Shown here piece after piece: positions 1 through 64,000 of a stretch of DNA of 64,000 nucleotides; within the stretch, counting starts at the first letter, position 1; the number at the start of each line of letters is the position of its first letter. The notes beneath the pieces were generated by a model. The model was not told where the DNA came from. It did no database searches and saw only the letters and a program-made list of their open reading frames with translations. The stretch covers positions 64,912 to 128,911 of the forward strand of contig CAZQHK010000005.1 in NCBI GenBank assembly GCA_964593455.1. Direction: 5' to 3'. Source of the stretch: an uncultured bacterium (GTDB lineage: Bacteria; Muiribacteriota; CAYSPT01). Both the position numbers and the translations under genes were made by a program.

Positions 1-362
1 AAACCCTTTTTGAAAGCGTTCCGGATGATGATGTTACCCAGGGAGTGGGCCACCAGATGATAACGGGGAGTTTGAACGTTTTCCCGGATATACGAGATCA
101 GTGAATCTGATATCTCGTCCAGGGAATCGACGGTGTTGAGGTAGGGGAAATTAAGGGGCCGGTAGCCTTCTATTTCGAACCGGACCTGCATCACGACCAT
201 GGCCGCCCGGCTGCGGTTCATTCCGTGTATCATAATGACGGTGTCGTTTGGCGCCCCGACGGAACTATCTTCCGCCTGTCCCGGTTCGGCCACAACCAGG
301 AATAGACACAATCCCAACCCTGCCACCGTAGCCAGAGAAACAATAAACCTGACTTTATTCAT
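1..362 (-). CDS. secreted alpha/beta-hydrolase (lipase/esterase-like); 3' end lies outside the window
   Basis: Absent from the ORF track because there is no stop in the window. The reverse-strand ATG at 362-360 opens MNKVRFIVSLATVAGLGLCLFLVVAEPGQA (signal peptide) ... TVIMIHGMNRS ... RYHLVAHSLGNIIIRNAFKKG. This gives an HG oxyanion-hole motif and an A-H-S-L-G nucleophile elbow. Confidence 0.6.
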   Translation of the reverse strand, partial: MNKVRFIVSLATVAGLGLCLFLVVAEPGQAEDSSVGAPNDTVIMIHGMNRSRAAMVVMQVRFEIEGYRPLNFPYLNTVDSLDEISDSLISYIRENVQTPRYHLVAHSLGNIIIRNAFKKG

Positions 363-384
363 ACCGAATTATCTCCAAACCTTT

Positions 385-407
385 CTTTCTACACTTCCTG
401 CTTGAGG
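385..407 (+). repeat. family-A dispersed intergenic repeat, core copy
   Basis: Sequence ctttctacacttcctgcttgagg, preceded by atctccaaacc. It matches cores at 53901, 54028, 33484, 5226 (rc) and 61650 (rc). A degenerate hairpin copy lies at 471-502. Confidence 0.7.
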
Positions 408-580
408 GGCGGTCTTCTCAATCCAGCACCTTTCCGCCCACACCAATGTCCTTTCCTCGAATACGTCTTCTTTTCCACTCTCTGAATAGCGAGCGTAGAA
501 AGCATGATGTTTGATTTGTAGTAGAGTTTTTCAGCTCTCAAACTCCAATCTCGACCTTGAAAGTCAGGTGGATTCGTGAA

Positions 581-3500
581 CTATTCTGTTTGTAACATCT
601 CCTTAAGAGTGCGGTAATCGGTCTTTCCGGTACCCAGTACCGGAATTTCCTCCAATTTCACGATCCGACGGATATTGTGCAGCGCCGATAATCCATCTTC
701 ACGGATAATCCGATTAGCCTCTTCCCGACTCAGATCGAGGCTGGTAAATAGAACGATCTCCGGATGATCTTCCGAAGGAGTTGCCTCTACCGCCAGCATC
801 GGCCCCTCGTCGCCGCTGCCGGTGAACCGGCGGCCAAGAACCGCTTCGATAGCCGGAAGCGATATCATCTCCCCCCCCAGCTTGATGAAACGCTTGAGCC
901 GGCCCCGAAACGTCAGGAAACCGTCCTCACTCTCGCTCACCAGATCGCCGGTCCGGTACCAGTGCCGGCCGTCCAATTCCACAAACGGCGATTTCGCTTC
1001 TGTCCCCAGGTAGCCGGAAAACACGTTCGGACCGCGCACCAGCAACATACCCTGCTCTTCCACGGAAACCCGATTGCCGGTGTCCGGATCGACAATCATG
1101 TATTCCATGGACGGAAGCACTTTTCCGATAGTTCCCGGCCGCGGATCGTCCTCCCGGTTCAAGCAGACCGCCGGAGAGCACTCCGTGATACCGTATCCTT
1201 CGCAGATCATCGCGTTCGGACACGCTCGATCCAGGGCTGCATAAACGTAGTCCGGGCACTTTTCAGCGCCGGTAACCACCAGGCGAAGACTCTCGAGTTG
1301 TTCCGGCGAAGCAGCTCGAACGATTCCGTTTAGGAAGGTGGGGGTACCCACAAGCTGGGTGCTTTTATACAACTCTATCAGACGGGCCAGGGCAACCGCT
1401 GCGGTAGGATCGGAGTGATAAACGATCCTCAGCCCGATCACGCAAGGCATGATGACGGTACCGGTGAGTCCCAAAGAGTGAAATGGAGGCAGCATACCCA
1501 GCAGCCGGTCATCGGCTTTGAAGGTCAAAACCGAGATGAAATCGCGAATATTGACCAGGATATTGGCGTGGGTCAGCGGGACCGCTTTGGGATTAGCCTC
1601 CGAGCCGCTGGTGAAAAGCACGCAGGCCGTTTTTGAGAGTTTTACCCTGGCCAGGGACTGCCAGGAACAGTAGCTTTTCACCAGCAAAACAAGCTTTTGA
1701 ACCCACGATATCCCGCGGACTATGTCTTCCAGAAAAACCCATTCAACATCTACCTTGCCGGGGTCGAAGCCGCGGCCCTTGAGCCTCTCCAAAAGCAGCC
1801 GGGCCGTTATCACCCGGGTCACCCCGGTCTGACGAAGACAGTACGCCATGTGCCCTTCGCCCACGGTCCAGTTCACCATCACCGGTGTTTTGCCTGAAAA
1901 CATCACTGCCAGGTAAGTCATGGTGGCGCTGACGGAAGCGGGCAGCATGATGCCCAGCGTGTCTCCGGGAAGAACATCAAATGCTTTCTTCAAGGCCATT
2001 ACACCGGCAACCAGGCGGCGGTAAGTCAAAGCCCCGCTCATCTGGTCGGCCGCCAGCATGGCTCCCGGACTCCGCCTGGCCGCCGCCAGGAACACTTCCC
2101 CGATATTTTTTCCTTCCGGAAGCGACAGACGTTGATCAGATGGGTCCTTGAACCAGGCGGCCGGGACCGGTTTCAGCTCGGCCATCTTTCTTCCTACCAT
2201 TTCCCCGCACGCCGCCAACAGACAGTCTCCCACGGTCTGCAACGCTTCCAGGTCCTCCTGCGGAAGACCGAACTCCTGTCCCATCCAGCTCATGAGTTCC
2301 AATAGCGTAAGGCTGTCCATTCCCAGGTCACGGGACAGGCTGTGGTCGTCTTCGATCCCGCTGACGCCGGTGGTTTCAGTTAAAAAATCGATGACCAGTT
2401 TCCGGGTCGTTTCCGGAACGCGCGAAGCATCACCTTCAATAGTCTTCCTGGCCGGTTCCGGACGTATCTGAGGCCGGTAGCCCTGCCACCAGATATACGG
2501 AACGAAGGTGTTGGGAAGAGCATCTTCATTGTAGAAGGTCTCCAGGTAACCGTTGATGGTCAAACGGTCGGCCGTGCGGGGAAAATCTTCCGGCTCTATA
2601 AATTCAATGGTCACCTGTCGCCGGGGAATAAAAAAGACCAGGTTCCAGACCGCTGACGCCAGGTAGAGGAGGATGTTCCGGCCGACCTTCGGGGCATGTC
2701 CCCCGGCATGTCCGAAAGTGCTTCCCCACAGGCCGCGGGTCCTGACCAGCACGACCCGGCAATCGGGAACGTTTTTCACAATCTGCTCCACCGCGCTGTT
2801 GCCGCCAATCTCTTCCAGGCAGCTCCGGTAAATTCTTCCCGAAGGGTAGAGGAGAATCGTATCCTTCTGTTTCAGACCATCAATCACCTCTCCCAAAGCT
2901 TCCTGGATGGCTTCACTTCCCTGCTGTCCCACCTTGGTCAGGTCCGGGATAATAATCGCCCTGAGGCGACGAAGCACCTGCTTGATCAAGGGGCGGTCAG
3001 ACTGGTCCCGGTCGGCCATGGGCCGAGGCCTGAAATCCGTAAAAAGCTGCGAGGTGACAATCAGGGGATCGATCAAAGCCGGGTGGTTCGGCAGGAAAAG
3101 AATTCCCTCCGTACCTTTTTTGCGTATGGTTTCGAGTCCGGAAACCTCGATCCGGTAACGCAAAGCCAGCAGCCGACGGGTGGTGAAGGCCAGCGTCCAG
3201 TCGAGCAGTTTACCCCCGAAAAGGAAGAGGGCCAGCAGTCCCGCGGCCAGCACGGTGAAAGCGCCCAGAGCGCTCATGATGGTACCCGGACTCCACAGCG
3301 GATCGAGCCACGTGAACAACACACCCGATACCATCATGAATCCGAAGGAGGCAAAATTGGAGACGCCGATGATTTTTCCTTTTTCGTCTGGAGCAGGCCG
3401 CACCTGGATAAAGCTGGCTATGGGAATCAGGAACATACCTCCGCAGGCCCCGGTCAGGGTGAAAAACACGAAAAGCGACCACAGCTGTATTTCCCGGGGA

Positions 3501-4459
3501 AAAGCAGGCACCATTCCCGCCAGGATGAGCCCCAACCCCATGCCCGCCGCCGAAGGCACCAAAAACCGCGTCCACCGCTCGATGGAAACCATCTTGCCGG
3601 CGATAAGCGAACCGATACCGACTCCCACCATCAACGACCCCGATAAGAGCGACGTCTCCGTAAAGGAAAAGCCCAATTGCTTGAGGCCCAGCGTCTTGAT
3701 CACCAGCACCGCCAGAAGTGAGATGAAGTAAAAGAATGTGGAGCCGCTGATGGCCAGCAGGAGCTGCGGGTCACGTTTGAGATCAAACAGGTTTTTCAGG
3801 GAGTTAAGCGGTCCGGCCCAGGGGAAAGACCGCGGTTTGCCCGAGGGCGCTTTTCGGTGCCCCCCGAAACTGGCCACCACGCCCGCCAGAGCTACCAGTA
3901 CCACCACCACCGCCACCAGCGCATTGCCAAACGGCACCGTAAGCTCCATCCAATCCTGGTCGAGCGCGATACCGGCCAGCATCATCCCCAGCAAAATGGC
4001 CACCGTGGTGACAGCCCTGATGAAACTGTTGGCCTGGGGCACGTACACCTCCGGGTAGAGCTCCGGGATAGATCCGTTCAGCGCCGGGCCGAAGATAGTT
4101 GACTGGAGCGCCATCAAGAACACCATGGCGATGATGCAGTTCCAATTGAGAGTGACGATGCCGATGGCTCCTATGATCATGGCGGCCAGCTCCAGCAACT
4201 TGGCCCAGATGACCACGTTACGCTTGGGGAACCGGTCGGCCATCCAGCCGGCGTAGGCTGAAAATACCACGTAGGGCAGCGAGAACAGGAAGGTAGCTGT
4301 TCCCGGGAACTTACTCCGGCCCGCCACCACCGCCAGCAGTATGGCTGCCTCCTTAAAAAAATTGTCGTTGAACACCCCGAGACAGTAAGTGGCGGCCATG
4401 GAGATAAACCTGGCCCGGCCGGCCCTTATTCGCCTCATCGTGCTGTCATTGTATCGCAT
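581..4459 (-). CDS. four-module fusion: MFS lysophospholipid transporter (LplT-like) / PlsC-type acyltransferase / acyl-carrier domain / acyl-ACP (AMP-forming) synthetase (Aas-like)
   Basis: The ORF track gives 581..4513. I prefer the ATG at 4459 (GAGGTG 8 nt upstream), because the TTG at 4513 overlaps the tetR stop. The N-terminus is a ~12-TM MFS. Other motifs: acyltransferase H-x4-D box NHPALID; phosphopantetheine site LGMDSLTLLEL; adenylation motifs FTSGSEANPKAV, EGYGITE and WYRTGDL. Confidence 0.8.
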   Translation of the reverse strand: MRYNDSTMRRIRAGRARFISMAATYCLGVFNDNFFKEAAILLAVVAGRSKFPGTATFLFSLPYVVFSAYAGWMADRFPKRNVVIWAKLLELAAMIIGAIGIVTLNWNCIIAMVFLMALQSTIFGPALNGSIPELYPEVYVPQANSFIRAVTTVAILLGMMLAGIALDQDWMELTVPFGNALVAVVVVLVALAGVVASFGGHRKAPSGKPRSFPWAGPLNSLKNLFDLKRDPQLLLAISGSTFFYFISLLAVLVIKTLGLKQLGFSFTETSLLSGSLMVGVGIGSLIAGKMVSIERWTRFLVPSAAGMGLGLILAGMVPAFPREIQLWSLFVFFTLTGACGGMFLIPIASFIQVRPAPDEKGKIIGVSNFASFGFMMVSGVLFTWLDPLWSPGTIMSALGAFTVLAAGLLALFLFGGKLLDWTLAFTTRRLLALRYRIEVSGLETIRKKGTEGILFLPNHPALIDPLIVTSQLFTDFRPRPMADRDQSDRPLIKQVLRRLRAIIIPDLTKVGQQGSEAIQEALGEVIDGLKQKDTILLYPSGRIYRSCLEEIGGNSAVEQIVKNVPDCRVVLVRTRGLWGSTFGHAGGHAPKVGRNILLYLASAVWNLVFFIPRRQVTIEFIEPEDFPRTADRLTINGYLETFYNEDALPNTFVPYIWWQGYRPQIRPEPARKTIEGDASRVPETTRKLVIDFLTETTGVSGIEDDHSLSRDLGMDSLTLLELMSWMGQEFGLPQEDLEALQTVGDCLLAACGEMVGRKMAELKPVPAAWFKDPSDQRLSLPEGKNIGEVFLAAARRSPGAMLAADQMSGALTYRRLVAGVMALKKAFDVLPGDTLGIMLPASVSATMTYLAVMFSGKTPVMVNWTVGEGHMAYCLRQTGVTRVITARLLLERLKGRGFDPGKVDVEWVFLEDIVRGISWVQKLVLLVKSYCSWQSLARVKLSKTACVLFTSGSEANPKAVPLTHANILVNIRDFISVLTFKADDRLLGMLPPFHSLGLTGTVIMPCVIGLRIVYHSDPTAAVALARLIELYKSTQLVGTPTFLNGIVRAASPEQLESLRLVVTGAEKCPDYVYAALDRACPNAMICEGYGITECSPAVCLNREDDPRPGTIGKVLPSMEYMIVDPDTGNRVSVEEQGMLLVRGPNVFSGYLGTEAKSPFVELDGRHWYRTGDLVSESEDGFLTFRGRLKRFIKLGGEMISLPAIEAVLGRRFTGSGDEGPMLAVEATPSEDHPEIVLFTSLDLSREEANRIIREDGLSALHNIRRIVKLEEIPVLGTGKTDYRTLKEMLQTE

Positions 4460-4509
4460 GAAATATTCACCTCGCGTATGGCCAAGCCCGAGCGCCCTCC
4501 GGCCGGCGG

Positions 4510-5088
4510 TCAATCATTAATTACCAGAATCCTCTTGCTGGCTTCAACTACTTTATCAACCAGTTTCCCGGTTAGCTTCTTCACCCGGCCGTAGCGATGC
4601 ATGACGATTGGCTGCAGCGCCAACCCCATGATCATACCAGCAGCCAGGACCGGATCGTCAACCTCGGAACCGCTTTCCATGATAACGGCCCCGATGAATC
4701 TGATGACCAGGTCGTTTGGGTTTCGGGCCTTATCGAGCAGCTTCACACCCGGAAACCCATGCTGAGTAAGAAGGATGAAAGAAAACTGTAAAGGATGAGC
4801 TTCATAATAACTATAGAGATATCGAATACCGGCTTCCAGTTTATCTCCTGGCGTCGCAGCCGGCTCAAACAGGATTTTCTGCAGGTCGGCGCTGAAGTGC
4901 TCGACCTCACGACAGAACAACTTCCAGGCCATATCGTTTTTACCGCTGTAATGCCGGTAGAGGGCTCCTTCGGTAACGCCGGCTTCCAGAGCAATATCCC
5001 GGATGGTGGTGCTGGCCAATCCCCGGGAGGCAAACAAACGGATAGCCGCGTTTTCAATACTCGATTTTTTCACTGCCGGCCTGGCCAA
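4510..5088 (-). CDS. TetR/AcrR family transcriptional regulator
   Basis: 192 aa with N-terminal HTH TTIRDIALEAGVTEGALYRHY. TTG start with GGAGG 7 nt upstream. It abuts the downstream fusion gene, so the two are probably one operon. Confidence 0.85.
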   Translation of the reverse strand: MARPAVKKSSIENAAIRLFASRGLASTTIRDIALEAGVTEGALYRHYSGKNDMAWKLFCREVEHFSADLQKILFEPAATPGDKLEAGIRYLYSYYEAHPLQFSFILLTQHGFPGVKLLDKARNPNDLVIRFIGAVIMESGSEVDDPVLAAGMIMGLALQPIVMHRYGRVKKLTGKLVDKVVEASKRILVIND

Positions 5089-5105
5089 TATTCAACCTCC
5101 ATTAA

Positions 5106-5123
5106 TAAGTAAACGTTTACTTA
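5106..5123. promoter_or_regulatory. perfect 18-bp palindrome, likely TetR operator
   Basis: TAAGTAAACGTTTACTTA lies 18 nt upstream of the tetR start. It overlaps the predicted transcription start of the promoter at 5129-5157. Confidence 0.55.
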
Positions 5124-5128
5124 CTTTC

Positions 5129-5157
5129 ATAATACATCGGTCAAGTAGACTTGTCAA
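5129..5157 (-). promoter_or_regulatory. sigma70-type promoter for the tetR-fusion operon
   Basis: The reverse strand reads TTGACA - 17 nt - TATTAT. Confidence 0.5.
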
Positions 5158-5181
5158 GTTAAAGTTAAAATCTATCACCTT

Positions 5182-5206
5182 CCTTTCTACAGCAGGAATT
5201 TAGAGG
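5182..5206 (+). repeat. family-A repeat, variant copy
   Basis: Sequence cctttctacagcaggaatttagagg, followed by the gattgagat module at 5210-5218. Confidence 0.5.
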
Positions 5207-5225
5207 CTGGATTGAGATGATCTCA

Positions 5226-5248
5226 CCTCAAGTAAAAAGTGCGGAAAG
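5226..5248 (-). repeat. family-A repeat core, reverse orientation
   Basis: The plus strand cctcaagtaaaaagtgcggaaag is the rc of ctttccgcactttttacttgagg. The flanking module gtgaggttggagattttgaagat (5248-5270) recurs as its rc at 43307-43327. Confidence 0.65.
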
Positions 5249-5306
5249 TGAGGTTGGAGATTTTGAAGATTGAGATATGATATTTCATTTTCTATTTCAT
5301 CACCTT

Positions 5307-5337
5307 ACTTTCTACGCTGATATTCCAGAGGGTGGGA
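5307..5337 (+). repeat. family-A repeat, long variant
   Basis: actttctacgctgatattccagagggtggga is near-identical to 33724-33754 (actttctacactgatattccagagggcggga). Confidence 0.8.
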
Positions 5338-5581
5338 GGGTATGTAGAAGCTCACACTACGCCTCTGCAAACATGAAGGTGCTAAAGTTAGCCGGGTGGT
5401 CCCGCCCTGCTATGAGATTATTAAAAATTAATTTAGGACGAAGGAACTGCCATGTGCGTCTAAAGGGGTTAGAACGTTCGCGGGAGAGCGGAACAAACGG
5501 CCCTTGATGGAGCCGTTCCCCGTTTTTGACGCGGTCCTTGTTTTTGCGCTATAGTAGCAATAATAAGAATGGCATGGGGAT

Positions 5582-8500
5582 ATGGTGATTTCCGTCAAAA
5601 ACATCAAATGTTCCGGCCCTTTTTTAACGATATTGCTAGTGGCGCTGTTTTTATCCGATATCACCTGTCCCGCCAGTTTTGCTACAACTCCCCTGCCCTT
5701 CCCGGAACTACCGAAAGCCGATGTGGGAATCACACGGGCCGTGTACCGGGCCGCGATCAACCTCGAAGGAACCGCGGCCGACGGAGATAATCTCATCCCC
5801 GTCGAGGTAACTGTTACCGGACAGGCCGTGGGAGAGGGATGGGCCAGGAACCGGATCTTCCCGCAAGCCATGCCGATCCAGGACTTCCCCGGCTCCGAGG
5901 ACCTGTTTCTGGATTTTGCCGACGGAACCTACCTCAGTGCCAGGGCTCCTTCAGAATTTTCGTTTCTGTTTTCTATTCCCACCAGGCCTGAACCGAGCAA
6001 TAATGGACACTCGCTTCGCATCCCGGTCGTTTTCGCCAGCGTGACTCGAATCGAGCTCACCGTCACCACACCGGACAACCGGCCGGTTACAATCACCACC
6101 GACCCTCCGGCACCGGTCACCAGCACACTGAATGATGATTCGTGGAAGGTGTCCGTAACACCCGCGCCGGGAACCACACTTGATCTGACCGTGGCGGCTG
6201 AACCGGCAACGGCCAGGGCGGCCACCTTTTCAGTATCACAGGACCTCTCGGTTTTCATGGCTCCGGGACTGGTGGAAACGAATATCGGCTGCACCGTTCA
6301 GCCTCTGCAGGGTTTAACCGACCGGGTTATCATTGAAACCGACCGGGTAATCACCGGGCTCATGGGGGAGATGATTGAATCCTGGAACGAGGAGGTTTCC
6401 GAAACAGGAAAAAGCATCGTCACCCTCAAGCTCTATTCGGCCCTTGAAGCATCATTCGCCTTCAGGATACTCTTCCAGGCGGAGCATCCGCCGGGAGCCC
6501 CTTTCACCATTCCGTCCGTAGATTTCCCGGAAGCGGCCAAGGTTTCCGGAACCATTACCATCCGGACCGAGAAGAACTATTACCCAGTGGAAGAATCAAC
6601 TCTCAACGTGAACCGGTTATCAGCAGCCAAAGACCAGATTGCCTACCATTTTGACACTCCCGATTACCGGCTCACCATGGGTTTGAAACCGGATCTTCTC
6701 AAATTCGATGCCCGGGGCACCGTCCTCATCGAGATATGGCCTGACATGATCAGGACCATTGCCGACATCGAGCTGGACGTCATATCGGGCTCGCTTGAAA
6801 CCTGCGCGATCAGGCTGCCCGCTGAATTCCGCTGCCAGTCCGTCAGCGGCAGCCGGATCTCCGGCTGGAAACCCGCCACGGGCGGTATCTCCGTCAATGT
6901 CGGCGGGTTGAGAGACGGGCAGACGGTTATGAAACTCGAAGGCTTCGTTCCTCTCCAAAAAGGGTATCCCCTGAAACTCAGGGTCCCAGAGTTCACTGGA
7001 GCGAGGAACTCTCATGGAATAGTAGGAATCCGTGTGCTTGGACACAAAATTCCCGAGGTGAACAAACCGGTCAATCTCTTCCAGACATCCAAAGTTAATC
7101 TGCCGGCGTGGATGAAAAATATATCGCTGGCCTTCCAATATAGCGGAAAGAACATCTCCGGCAACATCGCGCTCGTCAAACCCGTTCCCACCGTCGACAT
7201 CCAATCGGTGACCCTGCTGGAGATCACCAATACCAACGTGATTCAGGAAACCAGGGCCAGAATCACCGTCAACCAGGCTCCCCTGTTTTGCCTGTCAATC
7301 ATCCCTGGCGGGAACGCAGAACTGGATGAAATCAGCGGAGCTCTACTGGCGGACTTCGAACGCGGTCCGGAGGGAATAGTCACCTTGCGATTCACCCGCC
7401 CGCTGGAACCGGGAAAAACAGAGGAATTCAGTTTCATCACCCTGCGGCCCAGGCCGGAAGGGAACGACATTCGGTTTCCTCTGCCGGCCTATCCGGGCGC
7501 CCGTCATGTTGAGGGATACGTGGCCGCCAAAAGCCGGGTAGAAGCCATGCTTTCCTGGAAACAACTGGGCAAAGCCGAGGAATGCGGACCAGGACAACTA
7601 CCTTACACCTGGTTTACTATCGGCCGGGGCGATCACCTGTTGACCTTCAGGCATCCGGGCACGGTGAACCTGACCATGAAACAGCTGCCTATCAGGTTCA
7701 AACAATCGAGCGAATCCGTGTTCACCATCTCGCCGTCCCTGGTGGCCGCTTCATCCCGGGTCACCCTGAACATCGAGCAGGGGGGAATGAAATGGATCTT
7801 GCTGAAGCTGCCGGATGGAGCTAAAAAACCGGAGATACGGTCCCATTTCCTGGCCGGTGTTCAGCCTTTTAAAGACGGCTGGAGGATCGAGTTTTCATCG
7901 ATCTTAAAAGGAGAGACAACCCTGGCCGTCGATTATTCCATTCCGTTTGAGCAGTCCGCCGGGTTTATCGAGCTCGCCCCGCCTGAATTCAGCGGCCGCT
8001 CCCGCCATACCGGTGTTCTCGGATTCAAGAGCACCAGCGACATCGAACTCACGGAGTCATTTGACGGCATGCAGGGACTGGCCAGGTTGAAAGGCACCCC
8101 TCCTCCTGACCTGAAAGACATTCACAGCCTTTACCGCCTGACGGAAGCAGGTTTTCCCCGTCTCAAACTCTTGATCTCCAAGGTCCAGCACCAGGAGAAA
8201 CAGAAAGCCGAGATAAGCGAACTGACTCTTCAGACCCTGATGGAGTCGGACAGTGCCGTCATGACCGGCGTCTCGGCCAAAATCAACAACCCGGGAAACA
8301 AGCAGTTTCTCAAGGTATGGCTGCCCGAAAGCGCCGAATTGTGGGGAGCTTACGTCGACGGAAAACCGGTCAAGTCGGGACAAGAAGAATCAGACGGGCC
8401 GCCGGCACATACTATACCGCTTATTACGAAACAAGCGGACCGCTCATTCACCATCCAACTCGTATACAGACAGGCGGGAATCGACCGTTTTTCCACTGCC

Positions 8501-11329
8501 GGAAAAGTCTCCCTGCAGGCCCCGCAAATGGATGTTCCCGTGGGTAAGGTCTCCTGGGATGTACAGATCCCCGAAGGCTACCGCTTGATGATGCCGGGGG
8601 GGAACATGGCCCTGGTGCGTAGCCCACGCTTGGACACTCCCGGAATAGCGGACGTCTTCGTTCGCTCGCTCTCGTCCATTCTTTCTTGGGCAACACCCTA
8701 TCTCAGAGCCCTGGGATACCTCCTGGGTACTCTGTTGACCTGGCTCTGGTACGCCGTTTTGATCGGGCTTCTGGGCGGGCTGGTTTACCTGGGGATACTG
8801 GCCGTCGTCTGGTTCCTCAAAGTCATGGTCCGGATAGAGATCGGGCCGTCCCTGGAGTTCGCCACCAAGGCGCTCATCTTGCTGTTCATCATCGGAATAT
8901 TCGCCGCCATCTCGATGCCCCAGTTCGCCTCCATGAGCGATGACTCCAAGATTGCCAAGACCAAGCAGGACATCGATGTCATCGTCGGCGCTGTAACCCG
9001 CTTCAACGCCATGGAACCGAGGAAAGCTGAAACACTTAACGATCTCAAGGGTAAGTACCTGGTAAAACTGCCGGTAGATTCCTGGGGATACAATTACTAT
9101 CTTAACAAGCAGCAGGGCGTCATCGGGAGCCCCGGGGAAGACGGGATGAGGGGCACCCGGGACGACGTCTATATCTCCTACCTGCCCGACCTCGATACAC
9201 TTCAGCAGCATCCGGAGATGCTCCAGGAACTTATCGCCGACGGGTATGACCCGAATTACGCCGATTCACCGCGATTCCAGGAACCCGTGACCGTGGCCAA
9301 AAAACCATCGATGATGGATAAAATCAGGGACATCGAATTTCCGGACATCGGTCTGGCAAACTTCAACCGGGCCAGGCTCCAGGCCCGCGGGAAAGCCTGT
9401 TCGGCCAATATGCGGGTGCTGGAAGGCGCCATCGACATGTGGGAGATGGATGTCGATGACAAGGCTTTCAATGATGGCCGTGACTGCGCCCTGAACTATT
9501 CCGGGGGAAGATTCACTCAGGAAGGAAAATTTCTTACACCGACCTACGTTAAAAAGATCCCCCAGTGCAAAAACGGCGGCCAGTACCGGTTTCACAGCGC
9601 CACCCATTCAGTGTGGTGCACCAAGCACAACACCGTGGAAGAACCCATGATGGCCGGAGACCGGCCGGCACCCGGACCCGGAGGCGGCGGCGCTATCGCT
9701 TCTACCAGGCTAAAATCCGAAGAGAGCAGATTCAGCTCCATGGAACGGGGACTAAGTGAAGACGAACTTGTTGAAGGCGATTATGATATAGAGAAACTTG
9801 GGAAAACAAAGCGAATACCTGAACTGGTATTACCAGCTACCCTGGGAGCGCTTCAGCTCGATACCGAGGAAAATCAGAATATTTCCCATGCAGAGCATGT
9901 CCTGGGCGAAGTTGGGCACGGCGCGCCGGAAAAAACCATGGCCGATCCCGAAACGATCAAGAGCAATCTCAAGCGGCTTAACCAGGCGAGAGACTCGCTT
10001 AAGAAGAGCTGGCACGAACTCAGGATAGCCGCCGGGCGTTATCGCATCCCGAAAAATGACCCGGAAGAGTTCGGGCGTTTAGAAGAGAAACATGCCGCTA
10101 CCGAGCAAAAGCTCAACGCGGCCATCGTGAAGCAGGAAAAGGCCCTGGAGTCCCTGCAGCAGCAGGTGGCCGAACGACAGATGGAGAAGGCGGCCCGGCT
10201 GATGCAGGAACAGAAATACGACGAGGCCGTATCGATCTACCGCGACCTGCTTGGTTCGCCGCTTCGCAAGACAGCTGAGATAGCCCTTAAAAATTCCCGG
10301 GAGATGAAAGAGGAGCGGGCGAAACGGGACAAAAAACGCAAGAATAAAGGCGCCCAGGAGCAAGAAGAGGTCAAACGGAAAGTGGACGAGATCAGGCGTC
10401 TCTACATCGACCGGGCCCTGGCCCAGGCGGCGGTTGCCCGGGCGGCAGGAAAAAAAGACGGTTACCGGAGAAAAGAGACGAGCAGGCTGGTGGCTGAAAA
10501 GCTCGATAAAGCCGAGAGCCTCCTCCTGGAACTCAAGGACACACCCGACCGCCGGCAAGCCCTGAATGAGATCGCCGACACCCAGAGGCAGCTGACTTCA
10601 GCCGGGGAACCATCTTCGCCGATTGAAATTCACGATGACACTGAACCTAAAGAAGAATTAAAGAGCAGTATTCCCCAAAAGAGCCTTGAGCTGAAGCGAG
10701 AAGACAGAGAATCCATGGCCACCATCGTCCTGAATCCCGGCGACCTGGAGATGCTCAACATCAGCAGTAAAGACCTGGCCTCCGGGCAGGCGGAAACAAA
10801 ACTTAGAGAAAAGCTATCCGGTTCAGGGGAGCGCACCCCCCGGGTCATGAAATACGGTGACTCGCTGGTGGTCATCGGCGACGAGCAAACCGGGCGGATC
10901 ATCGAGCGTCTGAAGAGGACCACCAGTGTCCCGGCGCCGGCGGAACACGCCGAACTGCTTTTACCCCAGTCTTCCGCCCCGGCGGCGCCGATAGAGCCGG
11001 CCTTCCCGGTACAGAAGATCCAGCAGAACCTGTTGGCCTCTATTCACCGGGGACTCTCCCGGGGCGCTCTTCCCCTGGAGATATCGCTGCCCACCAGCAC
11101 CATCTCGTACGGGTTTTCGCGCGGACGGGCGGGACACACCGTCCCGAAGATCAAGTTCCGCTGTTTCCAGAGAAACAGCGTCTACGCCTGGAGTGTGGGA
11201 GCCGTGGGACTGCTGGTCCTATTGGTCGGTTTAGTCACCATGAGAAAGCCGCGTCCGGTACGCGAGGAAGTTTTTTTACTCGAAAAAAATACTTCATATG
11301 AAGAAAACAATGATTTGTTAAACGATTAA
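5582..11329 (+). CDS. giant (1915 aa) envelope protein: signal peptide, tandem beta-rich modules, TM cluster, internal GspG-like pseudopilin module, second pilin-like head, long charged coiled coil, C-terminal TM anchor
   Basis: A single long ORF. The N-terminal hydrophobic segment is FLTILLVALFL. The repeat modules are shared with the next gene. Pilin-like helix plus head: EFATKALILLFIIGIFAAISMPQFASMSDDSKIAKTKQDIDVIVGAV...DSWGYNYY...GEDGMRGTRDDVYISY. The K/E/R-rich region spans roughly aa 1400-1700. The last TM is VGAVGLLVLLVGLVTM. Confidence 0.85.
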   Translation: MVISVKNIKCSGPFLTILLVALFLSDITCPASFATTPLPFPELPKADVGITRAVYRAAINLEGTAADGDNLIPVEVTVTGQAVGEGWARNRIFPQAMPIQDFPGSEDLFLDFADGTYLSARAPSEFSFLFSIPTRPEPSNNGHSLRIPVVFASVTRIELTVTTPDNRPVTITTDPPAPVTSTLNDDSWKVSVTPAPGTTLDLTVAAEPATARAATFSVSQDLSVFMAPGLVETNIGCTVQPLQGLTDRVIIETDRVITGLMGEMIESWNEEVSETGKSIVTLKLYSALEASFAFRILFQAEHPPGAPFTIPSVDFPEAAKVSGTITIRTEKNYYPVEESTLNVNRLSAAKDQIAYHFDTPDYRLTMGLKPDLLKFDARGTVLIEIWPDMIRTIADIELDVISGSLETCAIRLPAEFRCQSVSGSRISGWKPATGGISVNVGGLRDGQTVMKLEGFVPLQKGYPLKLRVPEFTGARNSHGIVGIRVLGHKIPEVNKPVNLFQTSKVNLPAWMKNISLAFQYSGKNISGNIALVKPVPTVDIQSVTLLEITNTNVIQETRARITVNQAPLFCLSIIPGGNAELDEISGALLADFERGPEGIVTLRFTRPLEPGKTEEFSFITLRPRPEGNDIRFPLPAYPGARHVEGYVAAKSRVEAMLSWKQLGKAEECGPGQLPYTWFTIGRGDHLLTFRHPGTVNLTMKQLPIRFKQSSESVFTISPSLVAASSRVTLNIEQGGMKWILLKLPDGAKKPEIRSHFLAGVQPFKDGWRIEFSSILKGETTLAVDYSIPFEQSAGFIELAPPEFSGRSRHTGVLGFKSTSDIELTESFDGMQGLARLKGTPPPDLKDIHSLYRLTEAGFPRLKLLISKVQHQEKQKAEISELTLQTLMESDSAVMTGVSAKINNPGNKQFLKVWLPESAELWGAYVDGKPVKSGQEESDGPPAHTIPLITKQADRSFTIQLVYRQAGIDRFSTAGKVSLQAPQMDVPVGKVSWDVQIPEGYRLMMPGGNMALVRSPRLDTPGIADVFVRSLSSILSWATPYLRALGYLLGTLLTWLWYAVLIGLLGGLVYLGILAVVWFLKVMVRIEIGPSLEFATKALILLFIIGIFAAISMPQFASMSDDSKIAKTKQDIDVIVGAVTRFNAMEPRKAETLNDLKGKYLVKLPVDSWGYNYYLNKQQGVIGSPGEDGMRGTRDDVYISYLPDLDTLQQHPEMLQELIADGYDPNYADSPRFQEPVTVAKKPSMMDKIRDIEFPDIGLANFNRARLQARGKACSANMRVLEGAIDMWEMDVDDKAFNDGRDCALNYSGGRFTQEGKFLTPTYVKKIPQCKNGGQYRFHSATHSVWCTKHNTVEEPMMAGDRPAPGPGGGGAIASTRLKSEESRFSSMERGLSEDELVEGDYDIEKLGKTKRIPELVLPATLGALQLDTEENQNISHAEHVLGEVGHGAPEKTMADPETIKSNLKRLNQARDSLKKSWHELRIAAGRYRIPKNDPEEFGRLEEKHAATEQKLNAAIVKQEKALESLQQQVAERQMEKAARLMQEQKYDEAVSIYRDLLGSPLRKTAEIALKNSREMKEERAKRDKKRKNKGAQEQEEVKRKVDEIRRLYIDRALAQAAVARAAGKKDGYRRKETSRLVAEKLDKAESLLLELKDTPDRRQALNEIADTQRQLTSAGEPSSPIEIHDDTEPKEELKSSIPQKSLELKREDRESMATIVLNPGDLEMLNISSKDLASGQAETKLREKLSGSGERTPRVMKYGDSLVVIGDEQTGRIIERLKRTTSVPAPAEHAELLLPQSSAPAAPIEPAFPVQKIQQNLLASIHRGLSRGALPLEISLPTSTISYGFSRGRAGHTVPKIKFRCFQRNSVYAWSVGAVGLLVLLVGLVTMRKPRPVREEVFLLEKNTSYEENNDLLND

Positions 11330-11360
11330 ACGAAGAAATGAAAAGGAGGCAGCTACTACT

Positions 11361-14300
11361 ATGAAACATCGTACTTTAAAAACCATTCTGCTGGTTTTCG
11401 CCATGGCCGTCATGGCTTGCGCGCAGGTTTTGGGAGCAAGTCCGTGGGGACAGGTCATCGTTGACGACGAGGATGTGAGGCCGCCGGTTGACGCGGTCAT
11501 CAACTCTTACTTCGCCGAGGGCGAAGTGGCGGAAGATATCGCCATGTTCAACGCAGCCGTGTCTGTGTCCGTGTTCGCCGACGGCTGGGTTGAGGTGCCG
11601 CTTATCAAGAACTGCTCAGTGATGGATTTCAAGGTCACCGACGGCGACGAGAAAAAGGTCCTCTTCACCCGTAAAGAGGAGGGCTATGTCCTGCTCTGCG
11701 GTAAGCCCGGCAACTACAAACTTTCCCTGGATTGCGTTTCCCGGGTGGAAAGCTCCGGCGCTCAACGGGAACTGATGGTCCCTTTTGCCGCTGCCGTCAG
11801 CCGGCAGACCGTCGTGGTCATCCCGGAGGAAGTGGCGGAAATCGAAGCCTTCCCGGAAGTAAAACTCTCCCGGACCATCAAGGAAGAAAAGACCCGGGTC
11901 GTGCTCTATGGAGGCGACCCGGAAGGGATCACCCTGGCCTGGCGGATAAGGCCCGGTATAACAGCTCTCAAACCCCTCATCTTCGCCGACCAGTCCATCC
12001 AGGCCTCCCTCAGCCGCGGTGTCATACGTACCAACTGTACCATTACTTACACGGTCCTGCAGGGGACCGTAGACAAACTCTCTCTCTCCTGCCCTCCCGA
12101 CTGTAACCTGCTGGAGGTAAACGGTGATGAGATAAAGACCTGGAACTTAAGCGGCGGCGAGGACGGTTCGGCCCAGGAACTTGAAGTAGTGCTGGCCAAA
12201 CCGGTCCAGAAACACTATACCCTGACCGCATCACTGGAGCGGCCGCTCGATAAACTTCCCGGCGAGGGAATCATCCCGTCGCTCACCGTGAACGGCGTGA
12301 AACGTGAACAGGGAATCATCTCCATCTACGCCCAGAAGGGTTTGAAGATCGAACCCGGCACCGTCCAGGGCGCCAGCCAGTTCGATGTGCACGAGGTCAA
12401 AGACTCATCCATATCCAGCGACTTCCGGCTGGGCCTGGCCTACAAGTACTTGAAACGGCCATTCTCCCTGGGAATCGCCGTCTCCCTGATCCAGTCCAAG
12501 GTCAGCGCCGAGACAGCGACCCTGTGCCAGGTCTCCCGGGAGCTCATCCGGGCCATCAACACCATCACTTACACCATCCAGGACGCGGGGATATTCAAGC
12601 TCCGTTTTTCCCTGGAAGACGACTGTAAGCTGGTGGACATCAAGGGAAAGAACATCAACAACTGGCGGATAAAAAACAACCTGGTGACGGTGGACCTGCG
12701 CTCGGCGGCGGAAGGAAGTTACGAGCTTTCGGTGGAGGTGGAGAAGCCGACCGGGGGTAAAGACAGCGCCACGCTGCCGACCATCACCCTGCTGGATGTT
12801 ACCCGCCAGACGGGGTACATTGCCGTCTCTCCACGGCTCGACACCAAGGTGGAAGCGGTCTCGTCTTCGGGCGCCAGCCAGATCGACATCAAGGACCTGC
12901 CCCTCAACTTGAAACGGGTCCCGGAAGGTGTGAGCCAGGCGTACCGCTACATACGTTACCCGTACACCATCGAGATATCCATCGGCCAGATCCAACCGGA
13001 GGTCTACGCCGATGTCAACACCCGGTTCAATATCAAGGAAAAGGAACTTATCATGGATACGCAGATGAGTTTCGATATCCGCAAAGCCGGTATCTTCGAG
13101 CTGCGGATCGGGTTTCCCGACCGGCTGCGCCTGGTCGACACGGTACATGGAGATTTCATCGAAGACTGGCGGATCGATTCCCAAAAGGAGCTCCTGATCG
13201 TCAGTTTCCGCTCGAAGGTAGACGGCCAATACGTGTTAACGCTCTCGGCCACCACCAACCTGGACGATCTTTCCACCGGGCTCGAACTACCGGTGCTGGT
13301 AGTGCAAGGAGCTAAAAAGGAACGAGGTTACGTGTCGGTGCAGACCGAGACCAGTATCCGCATCAAAACGGATACGTCGCAAAACGTCTCCGAGATAGAC
13401 GTGCTGGAGCTGCCCAACTACTTCAAACTGGGCGGCGGCGAGATCTCGCTGGCTTACAAATATTTCCGGCAGCCCTGGTCGGTGTCCCTGGCGGTAGAGC
13501 CGATCGAACCGGTAGTCACCGCCGAGGTGTTCAACCTGGCTTCTATCGGCGAAGGACTGGAACAGAACAGCTGCCGGGTCGATTACACGATCCAGTTTGC
13601 CGGCGTGTCCACCTTCGCTCTGCAGCTGCCACCCGGAGCCAAGAACGTGAATATTGCCGGGAACAACCTCAAGCACTGGGAAGAAAGCGGCAGCCAGCCT
13701 GGCCGCTGGGAGGTCGAACTCCAGGCCAAGGCCAAAGGCAATTACATTCTCTACGTGGCCTTCGAGCGAGCCATGGAAAGCGCATCGGGCCAGATCGAGT
13801 ATAGCGGGGTGAAGACCCTGGGTCTCGAACGGGAAAAAGGATATATCGCCGTCACTCCCCACGGCAACGTGGAGATCACTCCCATAGAGGAGAATATCAA
13901 AGGCGTCGCCCCCATTGACAGCACCGAAATTCCATCACAGTTCACACAGGGCATCACCGTGCCCGTCATTTGGGCGTTCAAGTACATCTCCCATCCCTTT
14001 ACCATCGGACTCTCGGTCATCAAGCACCTGGACGTGGAAGCCCTGGTCACCGTGGCGGAGAGTACCCGGCTGGTGACCCTGGTGAGCGAAGAGGGAGAGA
14101 CGATAAATGACCTGACCTTCATCCTCAAAAATACCCGGAAACAGTTCCTGCGCCTGATGCTCCCGGACGGAGCCACGGTGCTCGACGCCTTCGTCGGGGA
14201 TCGCTCGGTCCAACTGGGAGAGACAGAGATAGAGCTCGATGGCAGCAAACAGCGGGTCACCATGATCCCTATCTCCGGAGCGGCCCAGCCCGGCGTCAGT

Positions 14301-15254
14301 TTCCCGGTCAAGATACTCTATGAACAGAAGTTCGAGCCGATGGGTTACTCCGGACCCCTGGGCCTGATATGCCCGAAAGTTGACGTGCCGGTGATGCGTC
14401 TGGCCTGGGACCTGTACCTGCCCAAAGAGTACAACCTCAACCTGGTGGCCGGCGACCTCAGGCAAATCAAACATACCAGTTATATCTCCAGCGGCGTACA
14501 GAAAGTGCAGAAAGAGTACAATTCCTGGGCACGAAGCCAGAAGGCGGGCCAGACGAGCAGACCGTTCAATATAATCCAGGAGAACCTGGAACGCCAACAG
14601 CTCGGGCAGGGCAAAGCCGTGTTCGCCGGCGGCCGCAGCGCCGTGGCCCAGAACATCGTCGAACTGCTCAAGAAAGGCAGACCGTTCTATTTCGAGAAAC
14701 TGATAGCGGTAGTACCCGGGGTAGGAGAAAAATCCATGTTCATGGTACCAGGCACACTCTCCATCCGGTACGTGAAAAGCGCCTTGAACACCGTCTCCGC
14801 CGGGATCATTTTCATTATCCTGGTGGCCGCCAGCGCGCTTCTCAGGACCCTGAAACAATTCCAGCAGCTCGTCTTCCCACTGGCCGCCGCTTTGCTCCTG
14901 ACGGCTTTCCACCTGCTCCGGCCGGACGCATACACCAATAATATCCAATGGGCTATCGGCACCACCTGGCTGATCTTTATTATCAGCTTCTTCTACGCCG
15001 CCCTGTCGGCGCTCAACCGCTCGATTACACGGCGGCAGAAACAAAAGGTCGAGCGCGCCGAAGAAGTTAGGCAGCGGCTCAGAAAGTCATACCTGGTAGC
15101 CGGGGATGTGCCTCCCCGGGCTGATAAACATTCCGGGGACAACCAACCCGAGTTTCCAGGAAATTCCCCGGATGAACCCGAGAAAGAGAAGAAAAAACCG
15201 GTAAACAAGAAATCAAAACCCAAGTCCCGCAAACCAGACTCGACGGAGGAGTAG
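11361..15254 (+). CDS. giant (1297 aa) envelope protein, paralogue of the N-terminal 1000 aa of the preceding gene; 3 C-terminal TM helices and a Lys-rich tail
   Basis: AAGGAGG RBS. Signal peptide MKHRTLKTILLVFAMAVMACAQVLGA. Four ~175-aa modules each end in [AF][YF][KR]Y..xP[FWY][ST].x[LI][AS]V. The terminal module KVDVPVMRLAWDLYLPKEY matches QMDVPVGKVSWDVQIPEGY in the preceding gene. Confidence 0.85.
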   Translation: MKHRTLKTILLVFAMAVMACAQVLGASPWGQVIVDDEDVRPPVDAVINSYFAEGEVAEDIAMFNAAVSVSVFADGWVEVPLIKNCSVMDFKVTDGDEKKVLFTRKEEGYVLLCGKPGNYKLSLDCVSRVESSGAQRELMVPFAAAVSRQTVVVIPEEVAEIEAFPEVKLSRTIKEEKTRVVLYGGDPEGITLAWRIRPGITALKPLIFADQSIQASLSRGVIRTNCTITYTVLQGTVDKLSLSCPPDCNLLEVNGDEIKTWNLSGGEDGSAQELEVVLAKPVQKHYTLTASLERPLDKLPGEGIIPSLTVNGVKREQGIISIYAQKGLKIEPGTVQGASQFDVHEVKDSSISSDFRLGLAYKYLKRPFSLGIAVSLIQSKVSAETATLCQVSRELIRAINTITYTIQDAGIFKLRFSLEDDCKLVDIKGKNINNWRIKNNLVTVDLRSAAEGSYELSVEVEKPTGGKDSATLPTITLLDVTRQTGYIAVSPRLDTKVEAVSSSGASQIDIKDLPLNLKRVPEGVSQAYRYIRYPYTIEISIGQIQPEVYADVNTRFNIKEKELIMDTQMSFDIRKAGIFELRIGFPDRLRLVDTVHGDFIEDWRIDSQKELLIVSFRSKVDGQYVLTLSATTNLDDLSTGLELPVLVVQGAKKERGYVSVQTETSIRIKTDTSQNVSEIDVLELPNYFKLGGGEISLAYKYFRQPWSVSLAVEPIEPVVTAEVFNLASIGEGLEQNSCRVDYTIQFAGVSTFALQLPPGAKNVNIAGNNLKHWEESGSQPGRWEVELQAKAKGNYILYVAFERAMESASGQIEYSGVKTLGLEREKGYIAVTPHGNVEITPIEENIKGVAPIDSTEIPSQFTQGITVPVIWAFKYISHPFTIGLSVIKHLDVEALVTVAESTRLVTLVSEEGETINDLTFILKNTRKQFLRLMLPDGATVLDAFVGDRSVQLGETEIELDGSKQRVTMIPISGAAQPGVSFPVKILYEQKFEPMGYSGPLGLICPKVDVPVMRLAWDLYLPKEYNLNLVAGDLRQIKHTSYISSGVQKVQKEYNSWARSQKAGQTSRPFNIIQENLERQQLGQGKAVFAGGRSAVAQNIVELLKKGRPFYFEKLIAVVPGVGEKSMFMVPGTLSIRYVKSALNTVSAGIIFIILVAASALLRTLKQFQQLVFPLAAALLLTAFHLLRPDAYTNNIQWAIGTTWLIFIISFFYAALSALNRSITRRQKQKVERAEEVRQRLRKSYLVAGDVPPRADKHSGDNQPEFPGNSPDEPEKEKKKPVNKKSKPKSRKPDSTEE

Positions 15255-15258
15255 AACC

Positions 15259-16800
15259 ATGAGCATGGATCGCAGAACGATCGAGACGGCGCGGTTTTTG
15301 ATTCCGGCCGGCCTGTTGGCGTTCCTTATTCTAGGCTGCCTCCCGGTTCCGGGAGCAGAGGCCGTTTCTCTCCCCAGAGCGGTCCGCCTGGAGCTGAAAG
15401 TGGTGGATATGCCGCTTGGCATATGGGAAAATTTGAAAGATGTAACCATCCAGCGGGGCCGCGTAGGGAGTATCCCCACAGATAAACTGAAATGGCTTAC
15501 AAAAGAGATGTCGCGGGAAGCCTCAAAAATCTCCCTGCTCTCATCGGCGTCCACGGTGATGTACCTTGACTCGATGTCTGAAATCATGATCGGCCGGGTA
15601 CCGGGCTACGCGGGGCGGTATAAAAAAGCGGCCAACGGTCCCCTGCCCGTCCGTGAGAAACTGCTGCTGGGACTCTGGGGCCGGTTCCGGCTCTCGTCCC
15701 TCAAGCAGGAGGATGAGGAACTGGAAGCCCTGATCTCTTGCCAACTGGCCATGGTGCGTCCGGGGAAGGATGCCGACGGAGAAAAACAGTTTCTCCGCCA
15801 GGTTGCAACTCCCAGCGGACCGCTGGAAGTCCCGGAGGTAAAAGGATTCCACGGCTGCCTTTCAATCCAGGTTAGAGACGGAGAAACCCGCGTTCTGGCA
15901 GCCTGCGCTTCTCCTTTTACCGGCTCCGCCGGTGACACGGGTGACGCCCGGACAACCCTGGTCCTGCTCAAAGCTTTGTTCCTGGATGAAGCGACCGGAC
16001 CGATCACGACTCCTCTCACATCACGGGTTGAAAAAAACGCTTCATCAAAGCGCAATCCCGGTAAATTTCCCATACCCGATGAACAGGGACAAAACCTCCT
16101 GATCGATCCTTCCGAACAACGCGATAGTAAATTTTTCCTGCCCAGCCTCTTTCTGTCTCCCGACACGGCTCCCGTGCTGATTTCGGGAAAAGTGCTTCGT
16201 CTGCCGGTCGAGCTGGTGGATTACATCTTGAAACGTTACATCAACAAGAACGGCGAGATCGATGACCGGGGCCGCCGGCTGCTCGGCAAAGCCATCAAGC
16301 AGAAGATAGGAACCATCGTAGACAGTTTCGACCTGTTCAGTCTCCGAAACTCATTCTTCCGCCTGGTCTATGGCCGGGAACACGGATTCCTGGCCCGGCA
16401 CGAGGCCTACAGCTTTAAAGGGGGCGACGGTACAGCCTACGGCCTGGTACCGATTGAAGACAGTGTCCTGCAGGGTATGGAACTATCCGGCAGCCTGCTG
16501 GTAAAACCAGATAACCAACTGATTATGAACCTGACCTACACACCCGATGTATCCATCCGGGAAACCACCCACACCTGGGGAGGGCTGCCGGCCGCAGGTG
16601 AGGATGAAAAGAATACGTCCCGGACACCGGCAACCATTGTTGTGGAGCAGCCCGAGACGGTACAGATGAAGATGGCCCTGCGCTACCCGATGCGATTCAA
16701 CACCACGATCATTACCCAAGATTTAGGGTTGCGGGAAGAGGCAGGCAGGCACTCCGGGAAACTGGAGAAATACGTCTTCCTGATCAGGGTGACCGAGTAG
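15259..16800 (+). CDS. exported (possibly lipo-) protein with two degenerate secretin-like modules; function unknown
   Basis: Starts 4 nt after the previous stop, with GGAGGAG RBS. Signal peptide with FLILGC. The strand pattern resembles a secretin C-domain (see finding), but the call is weak. Confidence 0.75.
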   Translation: MSMDRRTIETARFLIPAGLLAFLILGCLPVPGAEAVSLPRAVRLELKVVDMPLGIWENLKDVTIQRGRVGSIPTDKLKWLTKEMSREASKISLLSSASTVMYLDSMSEIMIGRVPGYAGRYKKAANGPLPVREKLLLGLWGRFRLSSLKQEDEELEALISCQLAMVRPGKDADGEKQFLRQVATPSGPLEVPEVKGFHGCLSIQVRDGETRVLAACASPFTGSAGDTGDARTTLVLLKALFLDEATGPITTPLTSRVEKNASSKRNPGKFPIPDEQGQNLLIDPSEQRDSKFFLPSLFLSPDTAPVLISGKVLRLPVELVDYILKRYINKNGEIDDRGRRLLGKAIKQKIGTIVDSFDLFSLRNSFFRLVYGREHGFLARHEAYSFKGGDGTAYGLVPIEDSVLQGMELSGSLLVKPDNQLIMNLTYTPDVSIRETTHTWGGLPAAGEDEKNTSRTPATIVVEQPETVQMKMALRYPMRFNTTIITQDLGLREEAGRHSGKLEKYVFLIRVTE

Positions 16801-16876
16801 CTCTGAAACACATACACAGGAAAATGTGGTATCGACCATCTGTCCGCCCTTCGCATTGATCACCCGAAACCAGAAC

Positions 16877-16905
16877 TTGACGATATATCCCGGCGCCAAT
16901 ATAAT
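16877..16905 (+). promoter_or_regulatory. sigma70-type promoter for the GH16-TolB operon
   Basis: TTGACG - 17 nt - TATAAT, about 100 nt upstream of the GTG start at 17004. Confidence 0.6.
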
Positions 16906-17003
16906 TAATCGAACCACAATAAATATCTTAGATTTTCCATAACCTTAACCTGGCTTTTGGATTTTTGGCTTTTCCGTGATGGCAGAGTGGAGATTAGCAA
17001 CCG

Positions 17004-19415
17004 GTGAAACAATCACTTAAATTTTTTGCAGTGGTTTTTATCACAGCCATGCTGTTGCCGGTAACCCAGGCCGGCGGCGTGTCCCTGATCGAAGACTGGC
17101 CGACGGGATCGGGATACAACTGGCAGGTCCGGCAGGCGGAGGCCGAAGGGCCGGGACCCAACGACTGGAGCAGCGATAACGTGGCGACGCGGGCCGGTAA
17201 CCTGGTTCTGAAACTGGTTTACCGTGACGACCGTTGGACCAGCGCGGAGGTGACACTTGAGAAAGACGGACAGGAGCATTTCGGGTTCGGGACGTACCAG
17301 TTCACGGTAACCGGACCGGTGGATTTTGCCGAGATGCATCCTAATATCGTGCTCGGTTTCTTCCCGTACGCTACCAATTACAAGCTCGACAAAACCAACG
17401 AGATCGACATAGAGATCACCAAATGGGGACCGAAGAGCCCCATTCCGTTCATCCGCAAAAACAATCTCCACTACACCATCTACCCGGCTATCAGCCAAAC
17501 GGGATACCGCAACAAGACGAAGCCGTTTTTTATCTCTGGAAAGACCCATACACACCGGTTTATCTGGCAGAGTCACCGGATTGTGTACCAATGTTTCGCT
17601 CCAGTGGACGGAGTGGAAACAGAGCTGCATCGATGGACCTACCAGCCCGAAAACCCGCGAAAATACATTCCTCAATATCCGCTGGAGTTTCACATCAACC
17701 TGTGGCTTTTCCGGGGCGATAAACAGGAGTTTGACGATTTTATCGACGAGACGCTGCCCCGGGACCGGGACTTCAAGATCGTCATCAGCGATTTCAAATT
17801 TAATCCGCTGCCCGAGACCAGGGTACCCCGGACCGATGAAAGCTCTGCGGGTCACAATGTTCCGGTGAAAAAAGGGCGGATCGCCTACCATTCTTACAGC
17901 CATCCCCTGGTGTTCACCAATAATCCGAACGAAGGGCACATTTTTGTCGCGGATCTCCAGGATAGCCGGGTAAACAAATTGACGGACGGAATCACCGGAC
18001 CCGTGCTCGGTTACGCCATGAATCCGCACTTTTCTCCCGCCGGTGACCTGGTCACCTTCATGGCTGTTCCGGCAGAACTCAGCCCCTGCTGGGAGAATAT
18101 GTATGTGTATCTTTACGATGTTGTCTACGACCGGCTCTACAAGCTGCACCGGGGGCAGGATCCGAAGTTTTCCCCGGACGGCCGCTCCATCGTCTTCAAG
18201 TACCTGGAGTCGCTGGACCGGACGGGCGAAGCCGCGGAGAAATCGAGTCCGGCTTTCGACCAGTGGCAGGTTTGGACCATCGACCTGAACGGCGGCAACC
18301 AGGTCCGCATTACCTCGTCACCGGGTGAGAAATCAGGACCGAACTTTTCACCCGATGGATCGCAGATCGTGTACTGGATTTCGTTTGCTTCGGACCAGAA
18401 GACGGAACATGATATCTACCGTATCCGCTCCGACGGGACCGGTGAGAGGAAAGTGCTTGGTGAACCCGGTCTCCAGGAGATGTACCCGATATTCCGCGAT
18501 AACGACCGGATACTCTTCACCCGCTGGGCGACGCCCTCGGACCACTCGGACAAGCTCTACCAGTACCGGCTTTCCACCAATGAATCGAAACCGCTGGAAG
18601 CGGTTAATTTCAAATCACTCACGGGGAAAAAGGCCAACGATTCAGATCCGTTTCCCCTGGGCCCCGGCTTGATCGGATTCTCCTCCGACCGGCCTGGGAA
18701 CCTGGGTGGCTGGGACATCTATATAGCCAACCCCGACGCCGAGAAACCTATGCCGTTGTTCGGATCACTCGGCCGAAAAACGGTCTACGCTCTGCCCGGT
18801 ATGAACGATTACCTGCACAACCTGGGCGGTGTCTATTCTCCGTTCAGCACGGAGGAGGTAAAGCTGCGCATGATCGGCGGCGATAGGCTGGCCACCCTGG
18901 CGGACAAGCTGGTCTGGGGAACTCCGGAAGATAGAGACGATGGCGGGACTGATGGAGAGAGTTCTTACACGGTCTTTATCGAGCCCGGCGACGAGGCCGA
19001 AATCGAGCCGTTCGTATCCACCGGCAGCAGCGGACCGGTGACCAGGTTCAAGATGAAAGCTACCTGGTGGAGCCACTTCACAGCCTGGTTGAAAAACGCT
19101 TTTGCCGGCCATGAAAACACGCCGGAGCAAGACGCAAAGCCGGTCCCGGTCCGGTTTGTTTTTCCGCTGGAAATCGATGGCTCGCGGGCGGCACTCTCCG
19201 GCGACACGGTGTTGATCAAAAACCGATCTGGCCGAACGGTACTGGTAGCACTGGATCCACCTGACGCCGGCGGTACCGCTTCTCTCGAGGACGGCGATGA
19301 AAACGCCTTCAGTGTTGAAGAAATAAACGAAAAGCTTGTTTTACGATTTATAGTTGGGGAAGAAACCATCAGTGAGGAAATTTCCGTCGGCAGGACAGAG
19401 TCCCGCGAACAATAG
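17004..19415 (+). CDS. secreted glycoside hydrolase family 16-like domain fused to a TolB-type (PD40) beta-propeller
   Basis: GTG start with signal peptide. GH16 catalytic signature E-I-D-I-E (TNEIDIEITKWG). PD40 repeats HFSPAGDLVTF, KFSPDGRSIVF, NFSPDGSQIVYW and GFSSDRPGNLGGWDIYI. Confidence 0.75.
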   Translation: MKQSLKFFAVVFITAMLLPVTQAGGVSLIEDWPTGSGYNWQVRQAEAEGPGPNDWSSDNVATRAGNLVLKLVYRDDRWTSAEVTLEKDGQEHFGFGTYQFTVTGPVDFAEMHPNIVLGFFPYATNYKLDKTNEIDIEITKWGPKSPIPFIRKNNLHYTIYPAISQTGYRNKTKPFFISGKTHTHRFIWQSHRIVYQCFAPVDGVETELHRWTYQPENPRKYIPQYPLEFHINLWLFRGDKQEFDDFIDETLPRDRDFKIVISDFKFNPLPETRVPRTDESSAGHNVPVKKGRIAYHSYSHPLVFTNNPNEGHIFVADLQDSRVNKLTDGITGPVLGYAMNPHFSPAGDLVTFMAVPAELSPCWENMYVYLYDVVYDRLYKLHRGQDPKFSPDGRSIVFKYLESLDRTGEAAEKSSPAFDQWQVWTIDLNGGNQVRITSSPGEKSGPNFSPDGSQIVYWISFASDQKTEHDIYRIRSDGTGERKVLGEPGLQEMYPIFRDNDRILFTRWATPSDHSDKLYQYRLSTNESKPLEAVNFKSLTGKKANDSDPFPLGPGLIGFSSDRPGNLGGWDIYIANPDAEKPMPLFGSLGRKTVYALPGMNDYLHNLGGVYSPFSTEEVKLRMIGGDRLATLADKLVWGTPEDRDDGGTDGESSYTVFIEPGDEAEIEPFVSTGSSGPVTRFKMKATWWSHFTAWLKNAFAGHENTPEQDAKPVPVRFVFPLEIDGSRAALSGDTVLIKNRSGRTVLVALDPPDAGGTASLEDGDENAFSVEEINEKLVLRFIVGEETISEEISVGRTESREQ

Positions 19416-19422
19416 GATTATC

Positions 19423-21249
19423 ATGGTGCCGGCCATCGTGCGGAAACTGTTTCTCACCGCTGCGGCGGTCCTGTTAATTTCTATCTCTCTGCCGGCCGCT
19501 CGGCCGGCATCCCTGCTTGACGGCCTGAAATCCTGGTTTACCGGCGGAGACGTCACCCTGACCGTGTACGATTTCAGAGATGGTACGCCGCTCATGGTCG
19601 TTAGTCCGGAGCATACGTGGAAAAGCGCCCGCACCGTCGGCGGCGGTAAGATTTATTACCAACCCGGATGGATGGACCGCGACGGCGGTCACATCGTGCA
19701 TTGGCTGGACGAGGATGGATATCCTCATCACCGTTACGCCGGGGAGTACGAACGGGACTCGGCCTGGCCTCCCACCGTCTCGGTGTACACCCTGACCAGC
19801 AGAAGCGATTCGGACAATAACTCGTACTACGGACGAAGTTCGGCAGAGTTCGGAGAGCTTGAGTCCCGGTTGGGAAAAACTATTTCGGACGAGTTCACGG
19901 GGCTAATTCTGAAAGAAGAAACACTGCCGCCACTGCCAGAGCCGCCGTCAAAAAATTCCTGGCCCCGGCCGCAAATCATTTCTCCACGCATGGAGGGGGC
20001 TTGCCTGGAGGACGAAGAAACGTTATTTGTCGCCGGTAACGATAACACACCATGCGCTGAAGCACCGGATTATGAGTTCGTCCCCGATCGGTTTTCGTGG
20101 CAGTTTCTCAATCCCTGGGACAAGCGCCCCGATCCAGGTGCTTTGACCGGCGCCGCGGGAGAACGTTTCGAAGGCCCCGAGGCAGCCTATACATTTACCG
20201 TTCCCTCGTCTTCCGTTGACACCTTCCGGGACGACCGGTTCCAAAATGCTATCATTATCAGCCTTGATTTCCTGTACCGGTGGCGTCTTGAGAGTATATC
20301 TGATACATATCGGCAGGCTTCTCCGGCCACGGCCGAAACCTACGGTGTTTACGTGGAAGACGTGACGGCACCGGAGGAGGTGACGGTGAAAGTGCCCGCT
20401 TGGCAGGTAGCCGGGCGTCCGTTCCGGGGGCTGATAACGTGCTCGGTAACGGACAATAATCCGAACCTGGAAACCATCGAGGACCGGCTCCGGGTGCGCC
20501 TGGAGACGATACCTCCGGCTGCGGATAGTATCCATGGAAGCCTGCTCTTCTCGAACTATTCCGCCAGAGGCTTCGGGGAAGGGCAAACTCCGAGCAGACA
20601 TTACTCGGTAGTGACCTGCGACACCGAAACCGATACACCACCGGTCTGGCGGACCGATTTCAAGGGATACATACTGGCAGCGGCCGTGACAGAGGAAGGT
20701 TTTGGCGGTGCCGCCCGCGGCCAGGCGGAGGAACCGATTACAGTGTATGACATGACCCGGCCGGTGGTGCTGGTAACCATGTCCGATGTTTCCGGGGAGC
20801 GCGTCCACCAGGTCGGACCAGTGAGTGCCGGAAGCGACACCGACACCGACACCGTGTTCGCGGTTATGCCAGGCACCTGGTTCGAGGACCGACGCTACCG
20901 CTTGACCGTGGAGACACATGACAATATCGAGCGTTTCAACAGCGCCGCGGATCCAGCTTCCGTACGGGATGTCCCGAACCGGCACGTCCGGTATGCGGGC
21001 TACTATATCGGCGATAAACCGCGGCCAACTCCGGCGGATTGTGTTGATATCACTGCTCAGATCATCGAGCATGGAAGGGCAGAGTCGCTGGAGATCATTT
21101 TTCGGAATCCCGGCACTGTCCACCTCTGGCTTATCGTCCGTGATAACGCCGCCGGCCTGGACCCACGCAGCCGCAGGGACAATGTCCGTATTCTAAAAAT
21201 CCGCCTGACGATCGCCGACACGGTCATGCGCACCGACACACTGGATTGA
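19423..21249 (+). CDS. secreted hypothetical protein (608 aa)
   Basis: I prefer the ATG at 19423 (AGGA RBS, 7 nt after the upstream stop), which gives signal peptide MVPAIVRKLFLTAAAVLLISISLPAARPA. No recognisable domain. Confidence 0.7.
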   Translation: MVPAIVRKLFLTAAAVLLISISLPAARPASLLDGLKSWFTGGDVTLTVYDFRDGTPLMVVSPEHTWKSARTVGGGKIYYQPGWMDRDGGHIVHWLDEDGYPHHRYAGEYERDSAWPPTVSVYTLTSRSDSDNNSYYGRSSAEFGELESRLGKTISDEFTGLILKEETLPPLPEPPSKNSWPRPQIISPRMEGACLEDEETLFVAGNDNTPCAEAPDYEFVPDRFSWQFLNPWDKRPDPGALTGAAGERFEGPEAAYTFTVPSSSVDTFRDDRFQNAIIISLDFLYRWRLESISDTYRQASPATAETYGVYVEDVTAPEEVTVKVPAWQVAGRPFRGLITCSVTDNNPNLETIEDRLRVRLETIPPAADSIHGSLLFSNYSARGFGEGQTPSRHYSVVTCDTETDTPPVWRTDFKGYILAAAVTEEGFGGAARGQAEEPITVYDMTRPVVLVTMSDVSGERVHQVGPVSAGSDTDTDTVFAVMPGTWFEDRRYRLTVETHDNIERFNSAADPASVRDVPNRHVRYAGYYIGDKPRPTPADCVDITAQIIEHGRAESLEIIFRNPGTVHLWLIVRDNAAGLDPRSRRDNVRILKIRLTIADTVMRTDTLD

Positions 21250-21410
21250 CCGTGCCACATTACTTTCGACACCGCATGCTTGAGTTTATAAAGTTCTCTC
21301 GACCGAATATCAACTTTTCCTGTAACATTTTAAGACACAGTTGCATCTAACGGTAACGAAGCACCGGAAAACCGACGAAAAAAACGGACACACAAGGAAA
21401 GGATCCGGCC

Positions 21411-21959
21411 GTGGAGCTGACATTTGACGAAGAACGCAACCTGGTAGCGGGCCTCAAACGGGGAACGGACAAAGCGTTTCAAGACCTTTACCGGTATTTT
21501 TCCTCCGGACTCATGGGGCTCTTCTACCGGATGACCGGCGACCACGATTTGTCCCGCGATCTTTTCCAGGAAACGATGATCAAGATTTTCGAGGGAGTGA
21601 AATACTTCCGTGAAGAGTCACGTCTGTACACCTGGATTTACACGATCGCCCGGAACGTCGCCCTCGGCCACGCCAGGAAGAAACGGTCCGAGCCCGCCCT
21701 GACGGTGGAATCGGAACGGCGGGTGGCTTCTACCAGTCTGACTCCTGAAGAAATAACTGTACAGAAAACGAGCCTGGAACACCTGGCCCGGTGCATTAAT
21801 GACCTGGATACTGACGACCGTATGATAATAAGCCTCAAGCTCCAAACCGGGCTGAAGTACCGCGGCATCGCCGAGATTATGGGGATGACTGCAGGCAATG
21901 TCCGGGTGCGGATGTACCGGATCCGTGAGCACTTGAGAACTAGAATGGATTGGCGGTGA
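21411..21959 (+). CDS. ECF (sigma-70 family, group 4) RNA polymerase sigma factor
   Basis: Region 2: DLFQETMIKIFEG...YTWIYTIARNVALGHARKK. Region 4 HTH: LKYRGIAEIMGMTAGNVRVRMYRIREHL. GTG start. Confidence 0.85.
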   Translation: MELTFDEERNLVAGLKRGTDKAFQDLYRYFSSGLMGLFYRMTGDHDLSRDLFQETMIKIFEGVKYFREESRLYTWIYTIARNVALGHARKKRSEPALTVESERRVASTSLTPEEITVQKTSLEHLARCINDLDTDDRMIISLKLQTGLKYRGIAEIMGMTAGNVRVRMYRIREHLRTRMDWR

Positions 21960-22618
21960 TAACCGTGACGTGTGAATCATACCGAATTTTAGCCAGCGCC
22001 TGCCGTGACGGCGAACTAGAAACCGGCGAAATAATCGAGCTGGGAGATCATCTGAAAAATTGTGGGGAGTGCCGTACTCTTTTCGATAATTATACCGGAA
22101 TCGATGACCAACTGGCGGAACTGTCCGTCCCCACAGAAGACCTGAAAAAAGAAACAGAGCTGGCCAGGACCGATCTTCTCAAACACTACCGGGCGGCTCG
22201 TCCCCGGACGTCCTTTATACAGCGTCTCGTGAGCCGGTTTACCGTACCACCTCCCTTCGCTTATGCCACCGCGGCAGCGATCATTATTATTCTGCTGGCC
22301 AATGTCATGGTGTGGAGGAATATGGAGAAGAAGCTGGACCGTAAGCTGGCGGTAGCGGCTCTGGATAGTAAAATAGAGCTACTCACCAGCCTGGTCGGAC
22401 GGGCGGCGGGCGGCGGCGGGTTTGAAAACATTTCCTCACGGACCTCGGCGGCTGGGTGGACCCCGTTCAGCCGGACGGAATCTGGGGGCAGTACTCCGGT
22501 CAAGACTTTCGACGACATATTCGACGCGTTGAACGAGTCGGCCTGGAAGAAGGTTTTCACTGATCTTGACACCATGCGGAAACGCGACGCAGGCCTGGTA
22601 GGAGGTGACTTGATCTGA
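21950..22618 (+). CDS. zinc-finger (ZAS-type) anti-sigma factor, single TM
   Basis: Overlaps the sigma gene stop (GTGA at 21956-21959), so the exact start is uncertain (TTG 21950 or GTG 21956). H-x3-C-x2-C motif HLKNCGEC. TM segment FAYATAAAIIIILLANVMVW. Confidence 0.75.
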   Translation: MAVITVTCESYRILASACRDGELETGEIIELGDHLKNCGECRTLFDNYTGIDDQLAELSVPTEDLKKETELARTDLLKHYRAARPRTSFIQRLVSRFTVPPPFAYATAAAIIIILLANVMVWRNMEKKLDRKLAVAALDSKIELLTSLVGRAAGGGGFENISSRTSAAGWTPFSRTESGGSTPVKTFDDIFDALNESAWKKVFTDLDTMRKRDAGLVGGDLI

Positions 22619-22700
22619 CATCCATGTCGTCGGTTTTTCACCAAACGGTATCATCCGGGCCTTGTCCCGGAGCACACAAAACGATAGGAGGTTGAAGAAA

Positions 22701-23285
22701 ATGAACAAAAGGAACCTGGTTTGTGTTCTGCTGGCCGCGGCTGTGCTGTTCGTCTGCCTGTCCGCAGGAAGTAATCCGGCTACAGCCGAGGAAAAAGAAG
22801 CCTGGAAGAACCTGGCCCAGAAGCTCGGTGACGATTTTGTAGAGTTCGGTGCCCTGGCCCAGATGATGAAAGCGTATTTTGAACTCGGGGAAGTAGCCAC
22901 AGGCAAAGGTGATTTCCAAAAAGCGATCGGCTACTTCGAGGAAGTGCTAGCACGGGAAGAGAAGCTTCTTTCCTACAATGTACCCGATCCCATGCGCAAA
23001 GAGATCAAGATGATCCTGACCGAGGTCTACGGAAGAGTAGCAGGCGCCTACGTCCAGTCGGGCGATCTGGAGAAAGCCGAGAAGTTCCTGTCATCGATCT
23101 TGAAACGGGATGACCTGGAACCCCAACAGAAGGCCAAGCTCAACATGCATCTGGCCAATTTCTACCGGCACACCAAGCAGTTCGACAAAGCAGAAGGCGC
23201 CCTGCTGAAGGTCATTGAAATCAATAAACGCATCCTGGAAAACACTCCTGACTGGGACTCATCACCCATCAAGAAAAAATATTGA
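22701..23285 (+). CDS. exported TPR-repeat protein
   Basis: ATG at 22701 with GGAGG RBS. Signal peptide MNKRNLVCVLLAAAVLFVCLSAG. TPR-like helices: GDFQKAIGYFEEVL, AYVQSGDLEKAEKFL and ANFYRHTKQFDKAEGALLKVIEI. Confidence 0.7.
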   Translation: MNKRNLVCVLLAAAVLFVCLSAGSNPATAEEKEAWKNLAQKLGDDFVEFGALAQMMKAYFELGEVATGKGDFQKAIGYFEEVLAREEKLLSYNVPDPMRKEIKMILTEVYGRVAGAYVQSGDLEKAEKFLSSILKRDDLEPQQKAKLNMHLANFYRHTKQFDKAEGALLKVIEINKRILENTPDWDSSPIKKKY

Positions 23286-23419
23286 TTGCCGTAAACCAAT
23301 AAACCGGCGGCAGGAACTACATAGTCCGGCTCAGGGCGTCCACCGCCTGAAAGCCCGCTATGTTTCCTGCTATTTCCAAACATCTCGCGTTCCACGGCAC
23401 CTGTTTTGCACACTCCGAT

Positions 23420-23440
23420 ACTTTCCACTCATATATTCCG
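23420..23440 (+). repeat. family-A repeat, partial copy
   Basis: actttccactcatatattccg resembles actttctacactgatattcca at 33724 and 5307. Confidence 0.4.
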
Positions 23441-23557
23441 TTAAAATCTCGTTGACTCCTGGAACACCAAGAGATTATCATGGAATGTCTCGAAAATGCG
23501 ACAACATACCGGAGCATTGCTCCACGCGATATCCGGAAAATCAAGGAGGGACAGATT

Positions 23558-24463
23558 ATGAAAGGAACAGTTCTCGTATATAGCGCGCACGCTCCGTGCC
23601 GGTATATCCACGAGCAGCGAATTGTCAAACGGGCCCTGGAAGGCAAACATAATAAACGAATTCTCTTTCTGCCCATGTCGGAAGGTGTTCACGCCAACGG
23701 CGACGAGTTTCCCAGCCAACGTTTCGGCTACCACAAGTTCAAATGGTTCTTCGACCGCTACAAGCAGTACGGACTCGAGGTAGTGCCTTTTTATTACGCG
23801 AGTTCCCTGAAAGCCAACGATGTAAAAACATTGATGAACTACATCCGCAGCTCCGAAGTCGTTTTCTTCGGCGGGGGAAACCCACCGTTGGGAATGCGCC
23901 GGTTCCTGGAGCTCGGAAAGAAATTTTACAACGATCCGGGCTATATACAAAAACTGCTCTACAAGCGGCAGCAGCAAGGCAAATTGACCGTTGGTTTCAG
24001 CGCCGGCGCCGAGCAGCTCTGTGAACACGGTTTCGGCCTGGCCCGCAATATCCTGATTACCCTGCACCACGAGTATGCCCGCTCGAGCGCGGTCAAAAAC
24101 CTGGCCCGGCAGAACTCCAGGTGTCTTTGCTTCGGCCTACCCAACGATTCCGGGATCGAGATAGACCAGGGCCGGCTGCCCAACGGATCGCTGTACCAGG
24201 TCATCGACTTCATCCTGGACCGCACCTGGGACCGTCCCGAAGACCAGTGGCATATCAAGACCCGGGCCGGTACGAAGATCGACCATTTCTACCCCGATGG
24301 CCGACACTGGGCTTTCAACGTCCGGGACAAGCTGGTCAGGATCGTCTACCCCAACGGGTTCTACAAAGCCTGGACGATAAGCGGCGGCAAAATCATGTAC
24401 TACCGCTCCACCAACAGGGCCCCCTATTCCAGTATCAGGGAGATCCTCGAGAAGAACAGCTGA
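23558..24463 (+). CDS. peptidase S51 (dipeptidase E / cyanophycinase-like) family protein
   Basis: ATG at 23558 with AGGAGGG RBS. VVFFGGGNP and LTVGFSAGAEQL correspond to the PepE motifs VGGGNT and GWSAGA. Confidence 0.6.
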   Translation: MKGTVLVYSAHAPCRYIHEQRIVKRALEGKHNKRILFLPMSEGVHANGDEFPSQRFGYHKFKWFFDRYKQYGLEVVPFYYASSLKANDVKTLMNYIRSSEVVFFGGGNPPLGMRRFLELGKKFYNDPGYIQKLLYKRQQQGKLTVGFSAGAEQLCEHGFGLARNILITLHHEYARSSAVKNLARQNSRCLCFGLPNDSGIEIDQGRLPNGSLYQVIDFILDRTWDRPEDQWHIKTRAGTKIDHFYPDGRHWAFNVRDKLVRIVYPNGFYKAWTISGGKIMYYRSTNRAPYSSIREILEKNS

Positions 24464-24488
24464 TAGTACGATTTCAACGCGAATAACA

Positions 24489-24525
24489 AACGGCAGGCCG
24501 GATGCAACCAGGCCTGCCGTTTTTA
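24489..24525 (+). terminator. rho-independent terminator
   Basis: Stem-loop aacggcaggcc-ggatgcaacca-ggcctgccgtt followed by TTTT. Confidence 0.8.
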
Positions 24526-24707
24526 CTATCCAAAATGAGGAGGAAGAAATTTACATTAAGAAAAACTGGTTATTTGGTGCTTAAATGGAACTATATCTTG
24601 ATTTTCTTCATTCTATAGCAGTACAGTTATATTATTCTCGTACGATTATCGAACCCGCGGATCGAACAGGGCCGAGTTTTTCGTACAAAAGAGAGGGAGA
24701 GTTGCAC

Positions 24708-25513
24708 ATGAAATATAGGAGCCTTGCAGTAATCGTAGTTTTGGTACTTGTTGCCGGTTTTTCACCGATCCCAGCCGTTCCGGAGAAATTCTCAACCAGA
24801 ATCTTTCCGACACGCTAAAGGCAGACCTCGAGCTCAGACACCGGCTGGAGTCGAAAGACAACTTCGATTTCAATGATGCCATTAACGACGAGGATGCCTT
24901 TCACCTGGTGCGAACCCGCCTGATGCTTAACTGGAAGCATCAGGAGACCACCAGGATTTTTTTCCAAGTGCAGGACGCCCAGGCGTCAAATGTGGCCGGC
25001 GGCATCCGCGCTTTCATGACGGTACTCGGAGCCGGCTACACCTGGAACGATTCCCGCTCGACCCGCCTGGCTTTCGAGTGGGCCCACGCTTCCGGTGACG
25101 ATAACAACGCCGACAACAAACGCGAAACCTTTGACAACCTCTACCCCACCAACCACCTCCATTACGGATTCATGGACCGGGTGAGCTTGCAGAATATCGA
25201 CAACTACCGCCTGCAACTCAGCGCCAAACCGCAGTCAAACCTCAAGGTGCAGCTCGATTATCACTTTTTCTACCTGGACACGGTAAACGACTCGCTCTAC
25301 GCGGCCAACCGGGCGGCCATCCGCACCGCCGCCACGACCGGAGTGAGCGATCACGTGGGTAACGAGATCGACTTGTTGTTGAAGTATAAGGCAAACGCTA
25401 ATCTCAGTTATCTGGCCGGTTACTCCCGTTTCTCCGCCGGCGATTTTCTGAAAAATACCGGTTCCGGAGACGACGGCGATTATTTCTACATCCAGACAAC
25501 CCTGAAGCTGTAG
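24708..25513 (+). pseudogene. alginate-export (AlgE-like) family outer-membrane porin, interrupted by a frameshift between signal peptide and barrel
   Basis: RBS gagagggagag plus ATG at 24708 encode MKYRSLAVIVVLVLVAGF, but that frame stops at 24816-24818. The barrel (LKADLELRHRLESKDNFDFND ... YFYIQTTLKL) is in the -1 frame, which is open from 24719. A T5 run lies at 24758-24762. Confidence 0.55.
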
Positions 25514-25660
25514 TATCACGTCGAACCGTAAGAGATAGATTAGACATTGCATGTAAAAACCGTGTAAAATACATCAGGTTCGCACCATGCAAAATGAGCA
25601 AGATATGGCGGCTCTAACTTCCGGGTTGACGATGAAAAGAGGATTGGCTCACCTTCTCCA

Positions 25661-28042
25661 ATGAAGATAACACGGCGAGAATTTCTGCAACTGTCGGCTG
25701 CTTCCACCGGAGCGATGTTCCTGGCCGGAAGTGGCGCGCGGATACTCATGGCAGATGAAACGTATTACCTGGACAAAAAAGTCATCCCCGATACGTGGGA
25801 AAAAGCAGTGTGCCGCTACTGCGGAACCGGCTGCGGAACAGAGATCGGTGTAAAAAACAAGAAAGTAGTCGCTATCCGGGGCAACAGGGACTACCCGGTT
25901 AACAAAGGAGTGCTCTGCCTCAAAGGACTCACGTTGATGTACGTTCTGTATTCCCGGGAAAGAAGCTTTCACCCCCTCATAAGAAAGCAGGGCCGGTTCG
26001 CCAAGGCATCCTGGGACCAGGCCCTGGATCTGACAGCCAACACAATCAAGGAAACCGTAGAGAAGCATGGACCGGACTCCGTGGCCCTCTACGTCGGCGC
26101 CCAGATATTCACCGAAGAGATGTTCCTGGGAAACAAGCTCTTTAAAGGACTGATCGGTACCAACAACGTGGAAGCAAGCGCCCGGTTAGGCATGGCCAGT
26201 GCCGTCACCGGTTTTCTGACCACGTTCGGTTTGGACGAACCGCCCGGAGCATACGAAGATATCGAGAAAGCCGACTGTTTTTTCATCATCGGATCAAACC
26301 TGGCCGAGAACCATCCCATTATTTTCGGACGGATTTTGAAACGGAAAGCGGAGAACAAAAACTTCAAACTTATCGTCGCCGATCCGAGATTTACCCCTAC
26401 CGCCGCCCATGCCGATCTCTGGATATCCTTCTACCCGGGAACAGACCTGGTCCTGCTCAACTCCATGGCTTACGTCATGCTGGAAGAAAACTTGATCGAC
26501 CGCGATTTTATCGACCGTCACACGAAGATCGTCGAAGGCGGGAAAGTATGGGGAGACGAAAAAAATGTTAGCCTGCCCGAGTTCAGGGAATTTCTGAAAG
26601 AGTACCAACCACAGACCGCCGAACTGATGACCGGCGTGCCGAAAGAGAAAATAAGTCAGGCCGCCCGACTTTTTGCCGGGGCAGACAATACCATGTCCCT
26701 CTGGACCACGGGACTCAACCAGCGCAAATGGGGCACGTGGCTTAACAACCTGGTCTACAACCTGCATTTCCTGACGGGGAAAATTTGCAAACCAGGTTCT
26801 ACGGCCCTGTCCATGACCGGCCAACCCAATGACTGCGGTGGAGTGAGAGGACAGGGAATGCTCTCCCATATTCTACCCTGTCACCGCAGCGTCGAGAAGG
26901 CGAAACACCGGGAAGAAATGGAGGATATCTGGAAGATTCCCCACGGCTCCATATCCGAAAAACCGGGGCCGCACACCGTCAATATGTTCGACATGCTGGG
27001 CGATTCAATCAAGCTGATCTGGATCGTGTGTTCGAACCCGGCCCAGACGATGCCCAACCTGAAAAGGTTCTTCCCAAAAATGGAAAAGGCTTTTGTCATT
27101 GTTCAAGATATCTTTCCGCCCACCCAGGTCCAAAAGGACAAGTTCGCCCATGTGACCGCAGAGTTTGCCGACATCTTCCTGCCCTCCGCGTTCTGGATCG
27201 AAAAGGGAGGCGTCTTCGGAAACACGGAGCGAAGAAGTTCTCTCACGGAAAAGATCCTCGATCCACCTCACGGGTTGAAGGCGGACTGGGAGATCTTTAA
27301 AGAGGTGGCCACACGGATGGGATACGGCCAGTATTACGAACACTACACCGACACGGAGGTCATCTGGAACGAGTACCGGGAAGCTTCCAAAGGAACCGAC
27401 CTCGACCTGTTCGGAGCCTCATACTCGTACCTGAGGAAAACCGGCAGCGTTCAGTGGCCGATTTTGTCTGAAACCGAGGGCGATACGCCAAAACGCTACC
27501 AGTATCCGGAGGACAAATATCTGAAACACCTGGTCCATACCGGTCAGATAACCGTACCGGAAGACGGCATCTATTTCTACGGATTTCCGGACGGAAAAGC
27601 CAAAATATTCAAGCGCCCGTTCAAAGACCCGGCGGAAAAACCTGATAAAGATTATCCATTTTACCTGACCTCAGGACGGGTAGTTCACCACGGGCACTCA
27701 GGCACCATGACCATGCGTGTTCCCTGGTTGAAAAAGATGGTCAAAGAGGCATTCGTTGAAATCAATATGGTGGATGCCCGAAAAAACGGCATCCGGGACA
27801 ACGACCTGGTCCGGTTAACATCCCGCCGCGGAGAGATCATCTTGAAAGCCAAGGTGGTGGAATCCGAAGACGACCGTCAAAGAGGAATCGAGGGGCGTGT
27901 CAGTATTCCCATACCAGGCTTGTTGTTTGCCCCATTCTTCGATGTCGACAAACTGATTAATCTGATCACCGTTGACGCTTTTGATGACCTGTCCAAACAA
28001 CCGGAGTACAAGATCTGCGCCGTTAAACTGGAGAAAGTGTGA
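25661..28042 (+). CDS. napA: periplasmic nitrate reductase NapA-type molybdopterin oxidoreductase (Tat-exported), with the Mo-ligand Cys replaced by Gly
   Basis: Tat signal [15 protein letters not shown]. [4Fe-4S] motif [13 protein letters not shown]...[10 protein letters not shown]. The C-terminus [34 protein letters not shown] is nearly collinear with E. coli NapA [34 protein letters not shown]. Confidence 0.85.
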   Translation: [793 protein letters not shown]

Positions 28043-28046
28043 CGAT

Positions 28047-28703
28047 ATGAAGAAAAAACGGTACGCAATGGTTATCAATCTTGAAAAATGCCTGGGATGC
28101 AATACATGTACCATCGCCTGTAACATGGAAAACAGCGTTATGACCACCTGTACATGGCATGTCGTGCTCGACACGATACAAGGAACATATCCCGATTTCC
28201 AGCGGAAGTTCATTCCGAGACCTTGTTTTCATTGTGACGAACACCCGTGTGTCAAAGTCTGTACAACCGGCGCCTCCCACGTAAAAAAAGAGAACGGAAT
28301 CGTCCTGGTTGATCACCGCCTGTGTATCGGTTGCCGGACCTGTATGACCGCCTGTCCCTACGAAGCCCGGGTATTCAACTGGAGAAAGCCCGAGAGACCG
28401 CTGACAGAAAATCCGGTAGTCCCCGTCCGGAGGATTGGAACCGTGGAAAAGTGCACGTTCTGTGTTCACCGTCTGGATGACGCCGAGAAAAGAGATTTAG
28501 CGGTGGGAACGACTACCACCCAAAGAGATAATCAAAAAGTGGTGGCACCCGCCTGTGTGCAGGAATGCGTGGGGAACGCCAGGTACTTCGGCGACCTGAA
28601 TGATAAACAGAGTGAAGTCTACGAACTGCTCAAGAAACAGGTATACAAACGCCTGGAAGAAGAGGCCGGAACCGAACCGAACGTCTATTACATAGGATTA
28701 TGA
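28047..28703 (+). CDS. 4x[4Fe-4S] ferredoxin-type electron-transfer subunit (NrfC/DmsB/PsrB-like)
   Basis: ATG at 28047, 5 nt after the napA-like stop. Cys clusters CLGCNTCTIAC, CFHCDEHPCVKVC, CIGCRTCMTACP and CTFC...ACVQEC. Confidence 0.85.
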   Translation: MKKKRYAMVINLEKCLGCNTCTIACNMENSVMTTCTWHVVLDTIQGTYPDFQRKFIPRPCFHCDEHPCVKVCTTGASHVKKENGIVLVDHRLCIGCRTCMTACPYEARVFNWRKPERPLTENPVVPVRRIGTVEKCTFCVHRLDDAEKRDLAVGTTTTQRDNQKVVAPACVQECVGNARYFGDLNDKQSEVYELLKKQVYKRLEEEAGTEPNVYYIGL

Positions 28704-29911
28704 GGAAAGAAGTGAATAATGCCGTGATGAAACTATCCAAGAACTATTATCCCCTGGTTGGGCTCCTCTTCCTCCTGATCAGTGCGGCAGTTGTTTCTTA
28801 CTTCTACCAGGTAACGCACGGGCTGGCGGCAACCGGCCTGAGAGAACCCGTCACCTGGGGTTTCTATGTTGTCTTTTCCACCTTCTTTTACGGGTTGGGA
28901 GCCGGTATTATGATGATGCTGATGGTCGGCTTGATAAAGAAGAAAATTCAAGCAGAAAGCACACTTCTCTACTCTCTGGCGGCGCTGGTCAGCCTGATTC
29001 TGGCCGGCGCATTCATCATTATCAATCTGGGAAGACCCGACAGATTCTACTTTATCCTCCTACATCTTCAACCAGGCTCACCGCTCATGTGGGATTTATT
29101 CATCCTGATGTTTCTCTTGACGGTGACCGTTCTACTCGGCCTCGGTCAACTAAGGCACATCTACCTCGACTCTGAACCCGAAGAGAATGCTTCTTTTACC
29201 GAGCGTTTTCTCTACCGTGTGGTCACGGTCAAACGTGAATGGAAGATAAAAGAATCCTTACTGAAAAAACTCTACTTCCTGCTTTTGGCTCTGATCGCCG
29301 GGGGCTATCTGATTACTACCGAAGGGTTTGCCGGTATGCAGGCCCGCCCTGAATGGCACACTCCACTGGTAAACCTCAGTTTCCTGCTCACCGCCGCCCT
29401 TGGCAGCATTTCGTTACTGATACTCCTGGAAAGTCTGACCGGTGCTGCCTGGGGAACTGTTGGGGAGAACTCCTTCTTCAGGTCGGGGAAGAAACTACTG
29501 ATAGTCTTGCTGCTGGCCGATCTGGCGGTGATCGGAATCAAGTACTTTCGAGACGACCGCTTAACTCTCATTCGAAACATTATCACCCTGTTTCCTTACT
29601 CGATGGAGTCCTTCATACTGATAGGGAACCTTATCCCCGTTTTGCTTGTCTTGTCCTGCAGAAAAAGTAATAACGTTTCGGAGCGGCTGGTTCCGCTCCT
29701 GATTTTGGGTGGCGCTCTGCTCAAACGGGCCGATTTCATTATACCCGCCTACTACCGGAGGTGGCTGCCGTTTTCAATCGAAGCTATTTACTGGCCGACA
29801 CTGCCCGAGATATTGGTTATTGCAGGCACTTTCAGCGCCGGGATCGTCGCTCTGATAGGAGCTATCATACTCGTGAAACTGGTCAGCACCACATGTCGCG
29901 CAAAACAATAA
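28700..29911 (+). CDS. NrfD/PsrC-type polytopic membrane (quinol-interacting) subunit
   Basis: ATGA overlap with the upstream stop. About 10 TM helices. Position and size are typical of NrfD-family anchors of complex iron-sulfur molybdoenzymes. Confidence 0.7.
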   Translation: MRKEVNNAVMKLSKNYYPLVGLLFLLISAAVVSYFYQVTHGLAATGLREPVTWGFYVVFSTFFYGLGAGIMMMLMVGLIKKKIQAESTLLYSLAALVSLILAGAFIIINLGRPDRFYFILLHLQPGSPLMWDLFILMFLLTVTVLLGLGQLRHIYLDSEPEENASFTERFLYRVVTVKREWKIKESLLKKLYFLLLALIAGGYLITTEGFAGMQARPEWHTPLVNLSFLLTAALGSISLLILLESLTGAAWGTVGENSFFRSGKKLLIVLLLADLAVIGIKYFRDDRLTLIRNIITLFPYSMESFILIGNLIPVLLVLSCRKSNNVSERLVPLLILGGALLKRADFIIPAYYRRWLPFSIEAIYWPTLPEILVIAGTFSAGIVALIGAIILVKLVSTTCRAKQ

Positions 29912-30567
29912 ATCTGACAGATGAGCTGTATGAATATCTGCTTTCTGTCTCGGTACGGGAACCCGATCTTCTGAAAAAACTGCGCGATGAAACGGACCAA
30001 CTGGAAGAAGCCCGGATGCAGATATCACCGGAACAAGGGCAGTTCATGGCTTTGCTGGCCAGGCTGATAGGAGCAAAACGGACACTCGATATCGGGGTTT
30101 TCACCGGTTACAGCTCTCTTTGCCTGGCCCTGGCTCTGCCCGATGATGGGTATCTGGTGGCCTGCGATGTCAATAAAGAGTGGACCGATATTGCCCAACG
30201 CTACTGGCAGGAGGCCGGTGTCACCCACAAGATTGATCTTCGTCTGGCCCCGGCTGCCAACACCCTCGAGGAGTTGATCAGAGACGGACAGACAGGCAGT
30301 TTCGATTTCTCCTTTATTGACGCGGACAAAACAGGATACGATGGGTACTACGAAGGCTGTCTCACCCTCCTCCGACCGGGAGGGCTCATCGCTATTGACA
30401 ACGTGCTTATGCACGGACTGGTTCTGGCGCCCGAAACACTAGACGGTGATGTGCGAACAGGTGCGGAATCGATGTGCGCTTTGAACGAGAAGATCCATAC
30501 CGATGAGCGGGTGGATATCAGCCTGGCGCCCATCAGCGACGGACTCACCCTGGCCCGCAAACGGTAG
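29893..30567 (+). CDS. class I SAM-dependent O-methyltransferase (caffeoyl-CoA OMT family)
   Basis: ATG at 29893 overlaps the nrfD-like 3' end by 19 nt. Motifs: SAM motif LDIGVFTGYSSL, FIDADKTGY and GGLIAIDNVL. Confidence 0.8.
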   Translation: MSRKTINLTDELYEYLLSVSVREPDLLKKLRDETDQLEEARMQISPEQGQFMALLARLIGAKRTLDIGVFTGYSSLCLALALPDDGYLVACDVNKEWTDIAQRYWQEAGVTHKIDLRLAPAANTLEELIRDGQTGSFDFSFIDADKTGYDGYYEGCLTLLRPGGLIAIDNVLMHGLVLAPETLDGDVRTGAESMCALNEKIHTDERVDISLAPISDGLTLARKR

Positions 30568-30577
30568 CGGCAGGGAT

Positions 30578-30765
30578 ATTAACCCGCATATTTCACAAGT
30601 ACACCTGCTGCGGCCACGGATGCACCCGCATCTTCTACGTTGTGCTCTATCGGCTGTCCTCAGCGTATCGCCCGGATACGATTCCGGGAGCCTCGGTCGC
30701 ACGCCTTGAAGCTACAGGCGCCTCCACGACCTCGCGACGGAGACTCGTGAAATATGCGGGTTAAT
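30578..30765. repeat. family-B element: 188-bp unit with perfect 19-nt terminal inverted repeats (MITE-like or long hairpin)
   Basis: attaacccgcatatttcac (30578-30596) pairs with gtgaaatatgcgggttaat (30747-30765). It sits between convergent genes. A related short copy lies at 40625-40694. Confidence 0.75.
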
Positions 30766-30780
30766 CCATCTGTTCAAGTT

Positions 30781-31878
30781 TCATCCGTAACGGTCTAATG
30801 GTGTTTTCCTGAAAGGTCCCGGCTTCCTCAATTTTTCCGGTAGAGAGCAGTTGAATGTAGCATCTATGAAGGTGAGCCAGTTCTTCTTCCAGCGTTTCCC
30901 TTTGCCGGGAATTCCGGTCATCCGGGCGACGTTCGGATAGTGTTCAAGATCAGCGCCGATCACAAATCGGTGCATCGCGTGGTTTACATACCAGTACCCG
31001 CCTTCAGGTAAATGCACCCACTTATTTTGTATGATGGGCTGGTTGAAAATCTTGTCCGGCGGAACTGAATCGGAAAGGTTGTAAAAGTCCCTGTTATCCG
31101 GCGGTACGTGATTGATGCTGGCCAGTTTTTTCCCGTCTTTCGTATAGAGCCAGCTTTCGTACTTGATCCGTACCGCTTCGGCATGACCGGTGGTCCCGGA
31201 ACAGACGTCCCGGTAGGTGGGATTTGCCACAATCCCGCCGGTGTACCCGACCTCGGTAAAGAGAACTCCCGGGATCTTCCGGAAACTACTCTCAACTCCC
31301 CAAAAACACCGCGCGGCGAAGGTGGCGGTTTCCCTTTCAATATCCTGTTCATCGGTAAAAATGAGGGCCGCCGAGTTAATGCAATACCTGAGATTGGTAG
31401 GCATAGATCCATCCTCGAAGACATGTCCCAGGTGCGCGTCGCAACGGTTGCACCGTACCTCGATGCGAAGCATGCCGAGGCTGCGGTCCTGTTTTGTGGT
31501 AATACTGTTTCCGGTAAGAGGAGTATAAAAACTCGGCCAGCCGGTTCCCGAATCGAATTTAGTTTTCGAGCTGAAAAGCGGTTGACCGCAACAGACACAA
31601 CAGTAGGTCCCCCTATCTTTCGTGTTCCAGTATTGTCCGGTAAACGGAGGTTCAGTTTCTTCCTGCCTGGTAACCCGGTACTGCATCGGAGTGAGCTCGT
31701 TCCGCCATTCTTCGTCTGATTTCATGATCTTGTCTCTCACCGATTGTGCCTCCGATCCGTGATGTTCGCCCATTCGTTCCGACCCCACCACCGCTGCCCA
31801 ACCCATCACCAGGATAAACAGCATAAAGGCCAGTAATTTTCCTCTCGGCGTGTCGTTGAATCCGCCGGTCCGGTTCAT
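30781..31878 (-). CDS. msrAB: membrane-anchored MsrB - truncated MsrA fusion with an unrelated C-terminal ~125 aa
   Basis: ATG at 31878 (GGAAGGG RBS). TM segment [17 protein letters not shown]. MsrB part: [17 protein letters not shown]...[10 protein letters not shown]...GWPSFY...[13 protein letters not shown]. MsrA part runs only from CFWGVES to [12 protein letters not shown]. Confidence 0.75.
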
Positions 31879-32031
31879 TTCCGATTCCCTTCCACTCAAA
31901 ATGTAAAACGATCATTAACACAACCAAGTTTCCTCAGCCGGATAACCGAGAGCATCAAGGCCTGATTATTGCCATTAACAGATAAAACTTGTTATCCTTG
32001 AAATTGGAATCATTAGCCCGAGACTTTAAAA

Positions 32032-33456
32032 TTGCTTGAACAATTACCGACAGGAAAGCCGGGTCCCGTGACGGAACAAATCGACAGCAGCCAGAAAACC
32101 ATTCGTTTCGACAACCGGGATATCACTGCCGTTGACACTTACCGGAAGCAGAAAAACACCTCGGTCCTGACCATCATGTTCACCGATATCAAGGGTTTCA
32201 CCCGCCTGACCGAGGATAAAGGGGACGAGTATGCCAACCGGGTCCGCCGCCTGCATGACGATACCCTCCGGCGGATCATCGAGGAAGACGGCGCCGGAAA
32301 GATAATCAAACACATCGGCGATGCCGTCATGGCAGTCTTCAGCGAACCTTCCGCGGCGGTGGAAAAATCCATGGAAATTCAGCATCAATTGCACGCGTTG
32401 AACCGCGATCATGATGACCTGGAAGATATCCTGGTGCGCATCGGACTTCACATGGGACAGGTCACCACCGAAAACGAGGTCGATTTCGATGTTTTCGGCC
32501 GCCACGTCAACCGGGCTTCGCGGGTTGAAAACCTGGCTGACGGCGACCAGATCTACATGACGTATCCCGTATTCGACAGCGCCAAGGGGTGGCTGTTGGG
32601 CCGGAAGGCATCCGGGACACGATGGAAATCTCACGGCCGGTATTTCGTCAAGGGAATCGACAGCGCCATCGAAATTTATGAAGTGTATCATGTTGGCCGC
32701 CAACGTCCGAAACCACCGGCCAAGGCACGGAAAAAACGTAACCTGCCCACCCTTATCGTCGCTCTCCTGCTGATTCTGGCCGGAGCCGGCAGCGTTCTTC
32801 TTTTTGCACAGATGAAGAAAACTTCGGTGGTGTTCGTCAATTTTCCCAACTGGGACATTACTCTTGACCACTCGGACACCACTATCATGATCGACGGCGA
32901 ACCGGGGCAAAGAATGAGAAATTTACTGACCGGTATTTCCCCGGGAAAACACGTCCTTCACTGGGACTACAGTTACATGAAACGGTACTACGCCGAGATC
33001 GATGTCGAGCGCGGAGAAAACGTCATCGAGCCGAAGTTCACCGACAACTGCCTGCCGTCACTATCCCGGCATATCTCCTACTCGAAAGACGAAAATACCG
33101 TGGAGACGTCCTCGACGTTTACGTACAACGTGTACGGCAGCGGTATCGAGAGTCGCTTAAACACCGCAGATCTCGTGATTTCGGTAGCCATCGAAGCCGA
33201 TCAGGAAGATTCGGAAAATCTCATTTTTACCTATGACTGGCACTTCAGCCTTAACGGAGAACACCTCAACAGCGGACCCCTGACGGTGACCAACCGGTTA
33301 TCAAATGACGAAACCGTCCGCCGGGAGACAGTTATCTATTCGGATGATTACCACTACTATTCCATCCGGTACTACATCATCCGGAACTCGACCGAACTGG
33401 AAATCGGCTCCGGCTACATCGGGTACCTGCCGGACTCACCGGCTGCGGCCGAGTAA
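32032..33456 (+). CDS. class III adenylate/guanylate cyclase, N-terminal catalytic domain, one TM, C-terminal extracytoplasmic domain
   Basis: Canonical residues are present: IMFTDIKGFT, IKHIGDAVMAVF and FGRHVNRASRVE. TM segment LPTLIVALLLILAGAGSVLLF. The start is uncertain (TTG at 32032). Confidence 0.8.
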   Translation: MLEQLPTGKPGPVTEQIDSSQKTIRFDNRDITAVDTYRKQKNTSVLTIMFTDIKGFTRLTEDKGDEYANRVRRLHDDTLRRIIEEDGAGKIIKHIGDAVMAVFSEPSAAVEKSMEIQHQLHALNRDHDDLEDILVRIGLHMGQVTTENEVDFDVFGRHVNRASRVENLADGDQIYMTYPVFDSAKGWLLGRKASGTRWKSHGRYFVKGIDSAIEIYEVYHVGRQRPKPPAKARKKRNLPTLIVALLLILAGAGSVLLFAQMKKTSVVFVNFPNWDITLDHSDTTIMIDGEPGQRMRNLLTGISPGKHVLHWDYSYMKRYYAEIDVERGENVIEPKFTDNCLPSLSRHISYSKDENTVETSSTFTYNVYGSGIESRLNTADLVISVAIEADQEDSENLIFTYDWHFSLNGEHLNSGPLTVTNRLSNDETVRRETVIYSDDYHYYSIRYYIIRNSTELEIGSGYIGYLPDSPAAAE

Positions 33457-33483
33457 AATCTCGATTTCTATCTCAACACCTCA

Positions 33484-33550
33484 CTTTCTATACTCCTTGC
33501 TTGAAATGAGATTAATGAGATTGAGATTAGTAAGCAAGGAGTGTAGAAAG
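33484..33550. repeat. family-A repeat as an inverted pair (19-bp stem hairpin)
   Basis: ctttctatactccttgctt (33484-33502) pairs with aagcaaggagtgtagaaag (33532-33550). The loop holds gagatt/gattgagat modules. Confidence 0.75.
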
Positions 33551-33723
33551 AGGACCCTATGACGCCTGTCTCATCCTGCATTAACTCTCACATTCATTCA
33601 GTAGCAAAGCCTATCCGTCCCGCCCTGGGGTCAACCTTCGCTTCGCTGTTGCTTCGCAAGGCGCTTGCTCGACAAAGACTAGCCGGTAATCTCAATCTAA
33701 TACTCACTTGCCTCTCCAACCTT

Positions 33724-33754
33724 ACTTTCTACACTGATATTCCAGAGGGCGGGA
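33724..33754 (+). repeat. family-A repeat, long variant
   Basis: actttctacactgatattccagagggcggga, preceded by ctctccaacctt. It is a twin of 5307-5337. Confidence 0.8.
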
Positions 33755-33808
33755 AAAAAGGCACAATCAAGAAGAGGGCCTTGTAGTGGGCAGAAAGGTG
33801 CTGCATTT

Positions 33809-33842
33809 AAAAAGACCCCGGCCGAAACCGGGGTCTTCTTTT
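33809..33842 (-). terminator. rho-independent (bidirectional) terminator downstream of csp
   Basis: Stem gaccccgg-ccgaaa-ccggggtc, flanked by an A5 run on one side and a T-rich run on the other. Confidence 0.8.
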
Positions 33843-33863
33843 AATTCAGTTCAATTGAGTCGC

Positions 33864-34067
33864 TTACAGCGGATTAACGTTCTTTGCCGCAGGTCCTTTT
33901 TTGCCTTCTCCGACCTCGTACTCTACTGACTGACCTTCCTGAAGGCTTTTGAAGCCCTCCATCTCGATGCTGGTGTGATGCACGAAAACATCTTCGCCAC
34001 CGTCATCGGGAGTGATGAACCCAAAACCCTTCTGATCACTGAACCACTTCACAGTACCCTTAGTCAT
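33864..34067 (-). CDS. csp: cold-shock protein (CspA family)
   Basis: 67 aa: [34 protein letters not shown], with RNP1/RNP2 motifs. GGAGGAAG RBS. The upstream part of the ORF-track ORF is rejected. Confidence 0.95.
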
Positions 34068-34193
34068 TGTTACTTCCTCCATTCCGGGATGTACTTCTGG
34101 AAGGACACCCACACTATATTTGTCCGTCCTTTTTCCCAAATGGAGGTACACCCAAAAGGGTTAAGGCTACAGACTTAAGTAACGTCGAGCGCG

Positions 34194-34222
34194 ATTGTAA
34201 CCTATTTCAGTCAGAAATGCAA
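34194..34222 (-). promoter_or_regulatory. sigma70-type promoter of csp, implying a ~120-nt 5' UTR
   Basis: The reverse strand reads TTGCAT - 17 nt - TACAAT. Confidence 0.55.
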
Positions 34223-34317
34223 CAAAAATCATCACCGGCCGGTAACGATTCTTTTGGCCGACACGTATTAATCCTGCTGCGGAATTTTAACGAAAGCCCC
34301 TAAATGCCCGCACCATA

Positions 34318-34346
34318 TTGACTTTTCACGGCCGGTAAGATATTAC
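34318..34346 (+). promoter_or_regulatory. possible promoter of rmuC (very short leader)
   Basis: TTGACT - 17 nt - TATTAC, ending 10 nt before the ATG. Confidence 0.35.
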
Positions 34347-34356
34347 TTGGTATGTT

Positions 34357-35631
34357 ATGTGGATACCTATTACGATAGCCCTGATCGCGGGATTCGCCAT
34401 CGGCGTATCTGTTGCTTTCTATCTTAAACGCATGCAAACCAGGACCGCCCGGGAACTGGCGGATGAACTATTTAAAGAAAGCGAAGAACTGCGCAAGATC
34501 CAGCTAGACGCCATGATGGACAATGTCAAGGCGTCTTTCGGCAGCCTCTCCCGCGACGCCCTGGCAAAATCAAACGATGAGTTTTTGAAGCTGGCCAAGG
34601 TCAGGCTGGGCTCCGAACGGGAGGTCAGCGCCAAGGAACTCGAATCGAAGAAAACGCTGATCGATCAGCAACTGGAACGTATGGGCAAGGAACTCACCAA
34701 GGTTTCCACCCTGGTAAACGATCTGGAGAAAGACCGGGAGCAGAAATTTGGTGAACTGACCTCGACGCTAAAAAACGCCTCCCGGCAAACAGCGGAACTG
34801 ATGCAGACCACCAACACGCTTAAAAAAGCTCTGGCCAGCAGCCAAACCCGCGGCCAATGGGGAGAACGCATGGCCGAAGACGTCCTTAAGATGGCCGGAT
34901 TAATCGAAAAAGTTAATTACCTGAAGCAGAAAACCATCGAAGGAAGCGGTTCTCGACCGGACTTCACGTTTCTGCTGCCCCGCGACCTCAAGCTCAACAT
35001 GGACGTTAAATTTCCCCTGGACAATTACATCAAGTATCTGGAAGCGACTTCCGACCTGGAGAAGAACAAATACAAAAGCGATTTTCTCAAGGACGTGAAA
35101 GCGCGGATAAAAGAAGTTACCACCCGCGACTACATCAACCCCGAGCAAAACACGGTGGACTATGTGCTGCTCTTTATTCCCAACGAACAGATCTACGCCT
35201 TCATCCACGAGCAGGACAGCTCGATCCTCGACCAGGGACTCAAAAACAAAGTCATCTTCTGCTCTCCCATTACCCTTTTCGCGGTGCTGGCAGTGATCAG
35301 GCAGGCGGTGCAAAACTTTGCCCTGGAACAGACCTCCAACAAGATTTTTTCGCACCTCGGACAGTTCAGGAAACAATGGACTGAATACTGCGACAAGTTC
35401 CAGGCGCTCGGCAAACGAATCGACAGTCTACACAATCTCTATACCACGCTCGACACGACCAGACGGAGACAATTAGAAAAACCCTTAACCAAGATTGAAT
35501 CGTTAATTTCCCAGCAGGAACTACCCGCGGCCGTGGAAAACAACCTGCTGCCGTCCCCGGTTGAGAAAAACGGGGAAACGCTTCCCGAAACCGGGGAAGA
35601 AAACTACGAGGAGGAAAACCATGTTGAATAA
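34357..35631 (+). CDS. rmuC: DNA recombination protein RmuC
   Basis: N-terminal TM, a long coiled coil, and the conserved C-terminal core DYVLLFIPNEQIYAFIHEQD...VIFCSPITLFAVLAVIRQA. Confidence 0.85.
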   Translation: MWIPITIALIAGFAIGVSVAFYLKRMQTRTARELADELFKESEELRKIQLDAMMDNVKASFGSLSRDALAKSNDEFLKLAKVRLGSEREVSAKELESKKTLIDQQLERMGKELTKVSTLVNDLEKDREQKFGELTSTLKNASRQTAELMQTTNTLKKALASSQTRGQWGERMAEDVLKMAGLIEKVNYLKQKTIEGSGSRPDFTFLLPRDLKLNMDVKFPLDNYIKYLEATSDLEKNKYKSDFLKDVKARIKEVTTRDYINPEQNTVDYVLLFIPNEQIYAFIHEQDSSILDQGLKNKVIFCSPITLFAVLAVIRQAVQNFALEQTSNKIFSHLGQFRKQWTEYCDKFQALGKRIDSLHNLYTTLDTTRRRQLEKPLTKIESLISQQELPAAVENNLLPSPVEKNGETLPETGEENYEEENHVE

Positions 35632-37477
35632 TCCGCAACTTGACAGCGACGCGCCCTGGAAAGACCGGTTCAGGATACCGAGAACGAGCTGTATCATGAT
35701 AGCCGAAAACAACCCCGACCGGGGTCTGGCGATAAGCAACCGTTCCGGTACATACCAACTCTACGCCTGGGACGTACCCACGGGTGAATTCACCCAACTC
35801 ACCGACCGGCCCCACGGACAATTTTATGGCTATCTTTCCCCGGACGGGAAGTACGTCTATTATCATCACGACGAAATGGGTAACGAGTTGGGACATCTCA
35901 AACGGCTGCCGTACGGCGGCGGTGATGCGGTGGACATAACCCCCGAATTGCCTCCCTATTCCCTGGCCGGCCTCCACATCAGCACCAACGGCCAGGCCAT
36001 CGGTTTTACCCGGGCTGATCGGGAAGGATTTTTTCTCTATACGGCCAGGCTCGATTCCGATCACGGGATGGGGACGTTCCAACTCATTAGCCACCAGACC
36101 AACCTGCTGGCCGGTCCGGTATTCTCAGCCGACGGCTCGCTGGCCCTGACCATCGCCTCGGAGCGTCCGAAAAACCTCAAGTATCACCTGCTGGTCTTCG
36201 ATGTCTCCTCAGGCGCCTTGGTGGCTCGGCTTTCGGACGAACCAGACGGCGCTCTCAGGCCGGGGATGTTCTCTCCGATACCGGGTGATTTCCGCCTGAT
36301 CGCTTCTACCAACCTTTCCGGGTACCCGCGGCCGTTTATCTGGGATCCCATTAAGGAAGAGCGCCGGGAACTTGAGTTGCAGGACCTGGAAGGAACCGTA
36401 TCGGTCAACGACTGGTCCCGGGACGGCCGGTATCTCCTGCTCAACCACGTCAGCCGGGCGGTAAAACGCCTGTATCTTTACGACCTCGACAAAGACCGGC
36501 TCATTAACCTGGAGCACCCGGCGGGTAACCCGTTCGGGACCTACTTCGGTCCAGGCAAGGAAATATTCGTCCACTGGCAAGACTCGACACACCCCACCCG
36601 CCTGATCGCCCTGGATATGGAAACAGGTACGGTGAATCGTACCGTCCTGGAAACCAGCGCCGTACCGCCGTGCCGACCCTGGAAATCTATTATCTTTACT
36701 TCCAGCGACGGGCAGGAGATCCAGGCCTGGCTGGCCATACCGGACGGACCGGGTCCCTACCCCACCATATTGAACACTCACGGAGGTCCCGAAAGCGCTA
36801 AATTAGAGACTTTCTCGCCGGAAAGCCAGGCCTGGCTGGACCACGGCTTCGCCTACCTGACCATCAACTACCGGGGTTCCACCACCTTCGGACGAAAATT
36901 CAAAGAGAAGATCTGGGGCGACCTCGGACATTGGGAAGTGGAAGACATGGCCGCCGCCTACGGAATGCTGGTTGACCGGGGGATTTCCAGACCTGACGCA
37001 GTTTTCTTGACCGGCTGGTCATACGGCGGTTACCTGACCCTGCAGGCAATGGGAGTGAGACCGGACCTCTGGGCCGGCGGCATGGCCGGAATCGCCATTT
37101 CCGATTGGCGGATCAACCACGAGGACAGCAACGAAGCTCTCAGGAATTTTGACGAGGGACTGTTCGGCGGCACCCCGGAAGAAATCCCGGAAAAATTTGC
37201 CAAGAGCTCACCGGTCACCTACGTCGACCGGATGAAAGCGCCGGTGCTGGTAGTTCAGGGCCGCAACGACACCCGCTGTCCCGGCCGGCAAATAGAAGAA
37301 TACCAGGAGAAGATGGAAGCCCTGGGCAACCCTATCGAGGTGATCTGGTTCGACACCGGTCACGCCGGACCTTTCGCCAACCTGGAACAGAACATCAAAC
37401 ACCACGAGAACTTAATTAACTTCGCCTACCGGGTACTGAACGGAGAGTTTTCAGCTAAAAGTATCGATGCCGCCTGA
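35621..37477 (+). CDS. S9 family serine peptidase (prolyl oligopeptidase / acylaminoacyl-peptidase type)
   Basis: ATG at 35621 (GAGGAGGA RBS) overlaps rmuC by 11 nt. Beta-propeller N-terminal half. Catalytic GWSYGGYL, with Asp and His in the C-terminal region (VVQGRNDTRCP, FDTGHAG). Confidence 0.85.
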   Translation: MLNNPQLDSDAPWKDRFRIPRTSCIMIAENNPDRGLAISNRSGTYQLYAWDVPTGEFTQLTDRPHGQFYGYLSPDGKYVYYHHDEMGNELGHLKRLPYGGGDAVDITPELPPYSLAGLHISTNGQAIGFTRADREGFFLYTARLDSDHGMGTFQLISHQTNLLAGPVFSADGSLALTIASERPKNLKYHLLVFDVSSGALVARLSDEPDGALRPGMFSPIPGDFRLIASTNLSGYPRPFIWDPIKEERRELELQDLEGTVSVNDWSRDGRYLLLNHVSRAVKRLYLYDLDKDRLINLEHPAGNPFGTYFGPGKEIFVHWQDSTHPTRLIALDMETGTVNRTVLETSAVPPCRPWKSIIFTSSDGQEIQAWLAIPDGPGPYPTILNTHGGPESAKLETFSPESQAWLDHGFAYLTINYRGSTTFGRKFKEKIWGDLGHWEVEDMAAAYGMLVDRGISRPDAVFLTGWSYGGYLTLQAMGVRPDLWAGGMAGIAISDWRINHEDSNEALRNFDEGLFGGTPEEIPEKFAKSSPVTYVDRMKAPVLVVQGRNDTRCPGRQIEEYQEKMEALGNPIEVIWFDTGHAGPFANLEQNIKHHENLINFAYRVLNGEFSAKSIDAA

Positions 37478-37483
37478 AAAGGT

Positions 37484-37511
37484 TAGCCCGGAAACTGCAG
37501 TTTCCGGGCTA
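37484..37511. terminator. hairpin between convergent genes (12-bp stem)
   Basis: tagcccggaaac-tgca-gtttccgggcta. It overlaps the dtd stop codon. No clear U-tract. Confidence 0.45.
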
Positions 37512-37958
37512 GAACTGTTTGCGGCTATCCAGGAGGATAGTGACCGGACCGTCATTGAGGATGTGGACATCCATCATAGCCCTGAATACTCCTTCGGCTA
37601 CCGTCACGCCCCGTTCGCGCGCTTTCGCGCAGAAGACGCCGTATAACCGGTTAGCCTCTTCGGGGCCGGCGGCGGCAGTGTAACTCGGCCGGCGCCCGCG
37701 GCGGCAGTCGCCTAAAAGCGTGAACTGGCTCACCACCAGCAGTTCGCCCGACACATCCAGGAGCGACCGGTTCATCCGGTCTTCCTCGTCGGCAAACACC
37801 CGCAGGTTTAAGACCTTTTCCAGCATCCAATCCAGATCACGCCCGGTGTCGCCCTTCTCTACTCCCAAAAGCACGTTGAGCCCCGGACCGATCTCTCCCA
37901 CGATCTTCCCGTCAACCTCTACTTTCGATGATTTCACCCGCTGCACGATTGCTCTCAA
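37509..37958 (-). CDS. dtd: D-aminoacyl-tRNA deacylase
   Basis: MRAIVQRVKSSKVEVDGKIVGEIGPGLNVLLGV...VSQFTLLGD...GRRPSY. TTG start with AAGGAG RBS. Confidence 0.9.
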   Translation of the reverse strand: MRAIVQRVKSSKVEVDGKIVGEIGPGLNVLLGVEKGDTGRDLDWMLEKVLNLRVFADEEDRMNRSLLDVSGELLVVSQFTLLGDCRRGRRPSYTAAAGPEEANRLYGVFCAKARERGVTVAEGVFRAMMDVHILNDGPVTILLDSRKQF

Positions 37959-38133
37959 AATCCGTTGCTCCTTGATATTCCGAATTTACAGAATTCATTA
38001 TATCAGGCTTGCCACTGTGAATACGAAGCCTTTCCAATTTACCTATGTCATTCAACAATCGTTAAACTTCCCGAAAGAGAAAGAGCGATAGTCTATTGTT
38101 TTGGACACTACGGCCTGATAAAATCTTTTAAGG

Positions 38134-38634
38134 ATGACTTCTCTCACAGATATACTCCTTATTTTCACCGGAAGCCTGTTCATGCTGGCCGGCCTGACGG
38201 GCTGTTTATTGCCCATCCTGCCCGGACCGCCGCTGAGCTTTATCGGTATCCTCTTTTTGCACTTCAGCTCCTACGGCGAATTTTCATTGAGGTTCCTGGC
38301 TGGATTCGGGGCCGCCGCCGCGCTCGTCACCGTCCTTGACAGCCTCTTGCCGCTCTGGGGTACCAAACGGTTCGGCGGATCCAGGCGCGGGATTGTGGGA
38401 GCTACTATCGGACTCCTGGCGGGCCTTTTCTTTCTGCCTCCTTTCGGGATGATCGTGTTCCCGTTTGTGGGCGCCCTGCTCGGAGAACTATCCACCGGGA
38501 AAGAGGTTTTCCTGGCCGTCAGATCCTCTATGGGCTCCTTCGCCGGATTCCTGGTAGGGACCTTGTTAAAACTCTCCGTGGCCGGCCTTTTACTCTACTT
38601 CTTCATCACGGAGTTGATCCTGAAAATTAAGTAA
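38134..38634 (+). CDS. DUF456-like small membrane protein
   Basis: 166 aa with 4 TM helices. The LLPILPGPPL motif near the N-terminus is typical of DUF456. Confidence 0.55.
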   Translation: MTSLTDILLIFTGSLFMLAGLTGCLLPILPGPPLSFIGILFLHFSSYGEFSLRFLAGFGAAAALVTVLDSLLPLWGTKRFGGSRRGIVGATIGLLAGLFFLPPFGMIVFPFVGALLGELSTGKEVFLAVRSSMGSFAGFLVGTLLKLSVAGLLLYFFITELILKIK

Positions 38635-38734
38635 CATTTGTATTCATCAGTGTCAACATCGTAAAATAGTTGTCAGGATAATATAAGCCCAAATAATTCA
38701 CGAATATTCGCAGCGAATAGAAGGAGGAAATATC

Positions 38735-39511
38735 ATGAAACAGCAATTTCGAGCCTGCTCCCTACTTTTCACCATGCTGGCTGTACTCACCCTGGCCGGA
38801 ACAGGTTCGTTCGGACAAACCGATCCTGTCATCGATGCCCGGATCGGTCTCAACGCCCTGGTGGCGCTTACCGACAGCCATTTCGAACGGCTGATCGATG
38901 TAATGGAAGTGCTGGCGGCCACCAGTGAACTGCAAAGCGGTGACTGGGAGACTATCCGCCCCATACTGGCCGCGTTGAAACACGTTCATATTCCCGGCGT
39001 CTACTGTTGGGTTAAGCCGGACGGAAGCTACTACACTGTCGCCAAGGGAAAGCAGATCAAGAACCTGGCCGACCGCGGTTATTTTCCTACCGTCATGAAG
39101 GGACAACCGGTGGTGGGAGATCTGCTATTCAGCACGTCTACCGGTAAGAAAGTGTCTGTCAATACGGTGCCGATAGAGCAGGATGGCGAGATCGTCAGCG
39201 CCCTGATCGTATCGGTGTTTCTGGAGACGTTCAGCAAATATCTGATCGACCAACTCAAGATACCTGATGATGTCTATTTCTTTGCCATCGACGACGGCGG
39301 CCGTATCGCACTTCACAGCGACGTCGAGCTCATCCTGAAATCACGCGATTTTTTCCAGGTCAGCAACGTCGTTCAACAGGCCATGAAAAATATGCTGCAG
39401 GAAAAAGAAGGGACAGCCACCGTCGAGTACCACGGCGTATCCAGAAGCGTTGTTTTCACGACTTCTCCCCTGACCGGCTGGCACTTCGCTATCGGTGTAA
39501 AAAACAGATGA
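38735..39511 (+). CDS. exported stand-alone Cache-domain protein
   Basis: GAAGGAGG RBS and a signal peptide. Cache-like core: PDGSYYTVAKGKQIKNLADRGYFPTVMKGQPVVGDLLFSTSTGKKVSV. Confidence 0.6.
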   Translation: MKQQFRACSLLFTMLAVLTLAGTGSFGQTDPVIDARIGLNALVALTDSHFERLIDVMEVLAATSELQSGDWETIRPILAALKHVHIPGVYCWVKPDGSYYTVAKGKQIKNLADRGYFPTVMKGQPVVGDLLFSTSTGKKVSVNTVPIEQDGEIVSALIVSVFLETFSKYLIDQLKIPDDVYFFAIDDGGRIALHSDVELILKSRDFFQVSNVVQQAMKNMLQEKEGTATVEYHGVSRSVVFTTSPLTGWHFAIGVKNR

Positions 39512-39517
39512 CCAGGG

Positions 39518-40129
39518 TTACAGCAAGCGAGACAGGCCCTGGTAGATGAACCAGATTCCGCTGATAACAGCGGTCACCCTGGCGGCTGAGCGCACATCTT
39601 TGAACCGCGCGACGAGACCGGAAAAAACAAACGGCAGCAGGAACAGGCTGGTGGCCAGGAAGAAGAAGAGAAAAAACAGTATACTGGAGGCCACGTTCCC
39701 CAATTCGATAGCAGAAGCGGCAGCCAGCAGAAACGGCGGGCAAAGGTTGAGACCGGCCAGGAAACCCACCAGTAACATGGACCACCAGGCCTCAACAAAG
39801 CGTTGACAGAACCGGCAAAACCCCAGATGCGGCATGATCTGAACAAAACCGAAGAGGACCATGATTCCGCCCAGAACCAGGAACAGGCTAGGGAGCACCG
39901 TGGTGTGAAAAACCAGCACCTCCCGCAGGTATCGTCCGAAAAGACCGACGAGCAGACCGAACACGAGATAGGCCGTCAGCCTACCCAGCAAAAACAAGCC
40001 GAGCTCTATTACCGACCGTTTAAAGGACCGGTTCTTTCCGGAAAGCATGATCGGTCCCAGAATTGGATAACAGTATCCCAGGCAAAACGCGCCTGTTGAA
40101 AAACCAAGCGTCACCGCTGCAAGGATCAT
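39518..40129 (-). CDS. DsbD_2 / TauE-UreH-like polytopic membrane protein
   Basis: 203 aa with 6 TM helices. The N-terminal GAFCLGYCYPILGP resembles the HC-x-MCGP motif of that family. Its start overlaps the upstream stop (ATGA). Confidence 0.5.
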   Translation of the reverse strand: MILAAVTLGFSTGAFCLGYCYPILGPIMLSGKNRSFKRSVIELGLFLLGRLTAYLVFGLLVGLFGRYLREVLVFHTTVLPSLFLVLGGIMVLFGFVQIMPHLGFCRFCQRFVEAWWSMLLVGFLAGLNLCPPFLLAAASAIELGNVASSILFFLFFFLATSLFLLPFVFSGLVARFKDVRSAARVTAVISGIWFIYQGLSRLL

Positions 40130-40572
40130 CTTTTTCCTTCCATAAACTTTTTCAAAGTTTCCCCCGACATCATGTCCGGACCCCAGGGAACCGTGTCGTC
40201 TATCCTGACATCAATCTCCTCGACCCGGTCCATCAGTTTCACCCTGGTTTCCACGAGCGAAACGAGGTAATCGGCATAGGGGCAGAAAGAAGAAGTCAGG
40301 ATAAGGGTGACCGTTACCTTACCGTCTTTCCCGACCTCGGCAGACCTGACCAGGCCGAGGTCCACGATATTCAACCGTATTTCCGGATCGTAGACGGTTG
40401 CCAGGACCCGTCCGACGGTTTCAGGAGTGACTGGTCCGGAGACCAGTTGCGGAGATAGGGCCTCAGGCTGTGTTGTATCGACCATGGACGGAGGAAGACG
40501 GTAAAGCATCAAACCCAGACCACACAGAAGGATCACCAACCCCGTGCGGATGATCAGCCTGATTTTATCCAT
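40126..40572 (-). CDS. membrane-anchored DUF59 (MIP18/SufT-like metal-sulfur cluster assembly) domain protein
   Basis: N-terminal TM, then VLATVYDPEIRLNIVDLGLV...VTVTLILTSSFCPYADYL. Confidence 0.7.
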   Translation of the reverse strand: MDKIRLIIRTGLVILLCGLGLMLYRLPPSMVDTTQPEALSPQLVSGPVTPETVGRVLATVYDPEIRLNIVDLGLVRSAEVGKDGKVTVTLILTSSFCPYADYLVSLVETRVKLMDRVEEIDVRIDDTVPWGPDMMSGETLKKFMEGKR

Positions 40573-40624
40573 GTCGCCGCTCCCCTCTCTAAATAAAACG
40601 TAATTCTGCCAGGGGAATATTCTT

Positions 40625-40694
40625 TAGCCCGGATATTTCACCAGTGTGCCTACATCATGACCTCGTGACGGCAACTCGTGAAATATCCGGGCTA
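40625..40694. repeat. family-B element, short (70-bp) copy
   Basis: tagcccggatatttcac (40625-40641) pairs with gtgaaatatccgggcta (40678-40694). The right inner end gacctcgtgacggcaactcgtgaaatat matches gacctcgcgacggagactcgtgaaatat at 30728-30755. Confidence 0.75.
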
Positions 40695-40829
40695 GTGATA
40701 GTTTTACCTAATTTTGATTCGAATGACAAGATACCAAAACTCAAGTAAAACGTTAGCTTTTGCCTTAAAACCCCTATGGTAAGTATGATCCGGCCACCAG
40801 GCAACCATGATGTCACGGTTAAAAAAACC

Positions 40830-40857
40830 TAACTTTTTGGGCCATTTCTGCCGATGA
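40830..40857 (+). promoter_or_regulatory. sigma28 (FliA)-like promoter upstream of flgE
   Basis: TAAC - 16 nt - GCCGATGA, compared with the consensus TAAA-N15-GCCGATAA. About 115 nt upstream of the ATG. Confidence 0.4.
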
Positions 40858-40972
40858 CAGTAGAGTAAGCTGTTCCCTGCAAGGAACCAGGGGAAACGCT
40901 TGTGTGTACCGATAAACTCCTCACGGACGAACAAACAGCGCAGGAGGTGCGAAATGAGGAGGCACACACACC

Positions 40973-42694
40973 ATGATGAGAACCCTTTTCACCGGCGCTA
41001 CCGGTCTAACCAATTTCCAGGCCAAGATAGACGTCATCAGTAACAACATCAGTAATGTAAACACGACCGGATACAATGCCCAGCGTATGCAATTCGGCGA
41101 TATAATGGACCAGATGATTACCGCGTCGGCGGCTCCCACCGACTTCAAGGGCAGCCGTAACTCCATTCAGGCACCGCATGGAAGCACCATTGCCTCCATA
41201 GATAACCTCATCTCCCAGGGCGGTATGCAACTCACCACCAATCCATATGACATGGCTATCCAGGGAGAAGGCTGGTTTGCTATGTTTGACGGCGAGCAGA
41301 TGCACTACACCCGGGCTGGGACCTTCGGTGTGGATGGCGATGAATTTCTTGTTGATCCGGGGACCGGGTTCTTTGTCATGGGATGGGCCCCGGAAATAGT
41401 AGACGACGTCCCGACCATCGTCCCCGGCGGAGACTTGGGGTCACTGTCGCCGACGAAGATCGAACAAACCATCTCCGCCACCGCTACTACCGAGATGACG
41501 TTCGCCGGGAACCTTAACTCCGACGAGAACACATTTGCCAAGCTCAAGGCAGGCAGAGAGATCTTCGACTCCGAAGGGAACGCGTATTTCCTCAACGTCG
41601 TTTTCTCCAAGAACGAAGTCTTCGACATGGATAATGACGGGGCAGACGGTATCCCGGCCAACATGGGACGCCGGCACAACAGCGAAATACTCGGGACGGG
41701 CGATTTGGTTACCTTCGATTTCCTGTTAGCCAATGCCCCGGCCCTGCCGGATTCCATCAGCGTCCGGGTAAACAGCCAGCCCACCACCGCGTACACGCTC
41801 CTGACGGATCCCGGCGGGGCGATCACGGGTATCAGCTTTAACACTGCTCCAGGCCTGGGCGACCTGATCGCCGTCGATTACAGCGAGCAGTTGAGCACGG
41901 ACGACGACGGAACCACCGACGGGACGGCCACCTCGTGGACCTACCGGGTGGAAGTGCTACCCTCAACCGGTGGCGTGTCGAGCCCCGACATGGACGCCCT
42001 GCGGCTGGGAAGCCAGTTGCCCGGCCCCCAGGAAGCGGCGGCGGACGCGGTGATTCCCGATTTGAACGGCAGCGGTGTTGTCGTCTTCGACAACGCCACC
42101 GGCATGATCAACAAAGCTTTGAGTTTCGTCTACAACAATGTTGATCCGAACACCCGCCTGCCAGTTTTTAGCACCAACGATTACGATGAGGCGACAGACA
42201 GCTACATCAGTCCCGTCAGCATCCAGTCAGACGATCCGGCTGTCGGTTTGTTCGACATCATACTGAACATTGACGAAGTCTCCCAGTTCTCTGAACAAAC
42301 CACGGTGGAGGCTTCCACCCAGAACGGTTACGGAGCAGGTGAGCTGGTCGATTACTATACCGACTCAAACGGGCTGCTCACCGGAGAGTACTCAAACGGC
42401 AAGACCAAGGTACTGGGACAGATACCGCTGGCCAGGTTCATCAATCAAGGCGGACTCCACCGGACCGGTAACACCTCTTTCATCGTCAGCAACAATTCAG
42501 GGACACCGTCGCTGGGCATGGCGGGTGACGATGGAAGAGGAACAATTCACACCAATTTCCTCGAAATGTCGAACGTCGATTTGGCCCGGGAGTTTTCGGA
42601 GCTAATCATTGCCCAGCGGGCGTTCCAGATGAACTCGAGTTCGATCAGGACAGCCGACAAGTTCCTCGAGCGCGCGGTAAATCTCAAGACATAA
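40973..42694 (+). CDS. flgE: flagellar hook protein FlgE
   Basis: N-terminus MMRTLFTGATGLTNFQAKIDVISNNISNVNTTGYNAQR. C-terminus FLEMSNVDLAREFSELIIAQRAFQMNSSSIRTADKFLE. Confidence 0.9.
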   Translation: MMRTLFTGATGLTNFQAKIDVISNNISNVNTTGYNAQRMQFGDIMDQMITASAAPTDFKGSRNSIQAPHGSTIASIDNLISQGGMQLTTNPYDMAIQGEGWFAMFDGEQMHYTRAGTFGVDGDEFLVDPGTGFFVMGWAPEIVDDVPTIVPGGDLGSLSPTKIEQTISATATTEMTFAGNLNSDENTFAKLKAGREIFDSEGNAYFLNVVFSKNEVFDMDNDGADGIPANMGRRHNSEILGTGDLVTFDFLLANAPALPDSISVRVNSQPTTAYTLLTDPGGAITGISFNTAPGLGDLIAVDYSEQLSTDDDGTTDGTATSWTYRVEVLPSTGGVSSPDMDALRLGSQLPGPQEAAADAVIPDLNGSGVVVFDNATGMINKALSFVYNNVDPNTRLPVFSTNDYDEATDSYISPVSIQSDDPAVGLFDIILNIDEVSQFSEQTTVEASTQNGYGAGELVDYYTDSNGLLTGEYSNGKTKVLGQIPLARFINQGGLHRTGNTSFIVSNNSGTPSLGMAGDDGRGTIHTNFLEMSNVDLAREFSELIIAQRAFQMNSSSIRTADKFLERAVNLKT

Positions 42695-42863
42695 TCTCCA
42701 CCAAGCTCTTCATGTCTGTCATCCGGAAATAAAAGGAGGGCGAGTTGATCCTCGCCCTCAAAGAGCTTTTAGCCGGCAACCGCAGAAGGCAACCGAGCTT
42801 AACATGAAGAGGAAACGTCAAGGGTGACTCATTGATACATAAGACCTGCTTTTCACACACAAA

Positions 42864-43055
42864 CTAAAAGCAATCAGGCAGACAATCCATGGCCCAACCG
42901 GGAGCCTGGTCTCCGAACTCGCGCCGCCTGATGCTATCTGCCAGGGCAACGATAACCTCCGAATTTTCATCGGAGTTCTGGATAAGGTTTTTAAAACGGC
43001 TTATCTCCTCCATGGATCCGTACATGAACACCAGAAAGGTTTCCGCAGCGAACAT
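42864..43055 (-). CDS. possible small acidic hypothetical protein (63 aa)
   Basis: AAGGA lies 11 nt upstream of the ATG, and the sequence is helical and acidic. It competes with an overlapping plus-strand ORF. Weak call. Confidence 0.25.
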   Translation of the reverse strand: MFAAETFLVFMYGSMEEISRFKNLIQNSDENSEVIVALADSIRRREFGDQAPGWAMDCLPDCF

Positions 43056-43375
43056 CGAAGTGCCGTCCTTTCACAAAACCATTTACCAGCGGTTTGCTTC
43101 TGGTTTTTGGTTATTGCACAAGTCATGCCAGGAAATTGCGCGGACGGAAATTACTGATTTCATAACAGGCAAAAGTCCTATGAAATATGACTAAAATAAA
43201 TTTGCCTGGGTAGTATGAGTTTCAACAGGGGGATACGGTGAGAGACAATCTATGTCAAGGAACTGGACAGATACCAGGCGGCAGCCGTTCAAAAAACGGC
43301 CACATCATCTTCAAAATCTCCACTCACACTTGCTGGATGGAACCAGCCTTCGCCCGGGTAAAGAATCTCAAATCG

Positions 43376-43389
43376 CTCCTTGCTTGAGG
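43376..43389 (+). repeat. family-A repeat, truncated copy
   Basis: ctccttgcttgagg, preceded by aatctcaaatcg. The module atcttcaaaatctccactcac at 43307-43327 is the rc of 5248-5270. Confidence 0.5.
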
Positions 43390-43409
43390 TATGTTTTTTC
43401 CAACCCAGT

Positions 43410-45143
43410 CTAGAACTTCTGCGTCCACTTGCATGTCAACTTGTACTCCTCTTCTTTACCGGTCTGTTTCTTGGATTGGAAATAGTAGTTCATCATAGAC
43501 TTGGGTGATATCTTCTGAAAGACTCGCAGGTACCCGTAGGTCGTACCGCCACCGGCAGTATTGATGTCGCTGTCACGATACTTCAAGTAAGTGCTGATCA
43601 ACCATTTCTTGTTCACCTTGAAATTGATCTTGCCATAGACGGTGCTGTTCGGGTTACCCTCATCCGGAAGATACCGTTCATAATAGACCCTGAAAGAAGT
43701 GCGACTAAGCGGCTTATAGGACCAGGTCGCCCGTGAGGTCTGGTACTCGGATCCCGTTGTCAGTGAATCTGTGTCGACCTTTTTGACCTTGTACATCAGG
43801 TAACTCGACGTACTTAACCGATACTTGATCGACACATCGGACATCGACCGGTCATTGAACTTAAAGGGCGCCGTCAGGAACGGATCGTAACCTTTGTTAT
43901 TGGTGTCCTCCAATTTAATGACAATATCCGTTCGAGCCGATTTCGAACCGGGCAGGCTTCCCAGCCCGGTCTTCAATTCACCATAGAGTCCGTCACCCAG
44001 GTTTTGGAAATAACCGAATTCACCGTAGAGAGAAAGAGTGGCGAAATACTCTCCTTCAACCGCTTTTTTAAGAGCAAATTTTTTGTATCCATAGAAATCC
44101 ATACCGCTCACTTCGTTGTCGAACTGGCGGCTGTGCAGGTTGAAAAATCCCATCCCGGTCTTGGCGTAGTTGCCGCTGCGAGCGTTGATCCCTCCAAAGA
44201 CCAGGCTGTCATCGGAATGACCCTTGATATGCCCATAAGCCAGGGCTATATCCACCGTATCCTCGAAGAATCGCTGGTAGGAGATACCGTCGTTTTTCAG
44301 GATCGTGCCACCACTCCAGTCCCACTCGTCCGGAAATCCGTACATGTTCTTCAGTTGAGATTCAGACATGTACCCGATACGGGAGACGAGTTTCTGGGTT
44401 GGATCGGAGTTGACCCTGGTGGAGATACGTTTCCCATCCAGGTTGGGTTTACTGATGTTGATACTGGGTTTTCTCCCGAACCTGAAGGTCCGCCGGCCGA
44501 CCTGCCAGTCGGATTTTACCGCCCCCAGGCTCTTGAGCCTGTACACGGTCTCCATCTTCTGTTCCTTTTCTTCAGCGGGAGGGGCGGAACCGTTGATCGG
44601 CACACCCAGTTCCTGGCCGAGCGCTCCGGCTTCTTCCAACAACGAATCGAGGCCGCTTGATTTAACCGGTATGTTTACCGGAACCAGTTCGGCATCCCAG
44701 GAGGAGACGGACATATAGAGGTTTCCCAGGCTAGTGTGGTCCGACGACTCGCTTTTGGAGACATCTACCCCGGCGATAACCAGCGTTGTGAGGCCGCCGT
44801 ACTGTGTTTTCAGCTTGCTGTAGACACCGAGATTGTCACCACTGTTGATAGTCTTGTAGGTCTTGAACTGGAATTCACCCGAACGGCTTACCTGCTCGAC
44901 CAGTTTATCTTCATCGACTTCTTCAGCCTGCCGCTCATAGAACAGCTCTTCCAGTTCAGTAAAATCCGGATGTTCTTCATAAAGCAGGAGTTCCTCTTCC
45001 GAGGTGAGTTCGTCCACGATGTCTTCCACGTCCTGGTTAAAATCAACAAAAAGCTGGGCTGAAACCGGCCCGGCCAGGAAGCTGGCCATGATCACCATAA
45101 CACTCAAAATCGGTAGCCAAATCGTCCGCTTATTCATCTTCAT
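43410..45143 (-). CDS. outer-membrane beta-barrel protein, family unknown (577 aa)
   Basis: ATG at 45143 (GGAGG 8 nt upstream). Signal peptide MKMNKRTIWLPILSVMVIMASFLAGPVSA. Alternating beta-strand pattern, with terminal ...KWTQKF (C-terminal Phe). Confidence 0.7.
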   Translation of the reverse strand: MKMNKRTIWLPILSVMVIMASFLAGPVSAQLFVDFNQDVEDIVDELTSEEELLLYEEHPDFTELEELFYERQAEEVDEDKLVEQVSRSGEFQFKTYKTINSGDNLGVYSKLKTQYGGLTTLVIAGVDVSKSESSDHTSLGNLYMSVSSWDAELVPVNIPVKSSGLDSLLEEAGALGQELGVPINGSAPPAEEKEQKMETVYRLKSLGAVKSDWQVGRRTFRFGRKPSINISKPNLDGKRISTRVNSDPTQKLVSRIGYMSESQLKNMYGFPDEWDWSGGTILKNDGISYQRFFEDTVDIALAYGHIKGHSDDSLVFGGINARSGNYAKTGMGFFNLHSRQFDNEVSGMDFYGYKKFALKKAVEGEYFATLSLYGEFGYFQNLGDGLYGELKTGLGSLPGSKSARTDIVIKLEDTNNKGYDPFLTAPFKFNDRSMSDVSIKYRLSTSSYLMYKVKKVDTDSLTTGSEYQTSRATWSYKPLSRTSFRVYYERYLPDEGNPNSTVYGKINFKVNKKWLISTYLKYRDSDINTAGGGTTYGYLRVFQKISPKSMMNYYFQSKKQTGKEEEYKLTCKWTQKF

Positions 45144-45148
45144 GTCCC

Positions 45149-46360
45149 TCACCTCCCCTCTTCCACTGTGAGGAATTTTTTAATCTTATCAAACAGTTTT
45201 TCACCTATTTTCGGAACATTTATCAGGTCTTCCAGCTTCTCGTAGAGACCGTTCAGCTCCCGGTACAGGATGATGTTATTGGCGATCGAGGGTCCTATTC
45301 CCGGCACCGTAACCAGGTCTTCCGCGTAACAGGTGTTGATGTCGATCAGCTTTTTCTTTGGATCACGTAATTCTCCACCACTCCCACGACTGGCCTGCGG
45401 TACATATGGTTTGGGAACTTTCTCCTCCTGATCAATAACAGGTATTTCCTCGGTTTCTTCCTTTTCCACCACCTCATCCGGCTTTGTTTTCTCTCGAGAT
45501 TTCCAGAAATCGAAGGTGAGCGACACCCGGTGCGTGGGCGGCAAAACATCGTGGGTCATGTAAGCGTAATCCACCTGCCAACTCAGGAGATTAAAACCAA
45601 ACCCGGCGGTAAACCGTTTCGGGTTGGTGGAGTAGCCTGCCCGAACAGCAAAATGCTTGCTAACCAGGTACTCTTCTCCGATGTGAATTTCGATCTCCCG
45701 GCCGGTCTCCTGGACCGCGTCCACAGCCAGCGTGAGCCGCGGAAACGCCTGCAGAGCGATCCCTGCCCTGCTTAGTTGCGGAAGTTCCTCATTAACCACA
45801 GGTTTGTTGATATTCCTGGCCATCAAACCAAACTTTAAATGCCGGTTGACATTAACCAGGAGCCCGACATCCAGAGCGAACCCTTCCATGGTAGGCGTGC
45901 TGGTGATGCGGCTGGAGAGCTGCCTGAGGGCCACACCCATCATGTGGCCAGTTCCCATCTCCCGGGCGATGGCGAACGTGTACTCGTCCTCCTGGTAGTT
46001 ACGTCCGCCGAAATGCGACCAACTCCCACCCACGGTGGCCTTCATGTACGGGACCGGGATGGCACCGGCCAGGTAGTCATGCTTGAGCGCATCCATCCCA
46101 AAGAGTTCCGTGCGCATGGTGGTGATTTTCATGTTCTTCACCTGCGGCAGAGCCCCCGGGTTCCAGTAGACGGCCGAAGCATCGTCCGCTACCGCCACGA
46201 AAGCCCCGCCCATCCCGAGCGCCCGGGCGGAAACCATCTTGTCTTCAAACTCCGCGTGAGCCGTACCGGTGGCGGCCAGGCAGCCAACCGTCAACAGCAG
46301 CACCAGCACCCTGCATCGAATAACCCGTCCCTTGCCATTGTCTCGTCTGTAGTTATTCAT
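45149..46360 (-). CDS. PorV/FadL-like outer-membrane barrel fused to a C-terminal ComEA-type helix-hairpin-helix domain
   Basis: Signal peptide, then the SARALGMGGAFVAVADDASAVYWNPGAL signature and a ~280-aa barrel. An acidic linker follows. The C-terminus is DINTCYAEDLVTVPGIGPSIANNIILYRELNGLYEKLEDLINVPKIGEKLFDKIKKFL (two HhH motifs). Confidence 0.7.
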   Translation of the reverse strand: MNNYRRDNGKGRVIRCRVLVLLLTVGCLAATGTAHAEFEDKMVSARALGMGGAFVAVADDASAVYWNPGALPQVKNMKITTMRTELFGMDALKHDYLAGAIPVPYMKATVGGSWSHFGGRNYQEDEYTFAIAREMGTGHMMGVALRQLSSRITSTPTMEGFALDVGLLVNVNRHLKFGLMARNINKPVVNEELPQLSRAGIALQAFPRLTLAVDAVQETGREIEIHIGEEYLVSKHFAVRAGYSTNPKRFTAGFGFNLLSWQVDYAYMTHDVLPPTHRVSLTFDFWKSREKTKPDEVVEKEETEEIPVIDQEEKVPKPYVPQASRGSGGELRDPKKKLIDINTCYAEDLVTVPGIGPSIANNIILYRELNGLYEKLEDLINVPKIGEKLFDKIKKFLTVEEGR

Positions 46361-46373
46361 AACGTATCAGTCC

Positions 46374-49300
46374 TCACTCGTACATGTGCCTGGACACAAT
46401 AACGGAGGTCTCCGCTTTGGCCAGCCGGTAGAGCTCATCCTCGGCGTAGATGCTCATCACATAGATGCCCGTCGGCACCACCTGACCGTGGTCATCTATT
46501 CCGTTCCAGGTGTACTGCACCAATCCTTCCGGCACATTGGTAGCTTTCTCGGCCAGCGTCCGCACGAGCCGGCCTTTCACGTCGTAGACCCGCACCCACA
46601 ACTCGTCCGCGTCGTTGGTAATTCCAAAAGTGAGATACGATTCAGGTTTCAATGAACCCTCGGCGGGGGAGAAAGGACTGGGGCTGACCGAAACATCGTA
46701 GATCTCCATTCTTCGGCCGGGATCGGTATCGCCCACCAGCATATAGATCCCGGGCCGGGTGATCATGGCCGTCACCGTGTTGTCTCCAGAAGCGACATCC
46801 CCGCCGATCTTTTCCCAGTAGGCATCGTCGGAAGCGTTTTTAGCCCCGACGCTGCCTCCGCCCCGTTTACTGAAAAAGCCGACCTTCCTCTCCCGTTTGA
46901 GCGACCTCAATCGCGATCGGCGACGGCGCGCCCACTTCGGTCTGACCGTACCGCCCGGTGCAACCGGGGAGGAAAGATCCTGGTGCCAGTGATAGATAGC
47001 CAGGTTCTTTTCTTCTATCCCGGCAGCTTCTATCAGGTCATCATCGAATCCGAACACCAGGGTCACCGGCCGGGTGAAGGTCAAGGTGTGCGGTTTGATG
47101 TCGAGCGCCACCATGGACGGCACCATGTATTGATTGTCAACCAGGCTGTCCGTCGTGGGTAGATCATTAGCATCCATCTGTTCGATCGTGATTCGGAACG
47201 ATCCCTTGATAACCCCGGCCGCGATTTGAATCTGTGTGCCCTGAGGACCTGACACCACCCCGCCTTGATCGTCGATGATCTCCGATGAGCCGGTACCGAT
47301 GACCACCTCGCCATCGAACTGAGCCGGCACCGTTTCATTGTCGTCATCGTCTATCACCAGGCAGTTCTGCAGACTCAAGGGATAGGTCCCCGAAGGCAGC
47401 GGTACGCCTGCGTTGGGGTTCTTGACCTTGAAGTAGATGACCGCCAGCGGACCATCGCCCGTGACCTCATCCTTGACTCCGGTCACCGAGAACTGGATGA
47501 GCCCTTTCTCGGCCAGGTTTATCTCGTTGAAGCCCAGCCCCATCAGGGAACCTACGGCAATCTGCTCGCCCTCACGGTTTTCGTCCGAATCCTGCAGGTC
47601 CAGATAGGTGGTGTCATACGTTATTTCGAAACCGGCCCCGACCAGGTCCCGGGCGTTGACAATCATGATATCCACATAGAAATACTCGCCTTCGGAGACA
47701 CCTTTTTTCCTGGGGACCACCATCATCTTCATGGTGTTATCCTCGATAGCAATGGTGTACGGAATGTCAGACGGCGTCAGCGCCGGCAGGGTCTTCGTGT
47801 TGACGATATCGGAAGCCTGCAGGTAATACTCGATCCCGCTAAGCGTAACGTCTTCCTGGGGTATCCTCACTTCGTACAGGTTCGTCCCGGCCAACAGGTT
47901 CATGTTCAAAGTCGTATAGCTGTCCCCGCTGAGAGCTTCCCGGTAGTAGAGCCGGACAAAATCGATGGTGCGGTTGCTGAGGATCTTGGCGCGGATTATC
48001 AGCGGATCGCCGATATAGGCAGTACTCACGATAGTGTGAGAAAACTCAAGTGTACTCGGGTTACCTTCGTAAAGGCTGTTCTGATGGCCAGGCGTACCGT
48101 TTTGAGCATGAGGTTCGCTTTCAGCCCAGTTGTAGGCGTCGATTACCGGATCGTTCTTATCCAGCATGTCCGGGTCCTTCTTTTCCAAGGAAAGTCCGTT
48201 GGCATCGGCTCCCCATGAATCGAGATAGGTGACACTGGTCTTGGTTACCGTATCGGAACTGTTGAGACTGATGGTTCCGGACGTGTTGTCGAGCGTGAAG
48301 GTGGGCACATCCACCGCCTGGAAATTCTCGGTGGGATGATCTCCCCAGGTACCGTTTCCGTCACCGTAGACCGACTCGAACGTGTCGAGTTCCTTGGCCA
48401 GCAGCAGGTGCTCACCGACGGCGATGGTCGTACTATCGGGAATGGAGATAGCTTTGTCGGCAATAGTAAGGTTCCAACCGGTGAGATCAACGGAAGAGGC
48501 GCTGCGATTGTACAGTTCGATATACTCCAGACCGCTGTCACCGACCGGGTTATACATGATCTCGTTCAAGACCACCGACGGCAGGCTGATAACGACAATT
48601 TCCTTGGCGTCACTCTTGAGCGAGCCGCCGGGCGTGGTGGCGCTAACCACGAACCGGCCGGAGTTGGAGTCCCGTGCCTGGGCGCTGAGCGAGCCATAGG
48701 TAGCGTACCCGGTACCGGACGAGGACCAGGTAAAGCCGCCGTCCATGGAAACTTCCGCCGACACCGAATCGGTATTGACGTCGATCTGTACCGACGAGGA
48801 AGTGACAATAGAGCCGAAGATGTCAACTACCTGGACCCCTATATCCACGGAAACGCTTACAAACGCGCTGACCGTGCCCGAAGGAGTTATCTCCAGAGCA
48901 TAAGGTTCACCGGGAGCGTAATTTTTCTTGCCCGGCGTGGGAGACGTTACCATCTGCCAATCGGCGGCGGCATTGGTGTCGGTGAAGAGCCGGTCACGAG
49001 CCAGCGAGTTGCCTTCTCCCAGCCCCGCCACTGAAGCGCATGACTCCTCATCGGCGCTTCCCACCCAGCCGCCGGCCGCGATTATCGTGGTCATGTCGGC
49101 GGCCTCGGTCTCGGTCAGAGCATCGCCGTCCATGTTGGCGTAGCAAACGGCGTCGATCAGGTTGTCCTTATGATCGTAGATCACCACCTGGTCGTCGGAA
49201 GTCACCATTCCGGACCGGTCGCTGAAGATGTTGATGACACCATCATCCGATTCCGTATCATCGGTGTCCTCGGTGTCGAAAACGAGAAGAATGAACTCGC

Positions 49301-52300
49301 CGGTCCTGACAATGGTACCGTTGGTGATTGACTTGACAGTGGAATCTATATAGAAACTATATCCCGATATCTCTACGCCGGCGCCGCCGTTGAGATCGTC
49401 GTAACAGTAGACCTCAATCCAGTCGTTAGCCTGCCCGCCCCCGCCCTTGCTCGGGGCGATCTCGGAAATGAGCAGACCCACATTGGGTTTCGGACCGGAG
49501 AGATTGCTCTTCCCCGGAGTGGGTACGGCGGTAACCAGCCAGTCGGCTTTAGAGGCGGTGTCGTCGGGGATACTGGTTTCCTCGTTCGTTATCCGGGCCA
49601 CGCTTTCACCGCCCCCGACCACCGTGGAATCCAGGCAGTCACTTTCCGCGACTTCCGCACCCGCTTTGGTCCAATGGCCGGCGGTGACCAGTGTTTTCAA
49701 GTATTCCTCGCTCAGGTTGGTGAAGGAGCCGTTCTGGTTGGCCCAGACCACCATGTCCACCACGTCACCGGCGGGGGTGTAAATGGCCACCATTTCATCG
49801 GACGAAGTCAAGCCGGTATCGGCGGTGTAGCAATCGATGAAATCACCGGTCAGAGCGCTTTCGTCGGTGCCGCTCGAGTTGTTGTACTGCAAGAGGAGAT
49901 ACTCACCGGTCTTGATGGTGGTGTTGCCGAAAGTTTTGTCGATCGTGGTCTCGTTTTTAGGCTTGATCGTATAGCCCGCCAGGTTGAACCCGTTACCGCT
50001 CAGACCATCGTCCTGGCAGTAGATCTCGATCCAGTCGCTATCGAACCCGCCGCCGCCGCCGTCGAAAGCCACCTCGTTGATTTTCAGTACCGGTTCAGGT
50101 ATCTGGTCCACTATCTGGATGCTCTGGCTTGTCCCGGTATTACCGGAATCCTCGATCTGGATAGTGGTGGTCTGCCCGGTGGCGCCCGTGAGGGTCACCG
50201 GGACGGTAAGCACGCCATCGGTGAACCCGCTGGCACTTTCGGGAGCCACAGAAACGGATCCGCTTGACGAGGAGATCACGATGGTTCCCACGTAAGTGTC
50301 CATGAGGGTGTTGTCTTCGTTTCGGGCGGTAGCCGTGATATCGAAGGCCGTACCGCTCACCGCGTAAGCGGGAGAATCAACATCGAAATGGTGTACCGTG
50401 GGTGGATCGCCGTTATTGGCGCCGGGAGTCGAAGTCGACCGCGGCGTCCAGTCTTCCTTGGAGTTGTTATCCGTGGGCACGCTGTCGCGGGCCATCGACC
50501 AACCGGTCTTCATGGTCGTCGAGAGGAAACAGTCGTTGGGGTCGGCATCGGTAGGCTCGAAATCGGTCCAGGCCTTGTTGGCCGGAGTATAGGCGTCGGC
50601 GCTATCGAGCAGGGTCTGCACGTTACCGAGTTCCGCCGACGGCAGTGCGCCGTCGGAGAAAGCCACACAGTCCAGGAGATTCCCCACCGCGTCGTAGATA
50701 GCCAGGGTTTCATCGGTCGAGGTTATGGAAGTCCAGGCGTCAGAAGAGATGTTCAGTATCCCGTCGCCGCCGGCCTCGGTTTCGTCCGTATCGGCAGTGT
50801 CGGTCGTAAAAACAAGGAACTCACCGGTCTTGATAGTGCAGTCCTGGTTCGGTGAACCGTCGTTGGTAGAGTCGCCGAAAATCTTGTTTTTGCTGGTCCC
50901 GGAACCGTCCAGGTTGGAAATATAGGCGCCCTTGATATTGACCCCGTTACCGTTGTTCCCGTCATCGACACAATAAATCTCCACCCAGTCTTTATCGCCG
51001 GTTTTATTCTTCACCAGCACTTCGTTGATCATCAACCGGGCGGTCACCGGGGCCGGGGTAAGCGCTCCCGGGTTGGGGCTGTCCAGCACCATCCAGTCGG
51101 CTTTGGCGTTGGTGTCGGTGTTCAGGTTATCACGGGCGATGGACTGGCTACTCGACACCGTGGTCGAATCGATACAGTCGCTCTCGGCGGCGCTGCCGCC
51201 GGCGATGGTCCAGTTGCCCGAAGGGACCAGCAGATCCACCTGTGTCTGTTCAGTGGTGAACGTTCCGTCCTGGTTCGACCAGCACACTCCGTCGATGTAG
51301 TTGCCCAGGGCGTCAACGAATACCTGCTGTTCATCGGTGGAGGTCACGCTGCTCTGAGCTTCGGTGAAAATCTCGACCGTGTTGTCCAGGCTGCCGCCGG
51401 TGGCGGCGGTTTCGTCGGTCCCCGCCTGGTCGTAGTAAAGAATGAGAAACTCACCGGTCTTGATGGTGCAATCCTGGTCGGCGACCCCATCGTTGTCCGA
51501 ATCGCCGAGCACTTTCTTGTGCGTGGTGTTGGTGCTGTCGAGATCGGTGATCGAGCAGTTTTTCAAGTTAACGCCGTTACCGCTGTTGTTGTCGTCCACG
51601 CAGTAGAATTCAACCCAGTCCGCGCTGCCGGCAACCATTACCTCGGTAACTTTGATGGTGGCGCTCAAAGCAGTGGCCGAAGCTGTTCCGGGTGTGGGAT
51701 TGACATACCTGACCCAGTCGGCTTTAGCGCCGGTATCAGTGGAGCTGGCGTCACGGGCAGTGGACTCATCGTTGCCGATGGTGCTTGAATCGACACAATC
51801 ACTCTCCACTACCGCTCCCCCCGCCCTGGTCCAGTGCCCGGCAGTACAGAGCCCGTCCAGATAGGTCTCGTTTAGGTTCGAGAACGAACCGCTCTGGTTG
51901 GCCCAGACGATCATGTCCAAAACCGCTTCGGAGGAGTCGTACAGAACGATCACATCGTCGGTGCCGGAAGGACCGGACTTATCGGTGTAGATATCTACGG
52001 CGTCACCGGTAAGCTGTGTCTCATCGGTGCCGTCGACATAGTGGAGGATGAGATACTCGCCGGTCTTGACGGTACAGTCGCCGATAGTCTTATTGATCCC
52101 GGTCTCGTTGCTGGCCCGGATAGTGTACCCGCTCAGGTTGAACCCGGAACCGCTCACTCCGTCGTCAACACAGTAGATCTCGACCCAATCCTCGGTAAAC
52201 CCGCCGCCGCCGCCGTTAAAAGCCACTTCGTTGATCCGGAAAACGGGAGCCGGAAGTACGGTCACCACGTTGATGGTGCCGCTGGTGCCAGATTCACCAC

Positions 52301-53885
52301 CGCCGGAATCAGCCACCTGGATGGTGGTCTGGTTCCCGGCCCCGGTCAGGGTGACCGACAGGGTAAGCTCGCCGGAGGTAAAATCATTACCGGTAGAATC
52401 GGCGGGAGCGATGCTTACCGATCCGTTGGAGGAAGTCAGGTTGACTATTCCGGCATAGCTTACCAGCGTCTCGCCGCTCTGATCTTTGGCGCTGATAGTA
52501 ATATCGAAAGCCGAGCCGCTGACGGCATAACTTGGAGCAGTTACCGTGAAACTCGTGAGCGCGGCCGGTTCGGGATTAACCGCTCCCTGGGTCGGAGCGC
52601 TTATCCAGTGCCATTCAGCGGCGGAATGAGCGGTGTCGGTGGAGTTTTCGTCCCGGCCAATACTGTAATTTGAAGGAAAACTCTTGGCGTTGACACAGTC
52701 GCTTTCCGCCACCGTCCCGCCGGCCTTGGTCCACTCGCCCGCATCGCAGAACACATCGAGATCAGCGTCATCCAGGCTGCTGCCGAAACTACCGCTCAGG
52801 TCCGCCCAGGCCACCACGTCTTCCACGGTCCCGATAGGATCGTAGAACATGACCATGGCGTCGGTACTGGTGAGCCCTTCCCCTGCGAAGAGCATGAGCA
52901 CGCCGTCGGCGCCGGCGGTGGTCTCGTCGGTCCCTTCCTCGTCGATCAACACGATATATTCACCGGTGCTGATGGTTGTTCCGGCGGCAATAGATTTGAT
53001 TATATTCCCGGTATTCTTGTAGCGGAAACTGCATCCCTGGATATCGATATCGCTGCCGCCCGCCTGGCAGTAGAGCTCGATCCAGTCCGGAGAGTTCTTG
53101 AACTGGACTTCGTTGATGACGATGACCGCGGCCGGGTCCAGGGCCGAGGCGGTAGCCGCTCCCGGGCTTTGGCCGCTCATGAGACTCCAGTCGGCCTTGG
53201 CGTTGGTATCGGTCCCACCGGCCGCCCTTTGCAGGGACTCGCCGGCCCCAAGACCGCTCGAGCCAACACTCTCGGTGTCATTGGTAGGTACTCCGGCACC
53301 GGCTGTGCCTGTCCATTGCGAGGCATTGACAACCTCATCGAAGGCCGTTTGCTGGGCCGCTGCCCAGCTCGCGTCACCGTTGGCAAAACTGATTGCGTCC
53401 TGGATGACGGCCGAGTCGTTCTTGAGAATAATGACATTGTCCGATCCTGTCAATCCGCTATCGGCCGAATAGAAATCACGATACCCGTTCCCGTTCGTGT
53501 CGGCACCGGTCTCGTCGGGCGTGACCCCGTCATTGATATGCAGAACTATAAACTCGTCGGCGGCCATGGTGTACGCCGGGAAGGTTTTTAGCGATGAGCT
53601 TCTCTCCAGCATCTCCCAGTTTTCGATTGACTGGGTTCCGGGTCCCGTATTATAGATCTCTATCCAGTCAGCGGAACTGCTCTCAGCCGGAGCCACCTCG
53701 TTAACGAGGACGGCACCCAGGGCTACTGCCGGCAGAAACGATACCAGCAGCGACACCGACACGACCGTAAACAGGAACCGGGGCAGACGTTTGAGTGGTT
53801 TCAATCGGCTCGGCGACTCAAACAATCGACGCTCTATAACAGTATGGTTTCCCTTTTTATCTTTCGATTCGGATAACGTTGTCAT
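46374..53885 (-). CDS. giant (2503 aa) secreted protein: ~8 lamin-tail domains, Big-like Ig domains, cohesin-like domain, T9SS-type (FlgD-Ig-like) C-terminal domain
   Basis: I prefer the ATG at 53885 (AGGAGG 8 nt upstream). LTD signatures: LVNEVAP..ADWIEIYN, VINEVQF..PDWIELYC, RINEVAF..EDWVEIYC, KVTEVMV..ADWVEFYC, MINEVLV..KDWVEIYC, KINEVAF..SDWIEIYC, LISEIAP..NDWIEVYC and VLNEIMY..LEYIELYN. Cohesin-like: YFYVDIMIVNARDLVGAGFEITYD. CTD: VRVYDVKGRLVRTL...YTWNGIDDHGQVVPTGIYVM. Confidence 0.85.
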   Translation of the reverse strand: MTTLSESKDKKGNHTVIERRLFESPSRLKPLKRLPRFLFTVVSVSLLVSFLPAVALGAVLVNEVAPAESSSADWIEIYNTGPGTQSIENWEMLERSSSLKTFPAYTMAADEFIVLHINDGVTPDETGADTNGNGYRDFYSADSGLTGSDNVIILKNDSAVIQDAISFANGDASWAAAQQTAFDEVVNASQWTGTAGAGVPTNDTESVGSSGLGAGESLQRAAGGTDTNAKADWSLMSGQSPGAATASALDPAAVIVINEVQFKNSPDWIELYCQAGGSDIDIQGCSFRYKNTGNIIKSIAAGTTISTGEYIVLIDEEGTDETTAGADGVLMLFAGEGLTSTDAMVMFYDPIGTVEDVVAWADLSGSFGSSLDDADLDVFCDAGEWTKAGGTVAESDCVNAKSFPSNYSIGRDENSTDTAHSAAEWHWISAPTQGAVNPEPAALTSFTVTAPSYAVSGSAFDITISAKDQSGETLVSYAGIVNLTSSNGSVSIAPADSTGNDFTSGELTLSVTLTGAGNQTTIQVADSGGGESGTSGTINVVTVLPAPVFRINEVAFNGGGGGFTEDWVEIYCVDDGVSGSGFNLSGYTIRASNETGINKTIGDCTVKTGEYLILHYVDGTDETQLTGDAVDIYTDKSGPSGTDDVIVLYDSSEAVLDMIVWANQSGSFSNLNETYLDGLCTAGHWTRAGGAVVESDCVDSSTIGNDESTARDASSTDTGAKADWVRYVNPTPGTASATALSATIKVTEVMVAGSADWVEFYCVDDNNSGNGVNLKNCSITDLDSTNTTHKKVLGDSDNDGVADQDCTIKTGEFLILYYDQAGTDETAATGGSLDNTVEIFTEAQSSVTSTDEQQVFVDALGNYIDGVCWSNQDGTFTTEQTQVDLLVPSGNWTIAGGSAAESDCIDSTTVSSSQSIARDNLNTDTNAKADWMVLDSPNPGALTPAPVTARLMINEVLVKNKTGDKDWVEIYCVDDGNNGNGVNIKGAYISNLDGSGTSKNKIFGDSTNDGSPNQDCTIKTGEFLVFTTDTADTDETEAGGDGILNISSDAWTSITSTDETLAIYDAVGNLLDCVAFSDGALPSAELGNVQTLLDSADAYTPANKAWTDFEPTDADPNDCFLSTTMKTGWSMARDSVPTDNNSKEDWTPRSTSTPGANNGDPPTVHHFDVDSPAYAVSGTAFDITATARNEDNTLMDTYVGTIVISSSSGSVSVAPESASGFTDGVLTVPVTLTGATGQTTTIQIEDSGNTGTSQSIQIVDQIPEPVLKINEVAFDGGGGGFDSDWIEIYCQDDGLSGNGFNLAGYTIKPKNETTIDKTFGNTTIKTGEYLLLQYNNSSGTDESALTGDFIDCYTADTGLTSSDEMVAIYTPAGDVVDMVVWANQNGSFTNLSEEYLKTLVTAGHWTKAGAEVAESDCLDSTVVGGGESVARITNEETSIPDDTASKADWLVTAVPTPGKSNLSGPKPNVGLLISEIAPSKGGGGQANDWIEVYCYDDLNGGAGVEISGYSFYIDSTVKSITNGTIVRTGEFILLVFDTEDTDDTESDDGVINIFSDRSGMVTSDDQVVIYDHKDNLIDAVCYANMDGDALTETEAADMTTIIAAGGWVGSADEESCASVAGLGEGNSLARDRLFTDTNAAADWQMVTSPTPGKKNYAPGEPYALEITPSGTVSAFVSVSVDIGVQVVDIFGSIVTSSSVQIDVNTDSVSAEVSMDGGFTWSSSGTGYATYGSLSAQARDSNSGRFVVSATTPGGSLKSDAKEIVVISLPSVVLNEIMYNPVGDSGLEYIELYNRSASSVDLTGWNLTIADKAISIPDSTTIAVGEHLLLAKELDTFESVYGDGNGTWGDHPTENFQAVDVPTFTLDNTSGTISLNSSDTVTKTSVTYLDSWGADANGLSLEKKDPDMLDKNDPVIDAYNWAESEPHAQNGTPGHQNSLYEGNPSTLEFSHTIVSTAYIGDPLIIRAKILSNRTIDFVRLYYREALSGDSYTTLNMNLLAGTNLYEVRIPQEDVTLSGIEYYLQASDIVNTKTLPALTPSDIPYTIAIEDNTMKMMVVPRKKGVSEGEYFYVDIMIVNARDLVGAGFEITYDTTYLDLQDSDENREGEQIAVGSLMGLGFNEINLAEKGLIQFSVTGVKDEVTGDGPLAVIYFKVKNPNAGVPLPSGTYPLSLQNCLVIDDDDNETVPAQFDGEVVIGTGSSEIIDDQGGVVSGPQGTQIQIAAGVIKGSFRITIEQMDANDLPTTDSLVDNQYMVPSMVALDIKPHTLTFTRPVTLVFGFDDDLIEAAGIEEKNLAIYHWHQDLSSPVAPGGTVRPKWARRRRSRLRSLKRERKVGFFSKRGGGSVGAKNASDDAYWEKIGGDVASGDNTVTAMITRPGIYMLVGDTDPGRRMEIYDVSVSPSPFSPAEGSLKPESYLTFGITNDADELWVRVYDVKGRLVRTLAEKATNVPEGLVQYTWNGIDDHGQVVPTGIYVMSIYAEDELYRLAKAETSVIVSRHMYE

Positions 53886-53900
53886 AACCATATCCTCCTA

Positions 53901-53930
53901 ACTTTCCACGCCTCTTGTTTGAGGGTGGGA
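53901..53930 (+). repeat. family-A repeat core
   Basis: actttccacgcctcttgtttgagggtggga. The adjacent cctcc (53895-53899) is the rc of the RBS of the giant LTD gene. Confidence 0.75.
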
Positions 53931-54027
53931 CCACAGGTTGCCGCTACGACACCCTGATTACACTCACGTTTGGCGAATTGAACAAACCTCCGCCCGGGTT
54001 TTCTTTCCACTCTTACTTTCCAATTTA

Positions 54028-54051
54028 ACTTTCCACGCCTCTCGCTTGAGG
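54028..54051 (+). repeat. family-A repeat core
   Basis: actttccacgcctctcgcttgagg. Partial ctttcca units lie at 54003-54026. Confidence 0.75.
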
Positions 54052-54058
54052 CCACAAA

Positions 54059-56191
54059 TTACAGTTCGGCGGACAGGTTGAACGAACCGATCCGCGCCGT
54101 GTAGTTATCATCGAAACTGGCGTTATTCCGCATACCTTCAGACCGGAAATTGAGCGAGAACTCCATACCCGGCCGCAGGCGATACCGGACCTCGATCCGG
54201 CTTTTTTCCTTTGTTTTGAACTGCTCCCCCCTGTTGCTCTCAACATCGATCATGGCCAGCGCCCGCAGCCGCTGCGTGAGCCGCAGGTCGATTCCGGCAC
54301 CGATGGATTCGCTGGGCGCAGTTGCCGCAGCCCACCCTCTCCGGCTGTATTCCGCAGACAACTTGGCCCATGAGTAGGGTTTCAGGGTCATCTTGATCGA
54401 CGAACTATTGGCCACGCTTTGTTGACTCGAACGGTTGAGTTTACCGAGCAGGCTCAGGCTGCGCCGGGGTTTCCATCTGAGATCGAGCCCCCATCGTTGA
54501 GAGCCGCCCGCAGAGTTCCCCATGCCCAGAGTCTTGACGAACTCCCGCCCGACACTGGCAGTGGTTACCAGTCCCGGTGAGAAGTGATAACTTACCGCTA
54601 TGTCCGCTGCTTTTTTTACGATGTTCTCGGGATCTTTAAAAATCTCTTCGGCAGAATATGAAAGCTCGTTCTTAACCGTAATCTTCGAGGTTGGCCGGTA
54701 CCGAAGCGACAGCTTGGTCCAATCGGAACTGGACGAGATTAATCCGTTTATTTCGTCTTTCCGCGCAGTTGTTTCCAGGTGTCCCGTCACTTTCTTCCAC
54801 AGCTTGCTGTCAACGGTCAATCCAATATTGTTGGAGATCCTCTCATCGTTCACACCATGATCACTCTCAAAGCGGTCGAGCTTCGTCTCGGCGCTGTATC
54901 GCGGCTGTACGTACTTCACCCTGATATTCCCTCCCTTTGACGCCTGGCCCGGTTCGAGATCATCACCCCGGCGGCGCCTGGTATGCGCCCGCCCGAAAAC
55001 GGTGAGAGGCCGGGCCACCTGCCAGGCGAATGAACTTACGATATCCTTTTCGAGACCATCGTTGTCGGCAAATGAAAGACTGCCCTCAAAGGGTCCATCG
55101 GGGACATAGTCCAGGATGGCAAACCGCTTGCTGCTCAAACAGTCCTGGTCATTGTTTCCTCCCAGGAACACGAAATCGTCACCGATACGCTTGGTCCCGA
55201 GCCTGAGAATCACCGAGTCCAGGTCGATCTCGGCCTCCACGCGGGCAGCCTCATCTCTCAAGGCCGCATCGGTCACCAGCGAACTGAAATCATTCTCGCT
55301 GAGCGCTACTTCGCTCTGAATAGTTATCCGGTCACTCAAATAAAGATCATGCCTGAGGTCGATCACCGTCTGGGAAGACGATGATTCGGGCGCGAACGTG
55401 GCGCTACCTTCCCGGCCGCCGTCTTTTTTCCGAAGCACCGTCAAACCGAGATTGCCTCCGGGACCCCCGAGCTCCACTAAACCGTCGAATCCAATCAGAG
55501 TCCGGGTTAATTCATCAGGGTCATCCGGTATATACTCGTAGAACACCTGAACCCTGACACCACCGGGAACCTCATCGTTGAACGACAGCGTTCCGCTATC
55601 ATAATCAAAGGTGTAATCACGGTTACGTTTGAGTGTTTCGCCGTCCAGTTTAACGATCTCACTCCCGGACACGATATCCGCGTGCAGTAAGTGGAACGGT
55701 CCTTTGGTAAAATTCCCTTCCAGCGTTTCCCGGCTTGAAAGCCCGGTCATTCTGCTGAACATAATTCCCACTTCGTGATCACCAACCCGGCTTCTCACCC
55801 GGCCGCCTTTAACCTTGCGGCTATGAATCAGGAACGAAGAACCATCATAATCGACATCGATATCTCCCACTTCGGCGACGTAGTTCTCACCTTCCGCCTG
55901 CAGGTAGACATGCTCCACCCGGTCCGAACGAGTATCGTCGAACCTGACATCCGCCTGGATATTGTCGCTGACATAACCGAGCATGCTGAACCGCAGGCTT
56001 TGGTCGAATTCTTCAGGCTTTTGGAGCTCCGGAATATCCCGTTCGGCCTGGATTTGATTGCCGATGACTTTGAATGATTTCACGTTGAAGATCTTATTGG
56101 CACGAACCTGAAGACGGCCGTCACTGTCCTGCCAGGCACAAGCCAGAGCGGGAACCAGCAGAACCGCCAAAACCGCGAGCGGTACCGTCAT
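54059..56191 (-). CDS. large outer-membrane beta-barrel protein, family unknown (710 aa)
   Basis: ATG at 56191 (GAGGA 7 nt upstream). Signal peptide MTVPLAVLAVLLVPALACA. Amphipathic beta-strand periodicity throughout. Confidence 0.7.
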   Translation of the reverse strand: MTVPLAVLAVLLVPALACAWQDSDGRLQVRANKIFNVKSFKVIGNQIQAERDIPELQKPEEFDQSLRFSMLGYVSDNIQADVRFDDTRSDRVEHVYLQAEGENYVAEVGDIDVDYDGSSFLIHSRKVKGGRVRSRVGDHEVGIMFSRMTGLSSRETLEGNFTKGPFHLLHADIVSGSEIVKLDGETLKRNRDYTFDYDSGTLSFNDEVPGGVRVQVFYEYIPDDPDELTRTLIGFDGLVELGGPGGNLGLTVLRKKDGGREGSATFAPESSSSQTVIDLRHDLYLSDRITIQSEVALSENDFSSLVTDAALRDEAARVEAEIDLDSVILRLGTKRIGDDFVFLGGNNDQDCLSSKRFAILDYVPDGPFEGSLSFADNDGLEKDIVSSFAWQVARPLTVFGRAHTRRRRGDDLEPGQASKGGNIRVKYVQPRYSAETKLDRFESDHGVNDERISNNIGLTVDSKLWKKVTGHLETTARKDEINGLISSSSDWTKLSLRYRPTSKITVKNELSYSAEEIFKDPENIVKKAADIAVSYHFSPGLVTTASVGREFVKTLGMGNSAGGSQRWGLDLRWKPRRSLSLLGKLNRSSQQSVANSSSIKMTLKPYSWAKLSAEYSRRGWAAATAPSESIGAGIDLRLTQRLRALAMIDVESNRGEQFKTKEKSRIEVRYRLRPGMEFSLNFRSEGMRNNASFDDNYTARIGSFNLSAEL

Positions 56192-56498
56192 GTGCGATCC
56201 TCGTTTTATAAGAGCAGCTCCCATGTCCCATCCTGCCCGGGCGTATCACCCGGACTCTCTCTTCCTGTCCCACAGCAGCGTCCTACTACTGTATTCTTAC
56301 TGTTCAGACATATAACGGACATATCCTCCCCGCATTGCGGGCAGGACACAGGCCTCTGTTGGTATCGTCAACCTCGAGGGTTGCCTTGAGAGGGAAAAGA
56401 AATTAAAGCAATTATTTAAGCAATTCCCGGTCTACCCTCGTCAGCAAAGAGAACCGGTAGGAAGAAAAACCTCAAGCACCGGATGAGAAAGATGGTGA

Positions 56499-56551
56499 GA
56501 AAACAAAGAAAACGGCCCGGCTTGCAGGACACAAACCGGACCGCTGTTTTT
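56499..56551 (-). terminator. rho-independent terminator (works on both strands) after the small barrel gene
   Basis: The reverse strand reads cggtccgg-15 nt-ccgggccg followed by TTTTCTTTGTTTT. The plus strand has a T5 run after the same stem. Confidence 0.55.
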
Positions 56552-56592
56552 GCTGGAATATAACCTGAAAAGAATCAGGTTAAGGCTAAAAA

Positions 56593-57381
56593 TCAGAATT
56601 TTTTAAGCAGGTAAACCTTGATCCCTGAATATTTAATTTCGGCGCTGTCGTCACCCGATTCGGCTTCCAGGTCGAGACTCCGGTAACCCACAATTATTTT
56701 GAGGTCATCACGGATATGGTAGTTGAGCCGAAAATCGAGATCGGAAACCTCTCCCCGGTCGTTTCCTGAGTCGATTTCCATATATCCGAACGATCCCGAC
56801 AAGGAAACTTTCTCGCTCATTTTTGTCTTGCCGGAAAAACCGATAACCGGTACCGGGATTTCGAAAGACTCTGTTCTGGTCTGTGTACCACCGAGAGTGG
56901 TACCGGTAATGGAGGCTTCAACATCAAGGTATCTCAAACCCAGCATCAGTGACAGTTTGTTTTTTTCAGTTTTACTTAAAATACGGTGATAGTTCAGATC
57001 CAACAGGCCGGTTTCTACCGACGAGGTAAGGGTGGAGTTGACCAGGTACTGCACACCCTTGTAATTGATGGTGCTAGTGATCTGTTTTCTCCCGGTGTTT
57101 TCAATACTGGCGTAGCCGCCGGTCAACTTGTATCGGCCGCCCGGACGGTAGGAAAAAGCCAGACTGGGCGCGGTATCCTCCTCAATCCCGAGCGTGTTCT
57201 CGAGATTAACGACGTTACCGGTGAGAACTCCCTCGGTCACCTGTACCGAACCTTCGATCTCCTGGAACCAGGCTCCTGCAGCTAAAGAAAACCGGCTGCC
57301 GCTTCCGGCCAAAACCGCGCCATTCATCGAAAAGAGTAACAAACCGATTAGCGTAAAACAAACCACATTGCCTATCTTCAC
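56593..57381 (-). CDS. small outer-membrane beta-barrel protein (262 aa)
   Basis: I prefer the GTG at 57381 (GGAGG 7 nt upstream). Signal peptide MKIGNVVCFTLIGLLLFSMNGAVLA. Terminal ...VYLLKKF. Confidence 0.7.
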   Translation of the reverse strand: MKIGNVVCFTLIGLLLFSMNGAVLAGSGSRFSLAAGAWFQEIEGSVQVTEGVLTGNVVNLENTLGIEEDTAPSLAFSYRPGGRYKLTGGYASIENTGRKQITSTINYKGVQYLVNSTLTSSVETGLLDLNYHRILSKTEKNKLSLMLGLRYLDVEASITGTTLGGTQTRTESFEIPVPVIGFSGKTKMSEKVSLSGSFGYMEIDSGNDRGEVSDLDFRLNYHIRDDLKIIVGYRSLDLEAESGDDSAEIKYSGIKVYLLKKF

Positions 57382-57394
57382 AACCAAACCTCCT

Positions 57395-59341
57395 TCAATT
57401 CGATCCCTTGCGGCTTTCAGCCAGCGCTTCCTCGATTACATCTTTGAACTGTTCGTTTGTCTCGGAAGCAGCCAGTTTCGTCAAAGCACCCACGGCATCG
57501 GCGCCACCCAGTTGGCCAAGAGCCAGAATAGCATGTTCTTTTACTACCGGGCTCCGGTCATCGATCAGCTCTTTGACAAAGGTCAGCGCCCGCCGGTCGC
57601 CGATCTTGCCCAACGCGTCAACTGCATGGTACCTGATGTCCTGGTTTTCATCCTTGAGCTGGCAGATAAGAGGCGCCAGACCGCCGGTGATTTTCAGTTC
57701 TCCCAGCGAGTAGATGGCAAAACACCTGACATTTTGATCATCATCCATGAGCAGTTCTTCGAAGAGGAAAGACAGTTGCTCGACGCCGGGAAGTTCTTCG
57801 TCAAGCTTGATCTGCACTTCAGAAATCTTGCCTTTCAGTGCCTTGAGCATGGAGAACGAGTCGGTTTCGAGAAACTCCACTTCCTTTTGTTCATCAAGGG
57901 AGACAGCCAGCAGTTTGGTCAGGGTCTCTTTGACTTTGAACTTGCCCAGCAGTTTGACAAACTGCGGCACCCGGTACAGACCGCTCGCTTTGTCCCCGGC
58001 CTTGACAATCTGGTCCTGGTACTTGTCGCCGACCTTGATCAGGCTCTTTAACACACGCTCTCGGACCTTGATGGTATCGTCCATGATACTCTGGATGAGC
58101 GGTTTAACCACTTCCTCCAGTCCGAGTTCTCCCAGGGCGTAAGCGGAACTCATCCGCATTTTCTCGTCACCTGTCTTCAGTTTATCGTGAAGAAAATTCA
58201 CCACTTTCATATCTCCGAACGCGTGGAGCGTTACAGCGGTGTTGGCCATCATCCGATTGTCTTCGTCATCGAGATACGGACGGATCTGCTCGATAATCCG
58301 ATTGTCTCCTATTTTACCGATAGCTTCCATGGCGTTGGAACGGATTCTCCGGTCATCCGATTTGAGCTTCTTCTTGAGGTGAGGTATAACCTCGACATCA
58401 CCTAAGTCTCCCAGGACCGTGATGGCGGTAGCCACTACCCGTTTATCCGGGGAAGTTTCGATGAGTTCGATCACATCAGGAACCACTTCTCTACTCCCCA
58501 GTCTCTTCAAAGACGCCAGTGTGTCCATGATCAATCCGCGGTTACTGCTCGTCAGGTAATCTTTTATCCCGGTGACCACCGCCGGGTCACCCAATTTACC
58601 AAGTGCTTCCACCGCGTAACGCTGTATTTCCTCGTCGGGCTCAGCCAGCATTCTCAGCAGGTTGATCTGGGCGCTCTGGTCTCCCGAGTCTCCCAAAATG
58701 ATGGCAATGTAGCATTTTTCGATAGGTGTGGCCCGGTCCAGCAAGGAGATAAGTTTAAGAGCAATCTTGGATCCGAATTTACGCAAGGTAATGGCGGCTC
58801 TCGTGTGGACCTGGTAATCCATACTGCCCAGGTTTTCAATAACGTAGTCCACCCGGTCCAGGTCCTGGAGTTCACCAATGATCCAGATCGCGCTTGCCCT
58901 ACGGAAGAAATCGGAACTGCGCATCATGATGTCCAGATGATGAAACCCGCTTTTCTCGTTCCGTTCACACAAGAGCTTGATGGCCGTAGCCGAAACCCGG
59001 TTGTTGGGATCGGACACGCACTGGCGGATTTTATCCGTCACTTCCTGCTGGTCAAACCCGGCCAGGCTCTCCAACGCATTGGACCTGATCCGGGCATTAT
59101 CATGTTCGAGGTAGGTGAATATCTCCTTGATAATCCATTCGGCTTTGATATTCCCCAAAGCTTTTACCAGAGTGGCTTTGACGTTCATGTCACGCTCCAG
59201 CTCTATCTTCTGGAGCAACACATTGACGCAGCTCTCATCCACCAGTTCCGCCAGTGCTACCGCGGCGTTGAACTTGAGTTCCCGCTTCTCATGCCTCAGA
59301 AGCCTGGTGAAATCACAGAACAATTCAAACAGATTTTCCAA
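57395..59341 (-). CDS. HEAT-repeat (PBS-lyase HEAT-like) protein, ~15 repeats
   Basis: TTG start with GAGGTG RBS. Recurrent units: VRSNALESLAG, IQRYAVEALGKLGDPAVV, IRSNAMEAIGKIGDNRII, MRMSSAYALGELGLEEVV, IRYHAVDALGKIGDRRAL and VKEHAILALGQLGGADAV. Confidence 0.85.
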   Translation of the reverse strand: MENLFELFCDFTRLLRHEKRELKFNAAVALAELVDESCVNVLLQKIELERDMNVKATLVKALGNIKAEWIIKEIFTYLEHDNARIRSNALESLAGFDQQEVTDKIRQCVSDPNNRVSATAIKLLCERNEKSGFHHLDIMMRSSDFFRRASAIWIIGELQDLDRVDYVIENLGSMDYQVHTRAAITLRKFGSKIALKLISLLDRATPIEKCYIAIILGDSGDQSAQINLLRMLAEPDEEIQRYAVEALGKLGDPAVVTGIKDYLTSSNRGLIMDTLASLKRLGSREVVPDVIELIETSPDKRVVATAITVLGDLGDVEVIPHLKKKLKSDDRRIRSNAMEAIGKIGDNRIIEQIRPYLDDEDNRMMANTAVTLHAFGDMKVVNFLHDKLKTGDEKMRMSSAYALGELGLEEVVKPLIQSIMDDTIKVRERVLKSLIKVGDKYQDQIVKAGDKASGLYRVPQFVKLLGKFKVKETLTKLLAVSLDEQKEVEFLETDSFSMLKALKGKISEVQIKLDEELPGVEQLSFLFEELLMDDDQNVRCFAIYSLGELKITGGLAPLICQLKDENQDIRYHAVDALGKIGDRRALTFVKELIDDRSPVVKEHAILALGQLGGADAVGALTKLAASETNEQFKDVIEEALAESRKGSN

Positions 59342-59351
59342 ACGTCACACC

Positions 59352-60374
59352 TCACAACGGCGGGTATCCCGGTCCGCCGGATGCCGCCTCATTCTTATCT
59401 TCATACAGTGAATCGACCCTGTAAATACGGATTATTTCGTGGCTCTCGGGAGTGTAGATCGGTTCTTTGGAGCTATGTGTCAGATAGCCCTCTGTTTCAT
59501 CGATCACATTCTGAGAAACAAGAATTTCATTGTACGTAGCTGCTTTCTTAAGTTTCTCGGTGATCTTTACGGTTATCCCGACAGGAGCGTAGATGGCGAA
59601 ATTCTCGCCCCCGATATTACCTATCACCGTTTTGCCGTAATGAACTCCCATCCCCGGAAACAGTGTTTTTCCCTTGAAGTCCCGGCTGCCGGCTTTTTCC
59701 CTGACTACTTTTTCGATATCGAAAGCCGCTTTAAGGGCAGCCATACATGAGGCCAGGCAGTCTTCTTCCTCGGGATCGAACACAGCCCTGATGTTGCCGA
59801 CATACACTCCGTAAATGATCCCGCCATATTTGTGTATTACAGTGGTCACCACGGTGAAATACTCGCTCATGATATCCAGAATATCAGCGTCGGTCAGGTC
59901 GGTAAACTCGGCGGCGTAGTTCTTGATTCCCACGTGCAGGAGGGCAACCGGTCTTAGATTACTTTCGAGTACCCCGGGAACCCTCTGTATGAAGCGATTG
60001 CCGAGGTTCCGGGAAACGAAACCGAAAAAGAGTTTCCGTAACCGGCTGTTTTCCAGAAGAGACACGTAGAAAGCGCAGAAAATCATCAGGACAAATCCGA
60101 ACAACGAATAGATGGTCTGCTCAGGTTTCTTTTGAGCATAGAGCGCTATGGAGGCGATAAGCAATAACAAGGCAACGAGTGAGAACACGAGAAGCAGGAT
60201 AAAGTTCCGTTTCCCGGGCCGGGACTCCAGGCGGCGCATACGTTTTTTGAACTCGTTGTCCAGTTTCTTGTACTCGTTCGCCACTTTTTCAGTGGACAGA
60301 TTACTTTGCATTACCTTGGCGTCGAGTTCAATTCGCTGATCCTGATACTCTTTACGCAACTGTTTTAATCTCAT
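59352..60374 (-). CDS. membrane-anchored class III cyclase-homology domain protein with substituted catalytic residues (pseudo-cyclase)
   Basis: Coiled coil plus 2 TM, then a CHD fold: VALLHVGIKNYAAEF, GVYVGNIRAVF, GMGVHYGKTVIGNIGG and VGITVKITEKL. Both metal Asp and the Asn/Arg pair are replaced. Confidence 0.7.
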   Translation of the reverse strand: MRLKQLRKEYQDQRIELDAKVMQSNLSTEKVANEYKKLDNEFKKRMRRLESRPGKRNFILLLVFSLVALLLLIASIALYAQKKPEQTIYSLFGFVLMIFCAFYVSLLENSRLRKLFFGFVSRNLGNRFIQRVPGVLESNLRPVALLHVGIKNYAAEFTDLTDADILDIMSEYFTVVTTVIHKYGGIIYGVYVGNIRAVFDPEEEDCLASCMAALKAAFDIEKVVREKAGSRDFKGKTLFPGMGVHYGKTVIGNIGGENFAIYAPVGITVKITEKLKKAATYNEILVSQNVIDETEGYLTHSSKEPIYTPESHEIIRIYRVDSLYEDKNEAASGGPGYPPL

Positions 60375-60440
60375 TCGCTCACCTATCAGTTTATGAAAAA
60401 AGCGGCTGCTGTCATTGTATAGTTACGTTCGGTGGTATGA

Positions 60441-60470
60441 ATTATAAATTGATCGCCAGAGAAAAGTCAA
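60441..60470 (-). promoter_or_regulatory. sigma70-type promoter for the cyclase-like/HEAT/barrel operon
   Basis: The reverse strand reads TTGACT - 18 nt - TATAAT, about 65 nt upstream of the ATG at 60374. Confidence 0.55.
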
Positions 60471-60494
60471 GCAAAGTCAACTGTCCGTAACCGC

Positions 60495-60524
60495 TTGCAT
60501 ATTATACGACAGATACGGTATATT
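60495..60524 (+). promoter_or_regulatory. sigma70-type promoter of grpE
   Basis: TTGCAT - 18 nt - TATATT. The predicted start falls at about 60531. Confidence 0.5.
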
Positions 60525-60528
60525 CCTT

Positions 60529-60561
60529 CAATGAAATCACAATGAAATCACAATGAAATCA
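60529..60561 (+). repeat. perfect 3 x 11-nt tandem direct repeat (caatgaaatca)
   Basis: caatgaaatca occurs at 60529-60539, 60540-60550 and 60551-60561. This is immediately after the predicted -10 box and 33 nt before the grpE start. Confidence 0.9.
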
Positions 60562-60593
60562 AGTGGGATAACGCCCGCAGGAGGAGAATAGCA

Positions 60594-61499
60594 GTGAAAC
60601 AACACATCGACTATCTTACAACTTTCGTCGACCTGATAAACACACAGGAGATCACAAAACGTATCTCCGCCCTGGATGGTAAACTTAAAAAGTTTTCCTC
60701 GGGGAAAAATATCTCTAAATTCGTAGACAAAATGATATGCGAGCACAAAGTCCGGGAAGACATGGAAATTGCGGTCCGCGACATGCTTTCCAAAGAGACC
60801 GCGAAATACGTAGAAGCACTTCGCGAAGGCGAGCTTATTTTCCAGCTCCAGCCTTTCCTCAAGGGCTCCCCTGACCGCCTGCAGATACTCACAGAACTCC
60901 ACCAATCTCTCGACTCCTGGGAAAAAAACTATAAGTCCAATATAGGTAAAGTCATGGACAGGCTTCTCCAGGACATGATGGCCACCTTTGAATCGCATGA
61001 GAAACTGGCCGGAAAACTGAAGGAAACCGAAGAATCCCTCAAACGTCACAAAGAACTCGCCCAACAGCGAACCGAGAGCCTGGCCCATTTGAAAGCTGAT
61101 TTTGAAAATTATAAAAAGCGGGTGACCAAGGAAAAAGAACAGTTGGGTGAAACGGCCAACGAAGAACTGCTGCAGTCGCTTCTTCCCGTTCTCGACAGCT
61201 TCGATAACGCCCTGAGCCATGTTCCTCCCGGAAGGGAACGGGACGAGGCCTGGCAGGGTCTGATAATGATACACCAGTTGCTCCTCCAGACGCTGGCTGC
61301 CCGAGAAGTACAGCCGATCGAAGCAACGGGACAGCCTTTTAATCCCGATCTCCACGAAGCCATGCTGAGCGAACCGACGGGCGGCATCGTCTCCGAAACG
61401 GTCCTCCAGGACATGCGGCGCGGATACACGTACCACGGAAAACTCCTCAGGCCATCCATGGTCAAAGTGGGAGTGCCGCCAGCGGAGGACAGTAAGTAA
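60594..61499 (+). CDS. grpE: nucleotide exchange factor GrpE with a ~150-aa N-terminal coiled-coil extension
   Basis: GTG start with AGGAGGAG RBS. GrpE core: ADFENYKKRVTKEKEQLGETANEELLQSLLPVLDSFDNAL ... GQPFNPDLHEAM ... RGYTYHGKLLRPSMVKV. Confidence 0.85.
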   Translation: MKQHIDYLTTFVDLINTQEITKRISALDGKLKKFSSGKNISKFVDKMICEHKVREDMEIAVRDMLSKETAKYVEALREGELIFQLQPFLKGSPDRLQILTELHQSLDSWEKNYKSNIGKVMDRLLQDMMATFESHEKLAGKLKETEESLKRHKELAQQRTESLAHLKADFENYKKRVTKEKEQLGETANEELLQSLLPVLDSFDNALSHVPPGRERDEAWQGLIMIHQLLLQTLAAREVQPIEATGQPFNPDLHEAMLSEPTGGIVSETVLQDMRRGYTYHGKLLRPSMVKVGVPPAEDSK

Positions 61500-61649
61500 G
61501 TTCGGTGCGCATGATTCATTGGTGTGACCTCTATGTGTCATTGCTGTTGCATCACTAGAATGAGCTTCTGCGGCAACGAGAAAATGCAAGCATGTTAAAA
61601 AGGACGTTAAAAAGGTGATTGAGATTTTAAGATTGAGATTGAGATGGAT

Positions 61650-61668
61650 AAGCAAGAAGCGTGGAAAG
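61650..61668 (-). repeat. family-A repeat core, reverse orientation
   Basis: The plus strand aagcaagaagcgtggaaag is the rc of ctttccacgcttcttgctt. Three gattgagat modules lie at 61617-61645, and ggtggtcccgccctg at 61736-61750 is identical to 5395-5409. Confidence 0.7.
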
Positions 61669-61776
61669 TGGTCCCTGAGGAAGCTTGTACAGTTATATAG
61701 AGGTGAGTGCTAACAGAGTGCCTTAGCGGTGGCTTGGTGGTCCCGCCCTGTAGTTTTCCGTGAAAGAGGATTGATA

Positions 61777-64000
61777 ATGAAAAAGGAAATCATCGTTATT
61801 TCACATACTCACTGGGATCGGGAATGGTATAAGCCGCTTGAGGAGTTTAGAGCGCAGCTGGCGGACATGATCGACAATCTGCTGGATATCCTGGACCGGG
61901 ATGAACGGTTCAAATACTTTCATCTCGACGGTCAGACGGTGGTGCTGGAAGACTACTTTCACGAGCGGCCGCAGAACAGAGACCGTCTCGAACATTATAT
62001 CCGCGAAGGCCGGGTGCTGATCGGACCCTGGTACGTGCAACCAGACGAGTTCCTGGTCAGCGGTGAAGCCCATATCAGGAACCTCCTCATCGGTCACCGT
62101 ATCGCCCGCCGGTACGGGACTATCATGAAAGTCGGCTACCTCCCCGACTGTTTCGGGCACATCTCTCAGATGCCCCAGATACTCAGAGGGTTCGGAATAG
62201 ACAGCGCCATGTTCTGGCGCGGCGTCGGGAAAGAGATCACCACTACCGAGTTTACCTGGGAAGCACCCGACGGAAGCCGTGTGTTCACCATCTACTTGCG
62301 TTACGGTTACTCAAACGCCGTAGAGCTTCCGGTGGAGGAAGAGCAGCTCCTCCAAAGGGTGGACGAGGCACGGAATAACCTCGAACCGTGGGGGACCACC
62401 AGGTACGTGGTGTTCATGAACGGAAGCGACCACAAATACCTGCAGCGCGACCTGGCGGACATGATAGCCGCTATCCGGAAGAAGCAGGGTGAATCATCCA
62501 TCCGCCAGTCTTCCATGCCCGAGCTGGTGCGCATGCTCAAGGCCGAAGTCCCGGAACTGCCCCCTTACCGGGGCGAGTTCAGGAACTCATTGAGAAGTAA
62601 TATCCTGCCCGGGGTGTACTCTGCCCGGATCTATCTTAAGCAAATGAACACGCATCTGGAATACCAACTCGAGAAACAGATCGAACCACTCTCAACATTC
62701 TGTGCCATGGCGGGTTTCGAGTATCCCAAAGACGAAATTTCCTCTATGTGGAAACAACTCATACAGAACAACGCTCACGACAGCATCTGCGGCTGCAGCG
62801 TGGACCAGGTACACGACGAGATGGAGGAACGGTTTGAAAAGCTTGCCGGGGATGGAGCCGCCCTGGTCAAACAGCTGCGCGAAAATCTTTGTTCGCTGGT
62901 AGACACGGCCACGGCCGGGAGCACCGGCGGACAGCCGATCCTCGTTTTCAATCCGTTGCCGGGTTCGAGAACAGAGATGGTGAAATGCGATCTGGAGGTA
63001 AACGGCGAGAAACACTGCCTCAGCTTTATCGCCGGTGACGTGCCGCCATTCGGCTTCAAGACGTACCGGGTCTTTACGCCGGCTGAAGGCTCCGCTCCGG
63101 AAATAGTCAGACTGAAGGTTCTCGACGGCCTATGTGGCAGCGAGAATAGGGAAATCTCACATTCGGTGCTTCCATGCGCCCATGACACGGCTGATGATAC
63201 CGATGTGCGAGGATACGGAGCGGAAGATCCGGTTCCCGCCATTAAAAACGAGTATTACCGAATAGAGCTTGACCGGAAGAACGCAACCCTCACCGTGCTC
63301 GACAAAAAATCCGGGACAACCTTTACCGCGATAAACCGTTTCGTGGATGAAGGTGACGCCGGGGACGAATACAACTTCTGCCCACCGGCCGGTGAAAACG
63401 AAACCGTGTCATCAGGCGAACCGGAACCGGATGTATTGGTGAAAATCACACCGGTAAACCAGTCCCTGACCTATCGCCTCGTTTACTCGCTCCCGGAAGG
63501 ACTGAGCGAGGACCGAAGTTGCAGAAGCGCCGCGCGCCGGGACTGCCCGCTGATAATCCGAATCACACTTTATCCGAACATTCGCCGAATCGACTTTAGA
63601 ACATCCGTCGAAAACGCCACGAAGGACCACCGTTTGCGGGTCCATTTCCCCGCCGGCCTGAAATCCGATTTCTCGTTTACCGACGGACATTTCGACGTGC
63701 TGAAACGGGCCGCGGAACCGGCGGCGGATGAGGACTACTTCGAGCAACCCATGGGTGATTTCCCACAGAAGAGCTTCACCGCCGTGGGCCGGGATAACGA
63801 CTATTTCGTTCTTTTGAACAAGGGGCTCCCCGAGGCGGAAATAATCCATACAGACGGACAGTCAACCATAGCCCTCACGCTCATCCGGGCCGTGGGTTGG
63901 CTCTCCAGGGACGATCTGGCAACCCGGAAAGACGGGCATGCCGGACCGGGTATGGCCACTCCCGGCGCCCAGTGCTTGCGAAAGATGTTCTTCGAGTACG
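61777..64000 (+). CDS. glycoside hydrolase family 38 (alpha-mannosidase / mannosylglycerate hydrolase-like); 3' end outside the window
   Basis: Not in the ORF track because there is no stop in the window. AAGAGGA RBS. Sequence: MKKEIIVISHTHWDREWYKPLEEF...HLDGQTVVLEDY...GPWYVQPDEFLVSGE...YLPDCFGH...NAHDSICGCSVDQVHDEM...HRLRVHFP. Confidence 0.85.
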   Translation, partial: MKKEIIVISHTHWDREWYKPLEEFRAQLADMIDNLLDILDRDERFKYFHLDGQTVVLEDYFHERPQNRDRLEHYIREGRVLIGPWYVQPDEFLVSGEAHIRNLLIGHRIARRYGTIMKVGYLPDCFGHISQMPQILRGFGIDSAMFWRGVGKEITTTEFTWEAPDGSRVFTIYLRYGYSNAVELPVEEEQLLQRVDEARNNLEPWGTTRYVVFMNGSDHKYLQRDLADMIAAIRKKQGESSIRQSSMPELVRMLKAEVPELPPYRGEFRNSLRSNILPGVYSARIYLKQMNTHLEYQLEKQIEPLSTFCAMAGFEYPKDEISSMWKQLIQNNAHDSICGCSVDQVHDEMEERFEKLAGDGAALVKQLRENLCSLVDTATAGSTGGQPILVFNPLPGSRTEMVKCDLEVNGEKHCLSFIAGDVPPFGFKTYRVFTPAEGSAPEIVRLKVLDGLCGSENREISHSVLPCAHDTADDTDVRGYGAEDPVPAIKNEYYRIELDRKNATLTVLDKKSGTTFTAINRFVDEGDAGDEYNFCPPAGENETVSSGEPEPDVLVKITPVNQSLTYRLVYSLPEGLSEDRSCRSAARRDCPLIIRITLYPNIRRIDFRTSVENATKDHRLRVHFPAGLKSDFSFTDGHFDVLKRAAEPAADEDYFEQPMGDFPQKSFTAVGRDNDYFVLLNKGLPEAEIIHTDGQSTIALTLIRAVGWLSRDDLATRKDGHAGPGMATPGAQCLRKMFFEY

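Follow-up and report, generated by a model that had tools for sequence, protein, structure and literature searches.

A split pair of giant all-beta repeat proteins from a widespread unnamed family, putatively an inner-membrane-anchored periplasmic scaffold

Gene organization

The window, i.e. the whole stretch of 64,000 nucleotides that was analysed, contains three tightly spaced genes that run in one direction and encode proteins of 1915 aa (ORF1), 1297 aa (ORF2) and 513 aa (ORF3), as read from the ORF list and translation. Their coordinates, and the gaps of 31 nt (ORF1/ORF2) and 4 nt (ORF2/ORF3), agree exactly with a preliminary description of this DNA, as do the GGAGG-type ribosome binding sites that it gave to the second and third genes: AAAAGGAGG sits 11 nt upstream of the ORF2 ATG, and GGAGG lies within the 3' end of ORF2, 8 nt upstream of the ORF3 ATG. 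The features are as follows.

5526..5555, +, promoter-like site TTGACG-18-TATAGT, 27 nt before the ORF1 ATG (consensus scan)
5582..11329, +, ORF1, first giant (half A of the split pair)
5582..5683, +, ORF1 signal peptide, aa 1-34 (hydrophobic aa 14-32 then SFA/TT; cleavage site by eye)
5684..6196, +, ORF1 N module, aa 35-205 (hhalign to ORF2 N: probability 99.4%, E 3e-21)
6197..8209, +, ORF1 repeats R1-R4, aa 206-373, 374-540, 541-706, 707-876 (pairwise hhalign)
8210..8617, +, ORF1 terminal module T, aa 877-1012 (hhalign to ORF2 T; HMM iE 6e-21)
8708..8809, +, ORF1 first predicted membrane span(s) after T, aa 1043-1076 (hydropathy peaks 1.7, 2.6)
8858..9226, +, ORF1 pilin-like TM helix and GspG-like pseudopilin domain, aa 1093-1215 (TIGR01710, PDB matches)
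9329..9781, +, ORF1 four-cysteine domain, aa 1250-1400 (pilin-like by eye only)
9782..10861, +, ORF1 highly charged region, probably coiled-coil, aa 1401-1760 (composition)
10919..11326, +, ORF1 C-terminal end module and last TM helix, aa 1780-1915, TM 1867-1885 (iterated jackhmmer)
11361..15254, +, ORF2, second giant (half B)
11361..11438, +, ORF2 signal peptide, aa 1-26 (hydrophobic aa 8-26 ending VLGA/S; cleavage site by eye)
11448..11984, +, ORF2 N module, aa 30-208 (hhalign, AlphaFold model)
11985..14051, +, ORF2 repeats R1-R4, aa 209-385, 386-551, 552-722, 723-897 (hhalign)
14052..14465, +, ORF2 terminal module T, aa 898-1035 (hhalign)
14784..15026, +, ORF2 predicted three-TM-helix cluster, aa 1142-1222 (hydropathy; model at low confidence)
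15027..15251, +, ORF2 lysine/arginine-rich tail, aa 1223-1297, presumed cytoplasmic (sequence, positive-inside rule)
15259..16800, +, ORF3, exported, fast-evolving, lineage-specific partner

The three genes had been read as one unit behind a ~490-nt repeat-rich leader. The unit stands, as all three are found together and tightly coupled in L001, a locus of the window's own lineage, and in L004, which comes from a Candidatus Muiribacteriota MAG and whose flanks differ. The leader does not: if the promoter-like site at 5526-5555 is a promoter, the 5'UTR of ORF1 is only ~20 nt, and we rejected the reading of the 493-nt upstream region as mostly leader. This putative promoter matches the consensus at 10 of 12 positions, and both of its hexamers are kept in the 75%-identical relative L001 though the rest of the intergenic region has diverged. 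The upstream region holds one notable repeat alone, a 17-nt pair (5174/5299) that is not kept in L001. The same gene order, in identical or related copies, recurs on independent contigs, which rules out the assembly chimera or artefact considered earlier.

Module architecture and predicted fold

ORF1 and ORF2 have a common layout of a signal peptide, an N module, four ~170-aa repeats and the T module, followed by TM helices. They are paralogues, as had been proposed: pairwise alignment of ORF1 aa 16-1025 with ORF2 aa 8-1049 gave 21% identity at E 1.5e-44, and in hhalign comparisons the modules paired best by rank, i.e. N with N, R1 with R1 and so on to T with T (E 1e-21 to 1e-29; 99.8% and E 6e-29 for the shared T module). 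BLASTP self-comparison did not detect the internal repeats. In profile-profile comparison R1-R4 of ORF2 matched one another with hhalign probabilities of 99.4-99.9% (E 1e-21 to 1e-36) and those of ORF1 with 98.3-99.4%, so that ORF1 has four repeats and not the three module ends counted previously. The module-end motifs quoted in the preliminary description were all found in their places, with a period of ~170 aa, and sequence and hydropathy likewise bore out its signal peptides, TM cluster and charged tail. The N module of ORF2 is distinct from R and T.

Topology was judged from hydropathy and analogy only. The tail of ORF2 is inferred to be cytoplasmic by the positive-inside rule, and whether ORF1 aa 1043-1076 would form one span or two was judged from the two-TM pattern of fused relatives. 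ORF2 is the best conserved of the three genes, with identities to relatives of 75%, 55% and 33% compared with 48%, 29% and 22% for ORF1, and conserved residues in its TM region are P1130, Y1137, G1148, L1178, L1186, Y1191, T1201 and Y1212.

An AlphaFold model of ORF2 aa 30-1229 had a mean pLDDT of 76.6 (80-90 in the ectodomain) and showed a confident, entirely beta ectodomain followed by three helices, each repeat being built of beta strands that include two of ~23 residues. At a pTM of 0.37 the model does not define how the domains are placed relative to one another. In Foldseek, chains of the oligosaccharyltransferase (OST) complex matched at probability 1.0 (E 2e-9 to 4e-7). These and the other best matches, to integrin alpha, to MG-domain proteins and to ITIH1, are beta-sandwich arrays that are extracellular or anchored in a membrane; all had low TM-scores (0.1-0.3) and identities of 8-12%, so the resemblance is to beta-sandwich arrays in general.

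A large family, usually fused

Searches of Pfam, NCBIfam and PDB sequences gave no match covering the N, repeat or T modules, in line with the earlier view that the giants belong to no named family. They are no rarity, though: a repeat+T profile found 7,542 representative clusters (2,633 at E<=1e-30), usually of single fused proteins. Members are named "hypothetical" or "type II secretion system protein", the latter a label that we consider wrong. Among the best 149 of the 7,542 clusters, 134 are single proteins of 2,100-2,600 aa with two N-R-R-R-T units and TM helices between them; the T module of ORF2 can be aligned with P0012 and with each of the two T modules in the fused P0008. On these sequence comparisons the ORF1-ORF2 pair is the two-gene version of a protein that is fused in most cases, and the usual fusion argues, by Rosetta-stone reasoning, that the two proteins work together. 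As to which half is which, unit scores weakly favour one pairing and the post-T regions the other.

An ORF1-like gene lies directly upstream of an ORF2-like gene, as it does in the window, in L001, L004-L006 and L009-L023, from MAGs of Planctomycetota, Phycisphaerae, Brocadiaceae, Lentisphaeria and Muiribacteriota with unrelated flanks. The fused genes are isolated in their neighbourhoods, and in the loci scanned no neighbouring gene is conserved beyond the pair itself. The two giants are the halves of a very widespread yet undescribed type of protein, all-beta, membrane-anchored and probably located in the envelope, of bacteria of the Planctomycetota/Verrucomicrobiota kind.

ORF1 beyond the T module, and ORF3

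The pseudopilin module previously noticed in ORF1 is a real GspG-like domain: it matches TIGR01710 with E 2.5e-8, its score of 34 bits falling short of the cut-off (88.85 bits), and aa 1093-1215 match PDB PulG/GspG chains (best 5wda, E 8.7e-4) over a stretch that takes in both the DxWG and the S-G-DG motif. It is not a cleavable pilin, since the prepilin cleavage motif is absent (GPSLEFATK lacks G/F...E5) and the domain is embedded in the protein. The insert is shared by the window and its closest relative alone and is missing from Muiribacteriota ORF1. Pilin-like helices follow the first unit, at the same position, in ~22-28 of the 134 fused members (about a fifth). At this add-on position P0021 has a LysM domain, and the mid region of the fused P0016 matches an Amuc_1098-type secretin N0/N1 region (E 3.7e-27).

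The four-cysteine domain (C1273, C1302, C1329, C1346) is conserved in L001 only and had no PDB match. The charged region contains 10.8% K, 8.6% R and 12.5% E, and aa 1531-1677 are 44% identical to Muiribacteriota ORF1 compared with 29% for the ectodomain. In iterated jackhmmer searches of the fused members, 133 of 134 C-terminal regions contained the end module, as did 34 mid regions; ORF1-like genes at Planctomycetota loci carry it too.

ORF3 had been described as secretin-like, which failed in every secretin test with a usable result: Secretin, Secretin_N and STN profiles had no match at E<=10 in four ORF3 homologues, the ORF3 family profile found no secretin in the PDB, and hhalign with E. 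coli GspD gave a probability of 0.15%. The structure model (pLDDT 30) was too low to use. We rejected the assignment on the Pfam-type, PDB-profile and hhalign results. ORF3 evolves fast and is confined to the close lineage of the window and to Muiribacteriota. The three-gene order holds for L001 and L004; in at least 14 other genomes the ORF1-ORF2 pair is followed by unrelated housekeeping genes, which places ORF3 outside the conserved core. By eye, short ORF3 motifs (GPLPVREKLLLGLWGRF ... EALISCQLAMVRP) recall the end of a secretin domain.

Proposed role and alternatives

We tentatively favour, at slightly less than an even chance, a model in which ORF1 and ORF2 form an inner-membrane-anchored heterodimeric periplasmic scaffold or tether. 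The pair represents, with its genes split, a very large family that has no name and is spread over Planctomycetota, Verrucomicrobiota, Lentisphaerota and lineages allied to them, Candidatus Muiribacteriota among these. Each of the two would be exported by its signal peptide, its ~1,000-aa beta-sandwich array (N, four repeats, T) would sit in the periplasm, and C-terminal helices would hold it in the inner membrane; the anchor would consist in ORF1 of a TM helix, the pilin-like TM helix, a ~750-aa second periplasmic region and the last TM helix, and in ORF2 of three TM helices and the basic cytoplasmic tail. We propose that they associate laterally as one heterodimer, whose TM helices could form a common bundle of about six, and that it acts as a scaffold or tether and not as an enzyme. 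The variable periplasmic add-on domains (GspG-like in ORF1; in relatives a pilin-like helix, a region like secretin N0/N1, or LysM) could dock it to pilus- or secretion-type machinery or to peptidoglycan; as they occur in a minority of members, they may illuminate the core function little. ORF3 would serve as an exported accessory subunit, translationally coupled and peculiar to the window's lineage. A structural role in the envelope, already suggested in the preliminary description, is more plausible than an enzymatic one; profile searches matched neither the giants nor their relatives to any catalytic family, and its secretin partner is unsupported. Against a periplasmic scaffold, a fully extended array of ~10 beta-sandwich domains would exceed the usual length of the periplasm.

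The original reading, spelled out here as a trans-envelope apparatus of the kind found in type II secretion systems or type IV pili, with ORF3 as outer-membrane secretin, the ORF1 module in a pseudopilus and the giants as inner-membrane platform, is in our judgement unlikely. It could draw on the GspG-like domain with its hydrophobic alpha1 helix and globular motifs, the recurrent pilin-like helices, the N0/N1 domains of P0016, the annotation of certain members as type II secretion system proteins and the by-eye motifs of ORF3. However, the GspG-like domain is part of a 1915-aa polytopic protein, and without the G-1/F+1/E+5 processing and methylation signals and with membrane spans on either side it could not be extracted into a filament; Muiribacteriota ORF1 lacks it altogether. 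P0016 is the single link to secretins (GspD, PilQ, Amuc_1098 family), no family member has the C-terminal barrel-forming domain, and ORF3 has no detectable similarity to them and does not occur beyond the window's lineage and Muiribacteriota. The window contains no T2SS or T4P genes, and ATPase, platform protein, prepilin peptidase and secretin are absent from it and from the adjoining loci of relatives.

It is also improbable that the pair is an integrin-like receptor, in which ectodomains would sense an envelope or external ligand and the TM bundle would signal to the basic tails. Integrin alpha was among the best fold matches (probability 0.97-1.0; 0.85-1.0 over the thigh, calf-1 and calf-2 leg domains of 8t2v, 3fcs and 4mmx), both systems are two-chain, type I-like, membrane-anchored beta-sandwich arrays with short charged cytoplasmic tails, and polar residues of the TM region are conserved. 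However, the matches are confined to these generic sandwich domains; the giants have no beta-propeller head, vWA or beta-I domain or sequence similarity to integrins, their tails are of low complexity and poorly conserved, and both a signalling domain and a conserved signalling neighbour are absent.

Adhesins or S-layer-like coat proteins, quite unlikely here, are typically giant, repetitive, beta-rich and exported too, but multi-span C-terminal anchors with an N-terminal Sec signal predict retention in the inner membrane, the giants lack an autotransporter barrel, a signal for T1SS or T9SS, LPXTG and PEP-CTERM, and the repeat number, variable in adhesins, is fixed and collinear between the paralogues.

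A periplasmic protease trap or protein container, like bacterial alpha2-macroglobulin (ECAM/YfhM) or the CAGE complex described not long ago, seems very unlikely. ECAM is likewise a very large, inner-membrane-tethered periplasmic beta-sandwich array, and MG domains (C5, CD109, ECAM, TEP1, A2M) were matched at E 3e-7 to 2e-5, but with Foldseek probabilities of just 0.4-0.8. Prokaryotic CAGE proteins are reported to carry signal peptides in bacteria, in a paper that also discusses the compartments of Planctomycetes, but they form homotetramers with a large alpha-helical domain (bioRxiv 10.1101/2025.09.22.677704). The giants lack the CxEQ thioester motif and A2M Pfam matches, the ORF2 model has no helical thioester-type domain, and the anchors are C-terminal helices in place of an N-terminal lipobox lipid.

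It is highly improbable that the giants are ribophorin-like accessory subunits of a machine for glycosylation or protein maturation in the periplasm: the Foldseek matches of highest confidence (6s7o chain E, 8b6l chain O, 6c26 chain 1 and 6ezn chain A) are OST chains that we take to be ribophorin I/Ost1, but they have TM-scores of 0.23-0.31 and ~10-12% identity, there is no Ribophorin_I Pfam match or other sequence-level relationship, and no STT3/PglB-type gene or other OST partner was seen among the neighbours scanned. Ribophorin I, a beta-sandwich lumenal domain with a TM helix, has two modules compared with about six in each giant, and the giants occur as paralogous pairs or internal duplicates. 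What it has in common with them is a non-cytoplasmic beta-sandwich ectodomain followed by a C-terminal membrane helix and, on the scaffold model, the part of a non-catalytic scaffold subunit.

Organization of the three genes and their upstream region

The three co-directional genes ORF1, ORF2 and ORF3 had been described as closely spaced, and the ORF list and translation reproduced their coordinates and the intergenic gaps of 31 nt (ORF1/ORF2) and 4 nt (ORF2/ORF3) exactly. The start of ORF2 has AAAAGGAGG 11 nt upstream, and that of ORF3 has GGAGG 8 nt upstream, within the last codons of ORF2. No terminator-like sites were found on the plus strand between ORF1, ORF2 and ORF3.

Features of the operon and its upstream region (window coordinates)
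581-4513, minus strand: gene for a 1310-aa MFS/acyltransferase/acyl-carrier/AMP-ligase fusion
4510-5088, minus strand: TetR gene, divergent from ORF1
5107-5127: perfect palindrome TAAGTAAACGTTTACTTA beside the TetR-side promoter, conserved in L001
5174-5190 and 5299-5315: 17-nt direct repeat ATCACCTT(C/A)CTTTCTAC, copies 125 nt apart, intergenic
5526-5555: promoter-like site TTGACG-18-TATAGT, 27 nt before the ORF1 ATG, conserved in L001
5582-11329, plus strand: ORF1, 1915 aa
11361-15254, plus strand: ORF2, 1297 aa
15259-16800, plus strand: ORF3, 513 aa

The 493-nt region upstream of ORF1 is shared with divergent minus-strand genes, i.e. the TetR gene followed by the fusion gene, whose product combines MFS transporter, acyltransferase, phosphopantetheine-binding and AMP-binding domains (Aas-like). 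When this region was aligned with that of L001, the locus of the closest relative (ORF2 75% identical), only two conserved islands emerged. One is the palindrome, which is probably the TetR operator; the other is the promoter-like site, and as it is conserved and lies so close to the ORF1 ATG, the operon probably has a short 5'UTR. The preliminary description had seen a repeat-rich leader here, but the region is mostly ordinary intergenic DNA with a lone 17-nt direct repeat that is not conserved in L001. An Rfam scan of positions 4900-17200 gave no match.

ORF1 and ORF2 are collinear paralogues

The two giants align with each other (ORF1 aa 16-1025 with ORF2 aa 8-1049; 21% identity, BLASTP E 1.5e-44). 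Self-BLAST made no internal repeats visible in either; the repeats were detected by profile-profile comparison of family alignments cut at motif positions noted earlier. In ORF2, an N-terminal module (N, 30-208) is followed by four repeats (R1-R4, at 209-385, 386-551, 552-722 and 723-897), which match one another with probabilities of 99.4-99.9% (E 1e-21 to 1e-36), and by a terminal module (T, 898-1035). N and T are each distinct from the repeats, T being weakly related to the first half of a repeat (88% probability in the profile comparison). ORF1 has the same six modules and therefore contains four repeats rather than the three originally counted. The best ORF2 match of each ORF1 module is the module of equal rank; the complete six-module ectodomain was therefore duplicated as one block.

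Hydropathy analysis bore out the signal peptides, transmembrane (TM) helix cluster and charged tail that had been claimed for these proteins. Behind the N-terminal signal peptide of ORF1, the predicted spans are one or two within 1043-1076, a pilin-like one at 1093-1111 and the last at 1867-1885; in ORF2, also with a signal peptide at its N-terminus, three are predicted within 1142-1222, followed by a lysine/arginine-rich tail. Both proteins fit the layout of their family, which 149 representatives share: signal peptide, N, three or four R modules of ~170 aa, T and TM helices.

A large family in which the two giants are usually fused

Word-indexed searches returned 12 relatives for ORF2 and two for ORF3. 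Such searches are far less sensitive than a full HMM scan and alone would wrongly imply a rare family. When a 302-position repeat+T profile, built from family alignment A3, was used in an exhaustive HMM scan, 7,542 representative clusters were recovered at E<=0.001, 5,110 at 1e-10 and 2,633 at 1e-30. Modules were mapped in the best 149 of the 7,542 representatives, and 134 of these 149 have two T modules, i.e. they are fused double units in a single chain. The fused layout runs from a signal peptide through N-R-R-R-T, two TM helices, a variable stretch of 200-700 aa and more TM helices to a second N-R-R-R-T, ~200 aa and a last TM helix. Of the 12 ORF2 relatives from the word-indexed search, three (P0008-P0010, one of them from Pirellulaceae) carry two full units per chain, and two others (P0011 and P0012) are short and have a single unit of N, one repeat and T, together with CarboxypepD_reg domains. 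Named members, from Verrucomicrobiota and Lentisphaerota, are called "hypothetical protein"; a pilin-like helix has led to the labels "pseudopilin PulG" or "type II secretion system protein" (Roseimicrobium) for some.

To follow the split form, one genome for each GTDB species was scanned, with taxon labels as in the MAG records. ORF2-like genes (32-36% identity) were found in MAGs labeled Planctomycetota, Phycisphaerae, Brocadiaceae, Lentisphaeria and Anaerolineaceae, and Candidatus Muiribacteriota holds a relative of 55% identity. In nearly all of the MAGs found, an ORF1-like gene encoding 1,330-1,850 aa lies directly upstream of the ORF2-like gene; such adjacent pairs are present in the window and at loci L001, L004-L006 and L009-L023. 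As judged from these comparisons, the window has in split form what is usually a single polypeptide. The usual fusion in one chain is the strongest argument available that ORF1 and ORF2 act together. Signals that would assign ORF1 and ORF2 to the fused halves A and B were weak and mutually contradictory.

The preliminary description had proposed checking whether the gene order is conserved. All-against-all BLAST of the flanking proteins of 17 loci linked only the giants, so that the adjacent pair is conserved but the genes beyond it are not, and neither this comparison nor Pfam searches of the flanks revealed a conserved gene upstream or downstream of the pair. In other loci the upstream genes include Hsp70, SelB, a polyprenyl synthetase and a spermidine-synthase fusion, and the downstream genes include isocitrate dehydrogenase, triose-phosphate isomerase, Cas9/Cas1 and a histidine kinase. 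Fused members are solitary in their neighborhoods, and no other ORF in the window contains N, R or T modules. In a Phycisphaerae MAG (L022, 4097-8033) a Cas9-like gene (1018 aa) and cas1, identified by eye, lie directly 3' of the ORF2-like gene. At another locus (L025, 3308-6032) a fused member of the family has a pair of adjoining DUF4139 genes 4 kb upstream; DUF4139 was rejected as a relative of the giants, since hhalign gave no relation to the R+T profile.

ORF1 contains a GspG-like insert at a site of recurrent additions

ORF1 aa 1093-1215 consists of a hydrophobic alpha1 helix and a GspG-type globular domain. TIGR01710 matches it in two stretches (including aa 1098-1141) with E 2.5e-8 and 34 bits against a curated cut-off of 88.85, and PulG/GspG chains in the PDB match with E from 8.7e-4 (5wda) to 0.03, with the DxWG and SxGxDG motifs aligned. 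The pseudopilin module previously claimed is therefore real as a GspG-type domain, but it falls short of the cut-off and has neither the processing motif nor the genetic context of a pseudopilin. The class III signal of GspG (G-1, F/M+1, E+5) is missing; the helix is preceded by IEIGPSLEFATKALILL, with no G|F and no E+5, and the preceding sequence, also given as IEIGPSLEFATK, likewise lacks these processing signals. Whereas GspG is a small free-standing protein encoded in a gspC-M/pil operon, the ORF1 domain is internal to a 1915-aa protein, between predicted membrane spans, and no type II secretion or type IV pilus genes were found among the scanned ORFs of the 64-kb window. A four-cysteine domain (aa 1250-1400), which lies 3' of the insert in gene order, gave no matches in searches. 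Only ORF1 and L001 have the insert and the four-cysteine domain; the Muiribacteriota ORF1 lacks both.

In ~22-28 of the 134 fused relatives a pilin-like helix stands second among the TM helices that follow the first unit, with LLPAL..K..K and NNLKQIG motifs typical of prepilin-like proteins of PVC (Planctomycetota/Verrucomicrobiota-type) bacteria. Because a pilin-like helix recurs at this point, the position of the insert in ORF1 is not arbitrary. One fused protein (P0015, 2315 aa, from a Verrucomicrobiota MAG, L026) has a canonical-looking prepilin peptidase site, RKGRG|LRLVEVLVV, in this helix (region aa 885-955) and could possibly be cut into two chains; as it is the one clear G-x4-E case in 134, prepilin-peptidase processing was rejected as a general trait of the fused proteins. 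In another (P0016, L027) the mid region, aa 978-1166, matches positions 246-453 of the Amuc_1098 pilus-secretin profile (E 3.7e-27) and gives weak STN and Secretin_N matches in Pfam, i.e. secretin N0/N1 domains on a protein predicted to be anchored in the inner membrane. P0021 has LysM in the same variable region. The family carries variable periplasmic add-on domains of pilus, secretion or peptidoglycan-binding type.

The last 135 aa of ORF1, its final TM helix among them, form an end module that is also present in the C-terminal regions of 133 of the 134 fused proteins; there it comes after the second periplasmic unit with no membrane span between. Because of this placement, and because the GspG-like and cysteine domains are expected to be periplasmic, we infer that ORF1 aa 1112-1866 are periplasmic. 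Within this stretch, a segment of the charged region (aa 1531-1677; window 10172-10612) is 44% identical to the Muiribacteriota ORF1, as against 29% for the ectodomain; it is a constrained element in an apparent low-complexity coiled coil.

Searches do not support ORF3 as a secretin

ORF3 has an N-terminal signal peptide; the cysteine of its LILGC motif is not conserved in homologues, and its status as a lipoprotein is therefore doubtful. Homologues were found only in close relatives of the window (44% identity) and in the Muiribacteriota MAG (21%), whose ORF2 identities are 75% and 55%, so that ORF3 evolves much faster than ORF2. The suggestion that ORF3 is secretin-like was not supported by any search. 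ORF3 matched no Pfam family at E<=1 and four of its homologues matched none at E<=10, including the secretin domain PF00263; the secretin N0/N1 domains (STN, Secretin_N) had no match in ORF3 or its homologues in Pfam/NCBIfam; hmmsearch of the ORF3 family profile against all PDB chains found no secretin at E<=10; and hhalign of the family with E. coli K-12 GspD gave a probability of 0.15%. Short motifs recall the end of a secretin domain by eye only, with nothing measurable. An internal duplication (aa 38-260 versus 295-513) is suggestive only (hhalign probability 27%, E 7e-4), and the AlphaFold model, from a two-sequence alignment, had a mean pLDDT of 30.3, too low to use. The sequence evidence supports ORF3 as an exported, translationally coupled, lineage-specific accessory protein. 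At L008, in a 74% relative, the ORF3 homologue (5539-7247) is broken into two overlapping ORFs (373 and 230 aa) by a frameshift, pseudogene formation or an assembly error, whereas L001 has an intact copy.

These results bear on the idea that the operon encodes a secretion- or pilus-type trans-envelope machine with ORF3 as its secretin. The GspG-type domain of ORF1 would suit such a machine, but with no secretin signature in ORF3 and no secretion or pilus genes among the scanned ORFs we regard it as unlikely.

Fold of the ectodomain and comparison with named families

The modules had been reported to fit no named family, and profile searches agreed. Pfam and NCBIfam gave no match for the N, R and T modules of ORF1 and ORF2 or for ORF3, and, when extended to full-length ORF1-3, 12 module sequences and 21 fused relatives, nothing for N, R or T; PDB sequence and profile searches (ORF1-3; alignments A1, A3 and A4) found nothing beyond the weak GspG matches. 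ORF2 aa 30-1229 were modeled with AlphaFold2 on the basis of a shallow alignment of 10 sequences, with a mean pLDDT of 76.6 (80-90 in the ectodomain). The modeled ectodomain is composed of beta strands throughout, with two ~23-residue strands in each repeat, and is followed by three helices at low confidence; the pTM was only 0.37 and the model therefore leaves the domain arrangement undefined. Foldseek against the PDB gave 125 matches at E<=0.001, all of them multi-domain beta-sandwich proteins. They include chains of the eukaryotic oligosaccharyltransferase complex, which we take to be ribophorin I/Ost1 (probability 1.0, E 2e-9 to 4e-7, TM-score 0.23-0.31, rmsd >20 A over multi-domain alignments), as well as integrin alpha chains, complement C5, CD109, alpha2-macroglobulins and ITIH1. 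With identities of 8-12%, these matches identify a fold class and not homology.

Each of these resemblances could point to a function. An integrin-like receptor would account for the integrin alpha matches but, these being likenesses of fold class, it too seems improbable. A surface adhesin or coat would agree with export and a beta-sandwich array, and is somewhat harder to credit, neither an LPXTG motif nor a C-terminal PEP-CTERM signal having been found in the giants. A trap of alpha2-macroglobulin or CAGE type, to which the alpha2-macroglobulin and CD109 matches might point, is less probable still: these fold matches have low probabilities (0.4-0.8), there is no Pfam match to the alpha2-macroglobulin/MG-domain families, the CxEQ thioester motif was not found in ORF1-3, and the modeled ORF2 ectodomain contains no counterpart of the helical thioester domain of alpha2-macroglobulin. 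The CAGE complex was set aside as a counterpart because its architecture differs, with a helical domain and a homotetrameric assembly (bioRxiv 10.1101/2025.09.22.677704). Despite the oligosaccharyltransferase matches, a ribophorin-like accessory of glycosylation is very improbable, as Ribophorin I (PF04597) had no Pfam match at E<=10 in ORF1, ORF2 or the 12 module sequences and no STT3/PglB oligosaccharyltransferase gene was found among the scanned window genes or the relatives' neighbors.

A possible role in the envelope

The giants are two exported, membrane-anchored, collinear beta-array paralogues that are fused in most relatives. Profile searches found no enzyme signature in them and the scanned loci no conserved partner genes. 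We tentatively favor, with a confidence a little below even, a heterodimeric envelope scaffold or tether. The ORF1 and ORF2 halves would pair as a heterodimer, their approximately six TM helices would form a common bundle, and ~2,800 residues would lie in the periplasm; the add-on domains would dock the heterodimer to other envelope structures, and ORF3 would be a peripheral subunit. The description is far more secure than the function proposed here.

The envelopes of Planctomycetota, Verrucomicrobiota and related bacteria are unusual in their enlarged periplasm, crateriform structures and macromolecule uptake, and to our knowledge the protein basis of these peculiarities is largely unknown. 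More speculatively, the N-R-T giants may be a near phylum-wide, PVC-type megascaffold anchored in the inner membrane, pseudo-dimeric when fused and heterodimeric when split, that organizes or spans the enlarged periplasm, with swappable pilin-like, secretin-N-like or LysM domains coupling it to pilus or secretion machines and peptidoglycan. This would make it a new kind of bacterial envelope architecture protein without a characterized counterpart.

Literature searches on PVC giants, pseudopilin fusions, bacterial ribophorin, Amuc_1098 and Akkermansia mucin uptake found no description of the family. As its resemblance to known proteins is at the level of a generic fold only, it is an undescribed kind of envelope protein and not a member or variant of a named system; as it is abundant in public data, the novelty lies in its recognition and function and not in rarity. 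It represents an annotation blind spot, i.e. thousands of clusters of proteins of 1,300-2,600 aa for which no domain model, name, structure or paper was found. A profile of the A3 type would allow members to be recognized and would end their mislabeling as "type II secretion system protein". The split form in the window is a natural handle, since each half can be expressed, tagged or deleted on its own; should the scaffold or tether idea prove true, PVC envelope organization would become directly testable.

Other genes in the window

Several genes elsewhere in the window were noted in passing. A giant 2505-aa ORF (46374-53891, minus strand) contains the Lamin Tail Domain eight times (PF00932, E 1.9e-59) and has an FlgD Ig-like domain at its C-terminus; after it comes a ComEA-like helix-hairpin-helix gene (45149-46360). 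A flagellar hook FlgE-like gene (40973-42694, plus strand) lies apart from the window's other flagellar genes. A 201-aa ORF (24908-25513, plus strand) matches only the C-terminal part of the alginate export porin profile (233-387 of 395) and is either a truncated gene or has a mis-set start. At 25661-29911 (plus strand), genes for a Tat-signal molybdopterin oxidoreductase, a 4Fe-4S protein and an NrfD-type membrane subunit form a cluster that appears to be polysulfide/thiosulfate-reductase-like.

What the first reader, a model, noticed from the sequence alone, without database searches (positions are those of the whole stretch)
43410..56191. Four-gene outer-membrane cluster (710-aa barrel, LTD giant, barrel-ComEA fusion, 577-aa barrel): hypothesis of a surface DNA/polymer capture and import module
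All four genes are on the minus strand with gaps of 167, 13 and 5 nt. A terminator (56499-56551) and a ~300-nt leader lie upstream, and about 700 nt of repeat-bearing non-coding DNA lies downstream, so this is probably one transcription unit. The content is a T9SS-style cargo with many LTDs, a PorV-like barrel carrying a periplasmic ComEA domain, and two large barrels of unknown family. LTDs are associated with extracellular nucleases, and ComEA is the periplasmic DNA receptor of competence systems. A role in binding extracellular DNA (or another anionic polymer) and passing it across the outer membrane is therefore conceivable, but it is speculative.
Basis: inference. Interest (0 to 1): 0.7.

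Follow-up and report, generated by a model that had tools for sequence, protein, structure and literature searches.

The report
T9SS-like surface-protein export gene cluster
Four co-oriented genes in an uncultured flagellated bacterium most likely export and anchor a giant repeat protein on the cell surface using parts related to the type IX secretion system; one part carries an unusual DNA-receptor-like domain, and nothing I could test shows that it handles DNA.

Summary
Four minus-strand genes lie at the stated coordinates with gaps of 167, 13 and 5 nt, behind an upstream terminator.

- A is 710 aa.
- B is 2503-2505 aa, with 8 LTDs, a cohesin domain, a ZU5-like domain and a C-terminal FlgD_ig/CHU_C-type sorting domain.
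- C is 403 aa, a PorV/PorQ-family barrel fused to a ComEA-type HhH domain.
- D is 577 aa.

The order A-B-C is conserved in at least 8 other lineages, including Wallbacteria, UBP16 and ADurb.Bin243. In those lineages C has no HhH domain and D is absent. The N-terminal ~300 residues of A are homologous to a module repeated in genuine SprA, the T9SS translocon, but A is not an SprA. D is an orphan, with 5 clusters among 1.84 billion representatives. Every D homologue with readable context directly follows a PorV::HhH fusion.

The core is therefore a T9SS-type cargo, carrier and SprA-module outer-membrane set. HhH and D are a co-varying add-on.

DNA capture or import is not supported:
- no competence genes are nearby;
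- the HhH hairpins are degenerate in half of the fusions;
- LTD has no established DNA-binding role.

It is not excluded either. I rate this a new variant of a known kind, of moderate to high interest.

The parts
54059..56191 (-). Gene A: 710-aa secreted protein, a probable outer-membrane beta-rich protein. The ORF can be extended to 56224, giving 721 aa.
   Evidence: ORF; called as 710 aa. It has a signal peptide and no Pfam family. Homologues of 709-743 aa head the same triad in other lineages. Period-2 amphipathicity has z = 5. The AF2 model was unusable at pLDDT 28.
55280..56161 (-). SprA-type module of A (aa 11-304). The core motif is at aa 150-227, nt 55511-55744.
   Evidence: hhalign of the A family against an alignment of genuine SprA proteins gives A 150-304 to SprA 549-722 at 98% probability and A 11-218 to SprA 124-316 at 90%. 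Those SprA proteins score 412-861 bits on TIGR04189. A itself scores 20.5 bits against a cut-off of 200.
53892..54058 (-). A-B spacer of 167 nt, holding two exact copies of GAGGCGTGGAAAGTTA at 53899-53914 and 54026-54041.
   Evidence: 2 matches against 0.05 expected, and no other copy in the window. No unusual RNA fold (z = 0.02).
46374..53891 (-). Gene B: giant secreted repeat protein of 2503-2505 aa, the presumed cargo.
   Evidence: Orthologues follow A in every triad locus.
48207..53747 (-). Array of eight lamin-tail domains in B (aa 49-1895), interspersed with Ig-like stretches.
   Evidence: Pfam LTD E 1.9e-59 with 8 stretches. Envelopes from jackhmmer. Coordinates.
47304..47720 (-). Cohesin domain of B (aa 2058-2196).
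   Evidence: Pfam Cohesin E 5.3e-8, 33.6 bits against a cut-off of 24.1, on the isolated piece.
47055..47285 (-). ZU5-like domain of B (aa 2203-2279), followed by a basic stretch RRRRSRLRSLKRERK.
   Evidence: Pfam ZU5 E 0.0025, below the cut-off, in the window. In the L005 orthologue it scores 31.3 bits against a cut-off of 21.
46440..46637 (-). C-terminal beta-sandwich sorting domain of B (aa 2419-2484).
   Evidence: FlgD_ig scores 46.7 bits against a cut-off of 27. Por_Secre_tail (15.2 bits) and CHU_C (13.7 bits) are below their cut-offs. The homologous end of the L005 orthologue passes CHU_C with 35.9 bits against 27. There is also a weak match to the C-terminus of PorU.
45473..46240 (-). 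PorV/PorQ-family barrel of gene C (aa 41-296). The whole gene C is 45149-46360.
   Evidence: NCBIfam PorV_fam scores 110 bits against a cut-off of 90 and covers the whole profile. There is a weak match to the solved PorV structure 6H3I_F. The barrel ends in ...SLTFDFW, exactly where the unfused relatives end.
45167..45355 (-). ComEA-type helix-hairpin-helix domain of C (aa 336-398), joined to the barrel by an acidic linker (aa 297-335, nt 45356-45472).
   Evidence: HHH_3 E 1.8e-20. TIGR00426 scores 51.9 bits against a cut-off of 53.1. The best PDB matches are ComEA 8DFK and 8DSS. The extension occurs in only four lineages.
43410..45143 (-). Gene D: 577-aa orphan outer-membrane protein. It has a signal peptide, a conserved acidic helical N-terminal region (aa 30-95, net charge -19, nt 44859-45056) and a C-terminal beta-meander (aa 298-577, nt 43413-44252).
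   Evidence: No family match. Only 5 representative clusters among 1.84 billion. AF2 and Foldseek results. Charge. Every homologue with readable context directly follows a PorV::HhH fusion.
56511..56545 (-). Intrinsic-terminator-like hairpin upstream of A. It closes the preceding gene and leaves about 320 nt of leader.
   Evidence: 16 pairs, 8 of them G-C, followed by a T-rich tail. Sequence.

Best explanation
The cluster is a dedicated outer-membrane export and display module built from T9SS-type parts.

Proposed mechanism:
- B is a giant surface protein with eight LTDs, Ig-like stretches, a cohesin domain and a ZU5-like domain. It crosses the inner membrane by its signal peptide and is recognised through its C-terminal beta-sandwich sorting domain.
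- C is a PorV/PorQ-family 14-strand barrel and acts as the cognate carrier or anchor. It binds that sorting domain with its surface loops, as PorV and SprF-type carriers do in Bacteroidota.
- A carries one copy of the module that builds the N-terminal half of the SprA translocon. It is the partner that lets B pass the outer membrane or holds it there.
- In one branch of the family, including this window, C has a periplasmic ComEA-type HhH domain on a flexible acidic linker and is always followed by D. I infer that the HhH domain and D work together at the inner face of the outer membrane, most simply by the HhH domain docking onto D's conserved, very acidic N-terminal helices.

Shown: gene order and its conservation, domain identities, the A-SprA module homology, and the HhH-D co-occurrence.

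Inferred: the carrier-cargo pairing, the role of A, the periplasmic location of HhH (from the topology of even-stranded outer-membrane barrels), the HhH-D contact, and surface display of B.
For: - The order A, then an LTD giant, then a PorV-like gene recurs in the L005/L016, L012, L018, L019, L020, L021 and L022 loci, and A followed by the LTD giant in L014 and L015 before those contigs end. Named sources are Wallbacteria, UBP16 UBA6123 and ADurb.Bin243; the rest are unnamed MAGs. All four genes recur in the 62% relative.
- The C-terminus of B passes FlgD_ig, and its orthologue passes CHU_C, Pfam's type IX signal domain.
- C passes the PorV/PorQ family cut-off.
- The N-terminal ~300 aa of A match genuine SprA at 98% and 90% hhalign probability.
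- In another lineage (L031) an A-like protein of 1136 aa lies in one cluster with PorU (559 bits against a cut-off of 420) and a PorV-family gene (226 bits).
- The carrier and translocon mechanism is established for Bacteroidota (PMC10994853).
- D follows a PorV::HhH fusion in 4 of 4 lineages with readable context and is absent from every locus where C lacks HhH.
- Other PorV-family barrels carry periplasmic TPR extensions, so protein-binding add-ons occur in this family.
- The region after D's signal peptide has net charge -19 over 66 residues and is conserved.
Against: - No T9SS motor or hub gene (GldKLMN/PorKLMN), PorU or full-length SprA is in the 64-kb window. The rest of the genome could not be searched.
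- A misses the SprA cut-off by a wide margin (20.5 against 200 bits), and its C-terminal 400 residues match nothing.
- The sorting domain of B fails both T9SS tail models in this window (TIGR04183 at 13 bits against 23, CHU_C at 13.7 against 27).
- In Bacteroidota, type-B tails use PorP/SprF carriers and not PorV.
- No usable structure was obtained for A.
- The organism is flagellated and its nearest named relatives lie outside the FCB superphylum, where T9SS is known.
- The HhH-D contact rests on co-occurrence alone. The C-barrel tree is compatible with a single gain or a single loss, so it may reflect one evolutionary event.
- In L065 the C::HhH-D pair stands without B or A nearby, so the pair may have a job independent of B.
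Confidence: 0.5

Rival explanations
1. First reader's hypothesis. The module captures extracellular DNA or another polyanion on B's LTD array and passes it through an outer-membrane barrel (D or A) to the periplasmic ComEA domain of C, which pulls it in.
For: - The HhH domain is ComEA-type (HHH_3 E 1.8e-20; 8DFK and 8DSS at E ~1e-14) and should be periplasmic.
- In this window the first hairpin PGIGPS is intact.
- HhH always comes with the extra barrel D, and the pair can stand alone in L065.
- In five WOR-3 genomes a canonical membrane-anchored comEA directly follows sprA, which hints at some link between T9SS outer-membrane parts and ComEA-type proteins.
- LTDs occur in some extracellular nucleases (PMC6085458).
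Against: - A-B-C is conserved without HhH and without D in most lineages.
- No comEC, comF, pilQ, pilin or nuclease genes are in the window.
- The second GIG hairpin is missing in all four fusions and the first is lost in L062 and L065. The basic pair after the first hairpin in WOR-3 ComEA proteins (KK, RK or GR) is an invariant NN in the fusions.
- B has an export-type sorting domain and no catalytic domain.
- The LTD of ExeM is dispensable for DNA degradation and its role is unknown.
- No outer-membrane barrel of this size is known to import DNA (my own knowledge).
Confidence: 0.12
2. Ordinary cargo of a full T9SS encoded elsewhere. B is one of many T9SS substrates. C is its private PorQ/SprF-like anchor. 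A and D are accessory outer-membrane proteins with no translocon role, and the SprA-like module in A is only a shared small domain.
For: - Cargo genes next to private carrier genes are normal in Bacteroidota (PMC10994853).
- The motif shared by A and SprA also gives weak hits to phage distal-tail and tail-tube proteins, so it may be a generic fold.
- In L031 an A-like protein co-occurs with PorU and PorV, that is, inside a larger T9SS context.
Against: - hhalign covers 150-180 columns, including flanking strand regions, and not only the ~40-residue motif.
- A is the first gene of the triad in every lineage seen.
- No full-size SprA locus came from Wallbacteria-type genomes in the one genome scan, although its patterns were tuned to A and the scan was not exhaustive.
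Confidence: 0.25
3. No functional unit. These are four neighbouring envelope genes that happen to be co-oriented.
For: The 167-nt A-B spacer could hold its own promoter. The 264-aa gene upstream is separate. There are no expression data.
Against: The order is kept across lineages whose proteins are only 20-40% identical. The B-C and C-D gaps are 13 and 5 nt.
Confidence: 0.04

Closest known systems
T9SS substrate-carrier pairs (PorV with type-A CTD cargo; SprF/PorP-type carriers encoded beside type-B cargo such as SprB) in Bacteroidota
   Same: A large secreted protein ending in a small beta-sandwich sorting domain is encoded next to a FadL-like 14-strand outer-membrane barrel of the PorV/PorQ family. 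The orthologue's tail passes the CHU_C (type IX signal) model.
   Different: - The host is a flagellated lineage related to Wallbacteria, not a member of the Bacteroidota.
- The tail in this window passes only FlgD_ig.
- The carrier is PorV/PorQ-like and not PorP/SprF-like, and it fails the PorV, PorQ and PorV2 equivalog cut-offs.
- It carries a ComEA-type HhH domain.
- No motor, hub or sortase genes are nearby.
SprA/Sov, the 36-strand T9SS translocon (about 2300-2400 aa)
   Same: The N-terminal ~300 residues of A are homologous to a module that occurs at least twice in the N-terminal half of genuine SprA. A sits beside a PorV-family gene and a tailed cargo gene.
   Different: A is 710 aa, under a third of SprA. 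It scores 20.5 bits against the 200-bit cut-off. Its C-terminal 400 residues match no part of SprA. No structure is available.
ComEA, the periplasmic or membrane-anchored DNA receptor of natural competence
   Same: A two-hairpin HHH_3 domain, closest by sequence to solved ComEA proteins (8DFK, 8DSS), predicted to lie in the periplasm.
   Different: - It is fused to the C-terminus of an outer-membrane barrel instead of an inner-membrane anchor.
- It is below the TIGR01259 cut-off.
- The second GIG hairpin is absent.
- Asn-Asn replaces the basic pair after the first hairpin.
- No ComEC or ComF gene is in the neighbourhood.
LTD-bearing bacterial exoproteins, for example the ExeM/NucH nucleases
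   Same: Secreted proteins with lamin-tail domains.
   Different: B has eight LTDs and no nuclease or phosphoesterase domain. It combines them with cohesin, ZU5-like and sorting domains, so it looks like an adhesin or scaffold and not an enzyme.

Membership tests
PorV/PorQ family (NCBIfam NF033709) | Whole-protein score at or above the curated cut-off, with full-length coverage of the barrel profile | tested here: met
   110 bits against a cut-off of 90; residues 41-285 cover profile positions 9-326 of 326.
PorV proper / PorQ proper / PorV2 (NF033710, NF033711, NF052325) | Equivalog cut-off score | tested here: not met
   48 against 250, 39 against 220 and 61 against 325 bits. C belongs to the family but to no named subfamily.
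ComEA (TIGR01259; TIGR00426 HhH repeat region) | Score at or above the cut-off | tested here: not met
   TIGR01259 scores 55.8 against 152.35. TIGR00426 scores 51.9 against 53.1, just under. Pfam HHH_3 is clearly passed at 73.3 against 27.
ComEA | Two canonical G-h-G hairpins with flanking basic residues, as seen in ordinary ComEA proteins | tested here: inconclusive
   In the window the first hairpin is PGIGPS (intact) and the second is PKIGEK. L062 and L065 have lost both. NN replaces the KK, RK or GR found in WOR-3 ComEA proteins. DNA binding itself cannot be tested here.
ComEA / competence system | Genomic company of comEC, comF, a pilQ secretin or pilins | tested here: not met
   None among the window's genes. 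The rest of the genome was not searchable.
SprA/Sov translocon (TIGR04189) | Score at or above 200 bits; a protein of about 2300 aa | tested here: not met
   A scores 20.5 bits over 38 residues and is 710 aa. Only an N-terminal module is shared.
SprA/Sov translocon | A large barrel with a lateral opening that docks PorV | not testable with these tools
T9SS cargo, type A CTD (TIGR04183 / PF18962) | Score at or above the cut-off at the extreme C-terminus | tested here: not met
   TIGR04183 scores 13 against 23 and PF18962 scores 15.2 against 27.
T9SS cargo, type B CTD (CHU_C, PF13585) | Score at or above the cut-off at the extreme C-terminus | tested here: inconclusive
   13.7 against 27 in the window. 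The homologous C-terminus of the L005 orthologue passes at 35.9 against 27. The window domain passes FlgD_ig at 46.7 against 27.
Type IX secretion system as a whole | Presence of the GldLM/PorLM motor, the GldKN/PorKN hub and the PorU sortase in the genome | not testable with these tools
   None is in the window.
Lamin tail domain (PF00932) | Score at or above the cut-off | tested here: met
   199 bits against 34.3, with eight copies.
BamA/TamA, LptD, FadL and other named outer-membrane barrel families (for A and D) | Any family-level match | tested here: not met
   No Pfam or NCBIfam family matches D, and A has only sub-threshold hits. A-family profiles find nothing in the PDB. D against the PorV, A and SprA profiles gives probabilities below 6%. 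Foldseek on the D model returns only generic barrels at TM 0.1-0.25.

The most novel reading that the evidence does not exclude
The PorV-like::ComEA fusion and its obligate partner D form a secretin-independent device that handles nucleic acid at the outer membrane. D, or the laterally gated C barrel, would be the conduit. The tethered HhH domain would be the periplasmic ratchet. B's LTD array would be the surface capture net. A would be a miniature stand-alone relative of the SprA translocon that installs B.
Probability: 0.08. Interest if true: 0.9.

Novelty: new variant of a known kind. Interest (0 to 1): 0.6.

Why it matters
T9SS is regarded as a system of the FCB superphylum, with a translocon of about 2300 aa. 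This cluster and its relatives show a compact, conserved set in Wallbacteria-type and related candidate lineages: an SprA-module protein of about 710 aa, a tailed giant cargo, and a PorV-family barrel.

If A proves to be a working short translocon, it would give a minimal model for how SprA-type pores and carriers move proteins, and a clue to how SprA arose by duplication of a module.

The PorV::ComEA fusion with its strictly co-occurring orphan partner D is a clean and testable case of a DNA-receptor fold recruited to the inner face of the outer membrane. It acts either as a protein dock or as a real nucleic-acid handle. The sprA-comEA operon in WOR-3 suggests the link is not a one-off.

Tried and rejected
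- Word-index homologue searches with A alone and with a 4-sequence A alignment returned only A itself and the 62% relative. The second search was wasted.
- AF2 on D reached pLDDT 42.6, and only its C-terminal strands are credible. Foldseek on that model gave generic barrels at TM 0.1-0.25, so no family can be assigned.
- PDB sequence searches with A-family profiles found nothing.
- A metagenome scan with D-derived patterns found no relatives. A scan with C-derived patterns found only distant PorV-likes, with no HhH, D, A or LTD nearby.
- Rfam found no RNA family in the window. The A-B spacer has no unusual fold.
- The 'repeat-bearing' downstream spacer has only chance-level 12-mers.
- An attempt to extend beyond the window through a 155-aa ORF failed because no such product is on record.
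- BamA, TamA and LptD identity for A and D is rejected for lack of any match.
- I considered whether the net charge of the HhH domain argues against DNA binding. I dropped this because I ran no comparison with canonical ComEA.
- The crude amphipathicity score separates A from soluble proteins but barely flags the known barrel C (z = 1.1), so it is weak evidence.

Full report
**Observation.**
- A: 54059-56191, 710 aa (an upstream ATG at 56224 would give 721 aa).
- B: 46374-53891, 2505 aa.
- C: 45149-46360, 403 aa.
- D: 43410-45143, 577 aa (a GTG start at 45152 would give 580 aa).

Gene calls on public contigs of the same organism give 710, 2503, 403 and 577 aa, with the same gaps of 167-173, 13 and 5 nt. 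A strong terminator-like hairpin at 56545-56511 on the minus strand closes the preceding gene and leaves about 320 nt of leader. Downstream, 715 nt separate D from a convergent flgE gene. The repeats there are only two-copy 12-mers, which is what chance gives. No Rfam family is present in the window.

**Domain content.**
- B has eight lamin-tail domains (Pfam E 1.9e-59; envelopes aa 49-1895). It also has a cohesin domain (aa 2058-2196, 33.6 bits), a ZU5-like stretch, a basic run, and a C-terminal beta-sandwich at aa 2419-2484. That last domain passes FlgD_ig (46.7 bits against a cut-off of 27) and scores below the cut-offs of Por_Secre_tail, TIGR04183 and CHU_C. No catalytic domain was found in B.
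- C passes NCBIfam's PorV/PorQ family model (110 against 90 bits, full profile coverage) but none of the PorV, PorQ or PorV2 equivalogs. After the last barrel strand (...SLTFDFW) come a 40-residue acidic linker and an HHH_3 domain (E 1.8e-20). The nearest solved relatives of that domain are ComEA proteins 8DFK and 8DSS. Both ends of an even-stranded outer-membrane barrel face the periplasm (established knowledge), so the HhH domain should be periplasmic.
- A and D match no Pfam or NCBIfam family above threshold.

**Synteny.**
- The closest relative has proteins 52-63% identical and keeps all four genes, together with the upstream HEAT-repeat and cyclase-like genes.
- More distant lineages include Candidatus Wallbacteria, UBP16 UBA6123, ADurb.Bin243 and several unnamed MAGs. 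They keep A (709-743 aa, 20-25% identical), then an LTD protein of about 1360-1400 aa, then a PorV-like barrel of about 280-290 aa.
- In those lineages C ends with the barrel, with no HhH, and no D homologue is present.
- The tail of their B orthologue passes CHU_C, Pfam's type IX secretion signal domain (35.9 against 27 bits), and also passes ZU5.
- The conserved core is therefore A-B-C.

**What A is.**
- A has a signal peptide, a strong excess of period-2 amphipathic segments (z = 5 against shuffles, a crude measure) and a conserved alternating C-terminal strand.
- Its only family hint was a 38-residue sub-threshold hit to SprA.
- The genome scan seeded with A-family motifs also returned proteins of 1840-2280 aa from WOR-3, Latescibacterota and other phyla. 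The three of these that I scanned are genuine SprA by NCBIfam (412-861 bits against 200).
- Profile-profile comparison of the 11-member A family with an alignment of those SprA proteins aligns A 150-304 with SprA 549-722 (98% probability, 152 columns) and A 11-218 with SprA 124-316 (90%, 181 columns).
- Intermediate-sized proteins of 870-1420 aa from Margulisiibacteriota, WOR-1, Armatimonadota, Vulcanimicrobiota and Krumholzibacteriia share the same module one to several times.
- A therefore carries one copy of a module that is repeated in the N-terminal half of the T9SS translocon. Its C-terminal 400 residues match nothing.
- In locus L031 an A-like protein of 1136 aa sits in one cluster with PorU (559 bits against 420), a PorV-family gene (226 bits) and a BamA-like gene. 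This is an independent genomic tie between A-like proteins and T9SS parts.
- A is not an SprA. It fails the cut-off by a factor of ten and is a third of the size.

**What D is, and the HhH-D link.**
- D is nearly an orphan. An exhaustive HMMER pass over 1.84 billion representatives found five clusters, including its own.
- The family shares a signal peptide, a conserved very acidic helical stretch (aa 30-95, net charge -19) and a C-terminal half ending in an aromatic residue.
- AF2 gave a low-confidence model (pLDDT 42.6) in which residues 298-576 form 13 long antiparallel strands at pLDDT 50-84. Foldseek matched only generic outer-membrane barrels at very low TM-scores.
- D shows no profile similarity to the PorV, A or SprA families.
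- Every D homologue whose context could be read lies directly downstream of a PorV-like::HHH_3 fusion. These are the window, the 62% relative, L062-L064 (an LTD giant of 2129 aa, then a 368-aa fusion, then a 549-aa D) and L065 (a 396-aa fusion, then a 524-aa D, with no LTD giant or A nearby).
- The HhH extension and D therefore co-vary perfectly. They are retained together down to 36-40% identity in C and 27-31% identity in D.
- A neighbour-joining tree of the C barrels places the fusions basal to, or as sister of, the unfused triad clade. Bootstrap support for a single fusion clade is 38 of 100. One gain or one loss would explain the pattern.

**Does the HhH domain look like a DNA binder?**
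- In the window and its close relative the first hairpin is canonical (PGIGPS), but the second reads PKIGEK or PRIGEK.
- In L062 and L065 both hairpins have lost their glycines (PGITKS and PNFDTK; PSINRT and PKLTPE).
- In all four fusions the pair after the first hairpin is an invariant Asn-Asn. The ordinary membrane-anchored ComEA proteins of WOR-3 have KK, RK or GR there, and they also have two intact GIG hairpins.
- This pattern fits a domain drifting towards another ligand, but it does not prove loss of DNA binding.
- Other PorV-family barrels carry periplasmic TPR extensions, so periplasmic protein-binding add-ons have precedent in this family.

**Surroundings.** The window encodes an acyltransferase/acyl-activating fusion, a TetR regulator, five large proteins with little or no family assignment, an ECF sigma factor, a Psr-type molybdoenzyme set, MsrB/A, cyclases, RmuC, an S9 peptidase, FlgE, a small OMP-like gene and a HEAT-repeat protein. 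It has no comEC, comF, pilQ or pilin gene, no nuclease, and no T9SS motor, hub or sortase gene.

**Interpretation.** The best-supported reading is a T9SS-type cargo-carrier module. B is exported and displayed through its C-terminal sorting domain, with C as its private carrier or anchor and A as an SprA-module outer-membrane partner. This follows the mechanism shown for PorV, SprA and alternative carriers in Flavobacterium (PMC10994853). The HhH domain and D are a later, or ancestrally optional, periplasm-side add-on. I favour a direct HhH-to-acidic-N-terminus contact between C and D, but this is inference from co-occurrence and location only.

The fold is ComEA-like, the pair C::HhH-D can stand alone, and WOR-3 genomes place a canonical comEA two bases after sprA. 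It lacks any positive test, and it conflicts with the conservation pattern and the hairpin decay. The link between LTD and DNA is also weak. In ExeM the LTD is dispensable for DNA degradation, and its role is described as not elucidated (PMC6085458).

**Novelty and score.** I found no paper linking Wallbacteria with type IX secretion, or LTD proteins with PorV in a relevant way. The ComEA-plus-T9SS search returned nine titles, none of which looked relevant; I did not read them. The parts belong to known kinds (PorV/PorQ family, LTD, HHH_3, SprA-type module). The following do not appear to have been described:
- the compact A-B-C arrangement outside the FCB superphylum;
- the 710-aa SprA-module protein family;
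- the PorV::ComEA fusion;
- its obligate orphan partner D.

I rate it a new variant of a known kind, with interest 0.6.

Noticed in passing
L038 8354-14333; also L040, L042, L043, L044 (WOR-3 genomes): In five WOR-3 loci a genuine sprA (1840-1890 aa; L038 scores 412 bits on TIGR04189) is followed within 2 nt, or with an overlap, by a small membrane-anchored canonical comEA-like gene of 129-157 aa (TIGR01259 E 5e-21, both GIG hairpins intact). SprA loci from the other phyla in the set lack it.
   Followed up: partly
L031 1639-14732: An unnamed MAG encodes, in one cluster, PorU (559 bits), a PorV-family barrel (226 bits), several small ORFs, an A-like/SprA-module protein of 1136 aa and a BamA-like protein. 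It looks like a compact T9SS outer-membrane set with a half-size SprA-like protein.
   Followed up: partly
window 53899-53914 and 54026-54041 (minus strand): An exact 16-nt direct repeat GAGGCGTGGAAAGTTA occurs twice, 127 nt apart, in the A-B spacer. The second copy abuts B's ribosome-binding site. It is unique in the window (0.05 expected) and is found only in contigs of the same organism.
   Followed up: partly
window 56593-57387 (minus strand): A 264-aa ORF between the HEAT-repeat gene and the terminator has weak outer-membrane-barrel hits (ShlB E 0.011, OMP_b-brl E 0.15) and ends in ...LLKKF. No counterpart was detected in the loci of the 62% relative, where the HEAT-to-A gap is only 276 nt.
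   Followed up: partly
window 5582-21249 (plus strand): Five consecutive large ORFs (1915, 1297, 513, 803 and 631 aa) have essentially no Pfam assignment; only a PD40 repeat appears in the 803-aa one. They have no counterpart in the fetched loci.
   Followed up: no
window 47055-47285 and the following ~300 nt (B aa 2203-2345): A ZU5-like domain is followed by a strongly basic run RRRRSRLRSLKRERK just before B's sorting domain. ZU5 clearly passes in the Wallbacteria-type orthologues. This may be a processing site.
   Followed up: no
proteins P0029, P0052, P0080, P0109, P0012: Several PorV/PorQ-family barrels from metagenomes are 487-699 aa long. Four of them carry TPR domains (P0012 has no Pfam annotation), so fusions of other domains to this barrel family recur.
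   Followed up: no
window 24908-25513 (plus strand): A 201-aa ORF matches only the C-terminal half of the Alginate_exp barrel profile (positions 233-387 of 395). It may be a truncated gene, a gene with a misplaced start, or a frameshifted one.
   Followed up: no
precomputed Pfam on B orthologues: Each LTD in B and its relatives is followed by a stretch that newer Pfam calls TP_1001_2nd (PF26342). The local Pfam scan did not report this family for B. The PorV-like relatives often hit UPF0164 (PF03687).
   Followed up: no
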